This document shows positions 1 to 64,000 of a stretch of DNA of 64,000 nucleotides, piece after piece (positions within the stretch are counted from its first letter, which is position 1; every line of letters begins with the position of its first letter). The position numbers were made by a program, and so were the translations under genes. The notes beneath the pieces are model-generated. The model ran no database searches, had not been told where the DNA came from, and saw only the letters and a program-made list of their open reading frames with translations. Source of the stretch: an uncultured Clostridia bacterium (GTDB lineage: Bacteria > Bacillota > Clostridia > Christensenellales > UBA1242). Where the stretch lies: the NCBI GenBank assembly GCA_947629505.1, contig CANRDW010000001.1, positions 7,750-71,749 on the forward strand, given 5' to 3'.

Positions 1-545
1 ATATGAAAAAGGAAGGCAAGTGGATAACGATAGAACACATCCGAAACGACATATCCATTTGCATTTCTTGGGTCACACACGCCCATGTGCCAATTTATCG
101 CCATCGCCTCCTCACGCGTAAGTTTCATAAAGCCAGAAATCATATAGACAGACTTTTCGCCATGTCCATATGGCAAAGTGTCGTTGTATTTATAATAAGG
201 CTTTTGCACCCACTGTCCATCAACTTTTACATTCTTTGAATCAACCGTGTAAGTGTTCACTTTGCACAAGTCATGCAAGAGCGCAATTATCGCAACACTT
301 TCTGGGCTTATCATCTCAGTCCACTTATCTCCATATTCCCCTTCAAGCAGTTTTAAAAATCTTTTGTAAACATTTATGCTGTGCAGACAAAGTCCGCCCT
401 CAAAATTATTGTGGCGTCTGCCAGATGCGGGTGCTGTGAAAAAATCCGTCTTTTCAAGATAGTTTAAAAGTTCTTCCGCACCATCACGCTCGATGTTGTC
501 ATAATAAATTTCCAAAAATTCTTGCTTAATCTCTTGTAAATCCAT
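1..545 (-). CDS. HD-domain metal-dependent phosphohydrolase (3' end runs off window)
   Basis: Absent from the ORF track because it has no stop inside the window. ATG at 545-543 is preceded by AAAGGGGAG. Translation MDLQEIKQEFLEIYYDNIERDGAEELLNYLEKTDFFTAPASGRRHNNFEGGLCLHSINVYKRF...VAIIALLHDLCKV carries the H...GGL..H and HD motifs of HD hydrolases. The frame stays open to nt 1. Confidence 0.6.
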   Translation of the reverse strand, partial: MDLQEIKQEFLEIYYDNIERDGAEELLNYLEKTDFFTAPASGRRHNNFEGGLCLHSINVYKRFLKLLEGEYGDKWTEMISPESVAIIALLHDLCKVNTYTVDSKNVKVDGQWVQKPYYKYNDTLPYGHGEKSVYMISGFMKLTREEAMAINWHMGVCDPRNANGYVVSDVFYRYPLAFLFH

Positions 546-565
546 TTTTATCTCCCCTTTTTATT

Positions 566-1498
566 TTAGCAGTAAAGAATGCCAAAAATCAAATAATAAA
601 GTGCGTTTTCAATCTGCATTTGTCCATTTTTGATGTAAAAATCAACATCGTTGAGCATTTCATATATGTTTTTAAGTTGAATTTTTGTGAAATTTTTGGA
701 AAGTTCACGCGCTTTTACAATGGCAAATTCTTTCACAGAAAGCATATTTGACAGTTCCTTGTCCGAAAGCCCCGAAACTGCCACAAAGAAAAGCCTTCTG
801 AAATGATTTAAAACAAGTGTGAAAGTTTTTGTGTCTTTTTCCATCAAATTCAAAAGTGTAACCGCCCTGTCAGCATCTCTTTTTGAAAGCGCATCTGTAA
901 GTTCATACACTGTGAATTCATCCTCTTTGCAGACCAGATTTTTTATGTCTTTTTCATTTATCTCAACATCGTCACAGGCGCAGAGTTTGTCAAGTTCGTT
1001 TTTTATCAGCGAATAATAATTGCAGCACGCCTCAATCAAATCTTGGCACGCTCCGTCTGTGATGGTTTTTCCTTTGCTTTTGAGTTCTGCACGAATAATC
1101 TCTGAAAGTGAGTGGTCATCCATGCGCTTTGCACTCACTTTTTCTGCAATCAAAAAGTCAAATTTATTGAAAAAGTCAAAAATCACAAGACAGGTGCTTA
1201 AAACAGGCGTTTTTAAGTAATCTCGCAGTTTTTTCTTGAAATTTTCATTGATTTTGGCAATATTTTTAAGCAAAACCACTTTTTTCTCACTTCCCATAGG
1301 CAGCGTTTCACACGAATTTATCACCGCATCCGCATCAAAACTATCTTCATCAAAAACGATGAAGTTGAAATCTTCCATTTGCAAATTTGACGCCTTTTTG
1401 ATAAGTTCAAGCGCCTTGTCATACAAGAGAATGTCCTCCCCTTGAATGATGTAGCACGGCTCTATTTTTTTAGATAATCTCGCTTTTAAAGTTTTCAA
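566..1498 (-). CDS. holA: DNA polymerase III subunit delta
   Basis: The N-terminus ...KKIEPCYIIQGEDILLYDKALELIKK... is typical of HolA, and comEC-holA synteny is conserved in Bacillota. I place the start at TTG 1498-1496: GGAGG lies 8 nt upstream and TTGA overlaps the comEC stop. The track start at 1615 would overlap comEC by 120 nt. Confidence 0.8.
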   Translation of the reverse strand: MKTLKARLSKKIEPCYIIQGEDILLYDKALELIKKASNLQMEDFNFIVFDEDSFDADAVINSCETLPMGSEKKVVLLKNIAKINENFKKKLRDYLKTPVLSTCLVIFDFFNKFDFLIAEKVSAKRMDDHSLSEIIRAELKSKGKTITDGACQDLIEACCNYYSLIKNELDKLCACDDVEINEKDIKNLVCKEDEFTVYELTDALSKRDADRAVTLLNLMEKDTKTFTLVLNHFRRLFFVAVSGLSDKELSNMLSVKEFAIVKARELSKNFTKIQLKNIYEMLNDVDFYIKNGQMQIENALYYLIFGILYC

Positions 1499-3624
1499 TC
1501 TAAACACCTCCACTTTTGATTTTCCAAGTTGCAAGTCATATTTCCGTTTTGCAGAAAGTTGAAATCCACAAATTCGCCACTTTGATATGCCAAAACTTTG
1601 CAATTTTCGTTGCAATCTTTTGCAACTTCAGTCTGTTTGCCCACAAAGGCAATGTCATAGTCCTCAAAGCCAAGTGCCTTTGAATCTGTTTGTTTATCTT
1701 TTAAGATGAAAATCTTTGTGTTGTCAAAGGAAATTTCAAGCCCCAAAATTTTGTTTTCATAGGATTTGTAGCAAAAGGTGAAAGCCCCTGCAAAGCCAAC
1801 TTCATCAAGAGAAACAACAACTTCTTCATCAAAGCCCTGACCACTGCCCCAGCGAATGACATTTTCAATGCCAAGTTCTCTTGACACCATTATATCATAA
1901 GTTGTGTCTTGCAATACAAACGCTGTTTCAACATTTTTTATATTTAAACTGTCCAGCGCCTTGCGGCAAAAATCATAAGAGCCCAAATCGACAAATGCAG
2001 TTTGCCCATTTTTGCTGTGCAAGACAACAACGCTTTCTGTGAAATAATAACAATAAGAAACGCTTGCCGCAGTTGGCAACTCGGCAAAACTCAATCCAAA
2101 GAAAACCGCACTTAAACTGAAAAATATACTGCTTAAAATCGCTTTAAATTTCTTTGACGCCAAACAATATCTGCTTGCAAAGAAGATTCCAAAATAGAGA
2201 AAGGCTGAAAAGAAGATATCCAAAGGCACAAGTGTGAACTTTGCACTCGTCTGCCCGAAAAAGACGGCTATTTCTTTTATAAGCGAAAATCCAAAGCCAC
2301 AGCCCGACAGCAAAAATCCCATGAATGAAAGAATCAGCACAAGAAGTGTGCAGACAACCAAAACGGGATACAGCACGGAAAACAGCGGGATTATCAGGAA
2401 ATTTACAAAAAATGTTAGAAAATTGAAAGTTGTCATCATCTTTGCCATAAAAGGCAAAATGCCTATTTGAATGCCAACCGAAACTGCAAACCCGTCCGCA
2501 ACAACTTTTGGAAAAGCCTTGCGAAAAAGTTTTGAAAGAAATGGAGAGATGACCAAAATTGAAAGCACGCAAAAGAAACTCATTTGAAAGCCGATGTCAA
2601 GTGCGGAAAGTGGCATGAAAAACAGAATGATTATGCCTGCAAGCCCAAGCGCGCTTAGATTGTCATATCTTTTTCCACTCATGCTGCACGAAAACATGAT
2701 AAGTGCCATCAGCCCCGACCTTAAAATTGACGGCGAAAAATTGCAAAGATAGGCATAAATGCCAAGCACAAGGGCGGAGATAAGAAAATTCAGCCATTTT
2801 TTGACTTTAAGTTTTTTAAGGAAAAAGCCAATAAGCGCAATCAAAAATCCAACATGCAGGCCCGAAACAGCCACAAGATGCACGATGCCAGCCGATTTGT
2901 AGGCATCATAGGTGTCGCCATCAATTCCGTTTTTATCTCCAAAAAGCACAGCAAACGCCACCGAGCCGTTTTCCTGCCCCATATTTTTATACAAAAGTTC
3001 TTTGACTTTAAGCCTAAAACTTTCGTCAAAGCGAATTTTGTTGCCCTGAACGACAACATCGCTCAAATTTGTCGAGCAAACATATGGCGTTCTGTCACGA
3101 TAATAAAAACTTTGGAAATTTTCAAACTGAAAAAGTTTCGCATTTTGAACTTCGCCATAAAAGGAAATGATATCTCCCACTTTAAGTGTGTTTTGCCCGT
3201 TGTAACTCACCGTCAAACGAATATTCCCGGCGCGCTGCCCGGAGATTGTCACATCTTTCAAAACAATCGTGCTGGATGTGCTGTAATTTGAATTTTGATA
3301 GTCGTCACTTACGCGGCCGACAATCTGCTGCGTGCCAAGATAAGTTTTCCCCGTGAAAGTTGAAGTTCCAACAAAAAACCAGCCAAAACCGATAAGACAA
3401 ACTCCCAAAACCGCAAAAAGCATTTTAATTCGTTTGAAGCAAAGGCAATATATCACAAAAATTGCAAGAATCACCGCATCAAAGATTATGTATTTTAAAT
3501 TGCCTTGAAAAACAAACTTTGATGTGCAAATTGCAAACATCAAAGCCAAAAAGCAATAAAAAATAGGTCTTGAATGAAAAATTTTCTTGCGCTCTTCCAT
3601 ATTTATAAGATAAGAATAACACAA
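1495..3624 (-). CDS. comEC: ComEC/Rec2 family competence channel protein
   Basis: 709-aa polytopic membrane ORF with the competence-domain motif LVAVSGLHVGF. It sits immediately upstream of holA. The start is ambiguous (TTG 3624 or ATG 3600, neither with a clear RBS). Confidence 0.8.
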   Translation of the reverse strand: MCYSYLINMEERKKIFHSRPIFYCFLALMFAICTSKFVFQGNLKYIIFDAVILAIFVIYCLCFKRIKMLFAVLGVCLIGFGWFFVGTSTFTGKTYLGTQQIVGRVSDDYQNSNYSTSSTIVLKDVTISGQRAGNIRLTVSYNGQNTLKVGDIISFYGEVQNAKLFQFENFQSFYYRDRTPYVCSTNLSDVVVQGNKIRFDESFRLKVKELLYKNMGQENGSVAFAVLFGDKNGIDGDTYDAYKSAGIVHLVAVSGLHVGFLIALIGFFLKKLKVKKWLNFLISALVLGIYAYLCNFSPSILRSGLMALIMFSCSMSGKRYDNLSALGLAGIIILFFMPLSALDIGFQMSFFCVLSILVISPFLSKLFRKAFPKVVADGFAVSVGIQIGILPFMAKMMTTFNFLTFFVNFLIIPLFSVLYPVLVVCTLLVLILSFMGFLLSGCGFGFSLIKEIAVFFGQTSAKFTLVPLDIFFSAFLYFGIFFASRYCLASKKFKAILSSIFFSLSAVFFGLSFAELPTAASVSYCYYFTESVVVLHSKNGQTAFVDLGSYDFCRKALDSLNIKNVETAFVLQDTTYDIMVSRELGIENVIRWGSGQGFDEEVVVSLDEVGFAGAFTFCYKSYENKILGLEISFDNTKIFILKDKQTDSKALGFEDYDIAFVGKQTEVAKDCNENCKVLAYQSGEFVDFNFLQNGNMTCNLENQKWRCLD

Positions 3625-3642
3625 ATCAAGAAAATTTGCAAT

Positions 3643-3915
3643 TTATCTGACAAATTCGGCAAAATTTTTGTAGCCCTTAAAGGCAACAACTTTCTTTGCC
3701 GGCCTAATGTAAAAACGCTTTGTCTGTGGATTTAAAAACTTGCGCGGCTTTCTTTCTGTGAGCGTAAATTTGCCAAAATCCCTAATCGCCACACTTTGCC
3801 CTTTGCCGCAGACTTCAAGCACACAATTTTTAAATTCATTTAAAAACAATTCACAATTTCTTTTTGAAAGTTTTGTCTTTTTGGACAGCACTTCAACAAA
3901 CTCTTTTTTGTTCAT
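3643..3915 (-). CDS. hup: HU family DNA-binding protein
   Basis: 90 aa. MNKKEFVEVLSKKTKLSKRNCELFLNEF...RKPRKFLNPQTKRFYIRPAKKVVAFKG matches the HU/IHF fold pattern. RBS AGGGGAG. Confidence 0.9.
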   Translation of the reverse strand: MNKKEFVEVLSKKTKLSKRNCELFLNEFKNCVLEVCGKGQSVAIRDFGKFTLTERKPRKFLNPQTKRFYIRPAKKVVAFKGYKNFAEFVR

Positions 3916-3933
3916 AACTCCCCTAAGTGACGA

Positions 3934-5463
3934 TTAACTTTCCTTGTGTTTTTTAAACATTCTTTTTGGCAAAATTTTTATTGCATATGGCACAGTGATC
4001 ACAAAATACACCACCATTCCCATCAAAATTGCCAAAAACATGCCCAAATATGTGTTGTTTGTGAAACTCTTTAAAAAAGTAAAAACTGCCAAAAACATCA
4101 ACAAAGTTGCAAAAATAAGCAAAAATAATTCAAAAAAACTCACTTTAAACGCAGAAATTTGTTTAAGTTTCCAAAGCGCCAAAACACTGACTGTGGAAGC
4201 AAGCACAATGTTTCCAAGCACAAGCGCAAAAATGTTGATTGACGGCACAGCGCTGAAAATGAAAGTTATCGCCCCTTTCAAAACGCCGGCAATAGCAGTT
4301 ATGATGAGAATAAACTTAAACTTGCCGTGCGCCAAAAGCAGCATGTTGAGATATTGCATAATCGCTGTGAAAATGATTGCAAAAGCGCCATAAAACATGA
4401 GTGAAAAAGCAATATCCAAAAGTGCGGCGGAAATATCTGGATAAAAAATTTGCAAAAGTGGTTTTGAAATTGCAACAACGCCAAAAGTTGTGGGCAAAAT
4501 GAGAAACAAAAGCATTTTAAAGCCCTTTTCAATCATAAATCGCCCACCCGAGCCTTTTGAAATAAGAAAGGATATGTTTGGCAGCAGCGTTGTGGTCACA
4601 GACATGGAAATGATAAGCGGAAAATTCAAAATAGCCCCAACAATGCCAGATTGCAACCCAAAAAGACTTGTTGCATCGGCATTTGAAAAGCCCGCCCGCA
4701 TAAGTTGTGGCACAATCACAAGTGCATCAAACGCATTCACAAGTGGAAGTATGCACGCAGAAAGTGTCAGCAAAAAATTTGCTTTGTCAAATTCACGTTT
4801 ATCTTCTTTTGCTCCACTTTCGCCTTTATATATATGTTTATTTTTTAATAGAAATAATATAAATATATATATAAAGGAAAAAAGTTCGCTTAAAACAATC
4901 CCTAAAAACGCACCGAACACACCCGCACCTACATTTATTTTTGAAAAGTAATATGCAAACAAAAGCCCAAAAACAAATTTGAAAACCTGCTCAACAACTT
5001 GCGACACTGCCGTTGGCAACATGTTTTCATAGCCCTGAAAAAATCCGCGCAGACACGCAAGCAACGCTCCAAGTGGCAACAGCACCAAAAATAACATATA
5101 AGATGTTGTTGCGTCAATCCCTTGAAACGCGCTTATAAACTTTCCAAAAACTAAAAAGACAAACCCCACGCCAAGTGCGAACAGACATGAAAAGCTCATT
5201 GCGCGAAAAAAGTAGGTTTTCACTTTAAACTGTTTGTTTTCGGCACGTGCGGACGAAATGAGTTTTGAAAGCGAATTTGTCACGCCGCCACTTGTAATCA
5301 CAAGCGCAAAAGCATAGATTGTCATTACAAGTTGAAAAATCCCAATTCCGCCAATTCCTAAAAGCCTTGTAAGTGGCAAACGAAACAAAAGTCCAAGTAA
5401 TTTGCACACAAAACCGCTTAAAATAAGCACAAAAGCCCCAAAACCAACACCCATTTTCCTCAT
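3934..5463 (-). CDS. MOP-superfamily flippase (SpoVB/MurJ-like polysaccharide or lipid II flippase)
   Basis: 509 aa with many TM helices. The N-terminus FVCKLLGLLFRLPLTRLLGIGGIGIFQLVMTIY is typical of SpoVB/MurJ-type proteins. Confidence 0.75.
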   Translation of the reverse strand: MRKMGVGFGAFVLILSGFVCKLLGLLFRLPLTRLLGIGGIGIFQLVMTIYAFALVITSGGVTNSLSKLISSARAENKQFKVKTYFFRAMSFSCLFALGVGFVFLVFGKFISAFQGIDATTSYMLFLVLLPLGALLACLRGFFQGYENMLPTAVSQVVEQVFKFVFGLLFAYYFSKINVGAGVFGAFLGIVLSELFSFIYIFILFLLKNKHIYKGESGAKEDKREFDKANFLLTLSACILPLVNAFDALVIVPQLMRAGFSNADATSLFGLQSGIVGAILNFPLIISMSVTTTLLPNISFLISKGSGGRFMIEKGFKMLLFLILPTTFGVVAISKPLLQIFYPDISAALLDIAFSLMFYGAFAIIFTAIMQYLNMLLLAHGKFKFILIITAIAGVLKGAITFIFSAVPSINIFALVLGNIVLASTVSVLALWKLKQISAFKVSFFELFLLIFATLLMFLAVFTFLKSFTNNTYLGMFLAILMGMVVYFVITVPYAIKILPKRMFKKHKES

Positions 5464-5521
5464 AAACGCCCCACTTTAAAAGATTTTTGCCAAAATTTTT
5501 AAAAAATTTCTAAAAAGAGTA

Positions 5522-5550
5522 TTTACAAATTGAAAATTGTGTGTTAAAAT
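5522..5550 (+). promoter_or_regulatory. sigma-A type promoter for the 176-aa gene
   Basis: TTTACA (5522-5527), 17-nt spacer, TGtTAAAAT (extended -10, hexamer 5545-5550). Confidence 0.45.
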
Positions 5551-5581
5551 AAAGGCAAGTAAACATAGGAGGTATAAATAT

Positions 5582-6112
5582 ATGGAAAATCGCGACAATG
5601 TAAAACATATTATTACTATTAAAGACAACAGTATAGCACAACCATATGACCCAAATAAACTTGTTGATTTGATAAATGGCACAATCAACTTTGTTCCAGA
5701 TAAAAAGGGAAATGGTGAAAACACAATAGTTGGTGCATACTGCAAAAATAATATTTTTACAAACGCTTCTATCGAAGATTACAATGCTTTTAACTTACAT
5801 CAAAATGTTTCTCTGGACCTTGAATTGATAAAGGCCTTGAAAAAAGCACACTTATCTATTCAATTTGTAGATTGCCAATTTTATACAGATAAATTTAACA
5901 GAGAAATCAAGCCTTTATTAGCAACAAATCCACAACAATTTGAAGTAAAATTGCGTGATTATGCAGAAATGGTTAGATTGTCAGTTAAAGAAGTTATGGA
6001 GAACAATGTCAAAACAGCTATTAGAAATAATGTTGAAATTCAGGATGCAGAATCCCTTAAACTTAAAAATAAACTTTTAGCTAAAGATCAAACTTTATCT
6101 AGAACAAAATAA
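5582..6112 (+). CDS. hypothetical protein (176 aa), no family recognised
   Basis: ATG 5582 has AGGAGG 8 nt upstream. The track start at 5537 lies inside the promoter. A strong terminator follows. The gene is visibly more AT-rich than the flanking housekeeping genes. Confidence 0.6.
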   Translation: MENRDNVKHIITIKDNSIAQPYDPNKLVDLINGTINFVPDKKGNGENTIVGAYCKNNIFTNASIEDYNAFNLHQNVSLDLELIKALKKAHLSIQFVDCQFYTDKFNREIKPLLATNPQQFEVKLRDYAEMVRLSVKEVMENNVKTAIRNNVEIQDAESLKLKNKLLAKDQTLSRTK

Positions 6113-6114
6113 AT

Positions 6115-6148
6115 AAAAAATCACAATTTGAAATTGTGATTTTTTTTG
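6115..6148. terminator. bidirectional rho-independent terminator
   Basis: A6, TCACAA(ttt g aaa)TTGTGA, T8, lying between convergent genes. Confidence 0.7.
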
Positions 6149-6161
6149 CTATATTTTTTAT

Positions 6162-7616
6162 TTATTTGCCACCTATTTCTCTTGTTGCAGTCCATGACTT
6201 CGGCTCAACAGACTTTGTATGGTCATTGACTGACCTTTCATTAACGATTTCTTGATTAATATCCCCCTTTGATGTTACTACACTATTTGTTGAATAAGAT
6301 TGTTCTGCAACAGGCGGGGTATTCTCATTATTAGACCTTTCACTAACACCACTTGGATTAGAAGCTTCTCTATCTCCTATTTCTCTTTCTTGACCAGATC
6401 TCATATGTTGATCAATGGTTTTTGTAGTTCCATTTTCACCTAGACCATTTGCTCTCCTTACCGCACCAATATCAATATTATTAAATAAATCGTCATCCGA
6501 TGTTTTTTGATTTGATTTGCCCGACTCTCCCTTAAAATTTTTCTCTGCTGCTCCATTTTTAGGAGAAGCCGGCCTGACAGGTGTCCCACCTTTTACAGTT
6601 CCGCCACCGCCCTTTTTCTTTTTGTCATCTTTCTTTTTGTTGTCTTTTTTCTTATCATCTTTCTTTTTATCGTCTTTTTTAGCGGGTTTTGATGCTTTCT
6701 TTGCAGGCTTTTTCTTTGCGGCAGGCTTTACTTCTTGTTCCTCTTCTTTCTTTTCTTCTTTTTTTTCTTCTTGTTTTTTTGGCTTAACAGTTTCGATAAT
6801 CGAAGGATTTTTCTTTGCTTCTATGTTTTTTATAGGTTTTACATAGCCCTCAACAATCTTTCTGCCGTTTTCATTTGCCAAAATTGTGTTTAAAAGGTTG
6901 TTCTTTTTGATGATGCTGTCCAAAATGCGTTTTTGCAAGATAAAATCATTTGCTGCATCAGGATTTTCTTTTAAAATCTTTTCCATCAGCATTTTAAATT
7001 CATATTCTGCTTTTTGCCCCTCTTCGCCCAAACTTGTCAAAAATGCAAGCATTCTCATAACATAAAGTTGCCCTAAAATTGCATAAATTTCACGATTGAA
7101 CATAAATTCATCGTCAAGCATAAGCAAATATCTCAGCAAAAAGTCGTCAACTTGATAATTTTCGCCCTCATACACAACATTCCACGCTTTGAAAACCTCT
7201 TCTCTGAAAGTTGGCGAATAAGGTGCAACAATGCTGTCCAAAAGCGTGGTGTGTTTTATGTTTTCTTCCACATCATGTTCTACTTCAATAATATAAAGTT
7301 TGGCATCACAATATGTAGGTTCAATCAAAAATTCAATCTTGAAATTAAGCACAAATTGGTTGAGTTTTATTGATGCATAAGCGACATTCTCTTCAATTTT
7401 TTCAAAAACCTTTGGAATTAAGATGAGTTTTTGCCTTATGTCTTCGTTTTCAATGTTATATTTCCCATTGATAAAATTCCCAAGAAGATGGTCACTCTGT
7501 TTTCTTTGGATGTCGAGAATGCTTTCATATTCTTTTAAAAGTTTTGCTTCGTCAAATTCATTTTGTTGAACTTCCCCCTCGACGAAGTTGTTTTGATTTT
7601 TCTTTTTTCTTCCCAT
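6162..7616 (-). CDS. hypothetical protein with folded N-terminal half and Lys-rich, low-complexity C-terminal half
   Basis: 484 aa counted from ATG 7616. Residues ~270-340 read KKQEEKKEEKKEEEQEVKPAAKKKPAKKASKPAKKDDKKKDDKKKDNKKKDDKKKKGGGG. No family recognised. Confidence 0.6.
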   Translation of the reverse strand: MGRKKKNQNNFVEGEVQQNEFDEAKLLKEYESILDIQRKQSDHLLGNFINGKYNIENEDIRQKLILIPKVFEKIEENVAYASIKLNQFVLNFKIEFLIEPTYCDAKLYIIEVEHDVEENIKHTTLLDSIVAPYSPTFREEVFKAWNVVYEGENYQVDDFLLRYLLMLDDEFMFNREIYAILGQLYVMRMLAFLTSLGEEGQKAEYEFKMLMEKILKENPDAANDFILQKRILDSIIKKNNLLNTILANENGRKIVEGYVKPIKNIEAKKNPSIIETVKPKKQEEKKEEKKEEEQEVKPAAKKKPAKKASKPAKKDDKKKDDKKKDNKKKDDKKKKGGGGTVKGGTPVRPASPKNGAAEKNFKGESGKSNQKTSDDDLFNNIDIGAVRRANGLGENGTTKTIDQHMRSGQEREIGDREASNPSGVSERSNNENTPPVAEQSYSTNSVVTSKGDINQEIVNERSVNDHTKSVEPKSWTATREIGGK

Positions 7617-7622
7617 GTAATT

Positions 7623-7651
7623 ATTATACAACACCGTTTTTTTAAAAGCAA
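7623..7651 (-). promoter_or_regulatory. promoter with leaderless geometry for the 484-aa gene
   Basis: TTGCTT (7651-7646), 17 nt, TATAAT (7628-7623), 6 nt (aattac), ATG 7616. No SD. Confidence 0.45.
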
Positions 7652-7678
7652 CTATAAAAATACAAAAAACAACAATTT

Positions 7679-8251
7679 TTATATATCTTTTTTACTGACA
7701 TCCACAAAAGAGAAATGTTCGTTTTTAATTTTCACCCAACAAGACTTGTTTGTGTCAAGATTCCCACGAAAGAAAATCTTGGCATTTTTCTTTTCAGATT
7801 TTCCGTCCTCAATGTATTCAATGTCATAAAAATTGTAGCCCAAAAGATTTAAAAGTGGATTTATATAATAAAGAGAGTTGTTTATATACACAATTCCAAT
7901 CATGACAAGCACCAAAATATACACACAATATGTGCTAACAAATGACAAATCCAGCGGAATTGCAAAAAACACAAAAAGTGAAAAATATCCCAAAAAATGC
8001 TTGTCCGTTATGTTTTGTTTGGATAAAATTATCACTTTTATGGATTTTTCTTGTGAAAATTTCACATTCCACAACAGTCCCCAAACGCCTAAACCCATCA
8101 AAAGAATAAGCGTGACAAAGTTTAAGGTGTTTAAAACATTGAAAGTTAGGTTGGAATTTATCAGTTGCACGATAAGTTTTACAAACACCAAAAAATACAT
8201 CGGCACAAACGCACTTATATACAAAAGCAGATTTTTTAAAAAGACCTTCAT
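7679..8251 (-). CDS. hypothetical integral membrane protein (about 4 TM helices plus a 55-aa soluble tail)
   Basis: 190 aa. Hydrophobic segments: LLLYISAFVPMYFLVFVKLIV, FVTLILLMGLGVWGLLW, FLGYFSLFVFFAIPL, YCVYILVLVMIGIVYI. It is divergent from the 2,848-aa gene. No family recognised. Confidence 0.55.
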   Translation of the reverse strand: MKVFLKNLLLYISAFVPMYFLVFVKLIVQLINSNLTFNVLNTLNFVTLILLMGLGVWGLLWNVKFSQEKSIKVIILSKQNITDKHFLGYFSLFVFFAIPLDLSFVSTYCVYILVLVMIGIVYINNSLYYINPLLNLLGYNFYDIEYIEDGKSEKKNAKIFFRGNLDTNKSCWVKIKNEHFSFVDVSKKDI

Positions 8252-8466
8252 AATTAAATTTTGCGTAAAATTATTAAAAAAATAATAAAAAATCGATTAT
8301 TTTTTGATTTTTTTATGTATTTTTTACATTTTTTTGAATTTTTGCTATTTTTTTGATGCCTATTTTTTTCGCCGTATTTTAGGCACTTTTGAATTTTTTA
8401 TAATTTTATTTTGGATTTTTAATATTATAATATAAATTATTTATAATAATAATATCTAAATTTATT

Positions 8467-8494
8467 TTGAATTATTTTTTCTTTGTGCTAAAAT
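8467..8494 (+). promoter_or_regulatory. promoter of the 2,848-aa surface protein gene
   Basis: TTGAAT (8467-8472), 16-nt spacer, TGcTAAAAT (hexamer 8489-8494). AAAGGAG RBS at 8507-8513. Confidence 0.5.
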
Positions 8495-8520
8495 ATATTC
8501 ATAATAAAGGAGTGAAATCT

Positions 8521-11500
8521 ATGGAAAGAAAGAAATCCTTGTTTAAAAACTTTATGTTTGTGTTTGTTGCACTGTCACTTTTGGCAACAGGCATTTTTGT
8601 TTTAAATCAAAAACCGCGCATCGCAAACGCAACTGTTGAAGCAACTGAAGTTGACAACAGCAAAGTGCCAACAGACTTTTTTGTGAAAAAAGAGTTTGAG
8701 GGAGAAAATGTTAAAGAAAATGACAATTTGGCACAGGCAGATATTTTTGCCTATTACAATCAGGGCACGACAAAAAATTCTTTCCAAATTTCTTTCTTGA
8801 CAAACGGCAGCAGTGAAACACGCGACGGTATATATGAATTTGTTTTATTCCCAGACAGCGTAAACACTCCAAATCTTTTTAAGTTTTACACCAACATTCA
8901 AGTTTCACTTTCTGTAAATGGTGAGGACATGGATGTTTCGAAAAAGACTTTTGCAGTAAGCAGTGGGCAAAACTTTACAAATTTCAACTCCACAGTTTCT
9001 GGCATTGACAACCCAAGCAGTCAGCCACAAAGTTTTGAAATAAATTTTGTTGGCGAGAATATTGGACAAGAAACTGTTACTGAAACTGACAACAAAATCA
9101 GCATCATGAAAGATGGCAAAGTTGTTGAAGGACTTTACAGCGTGCATGTTGAAATGGTGGTTGTCACCTGCAACAATGCAAAAACAGACAAATCTGAGGA
9201 TTCATTGTCTTTCTCAGAAGAGCCGCTTTCCTTTACATACAATTTTTATGTAGTTGAAAGAGCAAACTACATTGCAAATAATCGCCCAAATGTAAATGCA
9301 TCAACAAACAACGGCTTTGATTCTGTTGTGCCTGTATCTGACCTAACAAACACATATTCATATTATCTGTATTCAAACTATTCCAACGAAGACAACAAAA
9401 TTCCTTACATTGAATATGACTTAAACAGATTTGATGTCAGTGTGACAAAGGTTGACGGCACAACTCAGCGTATTCAATATGAAACTGAATCACAAGACTT
9501 TGAAACATCAGGCAATGTTGTGAAAGTTAGGTCAAATAAGGAAACCAAAAAGGTTAAAATTTTCTTCACAGATGTTGGCGATTATCTTGTTAGGATGAAC
9601 GCCATTCAAGTTGTTGAGTTGGATAGTGGCACTGTGAAATATGCGTTGGACGGAATTACAAATGCTTTGCATCCACTGATGACCTACATATATGGCTATC
9701 AGTTGAAATACACAAGTTATGACTCCACTCCTGTTGACGGCGTTTATCCAAAAGAAGATTTAAAGTGGTATGACATAAACTTCGAAACTGCAACCTTTAA
9801 AGATAGTGCAGACATCACAGGAGCATTTTTAAAAAGCAATGCTACTTATTCTCAAAACTCCTCAGAAGATTCAACCAACGGCTCGAATACATTTACAATG
9901 GAAAAAATCATTAAATATTTAAACGAAGGGGGGCCAACCATTGATGGAGAGGTAACCCCACCACCTAAGCCTGTCCAAACAAATCAAAACCCGTTTGAAT
10001 TCACTGGGAATGCCAACCTTGACAAAGAACATAGTTTTATGCTTACAACAAACACAAATCTTGGTGGCACATATCTTGGAGAACTTGATATAGACGGACT
10101 TGGAGAGCAAGCGCTTTATTACAGCCAATTCACAGGACAAGTTGAAGGCTCTGAAGGTGTGTATGTTTATCTTTTGGCATACACATATGAAAACCTTAAA
10201 GATTCACCAAACAGTTCCGCAGCAAAAAGAATGATGTATCAAGTTTTCTATTTTGAAATCACCCCTGCCCTTCAAGATATTGACGTTGCAGTTGGTGCAC
10301 AAGGTGGCGAAAGCATTTCAAAATTTGTAAATCAAAATGTTTTTGTGACAGACACAACAAAGGACGAAAGATACAAAAAAGACATAACCGTGCAAATTTA
10401 CGCGGTGGACTATGAACGCTCAGCAAGTCAGACAGTTTTTGTTGAAGGCTTTGGTGGAGCAAACGGAATTCGCTTGCAAGACAAATCCGATGGGAACAAC
10501 ACACTTGAACTTTCAGCAAACGCACATTACACAATAAGGCTTTATGTGACAAGCGAACTTAAATCACTCACCCACCCTGTTTCAACAAACTTTAACGAAA
10601 AAACAGGCTTTTTGCGTGAACTTAGCTTCACAATAGACAAAAACCCTGTTGAAAACATCATTGGAAGAAACATTGTCCAAGCGGACGCATCTGCTTCAAG
10701 ATACACAGAAGTGTCAGTCATTGAAAACTTTGCCACAAATCAAAACTTTGCTTTAGCATGGGACAAAAAGAAAAGCGGCGCAGAAACACATGCATTCTAC
10801 AAAATTTTCCCAATCGTTTCTGCAAACATTTATTCTTCAGTTTCAGAAACTGTGGACAGTTTCATCAATCAATCTTTAACAAGTGGAGGTGGAGTCAGCA
10901 CCTTGCCAATCAATTATATGCTTGACCTTGAAAACACAGATTCTTCTTGGATTCCATACTCCTCCAACACAAAAGATCAAACCATAATTTCCAGCCAGCA
11001 ACGATTATCTGGTCAGGGGCTGTATTTGATTGATGTCTATGACGATGCAGGCAATCACAGTTACAAGATGTTCCTTTTGGACTACACAACCCCGTTGTTT
11101 GCGTTATACAGAAATGGCGCATTTGAACTTACAAGCCAAACCATGTATGTTGACTCATCTGTGACGCTTTATTGGGGAAGCAACAAGAGCATTTACATCA
11201 AAGGCATCGACTCCGAACTTTATCAAAACACAACCCCAGAAAATGTTGATGCTGCAGAATTGACCTCTCCACTTTATGCCACAATTATGCAAGGCGAAAA
11301 GCCTGTTGATAAAGATGGCGCAAAACACATATATGAACTTTTGTATTACACTCTTTTCAGCGAAAAGGACCAACTTGGAGCAAGCAAAACCCAATATATG
11401 CAATACATTCAATATTTAAATCTCAATCTCACTGAAGCAGACAATGTTGCTGTCGAAAGTTATTCAAGCATGTATTTGACGATTCCTATTGTTGACACAT

Positions 11501-14500
11501 ATTATTATCTCGACAATAATCACAAAACTCCAACCCGTGCAAGCGGCTATGAAAATAATTACAGCATGAGAATTGACGTTCCTCAGTATAGTGATGGCGA
11601 AGATGAAAGTTATGAAAACATCTATCAAGTTTTAATTCGTGATGAATCCAACACAGTCTTGGATTTCAATGTGCAATACAATTCTTTGGAAGATCTGAAA
11701 ACAAACTCTGTGCAATACACAAACCACTACAGTGCAAGACAACTCATCAGTGTAAGTTTTGATGCAAGCAAACTTGACATAACCTTTAAAAACTCTGCTG
11801 GCGAGGATGAAACGCTCATCACAAGCACTATCACTCAACGTGTGGATGCAGATGACGTGGAAAATCAAACAAAACTTATCACCTATCTATCCCCGTCTAA
11901 ATTGGAAGAACCGCTCAACATTTACTTTACTCCAACGCCAGAAATCGCAAATATGGATATAAACATTCAAGTTCAAAGCATTGAAATAGATTATTATGAA
12001 TTTGAAATCAAATCAGAAAAACACGAAGATAAAACACCAAACCCAGACAAAAACTCAGATGAAACAGAAAGAACATCTTACTATCTTGGCTTCAGCAAAA
12101 ATCCTGCAAAATCAACCCCATATGTTTTTGATGGAAACAATGCAAATTCAAATTTACTGCCAATTTCATTGAATGTAGATGAAACAGGCTGGACAAGACC
12201 GGGCAAATATGTCATCACAAGAACATATAAACTTGACGAAAACTATGGCTTCAATCCACGAGATTACTATCAACGTGAATATGTTTTGATTGTAGATCGA
12301 AACGATGTAATTTCCTTGCCAGAAGGTGCGCCAGACAACAGTTCGCACTATGAAAGCATGGTTGGAGGCGATATCTTCGTTGCAATGTTTGACAATGGCA
12401 ATACTGCAAACTTTGTTGTAACTTTCCCAAACAGTGAAGAGGACAACAACGATGGACAAACCCCTTACAACAACGCAACCCTTGATTCAGAGTTGTTAAC
12501 AGCGCTTACAACAAACATGTTGCCTGTAAAAGTGTATGTTCCAACATTTAAATACACAAAATATGCTGAAAAAATTTTGCAAGACAAGACGGCTGAGGAT
12601 AAATATAATTCACAAGGGCACTACAACTTTGAAGTTGAAAACTCTGAAATGAATTACAACTATCAATTCAACGAAGAAAACTTCCCTATTCAAGAATTTG
12701 CGTTATATGCAACAATAGAAAAGATTGAGAGAGATTCGCAAGGCATAATCGTTGGAAGAACTTTGATTGCAACAACTCAAAATCCAATCACCACAAGAAA
12801 CGGAAACATTGTGCTAAACGCAGGTGCATCCACAAACGGATTTTTGAATTTCACTCCAACAACTCAAGGGCAAACAAGTCATTACATAACACAAGCCTCT
12901 GAAATAATCGCAGCAGGAGAATATATTGTCAGCATTATTCAGGGCAGATACAAATCTTCCTTTGGCGAAAATGATTTTGAGAAAACAAGCATGTTTTTGT
13001 TTGAGATTCTGCCTGCGATTCCGGATTTCACAGTGCGTGGAAGCACAACGCTCACCCCTGTTTCTGATGGAACAATTCAAACATATTACACAAACGAATC
13101 TGACCTTAAAATCTCTTGGGCAGCGAGTCCAAACAAATATATAGTTGACATCGATATTGACAGCACTATAATAAGATTTGGAAGCAAAACCCTCAAAGCA
13201 TCAGAAATTTGGGGAAATGAGAATGATCCAAGATATCCAAAAATCAACAACGGCGAATATATCGCTTCGCTTAACCTAACAGAGATTGGCGCTTACACAC
13301 ACGGCCAAATTATTGAAATAACCATGTATTTGAAAAACTCAGCCGCTTCCGGAACGCTCCCTGTCACAAAGAGAATTGAAGTTGATTTGTCCGCACCAAG
13401 TGACAACGTTGAAAGACTTGTGGACAATTCAATTCCTCGCAATCTCATTTCAAGAGATAGTTTGCGAACATATTTGAAAGCCAACGGAATTGACACCGCT
13501 GCAAACTTAAGAGAAACAAGTTACAACATAAGCAGTGTTAAGACAGATGTTTTGAAATATTATTCCTACACCGTTGAAAAGAACTACATCGAAACATTGC
13601 GCGCTGGAAAAACAAGAGATGTGTTTGAAGTTTATATAAGGGCATTTACAGATATTGATGGCACATCCTCAACAAAATACAACGACAACTTCCCACAATC
13701 TCAAGAAACAGATCCAAAGAGTTTCTTAAATTCAAAGGATTTATTCACAGAAATCTCTTCTTTTGAAGGCTTTAAGGCGGACACCTATTATGAAATTGTG
13801 GAAACAGACCGCGCCAACAACCTTGCAATTTACACAATCTACATTGTGGACAAAGCAAAAGCCACAACAGACAACACTTCACTTATCTCTTACTCTTACA
13901 GGCCAACAAATGCGGATGCCGATGAAACCGCCTCATACACCGCAAGCGATTACAATGCAGTTGTAAATCACACCGGCGCAATACACAACATCTATTCACT
14001 TTTAGGCTTTAAACTCAAAAATATCAACTATTTTGGAGATGCATGGTCATTTATAGAACTTCGCACAGTTGACGGCTCAACAAGATATCTCATGAAAAGC
14101 CCACATATTGCCTCAAATATGCTGCTGGAATTTGGACTCAACGGAATCCAGTCAAATCCTGTAAGTTTGGAAAGTTTGATAGATGGGCAAACACCATCCG
14201 ACTTGAAAAATTCACTCGCTGTATATGACAGACTCAATCAAACAAATTCCATTTTCTACATCAATGTTCGAACAGTTCCATTCAACTCAGAATTGTCCCT
14301 CACCCCAACGAGTGAATACATCAGATTCAACAACGCCCCAACCGATGCGGAAATAAATGACACTGAAAGGGCAAAAGTGTATGTGACAAGCATGAGAATA
14401 ACTGTCAACAACATCGAACTTTACAATCAGACAAACAAACTTGGCTTTGCTTCAAATTGGACAAGCGATGCAAACAGAAATTTCATCATAAGCCGCAATG

Positions 14501-17067
14501 CAAACAACTTGACTTTCACACTCAACCCTTCCTTGACCTTTGCCATCAATGCAAAAATTGAATACAACTACACAGACAACTATGGCAGAAGTTACAAGAA
14601 AATCCATTTGTTCCGTGAAACAGGCATCACTCAGCCGATAACCTCTGAAAATGACTTGTATGCTTACACCGGCGACTATGGCAGACTGATCTACATCACG
14701 CAAGACGGGTTCCAATATCACTACAACACAGCAAAACACACAGTTAAAGCCTACAATTGTATAGACGGAAAACAAGCAGGCGAAGTAGATCCAAAAATAA
14801 TGTCAAATGTCCCATCGTCTGACCTTGCCGGCGTCAACACAATCACTTTCACTCATTACGCAATAGGAAAACCTTACAACGAAAGTTACATGCTGGAAGT
14901 TTGTGACCTGACAAACGGAGAAGTTGAAGAAGTTGTTTACTTCACACTTTATAATGAACTTCCAACGGCAAACAAATATGCCGATTCAAACGCACAGGGA
15001 CAATTTAAAATTCAAGACGCTCACGGCACGAATGTCACTGAAAAAATTGTTGATCCAAATCAAAGCGACTCTGCGAGATATTTCTCAGAAGTGCGCGTTC
15101 TGTTTAGAGAATATGAAAGCGCATCCAATTTGGTTAGATTTCCTGTTAGATATTCAATCAGAACTGACTCGACTGCTTGGCGTCAACTCACCTCAGGTGA
15201 AACAATCCGTGCAGAGGGAGATGTCACAGAAAAATTCTATTTGAAAATTTGGTATGATGAAACTTATATTTCAAACGAGTTTGGCAACACTGCATATGTG
15301 TTTGGAAGAGTGCCACAGTCACAAATATATGAATTCAACCTTTCCGCACTCACATCAACCTATTGGGTTGAAAGAACGGACACAGGCGAAATCTTACAAC
15401 CAAGCGGCACAGATTTCATAGCAAGCAACGGCAGACGTTACACAACACACTACATTGTAAACATCAGCGCAACAGACAGAGATTTAATTCAAGTTCATGT
15501 AAATGAAGAACAACTTTTGACAGTAACATGGGATGACGTGAATGACGTTGAAACTGCCGACGACCCTAATATTAAAAGTCAACTTTGCACAATTTCAAAT
15601 AAAGAACAGGTCGCTGGCACTAATATCCCCGCATTTGAAATAACGATTGCATTTTCCTATGTGCCAACCAGTTCTCAGATTGTAAAAGATTTCTACACTT
15701 ACAACATGAACGGCAGTTTGGATAGCACTGTAAACCTTATGGACTCGACGACCGCTTCATTTAGTTTGGTTGTCCAAGACGCATCAACTAATGACGATTT
15801 CGACCATATTGAAATTCAGTGGACAAAATACTATGGAATACAACAAAATACAATCAACATCAGTATTGTCAAAGACGGCATCACACTTCACCCAACAATC
15901 TACACTCGCAAAATCAGAGATGGTGAAAATTACAAAGAATACAACTACACTCGCCTGACATATTCTGGAAAATATTTAATCAAATTCCAAGATGTTGCAG
16001 GCAATGTTCAACAATTCTTGAGAAACAGCCCATCTCAGACCGAAACATTCACACTTGTGTTCTTGAAAGATGTTCCATTCACTGTGACTTACACGGACGT
16101 TGAAACTGGCACAAGAAAGGCATCCTTGCCAATCAAACAGGCTGTTTACAACGGCACAGTCACCTTGAATATCGACCCTGTCACCCGCACAGAATTTTAC
16201 TTGCAGACGGGATTGCCGGAAATCACAGTTTACAGAAATGGCGTTGACATTTCCGACGAGTTTGAAAGAAGAAGCACATCCTTTGCATTTACATCGACAG
16301 GCTATTATGAAGTTGAATTCTCAGCAACAAGCAGTGAAGCGGGCAAAGGAAAAATCCGTTCTGAGAAATATCAATTTATGATAATCAATCCAAACGAAAA
16401 CAAGATTTCATATGTTTACAACAAATATTCAAACTATTATGTAGAAAAAGTTGTAAGAAAAGGTGTTGACATAACTGAACAACTTGTAAATTCAATGGAT
16501 ATTGAAAAAGTCACTATCAACAAAAAGCAATATTTGACATACTTGCCACTTTCATATTTGGATGAAAAGACCGGCGAAGGTGATTACATTATTACAATCA
16601 ATTCAAACAACGCTTCAATTGGAAACACCTCAATGCCAGCAACATTCACCTTTAAAGTTTCCATCAATTCAGGGAACGCACCTATAAGAATTTCACTTGC
16701 AGAAGGCAAAAACACAACCGACCCAATCAACATCAGTTTCAATCAAACAAACGTGTTTGCAGCACTTGGTGAATGTCAATTCCAGATTCTAAGTCAAACA
16801 GGAAACAACACATTCAGAACACTTATGACAAAGCAAATCACCGCCCAAACAACAACAGATTACACCGTCACAATTGGTGATTCTTACACAGGAACATTTT
16901 ACATTCAATTTGAGTCGCCAAGTGGCTATCTGCTGTTTAGTTACAAGGTTTCAAGAAGCGCTCCATTAAATGCAGCATCAATCATTGCAATAGTCATCTC
17001 AGCAGTTGTGCTTGTGGTTGCAATTATCCTTATAATTAAACTTAGAAAGAGAATCTCTGTTAAGTAA
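8521..17067 (+). CDS. giant cell-surface protein, 2,848 aa (signal peptide, beta-rich repeat ectodomain, C-terminal TM anchor)
   Basis: I moved the start to ATG 8521; the track start at 8467 is the TTG of the -35. Signal peptide ...ALSLLATGIFVLNQKPRIANA/TVEA. C-terminal IIAIVISAVVLVVAIILII plus KLRKRISVK. Ig-like D-x-AGN motifs (VYDDAGNHSY, ETDRANNLAIY, FQDVAGNVQQF). No catalytic motif seen. Confidence 0.85.
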   Translation: MERKKSLFKNFMFVFVALSLLATGIFVLNQKPRIANATVEATEVDNSKVPTDFFVKKEFEGENVKENDNLAQADIFAYYNQGTTKNSFQISFLTNGSSETRDGIYEFVLFPDSVNTPNLFKFYTNIQVSLSVNGEDMDVSKKTFAVSSGQNFTNFNSTVSGIDNPSSQPQSFEINFVGENIGQETVTETDNKISIMKDGKVVEGLYSVHVEMVVVTCNNAKTDKSEDSLSFSEEPLSFTYNFYVVERANYIANNRPNVNASTNNGFDSVVPVSDLTNTYSYYLYSNYSNEDNKIPYIEYDLNRFDVSVTKVDGTTQRIQYETESQDFETSGNVVKVRSNKETKKVKIFFTDVGDYLVRMNAIQVVELDSGTVKYALDGITNALHPLMTYIYGYQLKYTSYDSTPVDGVYPKEDLKWYDINFETATFKDSADITGAFLKSNATYSQNSSEDSTNGSNTFTMEKIIKYLNEGGPTIDGEVTPPPKPVQTNQNPFEFTGNANLDKEHSFMLTTNTNLGGTYLGELDIDGLGEQALYYSQFTGQVEGSEGVYVYLLAYTYENLKDSPNSSAAKRMMYQVFYFEITPALQDIDVAVGAQGGESISKFVNQNVFVTDTTKDERYKKDITVQIYAVDYERSASQTVFVEGFGGANGIRLQDKSDGNNTLELSANAHYTIRLYVTSELKSLTHPVSTNFNEKTGFLRELSFTIDKNPVENIIGRNIVQADASASRYTEVSVIENFATNQNFALAWDKKKSGAETHAFYKIFPIVSANIYSSVSETVDSFINQSLTSGGGVSTLPINYMLDLENTDSSWIPYSSNTKDQTIISSQQRLSGQGLYLIDVYDDAGNHSYKMFLLDYTTPLFALYRNGAFELTSQTMYVDSSVTLYWGSNKSIYIKGIDSELYQNTTPENVDAAELTSPLYATIMQGEKPVDKDGAKHIYELLYYTLFSEKDQLGASKTQYMQYIQYLNLNLTEADNVAVESYSSMYLTIPIVDTYYYLDNNHKTPTRASGYENNYSMRIDVPQYSDGEDESYENIYQVLIRDESNTVLDFNVQYNSLEDLKTNSVQYTNHYSARQLISVSFDASKLDITFKNSAGEDETLITSTITQRVDADDVENQTKLITYLSPSKLEEPLNIYFTPTPEIANMDINIQVQSIEIDYYEFEIKSEKHEDKTPNPDKNSDETERTSYYLGFSKNPAKSTPYVFDGNNANSNLLPISLNVDETGWTRPGKYVITRTYKLDENYGFNPRDYYQREYVLIVDRNDVISLPEGAPDNSSHYESMVGGDIFVAMFDNGNTANFVVTFPNSEEDNNDGQTPYNNATLDSELLTALTTNMLPVKVYVPTFKYTKYAEKILQDKTAEDKYNSQGHYNFEVENSEMNYNYQFNEENFPIQEFALYATIEKIERDSQGIIVGRTLIATTQNPITTRNGNIVLNAGASTNGFLNFTPTTQGQTSHYITQASEIIAAGEYIVSIIQGRYKSSFGENDFEKTSMFLFEILPAIPDFTVRGSTTLTPVSDGTIQTYYTNESDLKISWAASPNKYIVDIDIDSTIIRFGSKTLKASEIWGNENDPRYPKINNGEYIASLNLTEIGAYTHGQIIEITMYLKNSAASGTLPVTKRIEVDLSAPSDNVERLVDNSIPRNLISRDSLRTYLKANGIDTAANLRETSYNISSVKTDVLKYYSYTVEKNYIETLRAGKTRDVFEVYIRAFTDIDGTSSTKYNDNFPQSQETDPKSFLNSKDLFTEISSFEGFKADTYYEIVETDRANNLAIYTIYIVDKAKATTDNTSLISYSYRPTNADADETASYTASDYNAVVNHTGAIHNIYSLLGFKLKNINYFGDAWSFIELRTVDGSTRYLMKSPHIASNMLLEFGLNGIQSNPVSLESLIDGQTPSDLKNSLAVYDRLNQTNSIFYINVRTVPFNSELSLTPTSEYIRFNNAPTDAEINDTERAKVYVTSMRITVNNIELYNQTNKLGFASNWTSDANRNFIISRNANNLTFTLNPSLTFAINAKIEYNYTDNYGRSYKKIHLFRETGITQPITSENDLYAYTGDYGRLIYITQDGFQYHYNTAKHTVKAYNCIDGKQAGEVDPKIMSNVPSSDLAGVNTITFTHYAIGKPYNESYMLEVCDLTNGEVEEVVYFTLYNELPTANKYADSNAQGQFKIQDAHGTNVTEKIVDPNQSDSARYFSEVRVLFREYESASNLVRFPVRYSIRTDSTAWRQLTSGETIRAEGDVTEKFYLKIWYDETYISNEFGNTAYVFGRVPQSQIYEFNLSALTSTYWVERTDTGEILQPSGTDFIASNGRRYTTHYIVNISATDRDLIQVHVNEEQLLTVTWDDVNDVETADDPNIKSQLCTISNKEQVAGTNIPAFEITIAFSYVPTSSQIVKDFYTYNMNGSLDSTVNLMDSTTASFSLVVQDASTNDDFDHIEIQWTKYYGIQQNTINISIVKDGITLHPTIYTRKIRDGENYKEYNYTRLTYSGKYLIKFQDVAGNVQQFLRNSPSQTETFTLVFLKDVPFTVTYTDVETGTRKASLPIKQAVYNGTVTLNIDPVTRTEFYLQTGLPEITVYRNGVDISDEFERRSTSFAFTSTGYYEVEFSATSSEAGKGKIRSEKYQFMIINPNENKISYVYNKYSNYYVEKVVRKGVDITEQLVNSMDIEKVTINKKQYLTYLPLSYLDEKTGEGDYIITINSNNASIGNTSMPATFTFKVSINSGNAPIRISLAEGKNTTDPINISFNQTNVFAALGECQFQILSQTGNNTFRTLMTKQITAQTTTDYTVTIGDSYTGTFYIQFESPSGYLLFSYKVSRSAPLNAASIIAIVISAVVLVVAIILIIKLRKRISVK

Positions 17068-17079
17068 ACATGGTGCAAT

Positions 17080-17115
17080 AAAAAAACTTCAAACAAATGT
17101 TTGAAGTTTTTTTTG
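17080..17115. terminator. bidirectional rho-independent terminator between the convergent giant genes
   Basis: A-run, ACTTCAAAC(aaat)GTTTGAAGT, T8. Confidence 0.75.
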
Positions 17116-17119
17116 TTTA

Positions 17120-20100
17120 TTATTTCTTTTTCAACTCTTTGTCAAGTTTAACTTTAGAAACAATGAAGTAGATGATTACACCTGCAAGCACAACAACTGA
17201 GATAACAATCAAAATTGTTCCAACAACTTGATATGTCATAACAGGATCTTGTGCTCTTGCTGTGAATGTGACTGAAACAGAGTTGTTTGTGCCTTTGTTT
17301 CCAACATCGTCATAGGCTTCCAAAATAATTCTGTATGTGCCAACTTCTGTGATGTTGTAAACACGATAATCGCCATCTTCATCATATTCAAGTTCGTTGT
17401 TTGAAGAGTCAACAACTTTAATTGTGATTTCCTTGTTTGTCATTTCATAGTTGTCAGTAACATCCAAGGCTTTTGTGTTGATTCTAAGTTGTTCACCAAG
17501 TGTGTAAGAACGGCTTTCTTTAACAAATCCACTCTTAACGATGATGACAGGGTTTTCGTTATCTCCGACTGTGATTGTTTTTGTCCAAGTATCTCTATTT
17601 CCGGCCATGTCTTCAACTTTGTATGTGATTTTGATTGTTCCGTTTGTTTTTGTTGGATCATCGCCAAATTTAGATTGATCAATAACTTTGTCAGTTCTTC
17701 CTGTCAATTGTTCTGTGAAACCTGCAACGTTGTTGCTGTTTTTAACAGGTGACCATTCAAAGTCGATTCCTGTGTTTTCGCTTTCCCAATTGATTTCTTC
17801 GTTGGCCTCAATTCCATAAACTGTGAAACCATGTTCTTCGTTTAATTTATTAGCAAACTGTTCTTTTGTCAAAGAATCGTCATAATCATGATGTGTGATG
17901 ACAGGTTTAACTGTGTCAACAACTTCGATTCTGTAAACATCGCTTTGACGAACATAGACTTTAAGTCCCTCAAAAATGTCTTCAGTTACACTATCAGATT
18001 TCGCAAAAGATGATACTTTGCCATCCTTATATGTTACAACTTTTCCATCTTCAAGTTTAAATACATAATAAGATTTAGTTTCTGTATCGTAATATTTAAG
18101 TTCGCCCTCATTTTCAGCATAGAAATAACCTGAAAGATCTGTGTTATCTTTTAATGTGAAGTAGTTTTTGTCTTCATATTTTCCGCCTTCAAATGTGCTT
18201 TCATTGAATGTGAACATTGTTGGCTTGTAAATGCGAATTTTAACTGTGTATTGAAGGTCATAGATGCCAACTTCTTTTGGCTCAAACAAGCCTTTAACAC
18301 CAAAGTTTGTTTCCCAGCCCATGTCTGATGCTGTTCCGTCTGGCTCAACGCCCATTACAACGTATGCTGCGCCTTTTGCATCGTCTTCATTCTTCTTAAA
18401 TTCTGTGTAAGTGATGCTGTTTGGGATTTGATAGTAAACTGTAGGTGTTGGAAGTTCAATTCTTGGATTGTCATTAAGTTGATATGTTCCACTTGTAAGG
18501 GATGCAGAAATTTGTGGTTGTTGAATCAAAATTCTTGGTTCAACTTTATACTCTTTGAAGTAAGTGATAACATTGTCTGCGCTGTCACGAGCTGTGATTG
18601 CAATCTTGTAAGTTCCGTCAGCAGAAGCAGTGAATTTTCCAGCATGGATTGTGTAAACACCAGAGCCATCATAGTTTGTCTGTCTGCTTGAATAAGAATC
18701 AGCAACATCGATTGCATATTCTTTGCTGTCTTTGTCAACACGAGTTGCTTTAACTTCATATGTCATATAGCCAACTGAATCATCTGCAACTTTAAGTGTA
18801 GGCAATACAATTTCAGCGCCTTGATAGATTGTTTCTTCTGTCATGTTGTTTTCAACTGACAAGAAAATTGGAGCACTTGAATCTTTTGTTGTGTAGATGT
18901 TTGTCTGCATTGCTGCCATTGTTGGATTTCCGGCATCATCATATGTGAATGCAACAATTTGCAATTTTTCAGCGCCCTCTGGAGCTTCTGAAAGTTTGAT
19001 TGAATAAGATGATACGCTTGTGTCTGTGAGTTCTTTATATCCATCAAATTTTTTGCTGTAATCTTTAACTGTTCCATCTGTAAGTTCATAGTCGTGATAT
19101 TCTTCATAAAGGTCTGCCAAGTTTGTGCCACTGTCTGCCACATATTTATCTCTTAAATCTTTATAAAGTTCGTCAAGGTCAACATAACCTTTTTCTTCGT
19201 TTGCGCCATCTTCAAATTCAATGAGGTTGCCCTTTCCATCAAGATATCTGTATAAAACTCTCTTATACATGTTGCTGTCGCTTGTATCTGTTGCTGATGG
19301 AGCATCAAATGTGATTGTTGCTTCTGGAAGATAAGAAGCGGCAAGTTGTGTTGAGAATTTAAGTGTTGGAGCAGCGCTGTCTGTGGTTGATGTGATATAG
19401 ATTGGTCTTGAAATATCTCTGTCATTTCCAGACTTGTCGATTGCCACATAGTGAACAAAGTATTGTCCAACGCCTTGTCCTGTTGTGAGTCCGTTGTCTG
19501 TGGTTGCGCCAAAGGTTTTGTCATAGTCAATGTATGCAAAGCCAAGTTTTGTGAGATCTTCTTCAGATTTTGCTTGAAGCCATGCTTTCAAATCTTCTGG
19601 TGTGAGTGTATCGCCTGTCTTAGCGCCTTCAAAGGTTGCTTCGCCAAACAAGTCGATTATGTTTTGAAGATTTCCATTGTCAATCACAACAAGATAGTTG
19701 TTTTCTTTAAGCCAACCGAATTTCTTTTCAACAGAGTCAAGTGTTGCTTCTGGATTTGCGGAATTATATTTGTCAACTGCTTTAGAAATCAAATAATTCT
19801 TGTCAAGCATTGCCTCCCATGCATCATCAAAAGTTTTTGCACTGTTTTCTCCAGAGAAATTGAAGATAAGGTTGTATGCATCATAGCCATCGATTGTGAA
19901 AAGGTCTGTAAGGCTTGTTGCAATTCTTCTGTTTAAAACAACTCCATTTTCTTGGTTGTTGTCGTCAATTGTTGAAACATTGTCGTCAATTCCGATGGCG
20001 TAAACAACAACTGCGTTTGGATTTGCGTTTGTTTTGAGTTTGTAGGTCGCATCTTCGTAAGTTGGTTTTTTGTCTGCGTCCACAACAGATGCATCATAGA

Positions 20101-21463
20101 TGACAGGTGTTGGGTTTGTTTCATCAACTATATTTGAAATTGCATATGTTCCGTCTGTGGATTCATTTTCATTGCCATAGATGTCTTTAATGTTGTAGTT
20201 GAATGTGTACCATCCATCTTGAAGTGGCTTGAATTTTGAAGGGTCTTTCAAATAGCCGTTTTCGTCAACAACATCTGCATAGATTTTAACACCATCAACT
20301 TCGATGTCTTTGATGTCTTCATATGCTCTGTTGCTGCTTGATGACATATATCTAACTTTAACTCTGTAATAAACATCAACTGCTTCGTTTGCAGGAGTTG
20401 TTGTTGAACTTGTAAGCCCTTTTGCTTCTGGAAGAGTGATTTCAACGCCTGTTTGTGCAGATGTTGGGAAATTTGAAACTTGAATTACAGGTTTTTTGTA
20501 GTTTTCATAATAACCCTTTCTTTCATCATTTTTTGCATAAACGTTGATTTCTTTTGTTGTGGATGTCACAAAGTTTCCATTGTCATAGAAAGCATATCTG
20601 ATTGTATATTTCCCAGATGCGGTGTTTTCAGAAGTGAAAACTGTTGATGCAATTTTGTATTGTGTTTTTGTTTCATCACCATCAACAGGTGTGATATCAA
20701 CATCTTCTGATTTGCTGTCAATGGCTGTGATTTGAAGCACATATCCACTGCTTTTTGCTGGTTTTGTCTTCTCAGTTGAAACTGTGATTTTTTTGCCGTT
20801 TTCTTCGTTGTAAACTTCGCCATCCTCACCTGTGATTTCAGGGATTGGAAGAAGAACATCATTTGGGTCACCAACGTTAAGGTCAATTATGCTTGGAATG
20901 AATGCTGGTGTGTTGTTTTTGAAATCGATTGTGGCATTTGAAAGTGTGCTTTCAATCTTGAATTCAAATTTGTTTTCATACTGTTTTGGTGTTCCAGATA
21001 AAACTGAAGTAACTTCTTGATATGTGTATGAATATGTGATCACATATGTTCCAACTTTTTCAACTTCCAAAACGCCATCTTGAAGTTTAACACCATCTGT
21101 GTTTTCGGCAGAGCCATATCCAACAGTCACACTTGTTGATACAATCTTAACTTTTGATTCATCGGTTGGATGTTCAAGTTCTGTGTCGTTAACATCTGCA
21201 GAGCCAATGGCAAGACTTGTGCTGCCGCCAATATATGCTGTTGGAATGGTGTATTGTTCACCCTTCTTGACAGAAGTAGTTTTGTTTGCGTCAGCAAGTT
21301 TTAAAGTAATGTAGTTGTAATCAACTTTTGTGCCTTCTGGGAGTGAAACTGCAGCAAGTGCCAAAAGTGCGTCATTTGGCATGCAAATAACTGCAAGCGC
21401 AAAAGCAACTGCAAACACCAATCCTCTTAAAAATATTGAATGATTTTTTCTTTTAAGTTTCAT
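17120..21463 (-). CDS. giant cell-surface protein, 1,447 aa (signal peptide, tandem Ig-like modules, C-terminal TM anchor)
   Basis: RBS TAGGAGA. Signal peptide MKLKRKNHSIFLRGLVFAVAFALAV.... At least six D-x-(A/S)GN ... P-x-I module ends (KDIYGNENES, AIDKSGNDRD, TYDDAGNPTM, ARDSADNVITY, VEDMAGNRDTW, AYDDVGNKGT), typical of HYR/bacterial Ig-like surface domains. C-terminal GTILIVISVVVLAGVIIYFIV plus SKVKLDKELKKK. Confidence 0.85.
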   Translation of the reverse strand: MKLKRKNHSIFLRGLVFAVAFALAVICMPNDALLALAAVSLPEGTKVDYNYITLKLADANKTTSVKKGEQYTIPTAYIGGSTSLAIGSADVNDTELEHPTDESKVKIVSTSVTVGYGSAENTDGVKLQDGVLEVEKVGTYVITYSYTYQEVTSVLSGTPKQYENKFEFKIESTLSNATIDFKNNTPAFIPSIIDLNVGDPNDVLLPIPEITGEDGEVYNEENGKKITVSTEKTKPAKSSGYVLQITAIDSKSEDVDITPVDGDETKTQYKIASTVFTSENTASGKYTIRYAFYDNGNFVTSTTKEINVYAKNDERKGYYENYKKPVIQVSNFPTSAQTGVEITLPEAKGLTSSTTTPANEAVDVYYRVKVRYMSSSSNRAYEDIKDIEVDGVKIYADVVDENGYLKDPSKFKPLQDGWYTFNYNIKDIYGNENESTDGTYAISNIVDETNPTPVIYDASVVDADKKPTYEDATYKLKTNANPNAVVVYAIGIDDNVSTIDDNNQENGVVLNRRIATSLTDLFTIDGYDAYNLIFNFSGENSAKTFDDAWEAMLDKNYLISKAVDKYNSANPEATLDSVEKKFGWLKENNYLVVIDNGNLQNIIDLFGEATFEGAKTGDTLTPEDLKAWLQAKSEEDLTKLGFAYIDYDKTFGATTDNGLTTGQGVGQYFVHYVAIDKSGNDRDISRPIYITSTTDSAAPTLKFSTQLAASYLPEATITFDAPSATDTSDSNMYKRVLYRYLDGKGNLIEFEDGANEEKGYVDLDELYKDLRDKYVADSGTNLADLYEEYHDYELTDGTVKDYSKKFDGYKELTDTSVSSYSIKLSEAPEGAEKLQIVAFTYDDAGNPTMAAMQTNIYTTKDSSAPIFLSVENNMTEETIYQGAEIVLPTLKVADDSVGYMTYEVKATRVDKDSKEYAIDVADSYSSRQTNYDGSGVYTIHAGKFTASADGTYKIAITARDSADNVITYFKEYKVEPRILIQQPQISASLTSGTYQLNDNPRIELPTPTVYYQIPNSITYTEFKKNEDDAKGAAYVVMGVEPDGTASDMGWETNFGVKGLFEPKEVGIYDLQYTVKIRIYKPTMFTFNESTFEGGKYEDKNYFTLKDNTDLSGYFYAENEGELKYYDTETKSYYVFKLEDGKVVTYKDGKVSSFAKSDSVTEDIFEGLKVYVRQSDVYRIEVVDTVKPVITHHDYDDSLTKEQFANKLNEEHGFTVYGIEANEEINWESENTGIDFEWSPVKNSNNVAGFTEQLTGRTDKVIDQSKFGDDPTKTNGTIKITYKVEDMAGNRDTWTKTITVGDNENPVIIVKSGFVKESRSYTLGEQLRINTKALDVTDNYEMTNKEITIKVVDSSNNELEYDEDGDYRVYNITEVGTYRIILEAYDDVGNKGTNNSVSVTFTARAQDPVMTYQVVGTILIVISVVVLAGVIIYFIVSKVKLDKELKKK

Positions 21464-21505
21464 AAGGTCAATCTCCTAATATTCAATGAATAGTTTAACA
21501 AAATT

Positions 21506-21535
21506 ATTTTATCTTATTTTTGCCCTAAAAGTCAA
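21506..21535 (-). promoter_or_regulatory. promoter of the 1,447-aa gene
   Basis: TTGACT (21535-21530), 18-nt spacer, TAAAAT (21511-21506). It is bracketed by a 9-bp inverted repeat (see findings). Confidence 0.45.
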
Positions 21536-21654
21536 ATAATTTAAGCGTTTTCTAGGGCAAAGTTTACGAATATTTTGTGGGATAAAAATTTTTGTATTCT
21601 GCAATAAAAACACTTTTATTGTCGAATTTTTTACCACGCACTTTTTATGTAGAT

Positions 21655-21677
21655 AAAAACAGGCAACAAAGTGCCTG
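21655..21677 (-). terminator. rplA terminator
   Basis: CAGGCA(ctttgt)TGCCTG followed by a U-run, 11 nt after the rplA stop. Confidence 0.6.
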
Positions 21678-21688
21678 CTTTGTTAAAC

Positions 21689-22369
21689 TTAAATGTTGTA
21701 AGAAACTTTAACGCCAGGGCCCATTGAAGAAGCCAATGTGACGCTTTTGATGTATTGTCCCTTTGCGGCAGCAGGTTTTGCTTTTACAATAGCATCCATA
21801 ACTGTGTTGAAGTTTTCAACAAGTTTTTCTTTTCCAAAACTCTTTTTGCCGATGATAACGTGAATGATGTTGCCTTTGTCAAGTCTGTATTCAACTTTTC
21901 CGGCTTTAACATCAGAAATAGCCTTTGTCACATCCATTGTGACAGTGCCACTCTTTGGGTTTGGCATCAAGCCCTTAGGCCCAAGGATTTTAGCAATGCG
22001 ACCAACAACACCCATCATATCAGGTGTTGTGATGCACACATCAAAATCAAGCCATCCGCCATTGATTTTTGCAACAATTTCTTCAGCGCCAACATAGTCA
22101 GCCCCTGCTTTTGTTGCTTCGTCCGCTTTATCTCCGCGAGCGATAACTAAAACGCGAACAGATTTTCCTGTTCCGTGTGGAAGAACAACAACGCCACGAA
22201 CTTGTTGGTCTGCATTTCTTCCATCAACGCCTAAACGAACGTGAAGTTCAACTGATTCGTCAAACTTTGCAGTTGAAGTTGCAAGCACGTTTTCCATTGC
22301 AGTGCCAACTTCAAAAGCTTCTGCCTTGTTGAAACTTTCAAGGCTTTTTAAATATCTTTTTCCTTTCAT
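21689..22369 (-). CDS. rplA: 50S ribosomal protein L1
   Basis: [21 protein letters not shown]...[29 protein letters not shown] 22369 has an AGGAGG RBS. The track start at 22423 is an upstream extension into rplK. Confidence 0.95.
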
Positions 22370-22379
22370 GTCTGCCTCC

Positions 22380-22805
22380 TTAGTCCACAACTTCAACGCC
22401 CATGCTTCTTGCAGCACCTGCAATCATGGACATTGCACTTTCGATTGAAGCAGCATTAAGGTCAGGCATTTTTTGCTCTGCAATCTTTCTGATCTGTTCT
22501 TTCGTGATTTTTCCGACTTTTTGTTTGTTTGGTTTAGCAGATCCTTTATCAAGCCCAAGAGCCTTTTTAATAAGGATTGCTGCAGGTGGAGTTTTCAATT
22601 CGAATGTGAAAGATCTATCTTCATAGATTGTGATCACAACAGGAATAACAAACCCTGCCTGTGAAGCGGTTTTATCATTGAATTCTTTTACAAAGCCCGC
22701 AATGTTGATACCATGTGGTCCAAGAGAAGATCCAACAGGTGGTCCCGGAGTGGCTTTGCCCGCTTCAAGTTGTAATTTTACAACTGATTTTACTTTCTTT
22801 GCCAT
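22380..22805 (-). CDS. rplK: 50S ribosomal protein L11
   Basis: [35 protein letters not shown].... RBS AGGAGG. Confidence 0.95.
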
Positions 22806-23010
22806 TTTAAACCTCCTAATGTGGTGAATTGGACCGGCAACAGTCCTCCCACAAAATATCTGGGACAGACACCAACTCCATCACGCCGACACGATTTGCA
22901 AGCAAATTTAACGGCTATTTCGTCGGTTTCTCTTCCCGATCCTCTTTCCTGTAAGTGATTTTCAATTTTTCATGCCGGGCAAAGCCCTACGCAAAGAAAA
23001 ATTGAAAATT
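22806..23010 (-). promoter_or_regulatory. structured 5' leader of the rplK-rplA operon (candidate L1-binding autoregulatory element)
   Basis: A GC-enriched island in otherwise AT-rich intergenic DNA. Perfect 14-bp stem 22958-22971/22996-23009 with an inner GGGC-aaa-GCCC hairpin. GGAUCGG...CCGGUCC closes a multi-branch region. A GGGAGGA element lies just upstream of the SD. Confidence 0.35.
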
Positions 23011-23113
23011 GATTATATATAAGGAAAGAAAATATATAATCAGTCAGTTTAGTGTCATAACGGACAATATTTTTATGAAAATTGGGTTTTATTTTCAAAA
23101 AATATCAACTTTA

Positions 23114-23647
23114 TCACACAATTTTGTGGATTTGTTCGAAAGAAAGTTCAACATTGTTCTCTCTTCCAAACATTTCAACGACAACTGTCACAACTCCCGC
23201 TTCAGGATTTACTGCAACAACTGTTCCGATTTGTTTGTCAAGTGGGCCCTCAATGATTTCAACTTTGTCGCCCACAACAACATCTGTTTCGACCTTAATT
23301 TTTTCAAGGCGCATTTTCAAAACTTCTTCATCAGTCAGTGGAACAGGTCTGCCGGCAGGGCCAACAAAGCCTGTGATTCCGCGAGTGTTTGTGATGTTGT
23401 GCCAAAGGTCGTCACCATATATCATTTTAACTAAGATGTAGCACGGCATACTTTTTCTTGTAACAAGTTTCTTTTTGCCATTTTTTTCTTCAATCACATC
23501 TTCTTCAGGAATTAAAATATCAAAAATTCTGTCTTCAAGGTGAAATTTCTTTACAACTGTTTCAAGATTGTCTTTTGCAACATTTTCATATCCAGAAAAT
23601 GTGTGCAATACATACCATTTTGGCTCTTTTGAATAAATGTATTCCAT
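23114..23647 (-). CDS. nusG: transcription termination/antitermination factor NusG
   Basis: 177 aa. KWYVLHTFSGYENVAKDNLE...KOW-type C-terminus. secE-nusG-rplK synteny. Confidence 0.95.
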   Translation of the reverse strand: MEYIYSKEPKWYVLHTFSGYENVAKDNLETVVKKFHLEDRIFDILIPEEDVIEEKNGKKKLVTRKSMPCYILVKMIYGDDLWHNITNTRGITGFVGPAGRPVPLTDEEVLKMRLEKIKVETDVVVGDKVEIIEGPLDKQIGTVVAVNPEAGVVTVVVEMFGRENNVELSFEQIHKIV

Positions 23648-23661
23648 AGCGTTCTCCTTAT

Positions 23662-24012
23662 TTAGCCCAAAAACGGATTGCCCATCAAAAGATTGACAAG
23701 CCCGCCTAAAAGCGTGTTAACTCCAAACAAAAATATGGCAAAAATAACGACAAAAGCAATAACAACCCCTGTCTTTTTCACAACTTCGCCAAAAGTTGGC
23801 CAAGTCACTTTTTTGAGTTCTGAAGTGGTTTCTTTGACTTTCTTAACAAGCCCACCCTTCTTTTCTTTTGGTTGCTTTTTCTTTTTGTCTTTTTCTTTGG
23901 AATCCTTGTTTTTCTTGTCGCCCTTTACTGCAACGCCCTGAGAAATCTGGTCTTGTTTCTTAGAGTTTTTGTTTTCAAGTTCGGCGTCAAGTTGTTTCTG
24001 CTTTTTAGACAT
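23662..24012 (-). CDS. secE: preprotein translocase subunit SecE (with Lys-rich N-terminal extension)
   Basis: ATG 24012 has a GGAGGAG RBS. C-terminus ELKKVTWPTFGEVVKKTGVVIAFVVIFAIFLFGVNTLL is SecE-like. The track start at 24156 overlaps rpmG. Confidence 0.85.
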   Translation of the reverse strand: MSKKQKQLDAELENKNSKKQDQISQGVAVKGDKKNKDSKEKDKKKKQPKEKKGGLVKKVKETTSELKKVTWPTFGEVVKKTGVVIAFVVIFAIFLFGVNTLLGGLVNLLMGNPFLG

Positions 24013-24025
24013 ATCTCCTCCAAAT

Positions 24026-24187
24026 TTATTTTGTTTCTTTATGCTTTGTGCGCTTGTTGCATCTTGGGCAGAATTTGTTAATTTCAATTCTTTCTGCGTT
24101 GGCAGAAGTGTTTTTCTCAGTTGAGTAATTTCTCTCTCCGCATTCTGTGCATTCAAGTGTGATGATTTTGCGTTTTGGTGCTGCCAT
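24026..24187 (-). CDS. rpmG: 50S ribosomal protein L33
   Basis: [26 protein letters not shown]...[30 protein letters not shown]-17-TATTAT promoter lies upstream. Confidence 0.9.
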
Positions 24188-24303
24188 CTTCTTATCTCCT
24201 AACAAAAAAACTAACACCCTCAAAGGAAGTGTCGGCTATATAATAACACAACAAAAAAACTAAGTCAAGTGTTTTGGAAAACTTCTTCAAATAATTTGTG
24301 TTT

Positions 24304-24332
24304 AAAATAAAAAAAGTGAGATCACTCTCACT
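24304..24332 (-). terminator. rho-independent terminator
   Basis: AGTGAGA(gtga)TCTCACT then a U-run, directly after the stop at 24333. Confidence 0.65.
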
Positions 24333-24617
24333 TTACAATTCGCTGAGTTCAACAATCGCATCAACATACATTGCAATTTCTTTATCTTTGCACTTTGGCA
24401 AAATATTTTCAAGCTTTGTTGGCTTTGGATAATCAACTTCATATTTTGTCGCATATGTGAAATAAACTTTAAGCAAATTTTTTGCGTTGATATATGCTTC
24501 TGACAAATTTTGCCCATCTGTGTAAATGTTTAAATCTGGGAAAATAACTTGATAACTGCCATCTTCATCTCTAATAAATATCGATGGATATAAGAATTGA
24601 CGCCTTTTAATACTCAT
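24333..24617 (-). CDS. HicB-like (UPF0150-type) antitoxin-family protein, no HicA partner seen
   Basis: LYPSIFIRDEDGSYQVIFPDLNIYTDGQNLSEAYINAKNLL matches the HicB N-terminal domain pattern. ATG 24617 has a GGGGTG RBS. Confidence 0.55.
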   Translation of the reverse strand: MSIKRRQFLYPSIFIRDEDGSYQVIFPDLNIYTDGQNLSEAYINAKNLLKVYFTYATKYEVDYPKPTKLENILPKCKDKEIAMYVDAIVELSEL

Positions 24618-24689
24618 ATAAAACACCCCATAAAATATTTCTTATATTCATATTCTAGCACATATTTTTTGAAAAACAAAACAAATAAC

Positions 24690-24716
24690 AAAAAAATATC
24701 GCAAAATTTGCGATAT
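24690..24716 (-). terminator. rho-independent terminator
   Basis: Palindrome ATATCGCAAA/TTTGCGATAT flanked by A and T runs, 10 nt after the stop of the 62-aa ORF. Confidence 0.6.
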
Positions 24717-24725
24717 TTTTTAAAT

Positions 24726-24914
24726 TTATAAACTTCTTATGATTTCTCCGTTGTCCATAAGGGCTTTTTCATTGCCAAGCCCCGACTTTAAAACAGCGGC
24801 AGTGTCAATTTGATATGATTTAGATATTTCTTCTGGGGTAACAAATCCTGTTTCTCTTCTGTCTTTTGCAATTCTTGCTGCGATGTCGCGCATTCTTTCT
24901 TCTCTATTGCTCAT
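24726..24914 (-). CDS. small hypothetical protein (62 aa)
   Basis: Strong GGAGGTG RBS and its own terminator. No family recognised. Confidence 0.5.
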   Translation of the reverse strand: MSNREERMRDIAARIAKDRRETGFVTPEEISKSYQIDTAAVLKSGLGNEKALMDNGEIIRSL

Positions 24915-25007
24915 AATAACACCTCCATGTTATCTAACTTTCATGTCCATATCATAACACAAAAATTTGATTTTGTAAAGGGCTTTTTTAAATTTTTTTG
25001 AAAAAGT

Positions 25008-26798
25008 TTACATTTTCTCAACTGTGTCAATGCCAAGTGTCCACAGTGCTTTTTCAAGACAAGCCTTCACAAGCAGGGAAAGTGCAAGCAGACTTTGTTT
25101 GACATTTTCGTCAATTTCAGCGAGAATTTTGTGATTGTTGTATAAAGTTGAAAACGCCGAAGCCAAATCAAAAGTTGCAAGACAAAGTGCATTCAACGAA
25201 TATGCCTCATAACAAACATTATATGCTGAGTTGAGTTTCAATATGGCAAGGGCGATGTTTCTTTCTTCTTCGCTTTGTATGTTGATTTCCCCGCCCTTAA
25301 AGTTTGCTTTAGAAAGGATGGAGTTTATGCGCGCAATTGTATATTGAATGTAAGGCCCCGTCTTGCCGTCAAACGAAAGGAATTTGTCAATATCGAAAAC
25401 ATAGTCCTTTTCAACTGTGTTTGAAAGGTCGCCAAATTTCATTGCGCCCACACCAATTTTTCTTGCAAGTTCTCTGTCACCTTTGATGCCGTTTGACGCA
25501 AGTTTTTCTTCCGCCTTTGAAATCAAAAGATTGACAACATCTTTGAATTTGACAGTTGCGCCCGAACGCGTCTTGAAAGGCTTGCCGTCTTGCCCGTTCA
25601 TGGTGCCAAAGGCAATATGCGTGAGTTTTTGGCTCTCAGGCGAGATGCCCGCAAGTTTGCAGCATCTGAACACCTGTTTAAAGTGCATGATTTGGCGATT
25701 GTCAGTCAGATAGATAATCTCATCTGGATGATAATCTCTGTTTCTAATTAAAATTGTGGCAATGTCGGTTGTAGCATAGACATCTCCGCCGTTATACTTC
25801 TTTATTATCGCTGGTGGCATAGGGTTTTTGTAGCGCTGCGGTTCGTCTTCACTCTTCTTTGGAATTGGAATATGTTCGCCCTCAAGTGCAACATCCACAA
25901 CAAGCGCATCTTCGCTCTCTCTTGCAAGAGCTTTGTCAACAAAGATTTGCACAGTTTCGTCAATGCTGCCTTGCGCGTCACTTTCGCCATAATAAAAATC
26001 AAACTGAGTGTTTAAAAGCGCATAGTTTTTTTGAATTTCCGCAACGGACAAGTCCTTTATCTTTTTATATATAGTATAATATGGTTCTTTTTTCTGTTGA
26101 ATATATAATGTGAAGTCATCCGCCTGCTTTTTAAATTCTTCGTCAACATCTTTGCGTTTTGAAGCCTTTGGATATTCTTCGTTTAAAAGGTCAAGTGTCA
26201 CATTTTCAAGCGCTAAATCTTGAATTTTTGCGTTTTTTTCAAAGAATTTGTCCAAAAATCCGTCAATTTTAAGTTGCAAAAGTGTAAGCCCCATTTGAAG
26301 TCCGTAGTCGCCAAGATGCACATCTGCCAAAACTCTGTCGCCCATAACGGCGTGAAGTCTTTTCATCGCCTCGCCCACAATCGGCGAACGCAAATGTCCA
26401 ACATGCAACTCTTTTGCCACATTCGCCCCGCCATAGTCGAAGAAAACAAGCCTTGGCTTTTCAACTTGTTCAACCCCTAAATTCTTGTCATTTTTAATAA
26501 AATTGCAAAATTCCGACAGAGCCAAATTTGTCACTTTTATGTTGATAAATCCCGGCATAACTGCAGAAAATTCATATTTTTTCGCATTTTTTGCGTTTTT
26601 TTCAATATTTTTAACGATTTTTTCGGCAAGTTCAATTGGTTTTTCTCCCAAAGCCTTTGCCACAAGCATGGCAAAATTGCATTGATAATCACAAAGTTCT
26701 GGTCGATTTGAAAACACAACACAAATTTTTGACGCGTCAAGCCCCATCTCCTTTGCCACACTGCACAAAATGTCTGTGAGTTCTTTTTTGATGTTCAT
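25008..26798 (-). CDS. argS: arginine--tRNA ligase
   Basis: 596 aa. ...FFDYGGANVAKELHVGHLRS... (HIGH-type motif), class I fold and a DALR-like C-terminus. ATG 26798 has a GGAG RBS; the track start is an upstream GTG. Confidence 0.95.
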   Translation of the reverse strand: MNIKKELTDILCSVAKEMGLDASKICVVFSNRPELCDYQCNFAMLVAKALGEKPIELAEKIVKNIEKNAKNAKKYEFSAVMPGFINIKVTNLALSEFCNFIKNDKNLGVEQVEKPRLVFFDYGGANVAKELHVGHLRSPIVGEAMKRLHAVMGDRVLADVHLGDYGLQMGLTLLQLKIDGFLDKFFEKNAKIQDLALENVTLDLLNEEYPKASKRKDVDEEFKKQADDFTLYIQQKKEPYYTIYKKIKDLSVAEIQKNYALLNTQFDFYYGESDAQGSIDETVQIFVDKALARESEDALVVDVALEGEHIPIPKKSEDEPQRYKNPMPPAIIKKYNGGDVYATTDIATILIRNRDYHPDEIIYLTDNRQIMHFKQVFRCCKLAGISPESQKLTHIAFGTMNGQDGKPFKTRSGATVKFKDVVNLLISKAEEKLASNGIKGDRELARKIGVGAMKFGDLSNTVEKDYVFDIDKFLSFDGKTGPYIQYTIARINSILSKANFKGGEINIQSEEERNIALAILKLNSAYNVCYEAYSLNALCLATFDLASAFSTLYNNHKILAEIDENVKQSLLALSLLVKACLEKALWTLGIDTVEKM

Positions 26799-26827
26799 AT
26801 TTTTCTCCACGGCTTAGTATATCATAA

Positions 26828-26857
26828 AAAAAACAAAAAAGCAAAGATTTCTTTGCT
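26828..26857 (-). terminator. recR terminator
   Basis: AGCAAAG(aaat)CTTTGCT followed by a long U-run immediately after the recR stop. Confidence 0.7.
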
Positions 26858-27442
26858 TTAAATTTCTTGTCTGGACTTTAAGGCTTTTTCAAGTGTGATT
26901 TCGTCCGCAAACTCAATGTCACTGCCCATAGCAATGCCCTGCGCAAGACGGGTCACTTTCACACCCAGCGGCTTTAAAAGTTTTGCAATATACATTGCCG
27001 TGGCTTCGCCTTCCACATCTGGATTTGTTGCCATAATTACTTCTTGCACGCCATTTTTTTGCACGCGAGATAAAAGTTCTTTCACTTTTATATCATTTGG
27101 GCCTTTGTTTTCAAGCGGATTTATGCAGCCAAACAGCACATGATAAACTCCGTCAAAACTCTTCACTTTCTCCATGGACAAAATGTCTTTTGGTTCTTGC
27201 ACAACACAGATGATTTTTTGATTTCTTTTTTCGCAGATTGGGCAGATGTCCTTTGCGCTGTAATTTCCACATTCGCGGCAAAATTTAACTTTGTCTTTCG
27301 CTTCAATGATTGCTTTTGCAAAATTTTCCGCTTTTTCACGGCTGTTTTCAATTATATAAAAGGCATAGCGCTGGGCAGTTTTCTGCCCAACCCCTGGCAA
27401 ACTTTTGAAATATTCAACAAGTCTTTCAATCGGCTCTTCCAT
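26858..27442 (-). CDS. recR: recombination protein RecR
   Basis: LPGVGQKTAQRYAFYI (HhH), C4 zinc finger CRECGNYS...CPIC, Toprim region. dnaX-ybaB-recR synteny. Confidence 0.95.
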   Translation of the reverse strand: MEEPIERLVEYFKSLPGVGQKTAQRYAFYIIENSREKAENFAKAIIEAKDKVKFCRECGNYSAKDICPICEKRNQKIICVVQEPKDILSMEKVKSFDGVYHVLFGCINPLENKGPNDIKVKELLSRVQKNGVQEVIMATNPDVEGEATAMYIAKLLKPLGVKVTRLAQGIAMGSDIEFADEITLEKALKSRQEI

Positions 27443-27443
27443 C

Positions 27444-27761
27444 TCACATTCCTATATTTGGCAGTTTGGATGTTTCGTCCGCGGTTATCTTTGCCATGCA
27501 GTCGTTAAACGCACTGACAACCAAATCTTCAAGCATTTCAACATCGTCTGGGTCAACAACTTCCTTTTTTATTCTCACGGCCTTTACCGTTCTGTTTCCA
27601 AAGCAAGTCACTTCAACCATGCCGCCGCCAACAGAAGATGTGTATTCTGTTTCATCAATCTCCTGTCTTATTCTTTTCATATCCTCTTGCATTTTCTGTG
27701 CTTGGCGCATAAGTGCTTGCATATTTCCGCCGCCAAAGCCACCACCAAATCCGTATCCCAT
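27444..27761 (-). CDS. ybaB: YbaB/EbfC family nucleoid-associated protein
   Basis: 105 aa. NMQALMRQAQKMQEDMKRIRQEI...GGGMVEVTCFGN. Confidence 0.9.
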   Translation of the reverse strand: MGYGFGGGFGGGNMQALMRQAQKMQEDMKRIRQEIDETEYTSSVGGGMVEVTCFGNRTVKAVRIKKEVVDPDDVEMLEDLVVSAFNDCMAKITADETSKLPNIGM

Positions 27762-27773
27762 ATTACAACTCCT

Positions 27774-28118
27774 TTATTCTATTTCAACTTTATTGCCAAA
27801 AAAGTCTTTAGCTTTTTTTATGTCTTTTTCAATCTTTTGTTCTTTGCTTTCAAATTTCACAACTTCAAACTTCAAATCCAAGCCCTGCCAACGAATGGCC
27901 GCTTCGATGTCCTTTCTGCCGTTTTCCAAAACGTCAATTAAAAAGTCATCTGAAGAGCGAATCACAAGTCTGCCGTCAATAAGTTGTGCATTTGTAATAT
28001 CTCCGCACGCCACATGAAGCGCCACTTTTTTATGCTCTTTAAGATAAAGCACAATCTTTCCCCAAACATTGCCGGCGGACAATTTTGTTGTGTCAACCTC
28101 AATTTTCAGTTTTTTTTT
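27774..28118 (-). CDS. dnaX: dnaX C-terminal (tau-specific) segment, encoded in the -1 frame relative to dnaX
   Basis: An open frame of 112 codons begins inside the A9 tract. It has no internal Met, no RBS and no independent start. It ends 12 nt before ybaB, where the end of dnaX is expected. Confidence 0.6.
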   Translation of the reverse strand, partial: KKKLKIEVDTTKLSAGNVWGKIVLYLKEHKKVALHVACGDITNAQLIDGRLVIRSSDDFLIDVLENGRKDIEAAIRWQGLDLKFEVVKFESKEQKIEKDIKKAKDFFGNKVEIE

Positions 28119-29209
28119 GCGTCCAAGCCAAGCATGGCAGTAAGGCAAGTTGTCTCAAGTAGTAATCTAACTGAAAGTGTGTATCTAAGTTCGCTTTCAG
28201 CGCTTGAAAACACTTGCATATATCTGATAAGGTCTTTTTCTTCAAACTTCTCCGATTGTGACTTATACATTTGAAAGACATCGTCTGTCAAGTTTAAAAT
28301 CTCTTCTGCGTTTTTACAAGACTTGCAAACAAGCAAATTTCTTGAATGTTTTGAAAGGTCCTTTGCAAAAACAGCAAGATTTTTGCCCTCTTTTTCAATC
28401 TCGTCAATAAGAGCAAGCACTCCGCCAACATCTTTTTCGTTTATCTTGTCAAAAAAGTTGATGATAAGGTCGTGGTCGGTTGTGCCCAAAACTTGTAAAG
28501 TCTTTTCTTTTGTAATGTTGCCCTGGCAATATGACGCAATGCTGTCAGCAATTGAAAGCGTGTCTCTCACACTGCCCTCGCCCGCACTTGCAATGATTTT
28601 CAAACTCTCTTCATCATATGAAATCTTTTCTTTGTCAAAGATTTTTGCAAGATGTTTTGAAAGTTCGTCCACACTTACAAGCCTGAAATCAAATCTCACG
28701 CAGCGCGAAAGGATTGTCTGTGGCAGTTTGTGAACTTCGGTTGTTGCAAGAATGAAAATGACATGTGCAGGTGGCTCTTCCAACGTTTTTAAAAGTGCGT
28801 TGAATGCCGAATCGGTGAGCATATGCACTTCGTCCACAATATAAACTTTATATTTTGCCCCAACAGGCGCAAAACGAACTTTTTCACGAATGTTTCTTAT
28901 GTCATCAACTTTGTTGTTGGATGCTGCATCCATTTCAATGATATTGATGTCATTTTCTTGCTCTAAGCGTTTGCAGTTTTCACATTCGCCGCACGCCGAG
29001 CCATGCACAGGGTTAAGGCAGTTCACAGCGCGTGCAAAAATCTTTGCAACACTTGTCTTGCCCGTTCCGCGTGTGCCTGTGAAAAGATATGCGTGTCCAA
29101 CTTGCCCATTCATGATTTGATTTTGCAGTGTTTTTGTGATGTGTTCCTGCCCAATCACTTCGTCAAAGGTTTTTGGACGATATTTTCTGTAAAGTGCGAT
29201 ATGTTCCAT
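28106..29209 (-). CDS. dnaX: DNA polymerase III subunit gamma/tau, zero-frame product (367 aa)
   Basis: HAYLFTGTRGTGKTS (Walker A), zinc module CGECENC, VYIVDEVHML, SRC motif LSRCVRFDF. The zero frame stops (AAC TGA) right after the A9 tract. Confidence 0.9.
   Translation of the reverse strand: MEHIALYRKYRPKTFDEVIGQEHITKTLQNQIMNGQVGHAYLFTGTRGTGKTSVAKIFARAVNCLNPVHGSACGECENCKRLEQENDINIIEMDAASNNKVDDIRNIREKVRFAPVGAKYKVYIVDEVHMLTDSAFNALLKTLEEPPAHVIFILATTEVHKLPQTILSRCVRFDFRLVSVDELSKHLAKIFDKEKISYDEESLKIIASAGEGSVRDTLSIADSIASYCQGNITKEKTLQVLGTTDHDLIINFFDKINEKDVGGVLALIDEIEKEGKNLAVFAKDLSKHSRNLLVCKSCKNAEEILNLTDDVFQMYKSQSEKFEEKDLIRYMQVFSSAESELRYTLSVRLLLETTCLTAMLGLDAKKN
28110..28118 (-). repeat. A9 homopolymer (T9 on the given strand) at the dnaX frame junction
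   Basis: Read directly: ...GAC GCA AAA AAA AAC TGA. Confidence 0.95.
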
Positions 29210-29217
29210 GCTCTCCC

Positions 29218-29967
29218 CTAATAATTTTCTCTTGCGATAACTGAAAAGTTGTCAACATTCAAACTTGCGCCGCCGATAAGTGCGCCATTTATTGCCTCGT
29301 TTGAAATGATGTTTTTGTAGTTGCTTATGTTCACGCTGCCGCCATACAAGACATTGATGTTTTGTGCTGCCTTTGCGGAAAATTGATTTTCAATCTCTTT
29401 GCGAATGACTTCCACCATTTTGGTGATGTCTTTTTTCGTTGCAACCTTGCCTGTGCCGATTGCCCAAACAGGTTCATATGCAATCACAACCCCTTCAAGT
29501 TCGTTTTCATACATCCCTTTAAGGTCGTCATCTATCTGTTTTCTGACAAATGCAGCGGCTTGTTTGCTTTCACGAATTTGCAAACTTTCGCCCACACACA
29601 AAATCACTTTAAGCCCGTTTGCAAGTGCAGTTTTTATTTTTTTGTTGATAAGGCGGTCTGTTTCTTTGAATTTAGCGCGTCTTTCACTGTGCCCGACAAT
29701 GACATAACTTGCGCCCAAATCTTTTATCATCTTTGCACTCACTTCGCCTGTGAACGCGCCCGCTTCTTCTTCACAAATATTTTGAGCGCCATATTCAACA
29801 TCACTGCCGCTTAAAATCTCTTTTGCAACTGACAGATGTGTGAAAGGTGGACAAACAACAACATCGTTTTTAGAGCCCTTGCATTTTGTTGCAAGTGTAA
29901 TGGAATATTCCTTAAACTCTTTTGGCGTTGTGTTCATTTTGAAATTTCCAATGATAAGTTTGTTCAT
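29218..29967 (-). CDS. tpiA: triose-phosphate isomerase
   Basis: IIGNFKMN..., VIVGHSERR, AYEPVWAIGTG motifs. Confidence 0.95.
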   Translation of the reverse strand: MNKLIIGNFKMNTTPKEFKEYSITLATKCKGSKNDVVVCPPFTHLSVAKEILSGSDVEYGAQNICEEEAGAFTGEVSAKMIKDLGASYVIVGHSERRAKFKETDRLINKKIKTALANGLKVILCVGESLQIRESKQAAAFVRKQIDDDLKGMYENELEGVVIAYEPVWAIGTGKVATKKDITKMVEVIRKEIENQFSAKAAQNINVLYGGSVNISNYKNIISNEAINGALIGGASLNVDNFSVIARENY

Positions 29968-29979
29968 TTCTTCTCCTTT

Positions 29980-31146
29980 TTAAAGTGTGTCAATAACTTC
30001 AATTGCCGGCAAAACTTTCCCTTCCATAAGTTTTAAACTTGCGCCACCACCGGTCGAAAGATGGTTGATTTTGTCGGCATAGCCACTTGCCTGAACAGCG
30101 CTGACGCTATCTCCGCCGCCAACAACACTGTAAGCCCCAGATTTTGCCACGGCTTTAACCATTTTCATTGTGCCTTTTCTAAAGCGTGGATCTTCATATT
30201 TCCCAAGCGGACCATTCCACATAATGCGTTTTGCAGAAGCGATTTCTTTCTGAAAAAGTTTGATTGTCTTTGGCCCAATGTCAAGTGCAGTCATTCCAGC
30301 GGACAGTTCTGTTGTTTTAATCACTTTGCCGTTTTGCAAAAGGGCAATATGGTCAACCGGCAACACAACTTTGACATTATTTTCTTTCGCTTTTTGCAAA
30401 ATGCGTTGTGCATCATCAATCATGTCAAGTGACACAATGGAGTCGCCAATATTTTGCCCAAGCGCCTGCAAAAAGGTGTATGCCATGCCGCCGCCAATTA
30501 TTATTGTATCCGCTTTTTCAACACAATTTTCAAGCAGAGCAATTTTATCTGAAACTTTTGCACCGCCAAGCATAACAACAAAAGGTTTATCCGTTTTTTG
30601 AAAGGCGGTGTCAAATGCTTTGAGTTCTTTTTCAATCAAAAAGCCAATTGCGTTTGGTTTTTTAAGTGCAACGCCATATGTTGAGGCGTGTTTTCTGTGA
30701 GTTGTGCCAAAAGCATCGTTGACATAGATGTCGGCAAGCTTGCCAAGTTCGGCAACAAATTTCGGGTCGTTTTTCTCTTCGCCCTCGCAAAAACGCAAAT
30801 TTTCAATAACTAAAATTTCGCCGTCTTTAAGTTCGTTTGCGGCTTTTTCAACTTCTTTGCCAACAACCTTGCCGATAAACTTCACTTTGTTTGGGAAGTA
30901 TTTCATAAGATAAACGGCAACAGGGAAAAGTGACAAAAATTTGTCATATCCCTTTGGACGTCCAAGATGCGAGCAGACTATTACGCGTGCGCCCTGCTCT
31001 GTGAGATATTGAAGAGTTGGAAGTTCTTGAAAAATACGGTTGTCATTTAAAATATCTCCCCAATGGTCGAGTGGGACATTAAAATCACAGCGAAGAAGAA
31101 TTTTCTTGCCTTTAATATTCTTTAAATCTCTGATCGTTCTTTTCAT
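29980..31146 (-). CDS. pgk: phosphoglycerate kinase
   Basis: LLRCDFNVPLD, ...VCSHLGRPKG, GGGDS motifs. Confidence 0.95.
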   Translation of the reverse strand: MKRTIRDLKNIKGKKILLRCDFNVPLDHWGDILNDNRIFQELPTLQYLTEQGARVIVCSHLGRPKGYDKFLSLFPVAVYLMKYFPNKVKFIGKVVGKEVEKAANELKDGEILVIENLRFCEGEEKNDPKFVAELGKLADIYVNDAFGTTHRKHASTYGVALKKPNAIGFLIEKELKAFDTAFQKTDKPFVVMLGGAKVSDKIALLENCVEKADTIIIGGGMAYTFLQALGQNIGDSIVSLDMIDDAQRILQKAKENNVKVVLPVDHIALLQNGKVIKTTELSAGMTALDIGPKTIKLFQKEIASAKRIMWNGPLGKYEDPRFRKGTMKMVKAVAKSGAYSVVGGGDSVSAVQASGYADKINHLSTGGGASLKLMEGKVLPAIEVIDTL

Positions 31147-31215
31147 ACAAACCCCTATAAGTTTAGTTTACAACAAATTGAAAAATATTCAAAGCATTTT
31201 TCAAACAAAACAGCG

Positions 31216-32124
31216 TTACTTTAAAAAAGCATCTTCTAAAAGCGCCAAACATTCATCAATATCTTCGCAGGTCGCAAGTTTTAATCTCAGCGCCGATGTT
31301 GTAGGCAGGTCGCAAGCATACCACAAAAGATGTTTTCTTATATATTTTTTAAGCCATTCTTCGTCAAAATGTTCGCGCAAACTACTGATATGAGTTTTTA
31401 TCGCTTGCATCTTGTCAACTTTCATATCAATCCCCTTTAAAGTGGCAAAAAGCCAAGGTCTGCCAAGAGCGCCGCGGCCAACCATAACCGCATCAACGCC
31501 CGTTTCTTTCATCTTTTTTAAACTTCCCACATCTTTCACATCGCCGTTGCCAATCACAGGAATGGAAAGTTTTGCCTTTAATGATGCGATTGCGTCATAG
31601 TCCGCAAAACCGCTGTAACCTTGCGCGACAGTCCTTGCGTGAAAGGTGACAAAATCTGCACCAGACTCTTCACACATCCTGCCAAATTCAAGAAAGTTTT
31701 GCGTTTTATGCCCTTTTCTGAATTTCACGGAAACAGGCTTGTCTGTGGCACTTTTCACCGCCGAGATTATTTTGCTTGCAAGCGGAAGATTGTCCATAAG
31801 TGCCCCACCCTCGCCATTTTTGATTATCTTTGGCGCTGGGCAGCCCATGTTGATGTCAAAACTGTCAAATTTTTCAAGAAGTGGGCTTAAAACAGCCCTT
31901 TTCATATATTCTTCTTCATGTCCGCAAATCTGCGCAATTTTAAGCTTCTCTTGCTCTGTGGTCAAGGTCATAAACTCTGTCTTTTTTGGATTGTGTGCCA
32001 TGGCGCGTGCTGAAAGCATTTCCGTGACAGTTCCGTCTGCGCCAAAAGAGGAAGCAACTGCCCGAAAGCCCACATCGCTGACCCCTGCCATAGGTGCAAG
32101 AAAGATTTTGTCTTTGATTTCCAT
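31216..32124 (-). CDS. dus: tRNA-dihydrouridine synthase
   Basis: LAPMAGVSDVGFR..., DINMGCPAPK, TIM-barrel Dus pattern. Confidence 0.9.
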   Translation of the reverse strand: MEIKDKIFLAPMAGVSDVGFRAVASSFGADGTVTEMLSARAMAHNPKKTEFMTLTTEQEKLKIAQICGHEEEYMKRAVLSPLLEKFDSFDINMGCPAPKIIKNGEGGALMDNLPLASKIISAVKSATDKPVSVKFRKGHKTQNFLEFGRMCEESGADFVTFHARTVAQGYSGFADYDAIASLKAKLSIPVIGNGDVKDVGSLKKMKETGVDAVMVGRGALGRPWLFATLKGIDMKVDKMQAIKTHISSLREHFDEEWLKKYIRKHLLWYACDLPTTSALRLKLATCEDIDECLALLEDAFLK

Positions 32125-32130
32125 AAGCCT

Positions 32131-32159
32131 ATTTTAACATAAAAGAAAAATCTGTGCAA
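32131..32159 (-). promoter_or_regulatory. promoter with leaderless geometry for dus
   Basis: TTGCAC (32159-32154), 17 nt, TGtTAAAAT (hexamer 32136-32131), 6 nt (aggctt), ATG 32124. No SD. Confidence 0.45.
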
Positions 32160-32172
32160 GAATAACACAGAT
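32141..32172 (-). terminator. rplI terminator (overlaps the dus promoter)
   Basis: ATCTGTG(ttattcttg)CACAGAT followed by UUUUCUUUU. Confidence 0.6.
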
Positions 32173-32188
32173 TTTAAATTAAAACTTT

Positions 32189-32632
32189 TTAAAGCGCCTC
32201 AACATTGACAACAAATTTTGCGGAAACTTCTGGATAGACTTTTGCAACAAGGTTGTATGCACCCACCGCCTTGATAGGCTCTTTCAACTCGATTTTTTTC
32301 TTATCCAAAACAATGCCAAGTTTTTCAAGTTCGTCACTTATCTCTTTGCTTGAAACACTGCCAAAAGTCTTTCCATTTTCGCCGCATTTGATTTTAAGTG
32401 TGATCGTTTTGCCCTCAATCTTCTTTGCAAGTTCTTTCGCAGCCAAAAATTCTTGCTGTTTGTGATAAGCCTGTGCATCCTTTTGTATTTTATTTTCACT
32501 CAATGCGCTGTTGTCCGCAAGCCTTGCATAGCCGCCTTTAAGCAAAAAGTTTTTCGCAAATCCGTCTGCAACTTCTTTAACTTCGCCCTTTTTGCCCGTG
32601 CCTTTCACATCTTTAAGTAAAACAACTCTCAT
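32189..32632 (-). CDS. rplI: 50S ribosomal protein L9
   Basis: [30 protein letters not shown].... TTGACA-18-TAAACT promoter and AAAGGGGAAG RBS. Confidence 0.9.
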
Positions 32633-32713
32633 ACTCTTCCCCTTTGGAACAAGTTTACAACAAATTTGTTTGTTTTGTCAAGATTTGGCAACAATTATCT
32701 CAAGGAGAAGAAA

Positions 32714-33025
32714 ATGGATATAAGATGCCGCAAAACAACCTGCAAATTCAACGACCGTTACACCTGCAAAGCCAGAGAGATTTTGATTAAAAAAAGTTTG
32801 GAGTGTTCACAATATGTGAAATCTGATAAACCCGTTGACGACAAGACAAAAAAGATTTTTTCTGACACTCCGCCCGTGTATGCCCCGCAGCGCGACTCGG
32901 CAACGATTGTGATTGACTGCAAAGCGCACTGCCTTTTCAATCAAGATGGCAAGTGTGTGGCAAACGGCATAACTTTAAACGATTTGAAAGAAAAGCCACT
33001 TTGCGTGACTTTTTTAAGAGAGTGA
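32714..33025 (+). CDS. Cys-rich DUF1540-like protein
   Basis: Two copies of a C..(T)C.(F)N....C.A..I pattern (IRCRKTTCKFNDRYTCKAREI and IDCKAHCLFNQDGKCVANGI). ATG 32714 has an AAGGAGAAG RBS. Confidence 0.6.
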   Translation: MDIRCRKTTCKFNDRYTCKAREILIKKSLECSQYVKSDKPVDDKTKKIFSDTPPVYAPQRDSATIVIDCKAHCLFNQDGKCVANGITLNDLKEKPLCVTFLRE

Positions 33026-33187
33026 TTTTCTTTTAAGCGCACTGTAATTGCAGCTTAAAATCGTGGAAAGCGAACATGAAATTTGATTGATAAGGTTTCT
33101 CAAATCCTCGATTTCTTCCACACTCAGCCCCTTTGCAAGTTCCACGGCAATAGATGTTGCAAACAGCACTTTTTCTTCATTTGTCAT
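33014..33187 (-). CDS. possible small protein (57 aa), below the track cutoff
   Basis: MTNEEKVLFATSIAVELAKGLSVEEIEDLRNLINQISCSLSTILSCNYSALKRKSLS. No SD. Overlaps the DUF1540-like 3' end by 12 nt. Confidence 0.3.
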   Translation of the reverse strand: MTNEEKVLFATSIAVELAKGLSVEEIEDLRNLINQISCSLSTILSCNYSALKRKSLS

Positions 33188-33196
33188 GTGTTTTTA

Positions 33197-33223
33197 TATT
33201 AAAAAAGCACAAAAATTGTGCTT
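33197..33223 (-). terminator. rsmA terminator
   Basis: AAGCACAA(ttt)TTGTGCTT followed by a short U-run. The stem touches the stop codon. Confidence 0.5.
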
Positions 33224-33999
33224 TAATAAAGTTTTTTATACATATCCAAAAATTCTTCAAGTGTAAGCGTTTCTGCACGTCTTTTCAAAAATTCTTCGCC
33301 AAATTTTTCGACTAAACTTTGCTTTGAAAACATCCCGCCAAGATTGTTTAAAAGAGTTTTGCGGCGCATTGAAAAGCATTGTTTTACAAGTTTTGAAAAC
33401 TTTGCTTTGTCAACATCTTTGTGTTTGTTTTCAAGTTTTATATTCACAAGTGCGCTGTCAACATTTGGCGCAGGATAAAACATCTGCCTGCCGATCGTTC
33501 GTGTGATTTTTGGCGTGCCATAAAAATTTGTCATAACCGTCAAAACGCCATAGTCCTTGCCGCCCGCACTTGCACAAAGCCTCTCGGCGACTTCTTTTTG
33601 CACCATGATTGTAAGGCTTGACACCTTTTCGCTTTCTTCAAAAAGTTTGAAAATGATTGGAGTGGTGATGTAATAAGGCAGATTTGCCACAACATGAAAT
33701 TTGCCATCAAACTTTTCTTCAACTTCGCCCATAGGAATTTTCATAAAATCGGCAAAAACAAACTCCACATTTTTCAGTTCAAGCCCCGTCAAAACGGGCA
33801 TGAGGTCACTGTCAATCTCAAAAGCAACAACTTTTTTGCACGCTTTTGAGAGTTCTTGCGTCAAACTGCCCGCGCCCGCGCCAATCTCCAAAACTTCGTC
33901 TTTTTTGGAAACGCCCGCATCTGTGACGATTGCCGACAGAAGATTTTTGTCAGATATAAAGTTTTGCCCAAACTTTTTTTTGAAATTAAACTCGCTCAT
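33223..33999 (-). CDS. rsmA: 16S rRNA (adenine1518/1519-N6)-dimethyltransferase
   Basis: KKFGQNFISDKNLL..., VLEIGAGAGSLT (SAM motif), NLPYYITTPI. Confidence 0.95.
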   Translation of the reverse strand: MSEFNFKKKFGQNFISDKNLLSAIVTDAGVSKKDEVLEIGAGAGSLTQELSKACKKVVAFEIDSDLMPVLTGLELKNVEFVFADFMKIPMGEVEEKFDGKFHVVANLPYYITTPIIFKLFEESEKVSSLTIMVQKEVAERLCASAGGKDYGVLTVMTNFYGTPKITRTIGRQMFYPAPNVDSALVNIKLENKHKDVDKAKFSKLVKQCFSMRRKTLLNNLGGMFSKQSLVEKFGEEFLKRRAETLTLEEFLDMYKKLY

Positions 34000-34772
34000 A
34001 TTTTAAACAACCTTTTTGCATTTTGAGTTGTCACGGAAACAACCTCTTCATAACTTGTGTTTTTAAGTTTTGCAATCTTGTCCGCAACATATTTGACATT
34101 TTGCGGCTCATTTCTAGTGCCGCGGAAAGGCTCTGGCGCAAGATAAGGGCAGTCCGTTTCAAGCATGATTTTCTCAAGCGGCAGATTTGCCACAACTTCT
34201 TGCACGTTTCTTGCATTTTTAAAGGTTGTCACGCCGCCAAAGGAAAAAGAAAAGCCAAGTTTCAAAAGTTGTTGCGCGCTTTCCAAACTTCCGCTGTAAC
34301 AGTGCAGCAAACTTTCCCTTTTCGGCGTGTGCTTCTGTAAAATTTGAAGCGTGTCGCCCATGGCGTCACGGCTGTGCACCACAATCGGCAAATTCAACTT
34401 GTTTGCAAGGTCAATTTGCAAAATAAACGCATTTTTTTGCAATTTTTTCTGTCTTTCAACTTCTTCCGGCTGCAAATCTTTCAAATAGAAATAGTCCAGC
34501 CCAATCTCGCCGATTGCCACAACTTTTTCATTTTTGGCGAGTTTTTCAACTTCAATTAAGTCGAAATTTTCAACATCTTCTGGATGCACCCCAACTGTGC
34601 AATAGACAAAATCGCACTTCTTTGCAAGATTGACGCTGTTTTTTGACGATGAAATATCCGAACTTGCACAGATGACAAATTCGAGTTCGTTTTCAATTCT
34701 TTCAAGCACACTTTCTCTGTCGGCGTCAAATCTTTCGTCACAAAGGTGTGCATGCACATCCACCGGTTTCAT
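33996..34772 (-). CDS. TatD family metal-dependent hydrolase
   Basis: VDVHAHL..., IGEIGLDY, VVHSRDA, ETDCPYL motifs. ATGA overlap with rsmA. Confidence 0.9.
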   Translation of the reverse strand: MKPVDVHAHLCDERFDADRESVLERIENELEFVICASSDISSSKNSVNLAKKCDFVYCTVGVHPEDVENFDLIEVEKLAKNEKVVAIGEIGLDYFYLKDLQPEEVERQKKLQKNAFILQIDLANKLNLPIVVHSRDAMGDTLQILQKHTPKRESLLHCYSGSLESAQQLLKLGFSFSFGGVTTFKNARNVQEVVANLPLEKIMLETDCPYLAPEPFRGTRNEPQNVKYVADKIAKLKNTSYEEVVSVTTQNAKRLFKI

Positions 34773-34778
34773 GCAGTT

Positions 34779-34807
34779 AGTTTAGCAAAACGCCGCCAAA
34801 AAGTCAA
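34779..34807 (-). promoter_or_regulatory. promoter with leaderless geometry for tatD
   Basis: TTGACT (34807-34802), 17 nt, TAAACT (34784-34779), 6 nt (aactgc), ATG 34772. No SD. Confidence 0.45.
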
Positions 34808-34858
34808 TCAAAACGCTGTTTTACTCATTTTTTCGCCAAATTTTGCATATATAATGCC

Positions 34859-35422
34859 ATGAACTTCTTTTGGACGATGATGATGCTTTTAAGCATGCTT
34901 GTGCTTTTGATTTTAAATCCAAGCGAACTTTTAAGCGAAATGCTTGCCGCATCCACTGACGCGCTGGAACTGTGCATTGAACTTTGCGCAATCTACGCCG
35001 TGTGGCTGGGCTTTATGGAACTTGTGGATGCAAGCGGAATTGGCGAAAAGCTTGCGCATTTTTTAAGCCCGCTTATCAGAAAAATTTTCAAAGTGGAAGA
35101 TAAGACAACTCAAAAACTCATCGCAATGAATGTGTCCGCCAACATGCTTGGCCTTGGAAATGCCTCCACGCCCATGGGAATAAAAGCAATGCAGGCGCTG
35201 GATGACGGCTCGGGAAAAGCGAATTTTGCCATGATTATGCTGATTGTAGTCAACGCAACATCCATTCAACTTTTGCCAACAACGGTGATTGGGCTTCGCA
35301 CAGCGGCAGGCTCGACAAGTGCGTCCGACATAATTTTGCCAACACTTATCTCCACTTTTGTCACAACGTTTTTGGGGATTTTGCTTGTTAAACTCATCAG
35401 CAAAGTGAGGCGCAAAAGATGA
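34859..35422 (+). CDS. spmA: spore maturation protein A (nucleoside-recognition/Gate domain membrane protein)
   Basis: 187 aa membrane protein. Typical SpmA start M..FW..MMLLS. Paired and overlapping with spmB. Confidence 0.8.
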   Translation: MNFFWTMMMLLSMLVLLILNPSELLSEMLAASTDALELCIELCAIYAVWLGFMELVDASGIGEKLAHFLSPLIRKIFKVEDKTTQKLIAMNVSANMLGLGNASTPMGIKAMQALDDGSGKANFAMIMLIVVNATSIQLLPTTVIGLRTAAGSTSASDIILPTLISTFVTTFLGILLVKLISKVRRKR

Positions 35423-35928
35423 TTGATGTTTACATTTTGCCGATTTTGTTTATTTTGATTTTCATCTATTGCCTTTTCAAGAAAATTAACACCTATGACA
35501 CCTTTGTCAAAGGTGCAAAGGGTGCAATCAAACTTGTGGTGGAAATTTTTCCATATATTGCAACAATTTTGATTGCCACAACACTTTTGCGCGTGAGCGG
35601 AATCACAACCTTTCTCACACAAATTCTCTCACCCGTATTCACCGCACTTGGCGTGCCATCCGAACTTGTGGAATTGGTGCTACTTCGCCCGTTCACGGGC
35701 AGCGGGAGTTATGGGATTTTGGAAAACATTTTCACGCAGTATGGGGCGGACAGTTACATCAGCCGTTGCGCGTGCGTGATTATGGGCTGCAGTGAAACAA
35801 TTTTCTATGTCGCAACCGTGTATATAAGTCAAACAAAAGTTAAAAAACTGTTGTATGCCATCCCCGTGGCGCTCGTTTGCAGTTTTGTGGGCACAATTGT
35901 GGCGTGCCTGCTGTGTAAAATCATGTAA
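35419..35928 (+). CDS. spmB: spore maturation protein B
   Basis: 169 aa membrane protein. ATGA overlap with spmA. RPFTGSGSYGIL motif. Confidence 0.8.
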   Translation: MIDVYILPILFILIFIYCLFKKINTYDTFVKGAKGAIKLVVEIFPYIATILIATTLLRVSGITTFLTQILSPVFTALGVPSELVELVLLRPFTGSGSYGILENIFTQYGADSYISRCACVIMGCSETIFYVATVYISQTKVKKLLYAIPVALVCSFVGTIVACLLCKIM

Positions 35929-35946
35929 AAATTTTAAAAACACCCC

Positions 35947-35975
35947 TTGACAAAGGTTTTTTTTAGATATAAAAT
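35947..35975 (+). promoter_or_regulatory. promoter with leaderless geometry for the ankyrin gene
   Basis: TTGACA (35947-35952), 17 nt, TAAAAT (35970-35975), 6 nt (atttat), ATG 35982. No SD. Confidence 0.5.
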
Positions 35976-35981
35976 ATTTAT

Positions 35982-36311
35982 ATGGAAAAAGGAATCACCA
36001 CTGTAAAGAAAACCAAAAAACCAAACGCTTGCAGGTTTTTGTTTGCTTGTATGTTGGGTGAATGCGCCAAAATTGCGGACTATATTGAGTTGGGCGGAGA
36101 TATCAATGTCACATCCACAGTCACAAAAAAATCTGGGCTTATCTACGCTTTGGAAAACAAAAAATACACCGCCGCTTCACTTTTGATACATTGCGGAATT
36201 GATTTGACATTAAAGGACAAGAAAAACAAAACGGCAATGGATTATGCAGACGATGTTTTTAAAGAACTCATGCAACAAGAAGTGGCATACAGAAATAAAG
36301 TAAAAGGCTGA
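35982..36311 (+). CDS. ankyrin-repeat protein (109 aa, two ANK repeats)
   Basis: LFACMLGECAKIADYIELGGDINV and SGLIYALENKKYTAASLLIHCGIDLTLKDKKNKTAMDYA fit the ANK consensus. Confidence 0.75.
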   Translation: MEKGITTVKKTKKPNACRFLFACMLGECAKIADYIELGGDINVTSTVTKKSGLIYALENKKYTAASLLIHCGIDLTLKDKKNKTAMDYADDVFKELMQQEVAYRNKVKG

Positions 36312-36330
36312 AATTTCAGTCTTTTTTTTA
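36306..36330 (+). terminator. rho-independent terminator
   Basis: GGCTGAAATTTCAGTC then T8. Overlaps the stop codon. Confidence 0.7.
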
Positions 36331-36361
36331 TCACACTTTTTTAATATTTTTTAAAAACCAC

Positions 36362-36390
36362 TTGACAATTACCCCCCCCCGTGTTATGAT
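36362..36390 (+). promoter_or_regulatory. consensus promoter of the WG-like repeat gene with a C9 tract in the spacer
   Basis: TTGACA (36362-36367), 17-nt spacer attaCCCCCCCCCgtgt, TGtTATGAT (hexamer 36385-36390). AAGGGGGA RBS. ATG 36414. Confidence 0.55.
36372..36380 (+). repeat. C9 homopolymer
   Basis: Read directly. It is the only long C/G homopolymer I saw in the window. Confidence 0.95.
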
Positions 36391-36413
36391 AAGGGTAATT
36401 AAGGGGGAATATT

Positions 36414-37631
36414 ATGGAAGAAGATATTTTTGAGCCTGTAAAACTTGCTGACGGCAAATGGACCTTTAAAAACACAAATACAGGCAAACTTTGCGAACAA
36501 AGATTTGATAAGGTTGAATATGTTAATGAAGGCTTTGCCGCCGTTAAAATCAAAGGCAAATGGACATTTTTCAAACCTTCAACTGGAGAACTTTGTAAAC
36601 AAGAATTTGATGCTGTTAGAGATATTCATGGTGGATTTGCAGCAGTTAGAATCGGCAAAAAATGGACATTTTTCAAGCCTTCAACTGGAGAACTTTGTAA
36701 AGAAAAATTTTATGATATTAATGTTAAAACAAATGGCCTTCCAGTGGTTAAAATCGGCAAAAAATGGGCTTTTTACAATCCTTCAACTGGAGAACTTTGT
36801 AAAGAAAAATTTGATGAGTTTTATGAGTTTATAGAGGCTCCTAATAACTATGCATTAGTTAGAATCGGCAAAAAATGGACTTTTTGCAATCAACATACTG
36901 GAATACTTTGTGAACAAAAATTTGATGAGTTTGGAGGTACTTCTGGTCAATTTGCAGCAGTTAGAATCGGCAAAAAATGGACTTATTATAAAGCATCAAC
37001 TGAGAAACTTTGTGAACAAGAATTTGATGAGGTTAGAAATTTTGATGGTCAATTTGCAGCTGTTAGAATCGGCAAAAAATGGACTTATTACAATCCAACA
37101 TCGAATCGATGTTGTAAAGAATACTTTGATGATGCTCTTGATGTGAATGACAGTTGGTTTGTTCCTGTTAGAATAGGGAACAAATGGACATACTTTGATC
37201 TTCGCAATGACGTTGTTTTGCCAACATCTATAAAAATGACAAAAAACGACAATGGTAGTTATGTTGATTTATACTTTTGGTTAAGAAGACATCCGGAAGA
37301 TTTTGAACAACTCCCAACTGAATTATTCGCTGAAGACAAAAAAGAAGTTGAAAAATGTTTAAAAGAAATTGCCAATGGAATTAAACGTGATTTATGCTCA
37401 GAAAAAGGTTCTTTAGAAGAAGTTGAAGAATACACAAAACAAGTTTATGATATGATTTCAAATAAAATTGAAAAAGAGAAACAAAATATTGCAATCAAAG
37501 AACAACAAATAGCTGCCTATCAGGCAAAGCGCAAGGCTGAAAAAGCCGAACATGAAGCCGAACGTTTCAAAAAAGCTGAAATCGTTGACAAAGCAGCAAA
37601 AATTATCAAAGACTTGGGAGGAAAGTTGTGA
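36414..37631 (+). CDS. WG/KWG-like beta-propeller repeat protein with C-terminal coiled-coil
   Basis: Eight copies of a ~33-aa unit: (I)GKKWTF(F/Y)xPSTGELCxxxFDxVxxxxGxFAAVR. The C-terminal ~110 aa are K/E-rich and helical. Confidence 0.8.
   Translation: MEEDIFEPVKLADGKWTFKNTNTGKLCEQRFDKVEYVNEGFAAVKIKGKWTFFKPSTGELCKQEFDAVRDIHGGFAAVRIGKKWTFFKPSTGELCKEKFYDINVKTNGLPVVKIGKKWAFYNPSTGELCKEKFDEFYEFIEAPNNYALVRIGKKWTFCNQHTGILCEQKFDEFGGTSGQFAAVRIGKKWTYYKASTEKLCEQEFDEVRNFDGQFAAVRIGKKWTYYNPTSNRCCKEYFDDALDVNDSWFVPVRIGNKWTYFDLRNDVVLPTSIKMTKNDNGSYVDLYFWLRRHPEDFEQLPTELFAEDKKEVEKCLKEIANGIKRDLCSEKGSLEEVEEYTKQVYDMISNKIEKEKQNIAIKEQQIAAYQAKRKAEKAEHEAERFKKAEIVDKAAKIIKDLGGKL
36540..37200 (+). repeat. tandem ~99-105-bp coding repeats inside the WG-like gene
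   Basis: Near-identical blocks such as gttagaatcggcaaaaaatggac recur at about 36648, 36858, 36958 and 37058 (a variant gttaaaatcggcaaaaaatgggc at about 36751), and ccttcaactggagaactttgtaaa recurs three times. Confidence 0.85.
37522..37545 (+). repeat. left copy of a 24-bp perfect inverted repeat
   Basis: aggcaaagcgcaaggctgaaaaag, encoding (Q)AKRKAEK in the WG-like gene. Confidence 0.95.
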
Positions 37632-37711
37632 TGACAAAAAAAGAATTTGATAAATGGGTTGATGAAATGTTTGAGTTGCTTAAAGAACAACTTAAAGACA
37701 TAAAAGATTAA
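37631..37711 (+). CDS. possible translationally coupled 26-aa ORF
   Basis: TGATG overlap with the WG-like stop. GGGAGGA lies 9-10 nt upstream. MTKKEFDKWVDEMFELLKEQLKDIKD. Confidence 0.25.
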   Translation: MTKKEFDKWVDEMFELLKEQLKDIKD

Positions 37712-37727
37712 AACATGTGAGAAAAAA

Positions 37728-37760
37728 TAAAAGGCTGAATTTTCAGTCTTTTATTTTTCT
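37728..37760. terminator. bidirectional rho-independent terminator
   Basis: AAGGCTGAAttttCAGTCTT flanked by A and T runs. Serves the WG-like gene (+) and the 38-aa ORF (-). Confidence 0.65.
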
Positions 37761-37867
37761 CTTTCTTTTTGTTGTTTTGTTTGCGCTTGTTCTTTTTCAG
37801 CCTTGCGCTTTGCCTCTTCGGCAGCCTTTTGTTGTTTCATGGCTTGAATATACACTTTGTGATTCAT
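37751..37867 (-). CDS. small K/E/Q-rich protein (38 aa), below the track cutoff
   Basis: MNHKVYIQAMKQQKAAEEAKRKAEKEQAQTKQQKEREK. AGGAGAGAG RBS, consensus promoter and terminator. Confidence 0.5.
   Translation of the reverse strand: MNHKVYIQAMKQQKAAEEAKRKAEKEQAQTKQQKEREK
37792..37815 (-). repeat. right copy of the 24-bp perfect inverted repeat
   Basis: The reverse complement is identical to 37522-37545. It encodes (E)AKRKAEK in the 38-aa ORF, in the same frame relative to the repeat. Confidence 0.95.
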
Positions 37868-37887
37868 ATTTCTCTCTCCTTTTAAAA

Positions 37888-37916
37888 ATTATATCAAAGA
37901 AAAAATTGATTGTCAA
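37888..37916 (-). promoter_or_regulatory. perfect-consensus promoter for the 38-aa ORF
   Basis: TTGACA (37916-37911), 17 nt, TATAAT (37893-37888). Confidence 0.55.
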
Positions 37917-38660
37917 TCACACAAAATATTTTGTGTGCAGAACTTCAAGATAATCCCCGTTTTCATTATTTGTGACAAGGTTTGGATGAATCTTCACTTC
38001 TTCCTTTGCGTCTTTCACTGCCTTTAAAAACACAGTTTGCACTTTGCCTTTGCCGTTTTCAGTGAAGAACATCTCTTTGACAGCGAGTTTGACCTTTGAC
38101 AAATTCACAACAAGTTCACACGCGCGGCTTGCAGGATAACAAACATAAAACGCTCCGCCGCTTTTCAGCATTTTTGCAGCGCACTGACAAAGTTTATCGC
38201 ACGGAAGCAAAACTTCTTCTTTTGCAATCTTTTTCACTTCGCTCTGTTTAAAATTTGTCACTTTAAAATAAGGTGGATTTGAAAACACAACATCGGCTTT
38301 TTCGACATATTTTGCAAAATTTTTAACATCGTCACAAACAATTTCAATCTTGTCTTTCAAAGAATTTAGATTTATGTTTTTTTGCAAAAGTTCTGCCATG
38401 GGCTTTTGGATTTCAAATGTGACAATCTTTTTGAGTTTATTTTTGGCTTGCACCAAGATTGAAATCACTCCACATCCGCCGCCAATCTCAACGCACAAAT
38501 CATCTTTTTTTGTTTTGACAAAATTTGCCAACACAACGCTGTCCGAAGTGAAAGTATAAAGGTCTGCATTTTGGATTATTTTAAGATTTTTACACTGCAA
38601 ATCTTCAATTCTTTCATTTTTTTCTAAAAAAACATCGTTTTTTTGCAAATTTTCTCTCAT
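37917..38660 (-). CDS. N6-adenine methyltransferase, YabB / tRNA1(Val) m6A37 TrmN6-like
   Basis: VEIGGGCGVISI (SAM motif) and VVFSNPPYF (NPPY motif). Bacillus-type synteny holB-yaaT-(yabA)-yabB. Confidence 0.8.
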   Translation of the reverse strand: MRENLQKNDVFLEKNERIEDLQCKNLKIIQNADLYTFTSDSVVLANFVKTKKDDLCVEIGGGCGVISILVQAKNKLKKIVTFEIQKPMAELLQKNINLNSLKDKIEIVCDDVKNFAKYVEKADVVFSNPPYFKVTNFKQSEVKKIAKEEVLLPCDKLCQCAAKMLKSGGAFYVCYPASRACELVVNLSKVKLAVKEMFFTENGKGKVQTVFLKAVKDAKEEVKIHPNLVTNNENGDYLEVLHTKYFV

Positions 38661-38663
38661 TTG

Positions 38664-39482
38664 TTAGTTTTCTCTTTTGAATTTTATATCTTCAAGTGCA
38701 AAGGTTTTGATTTCACTTTCATCGCCTTTGACAAACTTGACATCCACTTCCCTTTTCAAAAGGTCATTGAACACAACTGTGCCGTTGCCGTCTTTGGTGG
38801 AAACACTTGTGCCTATCTTTGGCATAACTTTAATTGCCTCTTGATAGGTTGGATTTTCATACGCCAAACAGCACATAAGTTTTCCGCACAAGCCCGAAAT
38901 GCTGTTTGGATTGAGTGACAAGTTTTGATTTTTTGCCATTTTCATGGACACGTGGTCAAATTCGCCAAAGTTTTGCACGCAACAGCAAACTTTTCCGCAC
39001 GGCCCAAAGCCGCCAAGCATTCTCACTTCGTCACGGCTGCCAATCTGCCTAAGTTCAACGCGCTTTTTCAAAACTTCGGCAAGTTTTTTCACAAGGTCGC
39101 GAAAATCCACTCTGTTTTCAGCGCTGAAATTGATGATGTAGCGCGAATTGTCATAGCTTGCCTCAACTTTGACAACTTTCATTTCAAGCCCGCTTTCTTT
39201 GACAACCTTTCTGACTGTTGAATAAAGTTTTTGCGCCTGCTCATCAAATTTTTCCGCATCTTTGACAACTTTTTCTGAGGCAATAGACAACACATTTTTA
39301 AGTGGCGAGGTTAAACTTGCGGGGTCTATCTTGTAAGTTTCTTTAATCACAACTCCAAGGTCGCCGCCCTTTTCCGTTTCTACAATCACATAGTCGCCCT
39401 TTTTGATTTTAAGTCCATTCGGCGAAAAAGAATAAACATGGTTTCCGTTTTTAAATTTTACGCCCACAACATCTATTTGCAT
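38664..39482 (-). CDS. ricT: PSP1-domain protein RicT/YaaT
   Basis: GPCGKVCCCVQNFGEFDHVSMKMAKNQNLSLNPNSISGLCGKLMCCLAYE. Confidence 0.9.
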   Translation of the reverse strand: MQIDVVGVKFKNGNHVYSFSPNGLKIKKGDYVIVETEKGGDLGVVIKETYKIDPASLTSPLKNVLSIASEKVVKDAEKFDEQAQKLYSTVRKVVKESGLEMKVVKVEASYDNSRYIINFSAENRVDFRDLVKKLAEVLKKRVELRQIGSRDEVRMLGGFGPCGKVCCCVQNFGEFDHVSMKMAKNQNLSLNPNSISGLCGKLMCCLAYENPTYQEAIKVMPKIGTSVSTKDGNGTVVFNDLLKREVDVKFVKGDESEIKTFALEDIKFKREN

Positions 39483-40429
39483 AAGTATTTAACCTCCAAA
39501 ATTTTAAGTAAAAAATTGTCCAAAGTGACAGTGAGATTTGCGTTAAATTCAAGTTTTTCTCTGAGTGATGTGATAAGCCTTTCAATCTCGCAAATCGCCC
39601 GCACGGAATATTCCGCCTCAACTTCTTTGAGTTCGTCTTTATACATAGAAAGTTTCATTAAATTCTCGCTTTCACACTTCAGTTTTAAAATGTCCTCCAA
39701 ACACAGTGCAATCACATTCAAAATAAGGTCAAGTTCGCTTTGATAGTTTAAAAACTGATTTGAAAACTGCAAAACTTGTTTGGTGGATTTAAGTTCGCAC
39801 AAAATCGACACGGCGAAATTGACAATACTTTTCAAATCGTCCATTTTGCTGAGATGAAGAGTTTTTCCAAAATGCCCGCCGCCAAGCACAACCGCAAGCG
39901 AATCTTGACACACCTTTTCAATCTCACTTTTTGAAAGTGGATTTATTTTGATTTTGTCACAGCGCGACCTTATCGTTGGCAAAACTCTGTCCTCGCTTTT
40001 TGCTGAGAGAAGAAAATATACATTTTCTGGTGGCTCTTCCAGCACTTTCAAAAGTTTGTTTTGCGCCTCGTCTGTGGAATAGTCAAAATTGTTTAAAATG
40101 TAAATTTTATATGGCAAATTCACAGGCTTTACATAACAGTCCGCAACAATCTCGTTTGAGTCCGCCACTTTCAATTTGTCGCTTCCTTTTGGAAAAATTT
40201 TGACATCTAAATCCGCTCCGTTTTCAATTCGAAGAAATTCCGCACTGTTTTCATTCATAAGGTCAAAGGTTTTGTATTCAAACAAAAGTGCCGTCAAAAT
40301 CAAAACTGTTTTGCTTGTCACTTCGTCATCGCAGAAAAAAATTGTGGCATTGGAAAGAATGTTTTTCTCTTTTTTTAATGTCAAATCTTTGAAAAATTGC
40401 TGAGATTTTATCACTTCGGTCAAATTCAT
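39473..40429 (-). CDS. holB: DNA polymerase III subunit delta'
   Basis: EAQNKLLKVLEEPPENVYFLLSAKSEDRVLPTIRSRC. Synteny with ricT. Confidence 0.85.
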   Translation of the reverse strand: MNLTEVIKSQQFFKDLTLKKEKNILSNATIFFCDDEVTSKTVLILTALLFEYKTFDLMNENSAEFLRIENGADLDVKIFPKGSDKLKVADSNEIVADCYVKPVNLPYKIYILNNFDYSTDEAQNKLLKVLEEPPENVYFLLSAKSEDRVLPTIRSRCDKIKINPLSKSEIEKVCQDSLAVVLGGGHFGKTLHLSKMDDLKSIVNFAVSILCELKSTKQVLQFSNQFLNYQSELDLILNVIALCLEDILKLKCESENLMKLSMYKDELKEVEAEYSVRAICEIERLITSLREKLEFNANLTVTLDNFLLKILEVKYLCK

Positions 40430-40435
40430 ATCTTA

Positions 40436-40464
40436 ATTTTAACATATTTTCATGCAAAAAGCAA
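40436..40464 (-). promoter_or_regulatory. promoter with leaderless geometry for holB
   Basis: TTGCTT (40464-40459), 17 nt, TGtTAAAAT (hexamer 40441-40436), 6 nt (taagat), ATG 40429. No SD. Confidence 0.45.
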
Positions 40465-40472
40465 AAGAAAAT

Positions 40473-40494
40473 AAAAAAACTTCCTATTTGGAAG
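40473..40494 (-). terminator. terminator of the P-type ATPase gene
   Basis: CTTCC(aaata)GGAAG then U7. Overlaps the stop codon. Confidence 0.6.
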
Positions 40495-43081
40495 CCTTTT
40501 TAAGTTTTCTTTCAACAAATTTATACAGTTCGCCGATGAAAATGATGGAAATTGAAAATACAAGCACAATCGCCCAGCAAAAGCCGTCAAGTTTGGCAAG
40601 TTTTAAAATTTCGCCAAGTGGAGTAACAATCATCAGAAGTATCAGCCCAAGTCCAACGCCAAGCGAGATGTTGAAAAAGGTGTTTTTAAACGGATTGGAT
40701 TTGAAGCAACTCCCTTTTGTGCGCGCCGTGAACATATAGAAAAGTTGAATGAGATTTAGCGTGTAAAACGCCATTGTGATTGCGGTCTGCTGCCCCACCA
40801 AGAAAAGCCCAATCAAATATGCGCCAAGCGTGAGAAGTGTTTGCACCACGCCAAGCACCAAAAGTGAAACTCCCATGCCGTCTGAGAAAAGCCCCGCTCC
40901 TTTCTTTCGTGGAGGAAGTGTCATGACATCGCTTTCCACACTCTCCATGCCAAGTGCAATCGCAGGCAGGCTGTCTGTGATAAGATTTACAAACAAAATC
41001 TGAACGGGCAGCAAAAATGTCCTTCCCGGCAAGAAAATTGTGATAAAGAAAAGTGACAAAATCTCCGCCATATTCGCAGAAAACAGATATTTGATTGTCT
41101 TTTGAATGTTTGAGTAGATTTTTCGCCCTTCTTCCACCGCAACGATAATCGTGGCAAAGTTGTCGTCAGTGATAAGCACATCTGCCGTTTCTTTTGTGAC
41201 ATCTGTGCCTGTCTTGCCCATGCCAATGCCTATGTCCGCCTTTTTCAAAGATGGAGCATCATTCACGCCATCTCCTGTCATGGCAACGATATGCCCATTT
41301 TCTTTCAGCGTTTGAACAATTCTCACCTTGTGTGCAGGGCTGACCCTTGCAAAAACACACACATGTTCGACAACTTTTTTAAACTCTTCATCGCCAAGTT
41401 CGTCAATCTGCTCACCCGAGAGGACTTCACTTTCGTCAGTTGCAATCCCCACCTGTTTTGCAATCGCAAAGGCTGTGTCTTTGTAGTCGCCCGTTATCAT
41501 CACGGCACGCATCCCCGCCTTTTTGCATTTTTTCACCGCATCCAAAATCTCTTTGCGTGGCGGATCCTGAATCCCACACAGCCCAACAAACACCAAGCCT
41601 TTTTCTTCCATTTTTTCACACGGCAGATATGCAAAACTTATCACCCTGAGTGCATCCTCGCACATCTTTTTGTTTTCAAACAAAATGCTTTGTTTCATGT
41701 TGTCGTCAAGTTCAACTGCGCCATTTTCAGTCAACACCTTGTCGCAGCGCTGCAAAATTCTGTCAAGCGCACCTTTCGAAAAACAAATTCTTTTGCCAGA
41801 CACAGAGTTGAAAGTTGTCATCATTTTGCGCTGTGAACTAAATGAGATTTCATCTATACGTGGATTTTTCAACCTTTCCTTTTCAATGTCAACTTTGTGC
41901 TTTTGCGCAAAGTTTAAAAGTGCAACCTCTGTTGAACCGCCAACAAAGTCCTTTGCACCACGCTGCGCATCGTTGCAAAGCACCATGTTTTTCAAAAAAA
42001 TGTCGAAATTAGACGAATTTTCCTTGAAAAAAGTGAAATATTTTTGAACTTTCATCTTGTTTTGTGTGATTGTGCCTGTTTTGTCACTGCAAATGACATC
42101 GCAAGCGCCAAGCGTTTCCACGGCATACATGTGTTTTATGATTGCTTTTTGTTTTGAAAGTTTTGAAATGCCCATGCTCATGATGATTGTAATCACCGCC
42201 GGCATGCTTTCTGGAATTGCCGCAACAGAGATTGCAACTGCCGTCAAGAATGCCTGCAAAATTTGAGAGGGATTTGCAATCGTTTCCAAAATAAATGTGA
42301 CGGTTGCCATTAAAAGAATGATGTATGTCAAAACTCTGCCAACCCCTTGGATGCTTTTTTGCAGAGGAGTGAGTTCTTTTTTTGTTTCTTTTATGCTTTG
42401 TGCAATTTTTCCAAGTTCACTTTCTTTGCCAATGCCATACACAAGCCCTTTGCCATGTCCATTTTCAACCACGCTGCCTTGAAATGCCACATTCTTTCTG
42501 TCAGCAAGCGGAATAGTTTTTTCATAGGTGATGTCGCAATGTTTTTCCACCGCTTCGCTTTCGCCTGTCAGCGAACTTTCGTTGATTTTTAAATTTACGC
42601 TTTCAAGCAATCTAAGGTCGGCTGGCACAATGCTGCCCGCATCCAAACAGACGATATCTCCATACACAAGTTCGCTGGTTTTAATTTTGCAAACTTTGCC
42701 ATCGCGCAGCACCTTTGTCTGAGGCTTGGTCATGTTTTTTAAACTTTCAATCGCCTTTTCACTTTTGCGCTCTTGATAGACCCCAAAAAGCGCATTCATA
42801 ATCACAATTCCAAGGATTATCACCCCGTCTATGATTTCACTGCTTGAATTTTCCGTCACGCCGATGACGATTGACACTACTCCGGAAATTAAAAGCACAA
42901 GCACCATAAGTTCTTTAATCTGCGTCAAAAATTTTGATAAAAACGAACTTTTTTTGCTTTTTTCTATGCTTAAATTTTTTGCGGCATCAATTCGAGTTGA
43001 AACTTCCGCCGAGGAAAGCCCAGACAAACTCGATTTTAAATTATACAGACAACTTTTTATATCCTGTTGATAGAATTCCAA
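40484..43081 (-). CDS. cation-transporting P-type ATPase (Ca2+ PMCA/SERCA-like, type IIA)
   Basis: 865 aa. TGES, CSDKTGTITQN, MITGDYKDTA, TGDGVNDAPSLKKADIGIGMG. TTG start with an AGAGGTG RBS. Confidence 0.9.
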   Translation of the reverse strand: MEFYQQDIKSCLYNLKSSLSGLSSAEVSTRIDAAKNLSIEKSKKSSFLSKFLTQIKELMVLVLLISGVVSIVIGVTENSSSEIIDGVIILGIVIMNALFGVYQERKSEKAIESLKNMTKPQTKVLRDGKVCKIKTSELVYGDIVCLDAGSIVPADLRLLESVNLKINESSLTGESEAVEKHCDITYEKTIPLADRKNVAFQGSVVENGHGKGLVYGIGKESELGKIAQSIKETKKELTPLQKSIQGVGRVLTYIILLMATVTFILETIANPSQILQAFLTAVAISVAAIPESMPAVITIIMSMGISKLSKQKAIIKHMYAVETLGACDVICSDKTGTITQNKMKVQKYFTFFKENSSNFDIFLKNMVLCNDAQRGAKDFVGGSTEVALLNFAQKHKVDIEKERLKNPRIDEISFSSQRKMMTTFNSVSGKRICFSKGALDRILQRCDKVLTENGAVELDDNMKQSILFENKKMCEDALRVISFAYLPCEKMEEKGLVFVGLCGIQDPPRKEILDAVKKCKKAGMRAVMITGDYKDTAFAIAKQVGIATDESEVLSGEQIDELGDEEFKKVVEHVCVFARVSPAHKVRIVQTLKENGHIVAMTGDGVNDAPSLKKADIGIGMGKTGTDVTKETADVLITDDNFATIIVAVEEGRKIYSNIQKTIKYLFSANMAEILSLFFITIFLPGRTFLLPVQILFVNLITDSLPAIALGMESVESDVMTLPPRKKGAGLFSDGMGVSLLVLGVVQTLLTLGAYLIGLFLVGQQTAITMAFYTLNLIQLFYMFTARTKGSCFKSNPFKNTFFNISLGVGLGLILLMIVTPLGEILKLAKLDGFCWAIVLVFSISIIFIGELYKFVERKLKKASK

Positions 43082-43127
43082 AATACACCTCTTTTTTATA
43101 TATATTTAACAGGTGTTTTTAATATGC

Positions 43128-43886
43128 TTAAATAAAAAACAGTGACACAATGGAAATTACAACAAGATAATATGAAAAATATTTTAAACTGTATTTTGAA
43201 GTGAGTTTCAACATAACTTTAATTGCAAAAATGCCCACTAAAAATGCCGTCAGAAAGGAAAGTGCTGTCGGCAGAAATTCCATCGTCACGCTCTGCCCAA
43301 GTGCGCAAATTTCATAAACTTCCATGACAAGCGACAGTAAAATAACGGGAATTGACATCAGAAAAGAAAATTTTGCCACTTCTTCTTTGTTTTTTCCACA
43401 CAAAAGCCCGGCAGAAATTGTGCTGCCCGAACGCGAAATCCCCGGGAAAACTGCAAAGCCTTGCGCAATGCCCATGAAGATTGCAGTTTTTAAATTGAGA
43501 GGCTCATCTTTCTTTTTTGAAAGCATATCTGAAAAGAGTAAAATTGTGGCAGTTATCACAAAACAGACGGGCAGCGCTCCGCCCATGAAAGAGGCTTTGA
43601 CAAGTGGCATAAGCACAAGCACAATAATGCAAGTTGGAATTGTGGCAGCCACAAGGAAAATCGTCTGTTTGGAAAATGGATGTCTTATCATCTGCCAAAT
43701 ATCTTTATAAAAAACGACAACAATCGACAAAAGTGTAGCAACATGCAAAAGAATAGACAAAAACAGACTTTCTTCGACATGGAAAATTTTTGAATACAAA
43801 ACAAGATGCCCCGAAGATGACACGGGCAAAAATTCTGTCAGCCCTTGGACAAGCCCTAAAAACAAAAAAGCAAGGAAGATGTTCAT
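43128..43886 (-). CDS. uppP: undecaprenyl-diphosphate phosphatase
   Basis: ATG 43886 has an AAGGAG RBS. GLTEFLPVSSSGHL and PGISRSGSTI motifs. The track start at 44045 runs into the giant gene. Confidence 0.9.
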   Translation of the reverse strand: MNIFLAFLFLGLVQGLTEFLPVSSSGHLVLYSKIFHVEESLFLSILLHVATLLSIVVVFYKDIWQMIRHPFSKQTIFLVAATIPTCIIVLVLMPLVKASFMGGALPVCFVITATILLFSDMLSKKKDEPLNLKTAIFMGIAQGFAVFPGISRSGSTISAGLLCGKNKEEVAKFSFLMSIPVILLSLVMEVYEICALGQSVTMEFLPTALSFLTAFLVGIFAIKVMLKLTSKYSLKYFSYYLVVISIVSLFFI

Positions 43887-43930
43887 AGAAACTCCTTGCT
43901 TTATTATATTTATTTTTTTGCAAAAATATT

Positions 43931-46900
43931 TTATCTCTTTGAGAGTTCTTCTCTGCGCTTTTTCTTGTTGTGATTTACAACCATCAAAATCACAAGCAGT
44001 AAAACAATTCCAACCACGATGCCCACGATGAGATATACATACCAAAGAGATGTTTCACTTAAAATGATGCGTGCGTTTGCCGTCAAATTTCCAAACAAGC
44101 CGTCATTGTAAATTGGTGAATAGTCCGTCCTTGAAAGTTGAATGTTTTTGATTGTGTGATTGTTGAAGTTGAATTGTCCACCAAAACTGTTTTCAGCAGT
44201 TCCAATCGGCGTCCAGAATTTGTCTGCAAGGTCGAGGTCTGCCGTCAGCACATAACAAGCATCTTTATATCTTGCGCCACTTTCGTTGACTGCGCCAGAA
44301 TTTACAAGTTGCATCATTCGAGCAAGTTGTGAAAGATTTGAGATTTGATATGGATTTTTGATTGTGCCCTCGCCATCAAATATGACATCCAAAAGCACAT
44401 CGTCTTCCCACATAATTCTTGAATATTCAACAGTGAGTGAAATTGTGCCAATAATTGGCTCAACTTTGCTGTCACGATATTCTTTGCTGATCTCTATTCT
44501 TCCATTGTGATAAATCTCATCGATATCACTATAGACAAGTCCATAATTTTCAATAATAATGTTTGAAATCTTGTATTTTTGATTGAGTTGTGCCAAAATC
44601 ACAAGGTCTGCATCTCTGTCAACAGTCAAAACGCCAATCATTCCACCATTTACAGTTGTAAGTCTGCCCGCTGAAAGAACGCTGTTCAGGTCAATTGCGT
44701 TGTCAATAATCTGGTCATCTGCAAACTTTTCAGTGATGTAAACTGACAATATCTCATCGCGGAATGTCGGCAAAATTTGCAAAGTATCGTCACCTGCAAT
44801 ATTTCCAGAGAGCATCAAAGTGAAATAATATCTTTGATTTTCAAAGTGGTCTAAGGTCATGTTTGCTGGATTTTCCCAAACGACTGCAAAGCCACGCTCC
44901 ACATTCAAAACAAACTCAACTTTGTCACCTACATGCGCCCTGAATGTTGTCACATCTTTCACAAATTCACCAACATTGTTGTAATGTCCAAGTGAATAAG
45001 AAGTTTTAACATCATTCTTTGGCGTCACGTTGATTTGAATGATCTGCCCAAATCTTGCCTGATATTCGCTGAAATCCAAATCCACAGGCAATCCTTCCAA
45101 AACCATGATGAAAATAACATGTGTTTGGATTTGTTGTGTGATTGTCGCTCTGCCGCTTGTGTAACCTGTGCTCATGTTTGTCCAACTGATAAACTGATAA
45201 CCCTCAACCGCTTCGGCAGTCAGTGTGAATTGTTTTGACGTGTCAACATAAAATTTATTCAACAAAACAAGTGCTTGCGAGTTGCTGTCTTGCTGAGTGA
45301 TGCTTGCATTTGCTTCACCGCCGATAATTCTGATGTCAACTTGTGCAAAGTAAACAATTTGCACTTCGCATTCAACAAAGTTGTCAAGTTGATTGGTTGA
45401 CCATGGGGTGCGTTCGCTGTAAGAATATGCTGGGGCAAACCAATCGCCACCTGCAGGACGCTGATTGATTACAAAACGATAGAATGCAAAACCTGCAATT
45501 TCTGGTGCGTTGAAATAGATGTTTGTTCCAAAAGAAACTTCCATGTAAAGTGGCTGAGATGAATAATACCAAGAATTATACACATCCACGCCCGTGACGA
45601 TATCTTGTGCTGTGATGTTTGTTTGAATGTCAGGGATGATTGAGAATCTTATTCTTGTTTTAAGATAGCTCATGTAAAGATAAAGTGAAATTTCAACTTC
45701 TCCCGTCACTTCGTTGAAATGAGCGTTTGCACTTCTTTCATAAACTTTTGTCTGTTGATTGAAAGAATAGCCACTTTCTTGCCATGTCAAAAGCAAATTG
45801 CCGTCTGAGTCAAAATATCTCACTCCTGCACCTTTTGGCTGTGTGAAATAGCCCTCAAAGTTGAAGCCACTGCGTCTGACAATAATGTTGAGTTTTCCGC
45901 CAACAACAGAAAGTCCGTCCTCTTCAAGTTGGATGTCGCTGAGTTTTGTAAGGTCGATTATTCCTCCAAATTCCACATTTTTGATGGTTGCAAGCAAAGT
46001 TCCGCCGTCACTTTCCACTGTGCTTCCATCACGCAATTTAACTGTGTATGTTGAAGAATTTAACACAATTCTGATTTGTTGTGCGTGCAAGAATTTTGAC
46101 ACGTTGAAAGTCAACATTCCTGTGAAGCCAGATTCAAGAATTTGTGCTTCTGTAAATCTTGTGTAAGTTGCGCCCTCTTCAACAATGCCATTTTCATCTA
46201 CAATAACCAAATTTGAAGCATCATTTACATAATATCCAAGTTTAATGTAAGCTCGAACGACAAATCTGCTGTCTGTGAGTGCATAGACATTGACACGAGG
46301 CTCTCCATTGCCTGAGGTTGAAATCATGGAGTCATCCAAATCACTTGCGCCGGTCACTTCAAAGATTCCGCCCTCAACAACATTGCCTTTATCCTCAAAG
46401 GAGAGTTCAACCAAGTTCACGATAGGCTTAAACACAACATATAAATTTATTCTCTTGTCAATCGCCCCAACAAAGTTTGAAATTTGATAGATGGATGCAT
46501 CATTATTTGACTGTGTGATCATCACGCCATTTTCTGAGCAAACAATTCTGTCAAAAACATAGCCATCGCGCTGAACGACAACACGAATATAAACAAAATC
46601 GCCTGTGTAAGCAACAATTGAGAAATTGTGATAGTCAATCGCACCGTTGTTTTGATAGTGTGTTCGTGAGCCCTCGATGTAGCCATTTGCTTTAACTTCT
46701 TCGCCATTTTCACCAACAAGTTGTGCCATGCCAACGGTGTCATTGTTTTCACGGTTTGAATTTATGCTTATTTGAGTTTGAACATCAAATGTCACGCTGT
46801 AAGCAGAAACAACAAAGTAAATCTTAAACACGCCCTCACCGATGTTTTGAGTTGTGATGTTCACTTCAACAGTTCTTTCATTTCTTGCATCTTGGCTTAT

Positions 46901-49900
46901 ATACACAAAATTGTCATCCGTGCCATAATAGCCATAGCCAGCATAAACAAACCCTTGTGGAACATTGAACAACACAACTGCATTTGCTCCAAAATATATC
47001 TGAACATCTTGCAACTGTCTGCCGTCAATGTCAGTGTAAGTGCCGGCGGAAAGTCCGCGAAGTTCTGTGTAAATTGTTTGCATCTGCGAGCCAACTGAAA
47101 CATCGCTTCTGCTTAATGTTCCAAGAGAGAACATGTATTGTGATGCAGAGAAGATTGCATAGATTGTTTCATCTCTTTCAACTGTGTAGGCAAGTTGTTT
47201 GAGGTTGCTGAAAATTTCAATCCCGTCATGTGACCAGCCTGCAAAATAATAATTTGCCGCTTCAGTGTATGTGAATGTGACTGTGTTGTGATAGTCAGTG
47301 CTCACAGGCTCTGTGCCACCATCCACATAGGCAATGTTCCCATCAACAAAGACACGATCGTGATTGTTGTCCCAAGTGATGACTTCTGCTGAAATTGTGA
47401 ATTTTGCAGTTGTAGAGAAGATTGTCACCGTCCCGCTTTGGTTGATGTCTGAAAGGGTGATTTTATAAACGCCGTCTTCATAAAGCCCGCTGTCATCAAG
47501 CATTTCAGAATGTGTAAACTCGTCACTTTCCACGCTGCTGAAAGTGTAGCCATATTCAAATGTGACAAAGAATATAAAACTTTCACCTGTCACAACTTGG
47601 AATGGCTGCAAACTTTGAAGTGCTGAATAGGTTGTGCCACCAACAATGATGTTTTTGATTTGTGAAATTGTGTTGAAAGCAATTGTAACATCGTTTAGAC
47701 TGCGCTTTGTTGTAACATTGATTTCAATATCACTGTTTATGCTTTCAATTTCAATGACAAGTTGTTTTTCAACTAAACTTACAGATTTTGTGACGCCCTC
47801 AACAGAAATTGTTATGTCACTTTCAAATTCATAGCCTTTCTCTGCTGTGAGTGTGATTGTGAAGCGATTGTCTGTTGGAACATAGAACACATTTGCTGTC
47901 ACATCAATATCTTCACTTATGGTTGTGTTGTAAGCCTCAACAAGTGCGATGTTGTCGCCGTTTATTGTAACTCTGTTTGAGATTGGAATGATTGGAAGAG
48001 TGTATTCATAAACATCGCCTTCATAATTTGGCATTGTGAATGTTATGTTTGCGTTGGTGTTTGTGGCATCATCTGCAAACACAACTTCAAAATCTTCCGC
48101 CCATGTGGTTGAAAGCATATAGCCCGCCTCTGCTGACACTCTGAATGTGATTTTTTCGGCATATTCAACATTATCTGCTTGATATGTGTTTGTTCCGTCA
48201 AATTCAAAACTGTGAGAAGCGTCTTCCAATTCTGCATTTTCAACAACAAATTTGATTGTATATGTGTTAACTTCCCATTGCGCTGTCAGTGTGTGTGCTT
48301 CGGTGACAACGTTTTTATCTTCATCTATTAAAACGCCATCTTTATGCCAGCCTGCAAATTTAAAGCCATCACGTTTTGGATTTTTGTATGTATTCCAATC
48401 CTCACTTGAACTGTATGAAAGCCCATATTCCACAACGATTGTCACATTTTCAACATTATCATGGTTGAAGTTAAGTGTGACATTGATTTTTTGTCTTTCA
48501 AACGTTGGAACAAGAGTTATGGATGTGGACTGATTGTCTTCCTTGACAAGTTCACTTAAAAATTCGTCTGCCAAAGCAACATCATCACAGGTGTAACCCG
48601 TGTGCTGATAGCCTGTGCGCACTATATTTGGAAGAGAACTTGCTGCAAAGGTCTGCAAAGTGATGTAATCTGTATTCCATGTGTAAATCTTATCGTTTTC
48701 GTCATCCACAAAGGTTGAAGAAGAAAGTTCTGCATTGTCAAAGCCCACAAGAGAGATGTTGACTGCAACTTTTTGCACTGAAAATCTCACTTGCATTTGT
48801 GTATTTTCGGTGATTTTCATTTGAAGTTGCATGTCATATTCGCCGTCAGCATAAGTGATGTTGACGCCCTCAATTTCTTGTGCGTCTTTCCACTGCCCGT
48901 CTGTGAGAATATAGAAGCCAAAATAGAATGCGTGTGGATTTGCCTTTATTTTAACTGTAACGGCTGCGTTGTAACCAAATTCACCTGTGTAGTTGTCAGC
49001 GTCTGCGTTTTCATTGACACTCACAAGCCCAAGTGACAATTCTCGCCCATTTTCATCGGTGACTGTGACATCAAGTTGTGCTGTTGTCGCACTCCAATTA
49101 GGCTGGAAGTCAATTGTAATTTTTTCGTTTGATTTAAAGTAAAATTCTGGGAAATTTTCTGCGTCATTGACAAGCAATCTTATAAATTCCACTGTTTTGC
49201 TGTTGTTTGCAACATGGATTTTGTAAAGCCCCTCTGCCTCATTTGAACGCTCATCCAAAATAAGCCCTGCACTTGCAATCATCTCTTTCAGTTTGTCAAC
49301 TTTTGTTTGATTATCCACAATTTTAAAATCTATTGTCCAATAGTCAAAATCAAAGCCAGGATTGTCATAGAGCATGGTTGGGAAACTCCCCACCTTCGTT
49401 TTTTCGTCCATGGAATTGGATACAAGATTGTTTTGAGAAATAAATGGGAAGCCTATGCTTTTAAGTTGTGGCAAGCCATTTCGTTCTACATTTGAAACGA
49501 TAGGTTTTTCATAATTGAAGTGAATGTCGATTTCAATTGGATTGATTGCGCCATAGTCATAGTCCTCAAGCACATAGTTGTCTTTATCTTCACCTTTAAG
49601 GGTGAATTTCACTTTCTTTGGATTTCCAACTTTTGCATCTTCAAACGCCGCACTTAAAACTTGGACATCATCAAGTTGCAATCCGCCAGAAATGTTGAAG
49701 TTTGCCGCTCCGTCTGTGAATGCACCTTTGACATCCGCCGTTTCATCATAGGTTTTGACGAACATCTCATCAAAACTTGTGGTTGTTTCAACAAGTTGCA
49801 ATTGTTTTGGCTTGATTGTAAGTTTTGCAGAGAATGTGTCACTTTCAGCATTGTCCACAACATATTTTGTGGCAACAAAATCGGTGGCTCTGAAAGTAAG

Positions 49901-52900
49901 CATAAGGTCATATTGCCCTGCTGGCAAATTTCCAGAAGAACTCATCTCTCCATTATACTTATAATTAAGTCCAAGTTCCCACTGACGATGCTGATCTGTG
50001 TATTTTTTGACATCAAAACCCTCAAAGCCAAGGTCATATTCGATGAAACTGTTTAAATCAAATTCTTCGCCATATGTAAATGAAAGATTGTTGATGTAGA
50101 AGGTCACTTTGGCAAGTGTGATGCTTCCTGTCACAACTCTTTCAACCTTTTCCGCCGGCTCATCATCTGGCATTGCCAAATAATCTGGCAAGAAATAGTT
50201 GTCTTTATTTTCCCCATCCAATGTGATGGCAACTCGATAACCATCTCCAACAAATATTGCAGGATTTGTGCACTCGTCATCTGTAAAGAATCTAACCGTT
50301 GCTGAAACGCCATCTTCCACGGTGAGATTTTGGAAAAGTTCGCTTGCATCGGCATATTCATAAACTGCATCTTGGAAATTAAACGGCTTTTCAATCTTTG
50401 TGGCAAATTCTTCTTTAAGTTGCAGTTCAATTTGTGAAATGGTGAAAGTGAATGCATAACGCGTTCCGTCTTTGCCTAATTTCACATCGTGAGTGGAAGA
50501 AGTTGCACTTAAGGCTTGAATGTAATAATCCCCGCGCTGTTTAATGAGTGGATAACTCAAAAATTGAAGTGTGGCTTGGAAGCCAATTATGTCAAAATCC
50601 TCGTCAACCTTTTTATATTCTCCTCCCTCATAATAGAAAAATCCAAGTTCCTTTTCAAGCGGCGTTGAAAGTCCAGAAGTGTGAGAAATTGTCAGATAAT
50701 ACTCGTCACCTTTTGTCGTCAATTCCACTTTGTTGTATTCAAAGCCGTTGTAACGCTCTTCAAATATTGTTGTGCCATCATCAAAGAGAACAAACACTCT
50801 GTCGCTTTGGCGTGTGATTTGGAATGCACCCCTTGCAGATCTGTCGTTGACGCTTAATGTGTAGTTTGAATCTTGACACTCAAAATCTGTTGAATGGATT
50901 CTGTAAAACCCAATCGAAGAGCCCTCATCACGCTTTAAAATCACCTCAAAAGTTTCCCCAAGTGTGCTTGTCATGGTGTAAGTGTATGTGTCGCCTCGCG
51001 CTGCCGCAGTGCCATAGCCCACACTTATCACGCCGTTGTTTTCAAACACAAGCGATTGTGCAAGCGCTGTCACAGTGATTGTAAATGATGTTTCTTGAAT
51101 GGTGTAATAATCATTCTCCCCGCTTACTTTAATTGTGTATTGCCCCACATCCAAATATTTTTTCAAAGAAGATGTGTATTTTGCATTTTCAATTTCAACA
51201 TCAACAGAATATTGTGTTGATGAAAGCGCCCTGCCACCAGATGTGACACTGAATGGAAATTCATAGGCTGAAATGTTGTTTATTTGCCCATATGTGTATT
51301 CAAGTTTTGAAAGTGTGACGATTGCAGTTGCTTGTCTGATTATTCCGTTTTCAACACTTGATGCTGAAAGTGTGTAATTCTTTTTGTCAACACCATTCAA
51401 ATAAAGGTCGACATGTTTGCCCACATCAATGTTTGGATTGTCAAATCTTGCAAGAATTGAAACATCTTCGCCCGGAATCTTTTCTGTAAATTCTCTGATT
51501 GTCACATCTCTTGAACCGTCATAATCTTTTTGAACATTCAAAGATTCGACGTCAATTACAATTTCTGTGATTTCAAACGCATAACTTTCAGCAAAAATCA
51601 CATTGGCGTAACTGCTGCCTTGTTTACTTATTGAAAGGTTGTATTTGCCAACAGCAAGCATTTCCCCGCTGACGCTTATTGTTATTGTCCCCAAAGATGA
51701 TAGGTCTTCAATTGGTGTTTCATTTTCTCCATCTGCCTTTGCGAAATATTTGACTGTGAAAGTTTTGAAATCTGCGCCATTTTTGCTTAATTTAAGTGTG
51801 GAATTGTCATCCATGCTGAACTGATAACTTTCTTTTGAATAGACAACTTTGAAGTTGTTTGTATTAAATGTGTCAACCCCTTGGTCAACAATTCTTGCAT
51901 AGACAATTTCAGTTGCAATCACAACGCCAAGTGCGCCGTTGTTTTCATTGATTGTAACAACAACGCTGTCATTTAAGAAACTGTCATTTTCAAGTTGCAA
52001 ATCATAATTGCCACTTGAAAGTGTTTCGCCTGCCGCGTGGTCTTTGACAGTGTATTGCAAATTCAACACTTCACCCGTGGAGAGAGTTATTGTGTCACTG
52101 TAACTTGCTGCAACTTGATCCAAGACAGTGATGACAACAAAATTCTTTGGAAGATTTCTTGGAAGTTGCAACACATCCACATCAAAAGTGATTGTGTTGA
52201 CTTGCATGACAAAATCTTGGAATGTGTATTTTGGCGTGAGAGTGTAAGTGCCTTTAAACAAATATCCTTTCTCACTTACAGTTTCTGCATCATGTTGAAT
52301 TTCCAAAGAGTAATAGCCCTCACTGAGCCAACTTGTGACTGTCTTTTCATCCGCAGTTTTGATATCTTTTATCTTCACAAAGTCATTCATTATAAGATTT
52401 GAAACATTTACAATTCCATAAGTGAAATGTGAGGCAACTGTGCTTTCATATTTTTGTGTGTCAATTTCAAGCGTCATTGTGGCGGAAAGTGGCTTCACTT
52501 CCCAATCAGTATAATTTGCGCTGAGTTCATAATTTGTGAGTTTTTCTTCTTCGCCCGCTTGTTTTAAAGTAAGTTCAACTCTCACGCTCGGCCCAGCATG
52601 CACTGAAGAATAGGCCGCCTGAATGTAAAGCCCGCTGTATTCGTTTGGATCTATTGCTTCGCCCGTGAGGCTTATGTTTGCAACATCATCATTGTCAAAA
52701 GTTTTTGTGTAAGTGATTTTTGAAACATCGATCTTTTTTTTGATGATTTGGAACTTATAATCCAAACTAATTTCAACATTTTGATAATAATTTGAAAGAT
52801 TTTCGCCGTTTGAAATTGAATAGTTGTAGGTTTCACAATCTTCCGCCGTTTCAAAAGTTGTGTCAGAGATGATAAAGCGAATTGTTGCATCAAACTTTGT

Positions 52901-55900
52901 TTTCAAAATTGCCAAAACTTTTTCAGAAAGCCCGCCATCATTCAAAACAAGTGTAATCTGATGTTTGACTTCATTTGCCTGTTTAATCTGTAAAACAAAA
53001 TTCTCTTCAACAACCAAGATGTCCACTGTAAAGCCGCCTTTGACATATTCTTCTTCACAAACGGCTGGCTCGCCAGCAATGTATGCAATTTTAAGCGTGT
53101 CGCTCTTTGTGATTGTAAATGTGCCAACAGAATTTGAAAGTGCTTCCGGCTTTATCTCCCCGTCAAAGATGATAACGCCATTTGATTTGAAAATATAGTT
53201 GCCTTTAAATGCTTCGCCTACATCTGCAAGATAAAGCGCGCTGTCGCCAATATCTTCACTTGGGTCGCTTCCGCGTGTGAGCGTGAGTGTTATGTTTTCA
53301 ACAAGTGCGTTTTCACCTCTCACCGCATAATTCATCTCAAGTGATGGGTCGCTTGTGCCAAATGCCTTTGTGCTTGTGAAAGAATTATTTAAATCAACTT
53401 CTCTTTTGTTTATCTCAAATTGGAAAGTTTTTGTGATGCTTTCATCACATTCAAATTTTTTGTCATCAATTAAAAGGTTGATTGTGTAAGTGCCTGCATT
53501 TCTCACCGCTTCCGCTTCATGTCCGTTTAACATTATTTGAAGTGGAATGAAATCCGCATGTGAGATTGAAAGCTGACGCAAAATTTGTTCACTGTAATCC
53601 ACCATATCCCAAACACGATATAAAACAGTGATTGTGATTTCATTGGCGTGATCTCTCGCATCATAAGTGATTGGCTGTGAAGTAAATTCAACGCTGTCAA
53701 TAATATTTTTGATAAACTCAATTGAAAAGTCAACATTGACAGAATATTCTTTTGGCGAATTTATGTCCAAACAAGGATAAAATTCTTCACGCAAAGTTGC
53801 AACTATTTGAAGTTTAAATTTTCCGCCATCTTCAGTGCTTCCGCCATTTTCAAATTCAAGAGTGTTGGTGTCGCTTACTTTTACATAATCTTCGCCAACA
53901 AGTTTTTGCCATACATATGAATATGTAAACATCTCTTCGTTTAAGTTGTAAAGATAAACAACATCGTTGAAAGTCAATGCATCATATGCTCCAACAGGCA
54001 ATTTTTCATTTTCGATGAGTTGGATATAGTCGATTTGTGTGCTTATTGACCACTTGCAAGAGAACACAACTTTTTGATATCTGTTGTCATCTTTAAGCCC
54101 AACAAAGATTCCGTCTTCACTGCGAAACAACATATCTCTGTTCTGGGAAATGTTGTATTCATTTCCGTTTACAATCAAAAACATGCTTGAACATTGCCCC
54201 ACGCCAATTTCATATGGCCAAGTGAGTGAATCATATGTGCTGCTTCCAAGTTTAAGGTTTCCGGTGTCTGAGGTGTTTTCTGTGTAAGTTGAAGGGAAAT
54301 TGAAATTGTATTCCACAAGCACAAGGTCTGTGAATATTGCAAAATAATTCTTTTGTGCAAGTTCGCCCTCTTCTTTCCCTTCTTCAAGTTGAGCGCGTGA
54401 GAAAGAAATAGTGTCGCTGCTTTCCATTGTTCCGTCCACATTGTAAACTTGACTTTCGCTCCACTTGTAAAGGCTGGCATATTCATGCCCTGTCAAACGC
54501 ATTTGTCTTGTTGATACAACAACTTCTGTGACAAATTCGTTTAAATAGATTAAAATTTGATTTGAGTTGTTTCTTTCAATTTGATAGAGTTGCACTCTTT
54601 CGTCAGTTTCTGTTTCGTGCATTCCAATTGTAAAGGCTTCTGGATTGTCAATTGGATTGATTGTGACTATGTCGCCACTGAGTGAATATGAAAGACTTAA
54701 AATGTAAAGTATGTCCTCATCGACATCCATAAAGGTTGTGTTGTTGCTGCTGTCCAGAGTCAAATATTTTGCGTCAACACTTAAACTTGCAACTCCTTCA
54801 ACTGACAAAATTGTAAACAAATCTGTTTTATCAAGCACAATTGTAAAGTTTCTGGAAATGTTCAGTGTGTCGCCATCTCTTGTTGCGATTTGAACACTGT
54901 CAAAGAAGAGATAATTTTTCTTGTCGGCAAAGGTGTATGCCCCAACATCTCTTCCATTTGAATAAAGCCTTGCGCTGATGTATATTCCATCGTAATTGTA
55001 ATAGGTTGTGCCATTGTTTTCATAGGTTTCATAGCCTAAACTGAAGTTCACTTCTCTGTTGGTGTAATATTGTGAGTAATAAACAGAAGGATTTTGAATT
55101 TGATTTTTTAAAGTCAACACTTGTGGCATAACATAGCCGCTTCCAAGCACAAAATACCATCCATCATCACTGTATCTGAGATTGTAGTTTGCTGTGTTGT
55201 CATCTTCTTCAACATACACGCGCACATCATAAAGGGTGTATGGCAAAACATTGTATATCAAAGATTGTAAAACAACTTTTGTTGGTGTGAGATTTGTGTT
55301 TTCTATGCCATTTGCTTTAATTGTGATGCCCGACAAATATTCTTCAAGATTTATGGTTGTTGTTGGATTAAAGTAGTCAAAATAAGTGAAAAGTTTTAAA
55401 CTGTTGAGTCTGGTTGACACTGTTGATTCATGCAACTGTTTATATTCAAGATAATTTGCATAAGTCCATGTTTTGTAGGTGTTGTAATCATTTGCAAGGT
55501 TTGTTGTTGAAAGCAAATAATATTTGATCATAATGTATTCATAAACTTGCATGTCTTCCACATCAACAAAGTTCTCTGCGCCCTCATAGGCTTTGTATTT
55601 TGACACAACTGTCGCCAAATCCTGTCCTTTAACAATCCCCGCTGCTTCCAAATCCACAAAAGGCTCTATGATTTTGACAATGTTTTGTGCGTAGATGTTG
55701 TTGTTTAAACTCTCTTCAGTCAAAATGTTTGCTTGGTCAACTGTGACAGAAAGTGTAAATGAGAATCTTCTGACTTCGCCCAAATTGAAAATTTCGGCTT
55801 GGTCTGTTAAAACAATTTCAAATCTTATCTGATAATCTCCCGCTTCTTGCACAACAAAGAAATCTCTAAATCCTTCTTGCAAATCCCCGTTCAACATAAG

Positions 55901-58900
55901 TGACAGGCTTGTATCCTCAACTGACAGTGAAATTTCAAAGCCCTCTTTCAGTGCACTTATTGTGATGTTTGTTGCTGTGACATTTTCTTCTGCAAAGAAA
56001 TCTGCAAAATAAACATTTTGGTCGCTTGCAGTGTAAACTAAATCTTCATGTTGGGTGTTTTGCAAAGCGAGTGTGAAATATGTTAAATCAACACGCCATC
56101 TTGCATAAAGAGTGAGTGCTGGCATCTCTGCTGGATTTGTGAAAGCGCCAAATTGGAAGCCTAACAAATTTGAATCGAAGATTGTGGTTGATGTTATTCT
56201 TTGCAAAATGGTGTCATCCACTCCGTTTATGACATAAAAGCCGTCAAACAAATAGCCCGGTCTGGAAATAATCTGATTGATCAGCGTTCCGTCATCATTT
56301 AACACTCCTGCAAAAGTTCCGCCATAATAAATTGAATAGGTTTTGGATGTTTCTCCGATTGTGTCTGTGCCACTGTTGAAATTAACAACAATGTTGTATT
56401 GATTTGGCGCCCAAACTGCTTGCAAAACAAGGTTGTTTGGATTTTTGTAAATGCCATGTGAGAAATATGTGTCATCATCTACAAGGTTACCATCTTTGTC
56501 AAAGATTTTTTTGCCGTCAACTCCCCAGCCATCAAAAGTGTAGCCATTTCTTGTGACATTGACAGGAATTTCCCAATCACGCGCATTTGAATCATATTCC
56601 ACTTGAATGCGTTTGAAAGAATCATCATCTGTAAATCTGCCGTTGTTTGGCTGGAAAGTTATGCTGTAAGTGTTTGGCTGCCAATCAATGTAGAAATGCA
56701 CTTCGCCGCTTGTCCCTTTGAAATCATACATATCTGGAATGAGGCTGAGTTGTGAATATAAAATGCTTCCAGATGAAACGCTTTCGTCAAGGCTTCCTTT
56801 TTTGCAAGTCCATCTCCAATAATTTTGATTTGGCTTTGTGTAGCCCACTCTTGAATAGAAATATTGGTCAATTGTAACTTGAGAATCAGCAAGGTCAACA
56901 AGGTAAGTGTTCAGATAGATTGTGGATGCTGGATTTTCAATTGTCACTGTGTTTGCAGTTGTTTCTGTTCGAGAATTTGAATTGACAGTTCCATTCATTT
57001 GGTCGCCATATAAATTTCCTGAATCTCCCGTGCCAGAATGGAAAACTAAGGTGATTGTCTTTTTCTTTAAAATTGGCGAAATGTAAATCTGCCTTGTGGT
57101 GGATGTGCTGACGTCATTTTTCAAAATATATTGCAACGCATCGTCAACAGAAAATGCGTCCCATTTTGAAACATCCACATTTTGAAGTTCATCTTCTTTT
57201 CTGACGAATTTGTTTTCATCTTCACTTATGTTCAAAACATTTCCGCCACTACCAATCAACCTGTAGCCCGCAATGTAATAATATTTATAATCTCTGCCGC
57301 CAAGATGAATGTCTAAGCTTGTTTGATTTGAATTTTGTGTGTTGTAGTCATAATCTGCATCGCCTGTCACTGAGAATGTAAGTTTCCCTGATTCAAATCT
57401 TTCAGAATCTCCACTTTCGCGAGTTTCTAAAATTGTGTAATATCTATAGCCCGAAATTTGCGCTCTTTTCACAGTGTAAACTGCTGAAATTGCAAGTTTT
57501 CTTGTAATTTCTTCTGAATTTTCAACATATTTTACATATTCTCCATATCTTCCCTGATTTAAACTGAAAGAAAGGTTTCTTGCGCTGGAAATGATGTTTG
57601 AATTGTTTGTAAAATCTTCTGCTTCGTCTAAATTCCAACCCTTAAACACAAAGCCATTGTTTGCGTCAAGTGATGTTGAAGCGGTGATTGGAGTGTCATA
57701 TAAAACTTGCCCGACTTCTGTTGCTTCCACTTTGTCTTTTGCTTCCTTTTTGGCTTCTGCGTCATTAGTACTGTCCAAAAATGCCACACTTGTTTGAATG
57801 CCGCTTTCTGTGACATAGTCAATTTTGTTTCCGTCAACATCGACAAACACATTTCTCACGCTCACCTTGTAATTTACTTTTTGGCATACAACTGAAAGTT
57901 TGTAAAGTCCCGGCTGCCAACCCGTGGCGGGGTCAAAATTGCCATTTTCATCTATTCCTGCGTTATAACGCAATTCAAATGAATTGGCTGATTTCTTCAG
58001 TAAATCAAAAAAATAATCTCCATTTGAACTATTGAAACGAGAACTATAATCTCTAAACTCTTCACTATCACTGTAGTTGTAAGCCAAATTTTCAAATTTC
58101 AAAGTGTAATTTTCTGTTGTGTCGTTGTAAAGGGCATAATCTTTTAAAACTTCATAATAGTTTGTGTCTGTAAATGTTATTGCGATTGTTCCAATAGTAT
58201 TTATATCAAATTCTGAGGAATTCAAACTATATGTTGGAGCATTGTTTTGAATTGGAACTAAATTCCCCTCTTTGTCTTTTTCAACAAATTCAACATTTAA
58301 ATATGCCTTAGTAAAAGTTGAAAAGGCTTTAAATTCTGCGGAATCCTCATCTCTGCGCATTTTTTCAAATGTCACCAAAACTTTAGAAAAATTATTTGGC
58401 TCGCCAATAAGTGCCTGAATTTTAGGGTTGTCAGTTGCGCCATCATAACTGATTGTAATTGGTGGAGCATCCTCCCCTGTGGCCTGTGAATCTAAGATGA
58501 ACAGGAAATTTGCCAGCGCCATATAATCCATAGATCTATATTCGCTGGTCTTTGTAATATATGTGTAATCAAACACAGATTTTTCATTTTGTTTAATGGA
58601 AATTCTAAAGCCACTTTGATTGCTGCCATCTATATTTGTTTCTCTTGTTTTACTCCAAGAATAATCTTTTCTTCCTGTTTCAGTTGCAAAATAAAATTGT
58701 CCACCAGCCGTTTCACCAGCCGTTCCAAATGTGAAAGAGATTTTGTCATGGCTTTTATTAGAGAAAAGTATTTGATTTCCCACAAAATCAAAGCCAACAT
58801 AAAGGTCTTGCGTTTCGCTCAGTTTTTGTGCCAAATCTTCGGTTGCCAAACTTATCAAATCAACATATTGTGACCCACTTAAAATTCTAACATTTGATGA

Positions 58901-61900
58901 ATAATTCCCGCTGGACCCTGTGACAATCATTTTTTCAAGCACGCCAACGCCAAAACTCAAGGATTTATCCACATTTAAACCATCATGATAATTCAAACGC
59001 TCAACTTCTATTGTGATTGTTATTTCGCCAACAAGGTTGTAAAATTCACAATTATTTAAATTGCCTAAACTGTTAAATGTCATTGAAAGTCCATCAATCT
59101 GAGGGTTTTGACTGACTGTCAAAGTGCCAAAGTTTGTGTCTAAGTCAGATGGGCTTGAAACAACAATCTTTCCACTTGCAGCAGTGAATCCTTTTTGAAA
59201 ACTGATGTCAAACTGTGCATATTCATCTTTTGAAACACTTAAATCATAGGTGTAATCAAAAGTAGCTTTTTTACTTGACACATAATCCCCAACAGCATTT
59301 TCGACTAGAGAAGTTTGAGTGGATGTTGTTTGATTTTCTTCTGCGTCATTGTTTTTGAAAGTCTTTATCATCTCAACACTATTGATTGCATCATTCAAAT
59401 CAACATCTTCATTTGTGTTGAAAACAACATTGACCACACTTGCTCCATCTGCCGCTTTCCATTTTGCATAGACAGTGTCAAAAGTTGTGTTGACAAATAT
59501 GTTGGAGTCGTTTGTTAGTTTATTTCCATCCTCAATTGATGTGTAAACCCCCTCCACTTCAAAACCGTTTCTGAGTGGAATGCTGGTGACAGATTGTGTG
59601 GATGAAACACTTGTGACATATTGCGGTTTTTCTTCAAAGATTTTTTGATTTTCACCTACAAAAGAGTTGTATTCCAAATAATATTCCGCATAAACAGATC
59701 CATCTTCGTCAACTCTAATAATCTCTGTGTTCAAATCGCCGTTTGCAACAAACATATTGCGATATGGCGCTGACAAATCGGCAATCGCATTAAACTCGTT
59801 TTTCTCATATTGGTTGTAATAAACCCTAACTTCTTGTTTTGCGTTTGCTTCCCATTCGGCATACAAGCCCTCAATAAGTGTGACTGCGGCGGCTGTTTCG
59901 CTGCTGCTTGTGATGACCACGCGTCTTTGTCCATCACTCTCTTCCACTACTTCCACTTGTCCGCCTCTTTTTGAATAGGTAAAGCCGTTAAGTTTGCTTC
60001 CTTGAAGCAACAAAACATCTTCCTCGCCCCACTTGTCTGTGTCGCATGGCAAAAGTGATTTTCCATATGTTTCGTCAATCAGGCTTAAGCCCTCAAGTTT
60101 TTCAAATTTTTGATTGCCGCCGCTTGTTTCTACAAATTTCCAAACAGTTTTATATTCTGCAAGATATGGATTTCTTACTGTTGTGTCAAATGCAGTTTTT
60201 GTGATATTTCCATTGTTGGTTGCATCTTCAAATGTTGTGTATGTTCTGTAAAAAGTTCCGTTTCGTCCGTCAATGGCAACTTCATATGCTTGATTAACTT
60301 TAATTTCTTGCGCAAATCTCAAATTGTCTGTGATAAGAGAGCCACTGACAGTGACATTGTTTCTTCCATACACAACATAAAGATTGTCGCCATTCACACT
60401 TCCAACAGTGTTCACTCCGTTGCCGCCGTAGTCTGCACAGTTGATAAGATAGGTTTTCCCTAAAACATTTCCAATAAGATTTCCGCGGACACTTCCATTT
60501 TTGTCTTCACTTAAAAATCTCACATTTTCAATAGTAAGATTTTTAATGACAGCATTCTCTGTTTGTCCAAAAAGTCCGTGATAGGTGTATGGTTCATAAG
60601 GCGAACAAGTCAAATCAGAAATCGCATGGCCGTTTCCGTCAAAAACTCCGTTGAATGCGTTGGCATAGCCAATTGGCTGCCATGCGCGTCCCAAAAGAGA
60701 GATGTCATTTTTCAAGGCAAAATATTTTTTAGTCCCGTCATTATTGCCGCCGTTGTAATAATTTGCCACTGCTGCCAAATCGCCTGCCGTTTCAATCAAA
60801 TATGGTTTTTCAAGGCTGCCATCACCAGAAAGCCCAATTGAAATATCGTTGTTGTCGCGGGGCATGGAAACAGTTCTGTAAAGAAATGGATAAGACTGAT
60901 TTATGCTGGCATTTATTGTCCATTGCGAACTTATTGAGTCAAGGTCCCACACCTGTGCCCAACGAGTTCTGTCCAAATAATAATCTCTCGTTCTTGCAAG
61001 GTTGTTTTGTGGACTTGCTTTTTCTATTGCATAAACATAAGATGTTTCAAGTCTGTCATTAGAGCCACACGCACTCATACTCTCATCATAGACAAAGAAA
61101 CTGTTGCTAATAGTTGCAGAACCATTATTCCCAATATTGCCAATAAGTGCGCCAAGAGTGAAGGCCTGCGCCGATGTGTCAACCGTCATATCACCAATAT
61201 TGTAGGTGTGATTTAATGTGGCGCTGTTTCTAACTTGTCCAATAAGCCCGCCAAAAGACCCACCGCTTACATTAATTTGTGCAGCATTGTAACAGTCATT
61301 GACTGTAAGTGCATTGAAAGATGCGCCAACAAGCCCGCCAACATATGGCGTTGTTGGCTCTGTTACAGAAACCTTGATTTGCCCTTCTGTGAAAGATGTC
61401 CTTAAACTTGAGCCGTGCATGTTCCCAACAAGTCCGCCAACAACAAGTTCACCGCTGCTTGAAGTGGCTGTGACATCTATGTTAACATTAGCAAAACAAG
61501 AAGAAATTGGACAAGCGGCATATCCCACAAGTCCGCCAACGGCATCGCTGTCTGTTGCAAAGATTTTTCCCTCAACTGAGTTGCCTGAAAAAGCATTTGA
61601 ATTTGTTGAGTTCATGTATGCCACAAGTCCGCCAACATATTGCCCGCCAACAGCATTTTCTCTGTCGCCTATTTGAACATTTCTAAGATGTGTGTTGAAA
61701 ATTCTGGCAGATGACCCCAAATTTCCAAAAAGCCCAACATACTTTGATTGTTGTGTGATTTTTAAATTGTATATGTAATGCCCATTGTTTGTGGAAGTGC
61801 TGTCATTAAAAGAGCCATTGAAAATTCCTTGAAAAATGTGTTCGTCATCCTTGCCGATTGGAGTCCACTCGTGTCCGGCAAGGTCGATGTCAGTTTCAAG

Positions 61901-62173
61901 ATAAATTGTCAAGCCGGCAAATGTGCGGAATGCCCCTTGTCCATTGACGGCGCTTGCAAAATAAGAAAAACCCTTTGCACTTCGAATGTAAACGTTTGTA
62001 TTTTCTTCAAAATAATCGGCGTTGGTCAGGTCGGAAAGTTCGGCATATTCACCATCCCAAACGCTTGCGGTGGTGCTTGTGGCGTGTGCGACAAAAGTTG
62101 GAAGTTTTATTCCAGCAAAAATTCCGCAGAAAGCGAATAAAATCAACATTAAAAAGTTAATTCTTCTTTTCAC
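43931..62173 (-). CDS. giant cell-surface protein, 6,080 aa (GLUG-type beta-helix modules, Listeria-Bacteroides-type repeats, MBG/Ig-like repeats, C-terminal TM anchor)
   Basis: A single uninterrupted 18,243-nt ORF. GTG start with an AAAGGA RBS. Signal peptide MKRRINFLMLILFAFCGIFAGIKLPTFVAHA/TS. (V)GGL(V/I)G repeats about every 32 aa at the N-terminus. (N/R)xGYxFxGW motifs recur (NGYTFDGWGVDGKKIFDKDGNLV, RDGFKFAGWHKDGVLID, SGFNFEGYFTQPKGAG). YDG/TYG-type MBG-like units are present. C-terminal LWYVYLIVGIVVGIVLLLVILMVV plus NHNKKKRREELSKR. Confidence 0.9.
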   Translation of the reverse strand: MKRRINFLMLILFAFCGIFAGIKLPTFVAHATSTTASVWDGEYAELSDLTNADYFEENTNVYIRSAKGFSYFASAVNGQGAFRTFAGLTIYLETDIDLAGHEWTPIGKDDEHIFQGIFNGSFNDSTSTNNGHYIYNLKITQQSKYVGLFGNLGSSARIFNTHLRNVQIGDRENAVGGQYVGGLVAYMNSTNSNAFSGNSVEGKIFATDSDAVGGLVGYAACPISSCFANVNIDVTATSSSGELVVGGLVGNMHGSSLRTSFTEGQIKVSVTEPTTPYVGGLVGASFNALTVNDCYNAAQINVSGGSFGGLIGQVRNSATLNHTYNIGDMTVDTSAQAFTLGALIGNIGNNGSATISNSFFVYDESMSACGSNDRLETSYVYAIEKASPQNNLARTRDYYLDRTRWAQVWDLDSISSQWTINASINQSYPFLYRTVSMPRDNNDISIGLSGDGSLEKPYLIETAGDLAAVANYYNGGNNDGTKKYFALKNDISLLGRAWQPIGYANAFNGVFDGNGHAISDLTCSPYEPYTYHGLFGQTENAVIKNLTIENVRFLSEDKNGSVRGNLIGNVLGKTYLINCADYGGNGVNTVGSVNGDNLYVVYGRNNVTVSGSLITDNLRFAQEIKVNQAYEVAIDGRNGTFYRTYTTFEDATNNGNITKTAFDTTVRNPYLAEYKTVWKFVETSGGNQKFEKLEGLSLIDETYGKSLLPCDTDKWGEEDVLLLQGSKLNGFTYSKRGGQVEVVEESDGQRRVVITSSSETAAAVTLIEGLYAEWEANAKQEVRVYYNQYEKNEFNAIADLSAPYRNMFVANGDLNTEIIRVDEDGSVYAEYYLEYNSFVGENQKIFEEKPQYVTSVSSTQSVTSIPLRNGFEVEGVYTSIEDGNKLTNDSNIFVNTTFDTVYAKWKAADGASVVNVVFNTNEDVDLNDAINSVEMIKTFKNNDAEENQTTSTQTSLVENAVGDYVSSKKATFDYTYDLSVSKDEYAQFDISFQKGFTAASGKIVVSSPSDLDTNFGTLTVSQNPQIDGLSMTFNSLGNLNNCEFYNLVGEITITIEVERLNYHDGLNVDKSLSFGVGVLEKMIVTGSSGNYSSNVRILSGSQYVDLISLATEDLAQKLSETQDLYVGFDFVGNQILFSNKSHDKISFTFGTAGETAGGQFYFATETGRKDYSWSKTRETNIDGSNQSGFRISIKQNEKSVFDYTYITKTSEYRSMDYMALANFLFILDSQATGEDAPPITISYDGATDNPKIQALIGEPNNFSKVLVTFEKMRRDEDSAEFKAFSTFTKAYLNVEFVEKDKEGNLVPIQNNAPTYSLNSSEFDINTIGTIAITFTDTNYYEVLKDYALYNDTTENYTLKFENLAYNYSDSEEFRDYSSRFNSSNGDYFFDLLKKSANSFELRYNAGIDENGNFDPATGWQPGLYKLSVVCQKVNYKVSVRNVFVDVDGNKIDYVTESGIQTSVAFLDSTNDAEAKKEAKDKVEATEVGQVLYDTPITASTSLDANNGFVFKGWNLDEAEDFTNNSNIISSARNLSFSLNQGRYGEYVKYVENSEEITRKLAISAVYTVKRAQISGYRYYTILETRESGDSERFESGKLTFSVTGDADYDYNTQNSNQTSLDIHLGGRDYKYYYIAGYRLIGSGGNVLNISEDENKFVRKEDELQNVDVSKWDAFSVDDALQYILKNDVSTSTTRQIYISPILKKKTITLVFHSGTGDSGNLYGDQMNGTVNSNSRTETTANTVTIENPASTIYLNTYLVDLADSQVTIDQYFYSRVGYTKPNQNYWRWTCKKGSLDESVSSGSILYSQLSLIPDMYDFKGTSGEVHFYIDWQPNTYSITFQPNNGRFTDDDSFKRIQVEYDSNARDWEIPVNVTRNGYTFDGWGVDGKKIFDKDGNLVDDDTYFSHGIYKNPNNLVLQAVWAPNQYNIVVNFNSGTDTIGETSKTYSIYYGGTFAGVLNDDGTLINQIISRPGYLFDGFYVINGVDDTILQRITSTTIFDSNLLGFQFGAFTNPAEMPALTLYARWRVDLTYFTLALQNTQHEDLVYTASDQNVYFADFFAEENVTATNITISALKEGFEISLSVEDTSLSLMLNGDLQEGFRDFFVVQEAGDYQIRFEIVLTDQAEIFNLGEVRRFSFTLSVTVDQANILTEESLNNNIYAQNIVKIIEPFVDLEAAGIVKGQDLATVVSKYKAYEGAENFVDVEDMQVYEYIMIKYYLLSTTNLANDYNTYKTWTYANYLEYKQLHESTVSTRLNSLKLFTYFDYFNPTTTINLEEYLSGITIKANGIENTNLTPTKVVLQSLIYNVLPYTLYDVRVYVEEDDNTANYNLRYSDDGWYFVLGSGYVMPQVLTLKNQIQNPSVYYSQYYTNREVNFSLGYETYENNGTTYYNYDGIYISARLYSNGRDVGAYTFADKKNYLFFDSVQIATRDGDTLNISRNFTIVLDKTDLFTILSVEGVASLSVDAKYLTLDSSNNTTFMDVDEDILYILSLSYSLSGDIVTINPIDNPEAFTIGMHETETDERVQLYQIERNNSNQILIYLNEFVTEVVVSTRQMRLTGHEYASLYKWSESQVYNVDGTMESSDTISFSRAQLEEGKEEGELAQKNYFAIFTDLVLVEYNFNFPSTYTENTSDTGNLKLGSSTYDSLTWPYEIGVGQCSSMFLIVNGNEYNISQNRDMLFRSEDGIFVGLKDDNRYQKVVFSCKWSISTQIDYIQLIENEKLPVGAYDALTFNDVVYLYNLNEEMFTYSYVWQKLVGEDYVKVSDTNTLEFENGGSTEDGGKFKLQIVATLREEFYPCLDINSPKEYSVNVDFSIEFIKNIIDSVEFTSQPITYDARDHANEITITVLYRVWDMVDYSEQILRQLSISHADFIPLQIMLNGHEAEAVRNAGTYTINLLIDDKKFECDESITKTFQFEINKREVDLNNSFTSTKAFGTSDPSLEMNYAVRGENALVENITLTLTRGSDPSEDIGDSALYLADVGEAFKGNYIFKSNGVIIFDGEIKPEALSNSVGTFTITKSDTLKIAYIAGEPAVCEEEYVKGGFTVDILVVEENFVLQIKQANEVKHQITLVLNDGGLSEKVLAILKTKFDATIRFIISDTTFETAEDCETYNYSISNGENLSNYYQNVEISLDYKFQIIKKKIDVSKITYTKTFDNDDVANISLTGEAIDPNEYSGLYIQAAYSSVHAGPSVRVELTLKQAGEEEKLTNYELSANYTDWEVKPLSATMTLEIDTQKYESTVASHFTYGIVNVSNLIMNDFVKIKDIKTADEKTVTSWLSEGYYSLEIQHDAETVSEKGYLFKGTYTLTPKYTFQDFVMQVNTITFDVDVLQLPRNLPKNFVVITVLDQVAASYSDTITLSTGEVLNLQYTVKDHAAGETLSSGNYDLQLENDSFLNDSVVVTINENNGALGVVIATEIVYARIVDQGVDTFNTNNFKVVYSKESYQFSMDDNSTLKLSKNGADFKTFTVKYFAKADGENETPIEDLSSLGTITISVSGEMLAVGKYNLSISKQGSSYANVIFAESYAFEITEIVIDVESLNVQKDYDGSRDVTIREFTEKIPGEDVSILARFDNPNIDVGKHVDLYLNGVDKKNYTLSASSVENGIIRQATAIVTLSKLEYTYGQINNISAYEFPFSVTSGGRALSSTQYSVDVEIENAKYTSSLKKYLDVGQYTIKVSGENDYYTIQETSFTITVTALAQSLVFENNGVISVGYGTAAARGDTYTYTMTSTLGETFEVILKRDEGSSIGFYRIHSTDFECQDSNYTLSVNDRSARGAFQITRQSDRVFVLFDDGTTIFEERYNGFEYNKVELTTKGDEYYLTISHTSGLSTPLEKELGFFYYEGGEYKKVDEDFDIIGFQATLQFLSYPLIKQRGDYYIQALSATSSTHDVKLGKDGTRYAFTFTISQIELQLKEEFATKIEKPFNFQDAVYEYADASELFQNLTVEDGVSATVRFFTDDECTNPAIFVGDGYRVAITLDGENKDNYFLPDYLAMPDDEPAEKVERVVTGSITLAKVTFYINNLSFTYGEEFDLNSFIEYDLGFEGFDVKKYTDQHRQWELGLNYKYNGEMSSSGNLPAGQYDLMLTFRATDFVATKYVVDNAESDTFSAKLTIKPKQLQLVETTTSFDEMFVKTYDETADVKGAFTDGAANFNISGGLQLDDVQVLSAAFEDAKVGNPKKVKFTLKGEDKDNYVLEDYDYGAINPIEIDIHFNYEKPIVSNVERNGLPQLKSIGFPFISQNNLVSNSMDEKTKVGSFPTMLYDNPGFDFDYWTIDFKIVDNQTKVDKLKEMIASAGLILDERSNEAEGLYKIHVANNSKTVEFIRLLVNDAENFPEFYFKSNEKITIDFQPNWSATTAQLDVTVTDENGRELSLGLVSVNENADADNYTGEFGYNAAVTVKIKANPHAFYFGFYILTDGQWKDAQEIEGVNITYADGEYDMQLQMKITENTQMQVRFSVQKVAVNISLVGFDNAELSSSTFVDDENDKIYTWNTDYITLQTFAASSLPNIVRTGYQHTGYTCDDVALADEFLSELVKEDNQSTSITLVPTFERQKINVTLNFNHDNVENVTIVVEYGLSYSSSEDWNTYKNPKRDGFKFAGWHKDGVLIDEDKNVVTEAHTLTAQWEVNTYTIKFVVENAELEDASHSFEFDGTNTYQADNVEYAEKITFRVSAEAGYMLSTTWAEDFEVVFADDATNTNANITFTMPNYEGDVYEYTLPIIPISNRVTINGDNIALVEAYNTTISEDIDVTANVFYVPTDNRFTITLTAEKGYEFESDITISVEGVTKSVSLVEKQLVIEIESINSDIEINVTTKRSLNDVTIAFNTISQIKNIIVGGTTYSALQSLQPFQVVTGESFIFFVTFEYGYTFSSVESDEFTHSEMLDDSGLYEDGVYKITLSDINQSGTVTIFSTTAKFTISAEVITWDNNHDRVFVDGNIAYVDGGTEPVSTDYHNTVTFTYTEAANYYFAGWSHDGIEIFSNLKQLAYTVERDETIYAIFSASQYMFSLGTLSRSDVSVGSQMQTIYTELRGLSAGTYTDIDGRQLQDVQIYFGANAVVLFNVPQGFVYAGYGYYGTDDNFVYISQDARNERTVEVNITTQNIGEGVFKIYFVVSAYSVTFDVQTQISINSNRENNDTVGMAQLVGENGEEVKANGYIEGSRTHYQNNGAIDYHNFSIVAYTGDFVYIRVVVQRDGYVFDRIVCSENGVMITQSNNDASIYQISNFVGAIDKRINLYVVFKPIVNLVELSFEDKGNVVEGGIFEVTGASDLDDSMISTSGNGEPRVNVYALTDSRFVVRAYIKLGYYVNDASNLVIVDENGIVEEGATYTRFTEAQILESGFTGMLTFNVSKFLHAQQIRIVLNSSTYTVKLRDGSTVESDGGTLLATIKNVEFGGIIDLTKLSDIQLEEDGLSVVGGKLNIIVRRSGFNFEGYFTQPKGAGVRYFDSDGNLLLTWQESGYSFNQQTKVYERSANAHFNEVTGEVEISLYLYMSYLKTRIRFSIIPDIQTNITAQDIVTGVDVYNSWYYSSQPLYMEVSFGTNIYFNAPEIAGFAFYRFVINQRPAGGDWFAPAYSYSERTPWSTNQLDNFVECEVQIVYFAQVDIRIIGGEANASITQQDSNSQALVLLNKFYVDTSKQFTLTAEAVEGYQFISWTNMSTGYTSGRATITQQIQTHVIFIMVLEGLPVDLDFSEYQARFGQIIQINVTPKNDVKTSYSLGHYNNVGEFVKDVTTFRAHVGDKVEFVLNVERGFAVVWENPANMTLDHFENQRYYFTLMLSGNIAGDDTLQILPTFRDEILSVYITEKFADDQIIDNAIDLNSVLSAGRLTTVNGGMIGVLTVDRDADLVILAQLNQKYKISNIIIENYGLVYSDIDEIYHNGRIEISKEYRDSKVEPIIGTISLTVEYSRIMWEDDVLLDVIFDGEGTIKNPYQISNLSQLARMMQLVNSGAVNESGARYKDACYVLTADLDLADKFWTPIGTAENSFGGQFNFNNHTIKNIQLSRTDYSPIYNDGLFGNLTANARIILSETSLWYVYLIVGIVVGIVLLLVILMVVNHNKKKRREELSKR

Positions 62174-62197
62174 CGAGCCATCCTTTAAACTATTTTT

Positions 62198-62227
62198 ATT
62201 ATATCAAAATAGCGCCAAAAAACGCAA
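62198..62227 (-). promoter_or_regulatory. candidate promoter of the 6,080-aa gene
   Basis: TTGCGT (62227-62222), 18 nt, TGaTATAAT (hexamer 62203-62198). Confidence 0.4.
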
Positions 62228-62322
62228 ATAAATTGCATAAATATATTATATATATAAAAATAATTTTTTAAACAAGAAAAGTCCTTTCACTTTGTCATTT
62301 GCCCGTCAAAATTTTTAAAAAT

Positions 62323-62358
62323 AAAAAACGCAAATTTTTTTGATTATTTTTGCGTTTT
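62323..62358 (-). terminator. trpS terminator
   Basis: AAAACGCAAA / TTTGCGTTTT 10-bp stem (62325-62334 / 62349-62358) with a 14-nt loop, followed by a U-run. Confidence 0.6.
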
Positions 62359-62373
62359 TTATTTAATTTTTTG

Positions 62374-63432
62374 TTATTTTTTCAAAAAATGCGTGTAATT
62401 TATTCCCATCGCTTCTTTCATTCTGTCCAAAGTTTGAGCGGCAACTTCTCTCGCCTTTTTGCCATTTTCAAACAACATTTTGTAGATTTCATCCACATTT
62501 TTTTCAAGTTCTTTGCGTTTTTCACGAATCGGAGCCAAGATTTCCTGCATAATGTTGTTTAAAAACAACTTGATTTTCACATCTCCAAGTCCGCCTCGAC
62601 GATAATGCACTTTGAGTTCCTCCAAATTCTTGTATTCCGGCAAATATTTCAAAAAATGCTCATCTTTGCAGAAAGCGTCAAGATATTCAAACACAACATT
62701 CCCCTCAACTTGACCGGGGTCGGAAACTTTAATGTGATTTGGGTCGGTGTAAGCGTTCATGATTTTTTGCTTTACAACATCTGGCTCATCTTTGAGATAA
62801 ATGCAATTCCCTGCAGATTTGCTCATTTTTGCACTGCCGTCTGTGCCAACAAGCCTTCTGCACACTTCATTTTCTGGCAAAAGTGCTTCTGGCAAAACTA
62901 AAACATTCTTTTTGTAAGTTGAATTAAATGCTCTGGAAATTTCACGCGTCTGTTCAATCATTGGAAGTTGGTCATCGCCAACAGGAACAACATTTGCATC
63001 AAAGGCCAAAATGTCCGCCGCCTGACTTATTGGATAACACATAAAGCCAACAGGGATTGAACTTGTAAAGCCGCGTATTTTTGTTTCTTCTTTGACAGTT
63101 GGATTTCGTGTAAGGCGAGATAGTGTGACTAAATTCATAAAATACATTGTCATTTCAGCAAGTTCTGGCACTTGCGATTGAATAAAAATTGTCACTTTGT
63201 TTGGATCGATACCAGCAGAGAGATAATCAATTGCAACTTGAATGATGTTGTTTTTAACTTTATCAACATTATCGGCATTGTCGGTGAGCGCCTGAGTGTC
63301 CGCAATCATTAAATAAAACTTTTCATAGTCGCCCTTGTCTTGCAATTTCAGTCTATTTTGAATTGAGCCAACATAATGCCCGATGTGAAGATTGCCCGTT
63401 GGTCTATCGCCTGTTAATATTATTTTTTTCAT
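62374..63432 (-). CDS. trpS: tryptophan--tRNA ligase
   Basis: ILTGDRPTGNLHIGHYVGS (HIGH) and KMSKS. Confidence 0.95.
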   Translation of the reverse strand: MKKIILTGDRPTGNLHIGHYVGSIQNRLKLQDKGDYEKFYLMIADTQALTDNADNVDKVKNNIIQVAIDYLSAGIDPNKVTIFIQSQVPELAEMTMYFMNLVTLSRLTRNPTVKEETKIRGFTSSIPVGFMCYPISQAADILAFDANVVPVGDDQLPMIEQTREISRAFNSTYKKNVLVLPEALLPENEVCRRLVGTDGSAKMSKSAGNCIYLKDEPDVVKQKIMNAYTDPNHIKVSDPGQVEGNVVFEYLDAFCKDEHFLKYLPEYKNLEELKVHYRRGGLGDVKIKLFLNNIMQEILAPIREKRKELEKNVDEIYKMLFENGKKAREVAAQTLDRMKEAMGINYTHFLKK

Positions 63433-63652
63433 ATTTTTGTCCTTTTTTTGATAAAATTAAAAATAAATTAAAAATAATTATTTTTTTTATTTAAAAATAT
63501 TAAATAAATTATTTATTCGCCTATTTTAAATGCCCTAAATATCGTATTTTCAGCATTTTTAAATTATTTTTGTTATTTTTTTAATAAAAATTAAGAAAAA
63601 TTCACAAAAAATCAATAATAATTATATTTTATTTTTAATTTTTATTTATTTT

Positions 63653-64000
63653 TTAAAGTGCTTCATCCAAGCGCTCCAACACCTCTTTTTCACCAAGCAA
63701 GGTCATGATTTCAAAAAGGTCAGGGCTGTTTTGTTGCCCTGTGATTGCCAAACGAATATACTCACAAACTTTGGCAACATTGCCTTTAAAGTTTTGTGGA
63801 TTTTTCTTGTAGTCTGAATTGTTTGTTGCATAGCCAAGCGCTTCTGACATTTTCTTCACTTTGTCAAACCATGCATCTTTTGATGATAAATCCAAATATT
63901 TTTTATAGTTTTTTATCACTTCTTCAAATTGTTTTTTGTTGTCAACAACAAATTTCTTTGGCTTTGAAAACATATATGCAAACAATTCGAAAAATTCGCT
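63653..64000 (-). CDS. gltX: glutamate--tRNA ligase, C-terminal part (5' end beyond window)
   Basis: The frame is open to nt 64000. The ending YIRLAITGQQNSPDLFEIMTLLGEKEVLERLDEAL matches the conserved GltX C-terminus (R.A.TG...P.L......LG......RL). Confidence 0.6.
   Translation of the reverse strand, partial: SEFFELFAYMFSKPKKFVVDNKKQFEEVIKNYKKYLDLSSKDAWFDKVKKMSEALGYATNNSDYKKNPQNFKGNVAKVCEYIRLAITGQQNSPDLFEIMTLLGEKEVLERLDEAL

Follow-up and report, generated by a model that had tools for sequence, protein, structure and literature searches.

How a dnaX gene whose reading frame closes directly behind a run of nine adenines might still supply the full-length tau subunit of the clamp loader is the question raised by the locus described here. 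It resides in a 64-kb stretch of DNA from an uncultured Clostridia bacterium, which is referred to as the window in the following. On its minus strand, the zero-frame ORF of dnaX (28106..29209, including the stop codon) encodes a gamma-like product of 367 aa that comprises AAA+ domains I-III. The Pfam families DNA_pol3_delta2, DNAX_ATPase_lid and DNA_pol3_gamma3 together span residues 20-357 of this product, while the NCBIfam models PRK05563 and TIGR02397 (dnaX_nterm) are matched at model positions 2-354 of 567 and 2-353 of 355, respectively; according to both resources, domains I-III end at about residue 357 of 367, and the ORF itself closes just past the A tract. The A9 tract itself (28110..28118, minus strand; T9 on the plus strand) is read as gcA AAA AAA AAc in the zero frame and as AAA AAA AAA in the tau frame, and is directly followed on its 3' side by a C (28109, minus strand). 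As read from the window, the zero frame terminates with GAC GCA AAA AAA AAC TGA, yielding the C-terminus LGLDAKKN, and its TGA (28106..28108, minus strand), one codon past the tract, ends the gamma-like product. The -1 frame, which reads CGC AAA AAA AAA CTG AAA ATT at the tract, constitutes a tau-specific C-terminal extension devoid of Met (27774..28109, minus strand) that remains open for 111 codons after A9 and closes with TAA (27776-27774). Fusion of the gamma-like part with this extension amounts to 478 aa with the junction ...LGLDAKKKLKIEVD..., and a TGA of the third frame (ACT GAA AAT TGA; 28099..28101, minus strand) would end mRNAs carrying A8 or A11. The next gene on the minus strand, ybaB (27444..27761), lies 12 nt past the TAA of the extension and is followed by recR (26858..27442, minus strand); the order dnaX-ybaB-recR is kept in related loci. 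Elsewhere in the window, a 1447-aa ORF (17120-21463) was checked as a candidate for PolC and turned out not to be PolC.

An initial annotation of the window had described dnaX as split at A9, with tau requiring a -1 frame change, and both the layout and dozens of independent assemblies bear this out. The 367-aa gamma-like product and a fused tau of about 478 aa were likewise reproduced from the window, and the end of the -1 frame at 27774 had been placed correctly, while its length of 112 codons has to be amended to 111 codons after the tract, followed by TAA. The check suggested alongside, a comparison with dnaX of related genomes, established that tract and frame arrangement are conserved: exactly A9 with the same -1 layout is present in 50 of 54 related loci, a count restricted to those holding both the N part and the C part, and the other four feature A10. 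Five remoter Clostridia loci (GC 27-36%) share the layout with A9 or A10 followed by CTAA. A9 followed by C and the -1 layout recur in 15 of 16 species-representative MAGs and in all both-part loci (35/35) of an unbiased metagenome scan. The split layout persists down to protein identities of 45% for the N part and 37% for the C part, and the C past the tract, which is invariant among split relatives (49/49 distinct sequences), is also found in 6/6 distinct A10 in-frame alleles. At the protein level, a DnaX of 364-389 aa occurs in more than 100 protein clusters, as does the extension in the guise of an orphan 'hypothetical protein'.

This recurrence bears on the simplest explanation of the split, namely a homopolymer error of sequencing or assembly in the window that conceals an in-frame gene with A10. 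In its favour, errors are frequent in homopolymers and in-frame alleles with A10 do exist; against it, the same A9 appears in dozens of independent assemblies from differing studies, pipelines and species, an identical 124-aa orphan ORF (P0121) is contained in NCBI, ENA and Logan records, and the window harbours uninterrupted ORFs of 6080 aa and 2866 aa. Such an error has a negligible probability and, as cause of the split, is ruled out by the comparison of the 54 loci.

In-frame relatives are few, and all of them carry A10 except for one with A11. In three pairs of near-identical assemblies, the difference between A9 and A10 is the sole one (L001/L032, 98.9%; L059/L046, 97.5%; L062/L012, 99.3% nt identity). 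The initial annotation would have taken reads supporting A10 as proof of an assembly error, which does not hold, as some relatives sharing 97.5-99.3% identity with A9 assemblies possess an in-frame A10 allele. The same three pairs could be understood as phase variation, in which tau would be made only by cells mutated to A10 by replication slippage, with A9 as the OFF state. This is opposed by A9 being the consensus in 50 of the 54 loci and in the entire set of 35 from the metagenome scan, and by the origin of A10 calls from low-coverage contigs (7.7x and 8.9x), which may be assembly errors. Moreover, the full-length form is described as essential in a preprint (bioRxiv 10.1101/2022.11.10.516041), and if this applies, each A9 cell still needs recoding. 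Hence, phase variation is regarded as highly improbable.

A conserved split raises the question of whether the second piece is expressed at all. The extension frame is open for 110-119 codons in split relatives, with the exception of L041, where a stop emerges after 77 codons, and its dN/dS has a median of 0.21 among A9-only loci and a value of 0.04 versus the closest relative. Judged from its sequence, the extension is under purifying selection and most likely translated, because its frame is kept open, dN/dS is low and a KH-type fold is predicted with confidence. Gene callers annotate it as a separate orphan protein of 83-211 aa. The initial annotation had stated that the extension lacks a Met, an RBS and any possible independent start. 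The first two statements stand, the second in the sense that neither a conserved start codon nor a conserved SD for the extension was found across related loci, whereas the third was too strict, given that TTG, GTG and ATT codons exist as possible starts and orphan ORFs of 83-125 aa are called there. Conservation is lacking for each of these internal TTG, GTG and ATT codons: relatives have CTG or ATG in place of the TTG at 28148, a GAGG located 14 nt upstream of a TTG is equally devoid of conservation as a ribosome site, and the CTG after the tract becomes CTA or CGA in other relatives.

These observations also concern a genuine split whose pieces stay unjoined, so that the 367-aa DnaX would be the sole clamp-loader form and the extension either reinitiated (at CTG, ATT, TTG or a nearby ATG) or a decaying remnant. 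The annotation as separate protein, an ATG two codons past the tract in four relatives (L041, L047, L050 and L054) and the sequence CTGA, which resembles an overlapping stop-start signal, are compatible with this explanation. It is nevertheless very unlikely: start codon and SD are not conserved, a remnant would not maintain dN/dS of 0.04-0.2 together with an open frame down to 37% identity, an untethered domain would be unable to link the polymerase to the clamp loader, and the invariant A9 is explained neither by reinitiation nor by a remnant.

Structure prediction offers a candidate role for the extension. AlphaFold2 modelling of a 114-aa extension query yielded block-mean pLDDT values of 84-96 for residues 11-90 and a predicted alpha-alpha-beta-beta-alpha-alpha-beta topology with a KH-type globular core (27849..28088, minus strand). 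The best Foldseek matches of this model in the PDB are structures of DnaA domain I (4tps, 2e0g, 2jmp; prob 0.91-0.98), followed by DciA (8a3v), while tau domain V (2aya, 5fku_E) is matched weakly. The KH type II fold is common to DnaA domain I, the N-terminal domain of DciA and tau domain V (PMC8216460). Searches of the extension sequence against Pfam, NCBIfam and PDB sequences retrieved no informative match and no curated tau C-terminal family. The extension is located C-terminally in DnaX, past domain III, with a linker of about 15 residues after residue 367 that measures 40-90 residues in remote relatives. It is presented, on the basis of AlphaFold2 and Foldseek, as a candidate tau domain V, and this C-terminal domain may bind the replicative polymerase (PolC or DnaE).

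Which signal might join the two frames is best approached from the nucleotides of the tract. In the 64-kb window, the dnaX tract is the sole A/T run of at least 9 nt. Lys-Lys-Lys sites elsewhere in the window are encoded as AAAAAAAAA in 0 of 18 cases versus 8.8 expected (P about 6e-6), and the codon choice for KKK and KK breaks up A runs in this sample of a single window. Among split loci the codon preceding the tract varies (GCA, GTA, TCA, TTA) while its wobble A is invariant, with GTA being used though it accounts for only 7% of Val codons. Leu after the tract is encoded by CTG or CTA (8% and 1% usage), never by TTG (28% usage). Both the tract and the stop close behind it are thus formed with the help of rare codons (GTA, CTG/CTA). 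Selection acts on all nine A's, beyond a heptamer, because the preceding wobble A is invariant even where this demands the rare GTA, all three Lys codons are AAA, and this encoding is absent from the 18 other sites. The length of the tract is therefore conserved at the nucleotide level beyond the needs of the protein or of a 7-nt shift site. The split dnaX layout is far beyond chance, since tract and frame recur in 50 of 54 loci and other KKK sites are never all-AAA. What is expected from sequence for a slippage site was found at this locus, namely an A/T run of about 9 nt or longer, conserved over its full length, with such runs otherwise avoided in the one window. Coding regions that avoid 9A runs are a signature which has been linked to slippage-prone RNA polymerase (Baranov et al. 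2005, PMC1088944).

Nearby stops complete the arrangement. Of 47 distinct loci, 42 have the zero-frame stop one codon past the tract and all 47 have it within three codons, the background probability of a stop within one codon being 0.10. A third-frame stop is located at a median of 3 codons from the tract across loci versus a background median of 7. Within the core clade, where this third-frame stop is conserved, both non-tau frames close within 1-3 codons, as in the Thermus thermophilus design; in deeper branches it is looser, 4-10 codons away, and this lack of tight conservation is an observation that counts against slippage. Variants in which TGG replaces TGA retain the tract, and hence the stop is not essential.

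In the -1 frameshift cassette of E. coli dnaX, the heptamer A_AAA_AAG is accompanied by an SD about 10 nt upstream and a stem-loop 5-9 nt downstream, both of which are needed. Upstream of the tract in the window, anti-SD pairing amounts to -3.0 kcal/mol versus a gene background of -2.7 (41st percentile), and percentiles for the 47 loci have a median of 0.32, with only four loci being strong; the anti-SD duplex scan against gene background in these 47 loci did not find a conserved upstream SD-like stimulator. The strong cases are L016, L034, L035 and L048, which feature an SD-like GGAGG upstream, another observation that counts against slippage. For folding downstream of the tract, z averages -0.66 over the loci and is -0.9 in the window, RNAalifold returned 0 pairs for 23 diverse loci, and per-locus folding likewise revealed no conserved hairpin or pseudoknot, in agreement with the initial annotation, which had seen no strong downstream hairpin. 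A CAAAC/GTTTG hairpin of small size arises from N-V-W codons and, being located about 35 nt downstream, is too distant to serve as a stimulator. No Rfam dnaX frameshift element matches at the tract, and the only Rfam frameshift-element match was a sub-threshold one to IS1222_FSE (E 0.3).

The main rival to slippage is programmed -1 ribosomal frameshifting on A_AAA_AAA or A_AAA_AAC, to which the adjacent stop might contribute. Both are in-phase -1 heptamers of the zero frame within the tract region; every split locus features such canonical heptamers and would require a shift in the -1 direction. The invariant C creates A_AAA_AAC, on which shifting has been proven for IS1, where no stimulator is established (PMC4066793). 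The stop stands directly after the heptamer in the 42 of 47 loci mentioned above, and some reversed dnaX genes have been treated as frameshift candidates (Atkins et al. 2016, PMC5009743). On the other hand, a conserved SD-like element and 3' structure are both lacking, whereas the E. coli cassette needs both; three invariant A's, for which even the rare GTA is used, lie outside A_AAA_AAC and would not be required by a heptamer-only mechanism; the TGG variants keep the tract without the stop; and A9 suffices for efficient slippage of bacterial RNA polymerases, which is reached with A runs of about 9 nt (PMC1088944). Ribosomal frameshifting is accordingly considered a serious but rather unlikely explanation, and it could also work jointly with transcriptional slippage. 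Two properties of the tract count against slippage in their own right, namely the two in-phase heptamers within it and the invariant C past it, which slippage theory as such does not explain.

We favour transcriptional slippage as the probable explanation: the dnaX A9 tract would constitute a conserved programmed recoding site at which slippage makes tau, while unslipped mRNA gives rise to the gamma-like form. Slippage is best supported because no hairpin or SD is conserved and selection acts on all nine A's. RNA polymerase would slip on the T9 template and thereby add one extra A in a fraction of transcripts (A9 to A10), and ordinary translation of the A10 mRNA would yield the 478-aa tau. Unslipped A9 mRNA would be translated into the 367-aa gamma-like protein with domains I-III, and mRNAs with A8 or A11 would also end within three codons. 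A single gene might thus supply the two subunits of the clamp loader, the short one by default and the long one via slippage. That the shift takes place at the level of transcription is an inference, as is any resulting tau:gamma ratio. Interchange of A9 and A10 tract lengths among relatives, the in-frame ones having A10 or A11, supports slippage; against it stands the caution that in AT-rich organisms RNA polymerase may have a lower tendency to slip (Baranov et al. 2005, PMC1088944). Of slippage and homopolymer error, which the initial annotation had put forward as leading alternatives, the former has thereby become the best-supported reading, while the latter was abandoned in view of A9 in dozens of assemblies.

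If recoding operates as proposed, hundreds of public MAG records that list a 'gamma/tau' protein of 364-389 aa beside an orphan 'hypothetical protein' really describe one recoded gene; the C-terminal domain of the split dnaX is currently a family without a name. According to a recent review, B. subtilis, the Firmicutes model, makes only full-length DnaX (PMC13220808); the Bacillota clade considered here appears to make both forms, the short one by default. The clade adds an independent case for the short gamma-like form being itself selected and provides, in the form of natural sequences, a very clean alignment of a proposed slippage site, with A9, invariant C, immediate stop and no stimulators. 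Near-identical genomes with A9 and A10 moreover lend themselves to examining how the product ratio depends on tract length. In a more far-reaching and unlikely scenario, a large uncultured Clostridia radiation would combine a gamma-like default and slipped tau with heritable A9/A10 switching of the default subunit, that is, a phase-variable replisome stoichiometry, and the invariant C would couple slippage yield, hence the tau:gamma ratio, to the CTP pool or growth state.

Among known systems, the initial annotation had cited only precedents in which shifting makes the short form. This view is outdated, since reversed two-ORF dnaX genes that need recoding for tau were described in Chlorobi, Bacteroidetes and Verrucomicrobia (Antonov et al. 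2013, NAR 41:6514, PMC3711429) and restated by Atkins et al. 2016 (PMC5009743). For this reason, the clade is a new, unannotated lineage of reversed dnaX rather than a new design, and through it a third major bacterial branch is added to those with this design. As in the cases of 2013, the part encoding domains I-III is terminated by a poly-A tract and a zero-frame stop close to it, the tau part lies in the -1 frame without a conserved start, orthologues are conserved under purifying selection, the gene is not annotated as one, and transcriptional realignment is proposed. The published two-ORF tracts comprise 7-10 A's, mostly A10, for which slippage was suggested while being arguable for shorter ones (PMC3711429); in Bacteroidetes they stem from Flavobacterium, Cytophaga and Capnocytophaga, and mostly A10 is followed by G. 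In contrast, the present loci belong to uncultured gut and rumen Clostridia, feature A9 (A10 in remoter members) always followed by C, usually have the stop as the very next codon, and carry a single domain of about 110 aa as tau extension.

The E. coli dnaX cassette concerns the same gene and the same boundary past domain III and also employs an A-rich in-phase -1 heptamer; here, however, neither an SD nor a stem-loop is conserved, Rfam gives no match, the heptamer ends with C instead of G, and the shift would yield the long rather than the short product. In Shigella flexneri mxiE, as cited in PMC1088944, transcriptional slippage at T9/A9 joins two ORFs. On that account, one non-templated nucleotide at a 9-nt homopolymer fuses overlapping ORFs into a longer functional protein, as is proposed here, though mxiE is a virulence regulator of a single genus while dnaX is a universally essential replication gene with clade-wide conservation. 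The closest resemblance in tract and position is to dnaX of Thermus thermophilus, for which A9 transcriptional slippage was reported (Larsen et al. 2000, as cited in PMC1088944 and PMC5009743). As far as these citing articles describe it, A9 is located there at the gamma/tau boundary, each of the other two frames has a stop close by, ribosomal stimulators are not needed, and both subunits derive from one gene. The outputs are reversed: in Thermus, templated mRNA specifies tau and slipped mRNA gamma, whereas here templated mRNA would specify the gamma-like form and mRNA with one additional A tau. The clade's in-frame alleles with A10, in turn, correspond exactly to the Thermus arrangement.

On the minus strand of the window, the zero frame of dnaX extends from 29209 to 28106 and, read directly from the sequence, encodes 367 aa, closing with CTT GGC TTG GAC GCA AAA AAA AAC TGA, the stop TGA occupying 28108-28106. 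The nine adenines at 28110-28118 (T9 on the plus strand) constitute the only A/T homopolymer of at least nine nucleotides in the 64 kb. In the -1 frame the junction reads GGA CGC AAA AAA AAA CTG AAA ATT GAG and remains open for 111 codons past the tract, up to a TAA at 27776-27774 that is located 12 nt ahead of ybaB; fusion of both frames gives 478 aa. Re-reading of the minus strand confirmed all coordinates, lengths and the junction sequence of the initial annotation, which had proposed that dnaX is split at this tract and that full-length tau requires a -1 shift. According to its family matches, the N-terminal part is an ordinary DnaX comprising domains I-III: Pfam DNA_pol3_delta2, ATPase lid and DNA_pol3_gamma3 span residues 20-357 of the 367-aa product, and NCBIfam dnaX_nterm is matched at model positions 2-353 of 355. 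The extension has no sequence match in Pfam, NCBIfam or PDB, neither to curated tau C-terminal families nor otherwise.

A protein search with the fused product (N-terminal part plus extension) retrieved dozens of independent clusters, 77-98% identical and 364-389 aa long, which share the same end point, and only nine full-length clusters of 478-485 aa. At the DNA level, 16 species-representative MAGs, named 'Candidatus Caccovivens' or uncultured Clostridia, were compared; 15 of them carry a tract of precisely nine A's followed by C and a stop, and synonymous changes are abundant in the flanks of the tract. Scanning metagenomes with a C-terminal-domain alignment added 39 further loci. Of all 54 loci holding both parts, 50 place the C-domain in the -1 frame after A9 and the remaining four have A10 in frame; the split layout is kept down to 45% (N-terminal part) and 37% (C-terminal part) identity. 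All five loci of a remote set (GC 27-36%; two are NCBI 'Clostridia bacterium' MAGs) possess a 366-aa dnaX product ending in ...KKN*; CTAA follows the A9 or A10 tract, and the domain lies in the -1 frame past a longer linker. One remote relative (L067) carries a second A9 run at 1563-1571, about 60 nt 3' of the first, in the tau linker region and in the tau frame. Since giant ORFs of 6080 aa (43931-62173, minus strand) and 2866 aa (8467-17067, plus strand) are intact, the window assembly is not riddled with indels. Given the recurrence of A9 in dozens of independent assemblies, a homopolymer or assembly error is very unlikely as the source of the split. The split is genuine, conserved and of functional meaning.

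Split relatives keep 110-119 open codons in the -1 frame. The exception is L041, a locus on a low-coverage 2.7-kb contig whose C-domain ORF stops after 77 codons (...VRWQGL*), which may reflect a second lesion or an error. Pairwise dN/dS among A9-only loci has a median of 0.21 for the extension and 0.10 for the N-terminal part; compared with its closest relative, the extension of the window shows a dN/dS of 0.04 at dS 0.34. From a 34-sequence alignment, AlphaFold2 predicted a confident core at residues 11-90 (block-mean pLDDT 84-96) in the order alpha-alpha-beta-beta-alpha-alpha-beta. Foldseek against PDB placed DnaA domain I first (4tps, 2e0g, 2jmp; probability 0.91-0.98) and DciA next (8a3v), with a weak match to E. 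coli tau domain V (2aya, 5fku_E); these three domains have the KH type II fold in common (Marsin et al. 2021, PMC8216460). Judged by its location and class of fold, rather than by sequence membership, the extension is thus predicted to be the equivalent of tau domain V. The open frame, the purifying dN/dS and the confident predicted fold argue for its expression, and it is unlikely to be decaying or independently translated.

In NCBI, ENA, JGI and Logan records, the extension (27774-28148, minus strand; cluster P0121 and more than 100 others) is deposited as a free-standing 'hypothetical protein' (83-211 aa) that has no Pfam family and whose start codons are arbitrary. The C-domain family extends beyond the loci above: nearly all matches to it, collected from 50%-identity representatives and a profile search, are short orphan ORFs of 56-211 aa, several of those read starting with ...KKKL.... 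The stand-alone entries constitute a systematic mis-annotation across the clade.

The codon 5' of the tract is GCA, GTA, TCA or TTA, or CAA or GAA in the remote group, and its last base is always A; GTA, at 7% of the window's Val codons, is rare. All three Lys codons of the tract are AAA. Across the 18,919 codons of the window's other 29 ORFs, Lys is AAA in 79% of cases, and AAAAAAAAA occurs at none of 18 other Lys-Lys-Lys sites versus 8.8 expected (binomial P ~6e-6), AAA AAG AAA being the commonest encoding there. Hence, the genome shuns long A runs in genes and keeps the dnaX tract, and such avoidance has been tied to slippage-prone polymerases and functional slippage sites (Baranov et al. 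2005, PMC1088944). The Leu directly 3' of the tract is encoded by CTG or CTA (8% and 1% of Leu codons), making AAC TGA or AAC TAA. Of 47 distinct loci, 42 have the zero-frame stop immediately as the next codon, and none has it more than three codons away, against a background probability of 0.10 for a stop within one codon; the third-frame stop is a median of three codons away and loose in deeper branches. In some relatives (clusters P0010, P0042 and P0084) TGG replaces TGA after the tract, lengthening the zero-frame product to 373 or 389 aa by an out-of-frame tail of 6-22 residues; an immediate stop is thus the rule rather than a requirement. The base 3' of the tract (28109 in the window) is C in all split loci and Leu is never TTG; TTG would keep the stop (AAT TGA), and lineages with Arg (CGA) retain the C. 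Neither protein sequence nor stop codon accounts for this invariant C.

Every readable in-frame relative (L001, L017, L018/L019, L059, L061, L062) carries A10 except L060, in which A11 precedes TTG (1706-1716; CAA AAA AAA AAA TTG), the sole case of a base other than C after the tract. Three A10/A9 assembly pairs (L001/L032, L059/L046, L062/L012) are 97.5-99.3% identical in DNA and would therefore reflect either true within-species length polymorphism or occasional mis-assembly at low coverage (7.7-8.9x). DNA-level phase variation, with A10 alleles encoding tau, is unlikely to be the only source of tau.

The two frames are very probably joined by some form of programmed recoding, and programmed transcriptional slippage is the best-supported and a moderately probable explanation. 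RNA polymerase would add one non-templated A on the T9 template, such that A10 mRNA would give rise to tau and A9 mRNA to the gamma-like protein, while A8 or A11 mRNA would also lead to a prompt stop. Slippage is favoured because all nine adenines, beyond a heptamer, are selected, the tract length is at the known slippage threshold, A9 and A10 alleles interchange, the design resembles Thermus dnaX with its nearby stops in other frames, and ribosomal stimulators are absent. As to the latter, the 22 nt 5' of the tract hold no SD-like stimulator in the window (anti-SD pairing -3.0 versus -2.7 kcal/mol for the rest of the gene), and a strong SD-like site occurs in only 4 of 47 loci. Folding of the 70 nt 3' of the tract is no stronger than that of shuffled sequences (mean z -0.66 across loci, -0.9 in the window), RNAalifold predicted no pairs for 23 diverse loci, and the Rfam dnaX frameshift element is unmatched. 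At 27959-28023 (minus strand), about 90 nt 3' of the tract, the Rfam IS1222 frameshift element scores 19 bits, below its gathering score of 45 (E 0.3), and this match was taken as chance. The main rival, -1 ribosomal frameshifting on A_AAA_AAA or A_AAA_AAC, alone or added to slippage, appears rather improbable; in its favour, the invariant C completes the IS1 heptamer (A_AAA_AAC), which functions without a known stimulator (PMC4066793).

Elsewhere in the window, a C9 tract (36372-36380, plus strand) resides within the 17-nt spacer between TTGACA (36362-36367) and TATGAT (36385-36390). Directly 3' of these elements, an RBS and ATG open an ORF with WG and choline-binding-type repeats (36414-37631, plus strand), and the arrangement (36362-36414) resembles the classic design of a phase-variable surface-protein promoter. 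At the window start, the listed ORFs of holA (566-1615, minus strand), which encodes the delta subunit of the clamp loader to which DnaX belongs, and comEC (1495-3624, minus strand) overlap by 120 nt, most likely an artefact of ORF extension to the first start codon. An intact 1447-aa ORF (17120-21463, minus strand) was ruled out as PolC, its only match being a sub-cutoff one to a Ca2+-stabilised adhesin repeat, with none in Pfam.

The view of the initial annotation that known precedents shift only to the short form has been superseded by Antonov et al. (2013, PMC3711429), whose finding of reversed, two-ORF dnaX with recoding-dependent tau was restated by Atkins et al. (2016, PMC5009743). The 17 genes in 12 genera found by Antonov et al., with named examples from Chlorobi, Flavobacterium, Cytophaga, Capnocytophaga and Coraliomargarita, include 12 with poly-A tracts, nine being A10 and one each A9, A8 and A7. 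In open-access full text, no paper on this dnaX layout in Firmicutes was found. New here are the lineage, a wide radiation of uncultured Clostridia from a phylum in which the model organism, B. subtilis, is said to make full-length DnaX only (PMC13220808); the strict A9-C-stop motif; the very short, single-domain tau extension; and the annotation of the gene as two separate proteins, 'gamma/tau' and 'hypothetical', in hundreds of public records.

Follow-up and report, generated by a model that had tools for sequence, protein, structure and literature searches.

What role does an unbroken run of nine cytosines play between the two boxes of a near-consensus promoter, in a genome that is rich in A/T runs and otherwise avoids long runs of G or C? 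The question is raised by a locus in an uncultured gut Clostridia bacterium, near the middle of the window, by which we mean the whole 64-kb stretch of DNA analysed here. At the sequence level, the C9 tract falls within the -35/-10 spacer of the promoter ahead of a gene for a WG-repeat protein. A sequence-only reading of this DNA had proposed that the tract is a phase-variable switch, in which slipped-strand gain or loss of one C would tune or silence the promoter. Here, we consider that proposal in the light of the promoter's anatomy, the rarity of such runs, their recurrence in related genomes and the alternatives.

The promoter and the cassette behind it

The features of the locus are as follows, all on the forward strand except the inverted repeat, for which no strand applies.

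36302-36333 (+): intrinsic terminator after the ankyrin-repeat gene (hairpin 36302-36325 plus T run)
36334-36361 (+): A/T-rich UP-like region 5' of the -35 (sequence, direct repeat)
36362-36367 (+): -35 hexamer TTGACA, 6/6 (sequence, script, consensus scan)
36368-36384 (+): spacer ATTA-C9-GTGT, 17 nt (sequence, script, consensus scan)
36372-36380 (+): C9 homopolymer, a candidate slipped-strand mutable tract (a G/C run whose position is kept in homologues and analogues)
36382-36390 (+): extended -10 TGtTATGAT, with TG at 36382-83 and the hexamer TATGAT (5/6) at 36385-90
36367-36400: 8-bp inverted repeat, AATTACCC (36367-74) / GGGTAATT (36393-400) (sequence)
36401-36407 (+): Shine-Dalgarno (SD) sequence AAGGGGG, 6 nt from the ATG
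36414-37631 (+): gene for a 405-aa WG-repeat protein (Pfam PF14903)
37631-37711 (+): 26-aa ORF (MTKKEFDKWVDEMF..., in full MTKKEFDKWVDEMFELLKEQLKDIKD), overlapping the WG stop codon (TGATG) and with its own SD
37723-37758 (+): intrinsic terminator closing the cassette (terminator scan)

The promoter is as the sequence-only reading had described it. Direct inspection, a script and a consensus scan all return TTGACA, 17 nt and TGtTATGAT ahead of the WG gene, and inspection and script agree on nine C's at 36372-36380 among the 17 spacer nucleotides. In the consensus scan this promoter scores 11/12 with TG, and it is the sole strong candidate in the 102-nt intergenic gap 5' of the WG ATG (promoter to ATG, ...aaaaaccacTTGACAattaCCCCCCCCCgtgtTATGATaagggtaattaAGGGGGaatattATG). 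Judging from the position of the -10, the transcription start site (TSS) would lie at about 36397-98, giving a leader of about 17 nt and placing the C tract outside the main mRNA. The UP-like region shares 81% identity with the stretch 5' of the ankyrin promoter (35928-35953), and comparable A/T tracts were found 5' of every related promoter in our promoter comparison.

The predicted terminator at 36302-36333 insulates the WG cassette from upstream transcription, and the cassette thus needs a promoter of its own. Within it, the 26-aa ORF is probably co-transcribed and translationally coupled with the WG gene. The same ORF start also follows the closest WG homologue (P0001, 36% identity) in loci L002 and L003, which points to a conserved small partner gene. 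In addition, a 60-nt imperfect direct repeat (77%) flanks the cassette at 36292-36351 and 37719-37778, and each copy holds a near-identical terminator hairpin (AAAGGCTGAAaTTTCAGTCTTTT). This arrangement hints at insertion or duplication of the cassette at a terminator.

The WG protein matches PF14903 with E = 4.2e-16 and a score of 59 bits (cut-off 25.6). Taken together, Pfam, a family alignment and an AlphaFold model (pLDDT 82), in which beta-hairpins form arrays, indicate about eight WG repeats built as beta-hairpins, together with a long C-terminal helix and a conserved HPEDFxxLPTELF helical domain. The N-terminal sequence shows no evident signal peptide, and a PDB fold search returned generic beta-repeat or propeller-like local matches alone (TM 0.2-0.3), which are uninformative as to function. 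Three relatives among 5.8 billion proteins share the full architecture, at 32-36% identity. A profile protein search gave no further close members, and a profile-guided search of metagenome contigs gave no loci of the family; the WG family with this C-terminal domain therefore has four known members. PADLOC, NCBIfam and PHROGs provided no functional assignment for the WG protein or for the 221-aa protein described below, leaving a role of either in defence systems, which we considered, unsupported by these resources.

The genes leading up to the cassette are ksgA, tatD, spmA, spmB and the small ankyrin-repeat gene, while the opposite strand holds genes for a TrmN-like methyltransferase, PSP1/YaaT, holB and a P-type ATPase. 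The order holB-PSP1-methyltransferase-slot-spmB-spmA-tatD-ksgA is conserved. The nearest GTDB genomes are gut MAGs labelled Clostridia, 'Christensenella sp.' and Candidatus Caccovivens (KsgA identity 64-69%). In the window the slot holds the ankyrin and WG genes; the WG gene is absent from the syntenic slot of related MAGs. In L013 and L014 the slot is nearly empty, at 164 and 67 bp, and it contains 1.9 kb in L024 and about 430 bp in L012. A phage region was also considered and dropped, there being no match in the phage collection.

Two further genes beside the cassette deserve mention. On the minus strand, a 38-aa Lys/Glu/Gln-rich ORF (37751-37867) stands behind a perfect 12/12 promoter with TG (37916-37888) and runs at its 3' end into the WG terminator. 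The ankyrin-repeat gene (35982-36311) has TTGACA at 35947-52 and TAAAAT at 35970-75, with a T8 run (35957-64) in its 17-nt spacer. The ATG follows this -10 after only 6 nt and an SD is absent, which makes a leaderless mRNA probable.

Rarity of the run and its recurrence in the clade

The C9 tract had been singled out as the only long G/C homopolymer in the 64 kb, and a script bears this out: it is the only C or G run of at least 7 nt in the window, the second longest being G6 at 9928. On an iid expectation, 0.03 C runs of at least 9 nt would occur in the window, in which G/C runs of at least 5 nt are depleted (6 observed versus about 27 expected). The window holds six promoter-like sites scoring at least 11/12 on its two strands, and the probability that a 9-nt run would fall wholly inside the spacer of one of these six is about 4e-4. 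A census of the window and its 16 closest loci (297 kb) gave the following counts, with iid expectations.

G/C runs of at least 5 nt: 65 observed, 126 expected
G/C runs of exactly 7 nt: 0 observed
G/C runs of at least 8 nt: 4 observed, 1.1 expected
G/C runs of at least 9 nt: 3 observed, 0.23 expected

Run lengths in the 297 kb are thus bimodal, with 5-7 nt depleted and 8-9 nt enriched. Three of the four long runs sit in promoter spacers, and the remaining one reads GGG-GGG-GGG in frame within an apparent HD-domain gene. Contingency loci usually leave such a pattern, in which short runs are purged and a few long ones persist at regulatory sites. The G9 at 20556-20564 of L012, from a rabbit-gut MAG of the same clade, encodes Gly-Gly-Gly in frame in an apparent HD-domain gene (by its HD motif) and is a candidate for a contingency site of the frameshift type.

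Tracts in the equivalent place were also found ahead of WG homologues. The P0001 promoter reads TTGACT-tttg-C9-aatatgc-TATAAT in SRR29273038 and TTGACA-atcg-C8-aatatgc-TATAAT in SRR29273039, and the 1080 bases downstream are identical between these C9 and C8 alleles. Their spacers are 19 and 20 nt long, from which it follows that 17 nt is not kept everywhere. The P0003 promoter, TTGACA-aacttt-CCCCTCC-gtgt-TAAAAT, has an interrupted tract at the equivalent position and a 17-nt spacer, and P0002 has an ordinary 17-nt spacer with no tract. Counting from the last base of the -35 hexamer up to the tract, the two P0001 alleles (L002 69-100 with C9, L003 2-32 with C8) also show 4 differences in 10 bases, TTGACTTTTG versus TTGACAATCG. 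Because the break point lies at the tract, this suggests an exchange of promoter halves or recombination there.

The same kind of promoter precedes genes unrelated to the WG family. In L016, the slot holds an unrelated 221-aa ORF behind TTGACT-t-C8-tgcatgt-TATAAT. We gathered relatives of this ORF across public assemblies; the P0047 group comprises an identical protein from 10 samples of a sister species, its gene lying between spmB and the methyltransferase gene behind TTGACT-C8/C9-TGnTATAAT. The promoters of the 221-aa family are as follows.

P0047: ta-C9, 17-nt spacer, 5 samples
P0047: ta-C8, 16-nt spacer, 3 samples
P0047: t-C7TCC, 17-nt spacer, 2 samples
L016 and P0050: t-C8, 16-nt spacer, 3 contigs (L016, L101, L102)
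P0049: t-C9, 16-nt spacer, 2 contigs
P0052 (74% identity, other genomic context): TTGACA-act-C9-gtga-TATAAT, 16-nt spacer, 1 contig
P0055 and P0056 (57% and 49% identity): no tract, 17-nt spacer, 3 contigs

A third setting is provided by the related mouse-gut MAG MGBC144555 (L023, 14876-16985), in which TTGACA-tttttc-G9-TAAAAT, with a 15-nt spacer, precedes the gene for a protein of more than 678 aa that has a signal peptide, a Gly-rich region and surface-type sequence repeats. Across the clade the tracts vary in length (7+2, 8 or 9), in offset from the -35 (1-4 nt) and in spacer (15-20 nt), whereas TGn precedes the -10 in all promoters that carry a C tract. Homology between the WG and 221-aa proteins was considered and rejected: BLASTP found nothing, and hhalign aligned only HPEDFxxLPTELF with NPDSKEFIPQNLY (E = 0.07, probability <1%). 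A variable-gap scan for the promoter pattern found no matches in JGI metagenome contigs or GTDB genomes, neither of which includes the species.

It is conceivable, if on balance doubtful, that these promoters represent a portable 'contingency promoter' module (UP, TTGACA, C8-9, RTGn, TATAAT) spread across the clade of Christensenella/Caccovivens-like MAGs and carried with unrelated accessory genes (the WG-repeat family, the 221-aa family and a surface protein). Slipped-strand phase variation would then be a general strategy in gut commensal Firmicutes. In such a module, the tract might also mask the SD when present as RNA in read-through transcripts, keeping the OFF state tight.

Other variation was noted around these promoters. 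About 22 nt 5' of the C tract of the 221-aa promoter, in the UP-like region, a T7/T8 polymorphism runs through L091-L100 and varies independently of the C tract (L100 has T8/C8 and L099 has T7/C9, with one other difference in 773 bp). In L023, a 10-bp inverted repeat, CCGAAAAATG / CATTTTTCGG, overlaps the -35.

Tract length, the proposed switch and its rivals

At the window's own locus, C9 was found in two assemblies (the window and L001), and the species' contigs represent one haplotype; a third, low-coverage contig of the species ends inside the C tract. We considered L001 as a second strain, but its five SNPs all lie near the far end of the contig, and it therefore offers no independent test of tract stability. 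In relatives, tract length differs at homologous and analogous promoters, although variation is just as frequent in intergenic A/T runs. Near-identical haplotypes from four samples of the sister species are all C9, implying that the dominant length is stable and heritable, or held by selection, and not scrambled. In the same alignment, four intergenic A/T homopolymers also vary by 1 nt; the C8/C9 polymorphism is thus proof of mutability, not of exceptional mutability.

With these observations in mind, we lean towards the view that C9 is a slippage-prone spacer switch, of the type known from porA, fetA, opc and vlp, in the promoter that drives the WG cassette. On this proposal, which draws on sequence and comparison, a sigma-A-type promoter would be the only one driving a terminator-insulated cassette of two genes, for the WG protein and the 26-aa peptide. 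C9 would hold the boxes 17 bp apart, the optimal spacing, so that the allele in the window would be the high-expression state. Replication slippage by one C in either direction would change the spacer to 18 or 16 bp and reduce transcription in a heritable and reversible way, and the outcome would be a population of cells that differ in expression level. Both the rate of slippage and its effect on expression are inferred.

The proposal of slippage holds in part. In its favour, the tract exceeds the roughly 8 nt at which a G/C homopolymer can slip, tracts occupy the same position in homologues and in unrelated genes, the spacer moves between 16 and 17 nt with C8, C9 and interrupted alleles, run lengths are bimodal, and one low-coverage contig of the species breaks off within the tract; on the other side stand the single haplotype with C9 alone at the locus itself, and the A/T runs that vary as often. 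As for the suggestion that one C more or less would tune or silence the promoter, graded tuning seems the likelier half and silencing the less likely. With its TGn extended -10, the promoter may tolerate changes in spacer length, and a graded 'volume control' is expected, not a strict on/off switch. The interrupted alleles CCCCTCC (P0003) and C7TCC (P0047) both keep a 17-nt spacer and look like 'locked-on' variants. The cargo is not of the usual kind, as the WG and 221-aa proteins are not typical surface targets of phase variation and their N-terminal sequences contain no evident signal peptide.

The inverted repeat had also been reported before. It exists, and its right arm is at 36393-36400 as given, but the left arm occupies 36367-36374 and so begins one base before the stated 36368-36375. 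The arms are 18 nt apart and bracket the 3' part of the C tract and the -10. It is weak evidence and not clearly significant, since the RNA fold z-score there is just -1.5 to -1.7. The 221-aa family has short inverted repeats of its own round the -10, CTGCAT/ATGCAG and CCGCAT/ATGCGG, related by one symmetric change. A conserved RNA or DNA hairpin round the -10 was considered and found weakly supported (consensus energy -5.6 kcal/mol, little covariation). A known riboswitch or leader was likewise set aside, as no Rfam covariance model matched at the promoter; in 35700-38000, Rfam gave two chance-level matches alone (E > 0.4), both off the element. Nor does the locus resemble an inverton: the arms are 8 bp long and, of the two promoter boxes, enclose the -10 alone, and the neighbouring genes (ankyrin, spmA/B, methyltransferase, PSP1, holB) include no recombinase gene near the C9 promoter.

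The inverted repeats would fit another reading, on which the tract is a fixed cis-regulatory element, perhaps half of an operator for a repressor, or a rigid G:C block whose melting is sensitive to supercoiling or temperature, its length differences being incidental. The AATTACCC / GGGTAATT repeat round the -10, the analogous repeats of the 221-aa family with their symmetric change, the retention of the tract across species and its equal length in near-identical haplotypes could all be read in this way. We regard such an element as unlikely, however, because the repeat arms differ between gene families and P0001 has no repeat, because a tract of variable length, offset and spacer fits a defined binding site poorly, because the genes adjacent to the WG cassette include no regulator gene, and because the fold z-scores and the consensus structure are weak. 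A further suggestion, which could coexist with slippage, is that the C run acts in RNA as an anti-Shine-Dalgarno insulator: in read-through transcripts it would pair with the G-rich SD and block translation, so that expression depends on the gene's own promoter only. In minimum free energy folds the SD is indeed base-paired to the C run, both in the window (GGGGG) and in L005 (GGAGG with CCTCC), one of the window's two G runs of at least 5 nt sits 22 nt after its only long C run, and the lack of a terminator between spmB and the 221-aa genes makes read-through certain there. Yet the TSS would lie 3' of the tract, leaving the main mRNA without it, a terminator precedes the window's promoter, the L023 G tract cannot pair with its SD, and fold z-scores range from -0.1 to -2.7. 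The idea that a GGGGG SD is itself unusual was weakened by GGGG-type SDs at other genes of the window. In the 221-aa family the SD pairs instead with the -35-proximal TTGACTTC, and the 3' end of the tract takes part in the hairpin round the -10. An insulator of this kind appears to us improbable.

The tract may alternatively have no function, as a chance or hitch-hiking homopolymer that arose, for example, as a by-product of cassette insertion between duplicated terminators and was tolerated in the spacer. The 60-nt terminator repeat flanking the cassette and the absence of the WG gene from the syntenic slot of related MAGs are in keeping with such an origin, and no part of a promoter is less constrained than the spacer. 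Recurrence of the tract in at least three unrelated genes and several species tells against this reading, as do the bimodal run lengths and the low joint probability of such a run in such a place, and we give it little credence. Even less can be said for a sequencing or assembly artefact such as a poly-G/C no-signal. Coverage is low in the species' assemblies (2-4x), and one contig stops within the tract, but the tract is internal to the window's source contig (77,379 bp), recurs in an independent assembly from ENA, has a coherent promoter around it and is kept in many sister-species assemblies with coverage up to 28x. The artefact reading is scarcely credible, and is effectively refuted by the independent assemblies.

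Relation to known switches and possible significance

Homopolymer tracts in promoters have well-studied precedents. In Mycoplasma hyorhinis, a low-GC member of the Gram-positive lineage, vlp genes carry a homopolymer in the promoter spacer, and the ON state corresponds to 17 nt. In Bordetella pertussis, the fimbrial genes fim2 and fim3 have a poly-C tract between the upstream activating region and the -10, and its length turns them up or down. Neisseria opc has a promoter tract of the same type as fetA and porA. In these last two, as PMC5320596 describes, poly-C/G lies between the -35 and -10 of fetA (frpB) and porA, its length sets spacing and transcription, and repeat numbers differ by strain. 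The vlp system has been reviewed (PMC10502178), and homopolymer tracts of B. pertussis have been surveyed (PMC1891110).

The likeness to Neisseria opc/porA and Mycoplasma vlp, which had been drawn from the sequence, stands as the best reading on anatomy and comparison. As in Neisseria fetA, opc and porA, several expression levels would be expected here, and not pure on/off. The Neisseria tracts are longer, however (C10-C14, versus 8-9 nt beside a TGn extended -10), and they belong to Gram-negative pathogens with dozens of contingency loci and outer-membrane targets, whereas here a candidate switch is known from sequence in uncultured gut Clostridia, ahead of a WG-repeat protein without an evident signal peptide. 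The vlp tract is poly-A and governs multigene families of surface lipoproteins, whereas the tract here is poly-C in a genome rich in A/T runs and avoiding G/C runs. The fim2/fim3 promoters depend on BvgA and have 13-15 C's; the promoter here has a consensus -35 and no known activator.

In gut commensals, most of what is charted of phase variation concerns invertible promoters and methylation switches. The literature we searched places promoter-tract switches in classical pathogens and yields, for gut commensals, invertons or epigenetic switches only. Invertons of gut commensals generate heritable, reversible heterogeneity in accessory gene expression (PMC11892184). The same outcome is proposed here, but by another mechanism, since invertons need long flanking inverted repeats and a recombinase. 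Spacer switches of the kind we propose are hardly described in this lineage, although the mechanism itself is well known; the gain would therefore be one of scope and host range, not of principle, with the same module standing ahead of unrelated accessory genes in an uncultured gut lineage.

If G/C tracts of this kind do act as switches in uncultured Clostridia, which are abundant, metagenome assemblies would collapse real population heterogeneity at such tracts. Profiling tract lengths in existing reads could then reveal which accessory genes face fluctuating selection in the gut. Both the WG-repeat and the 221-aa protein would be flagged as switch targets, perhaps with roles in phage or host interaction.

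Elsewhere in the window are three very large ORFs, of 6080 aa (43931-62173, minus strand), 2866 aa (8467-17067, plus strand) and 1447 aa (17120-21463, minus strand), which likely encode giant proteins of surface or adhesin type.
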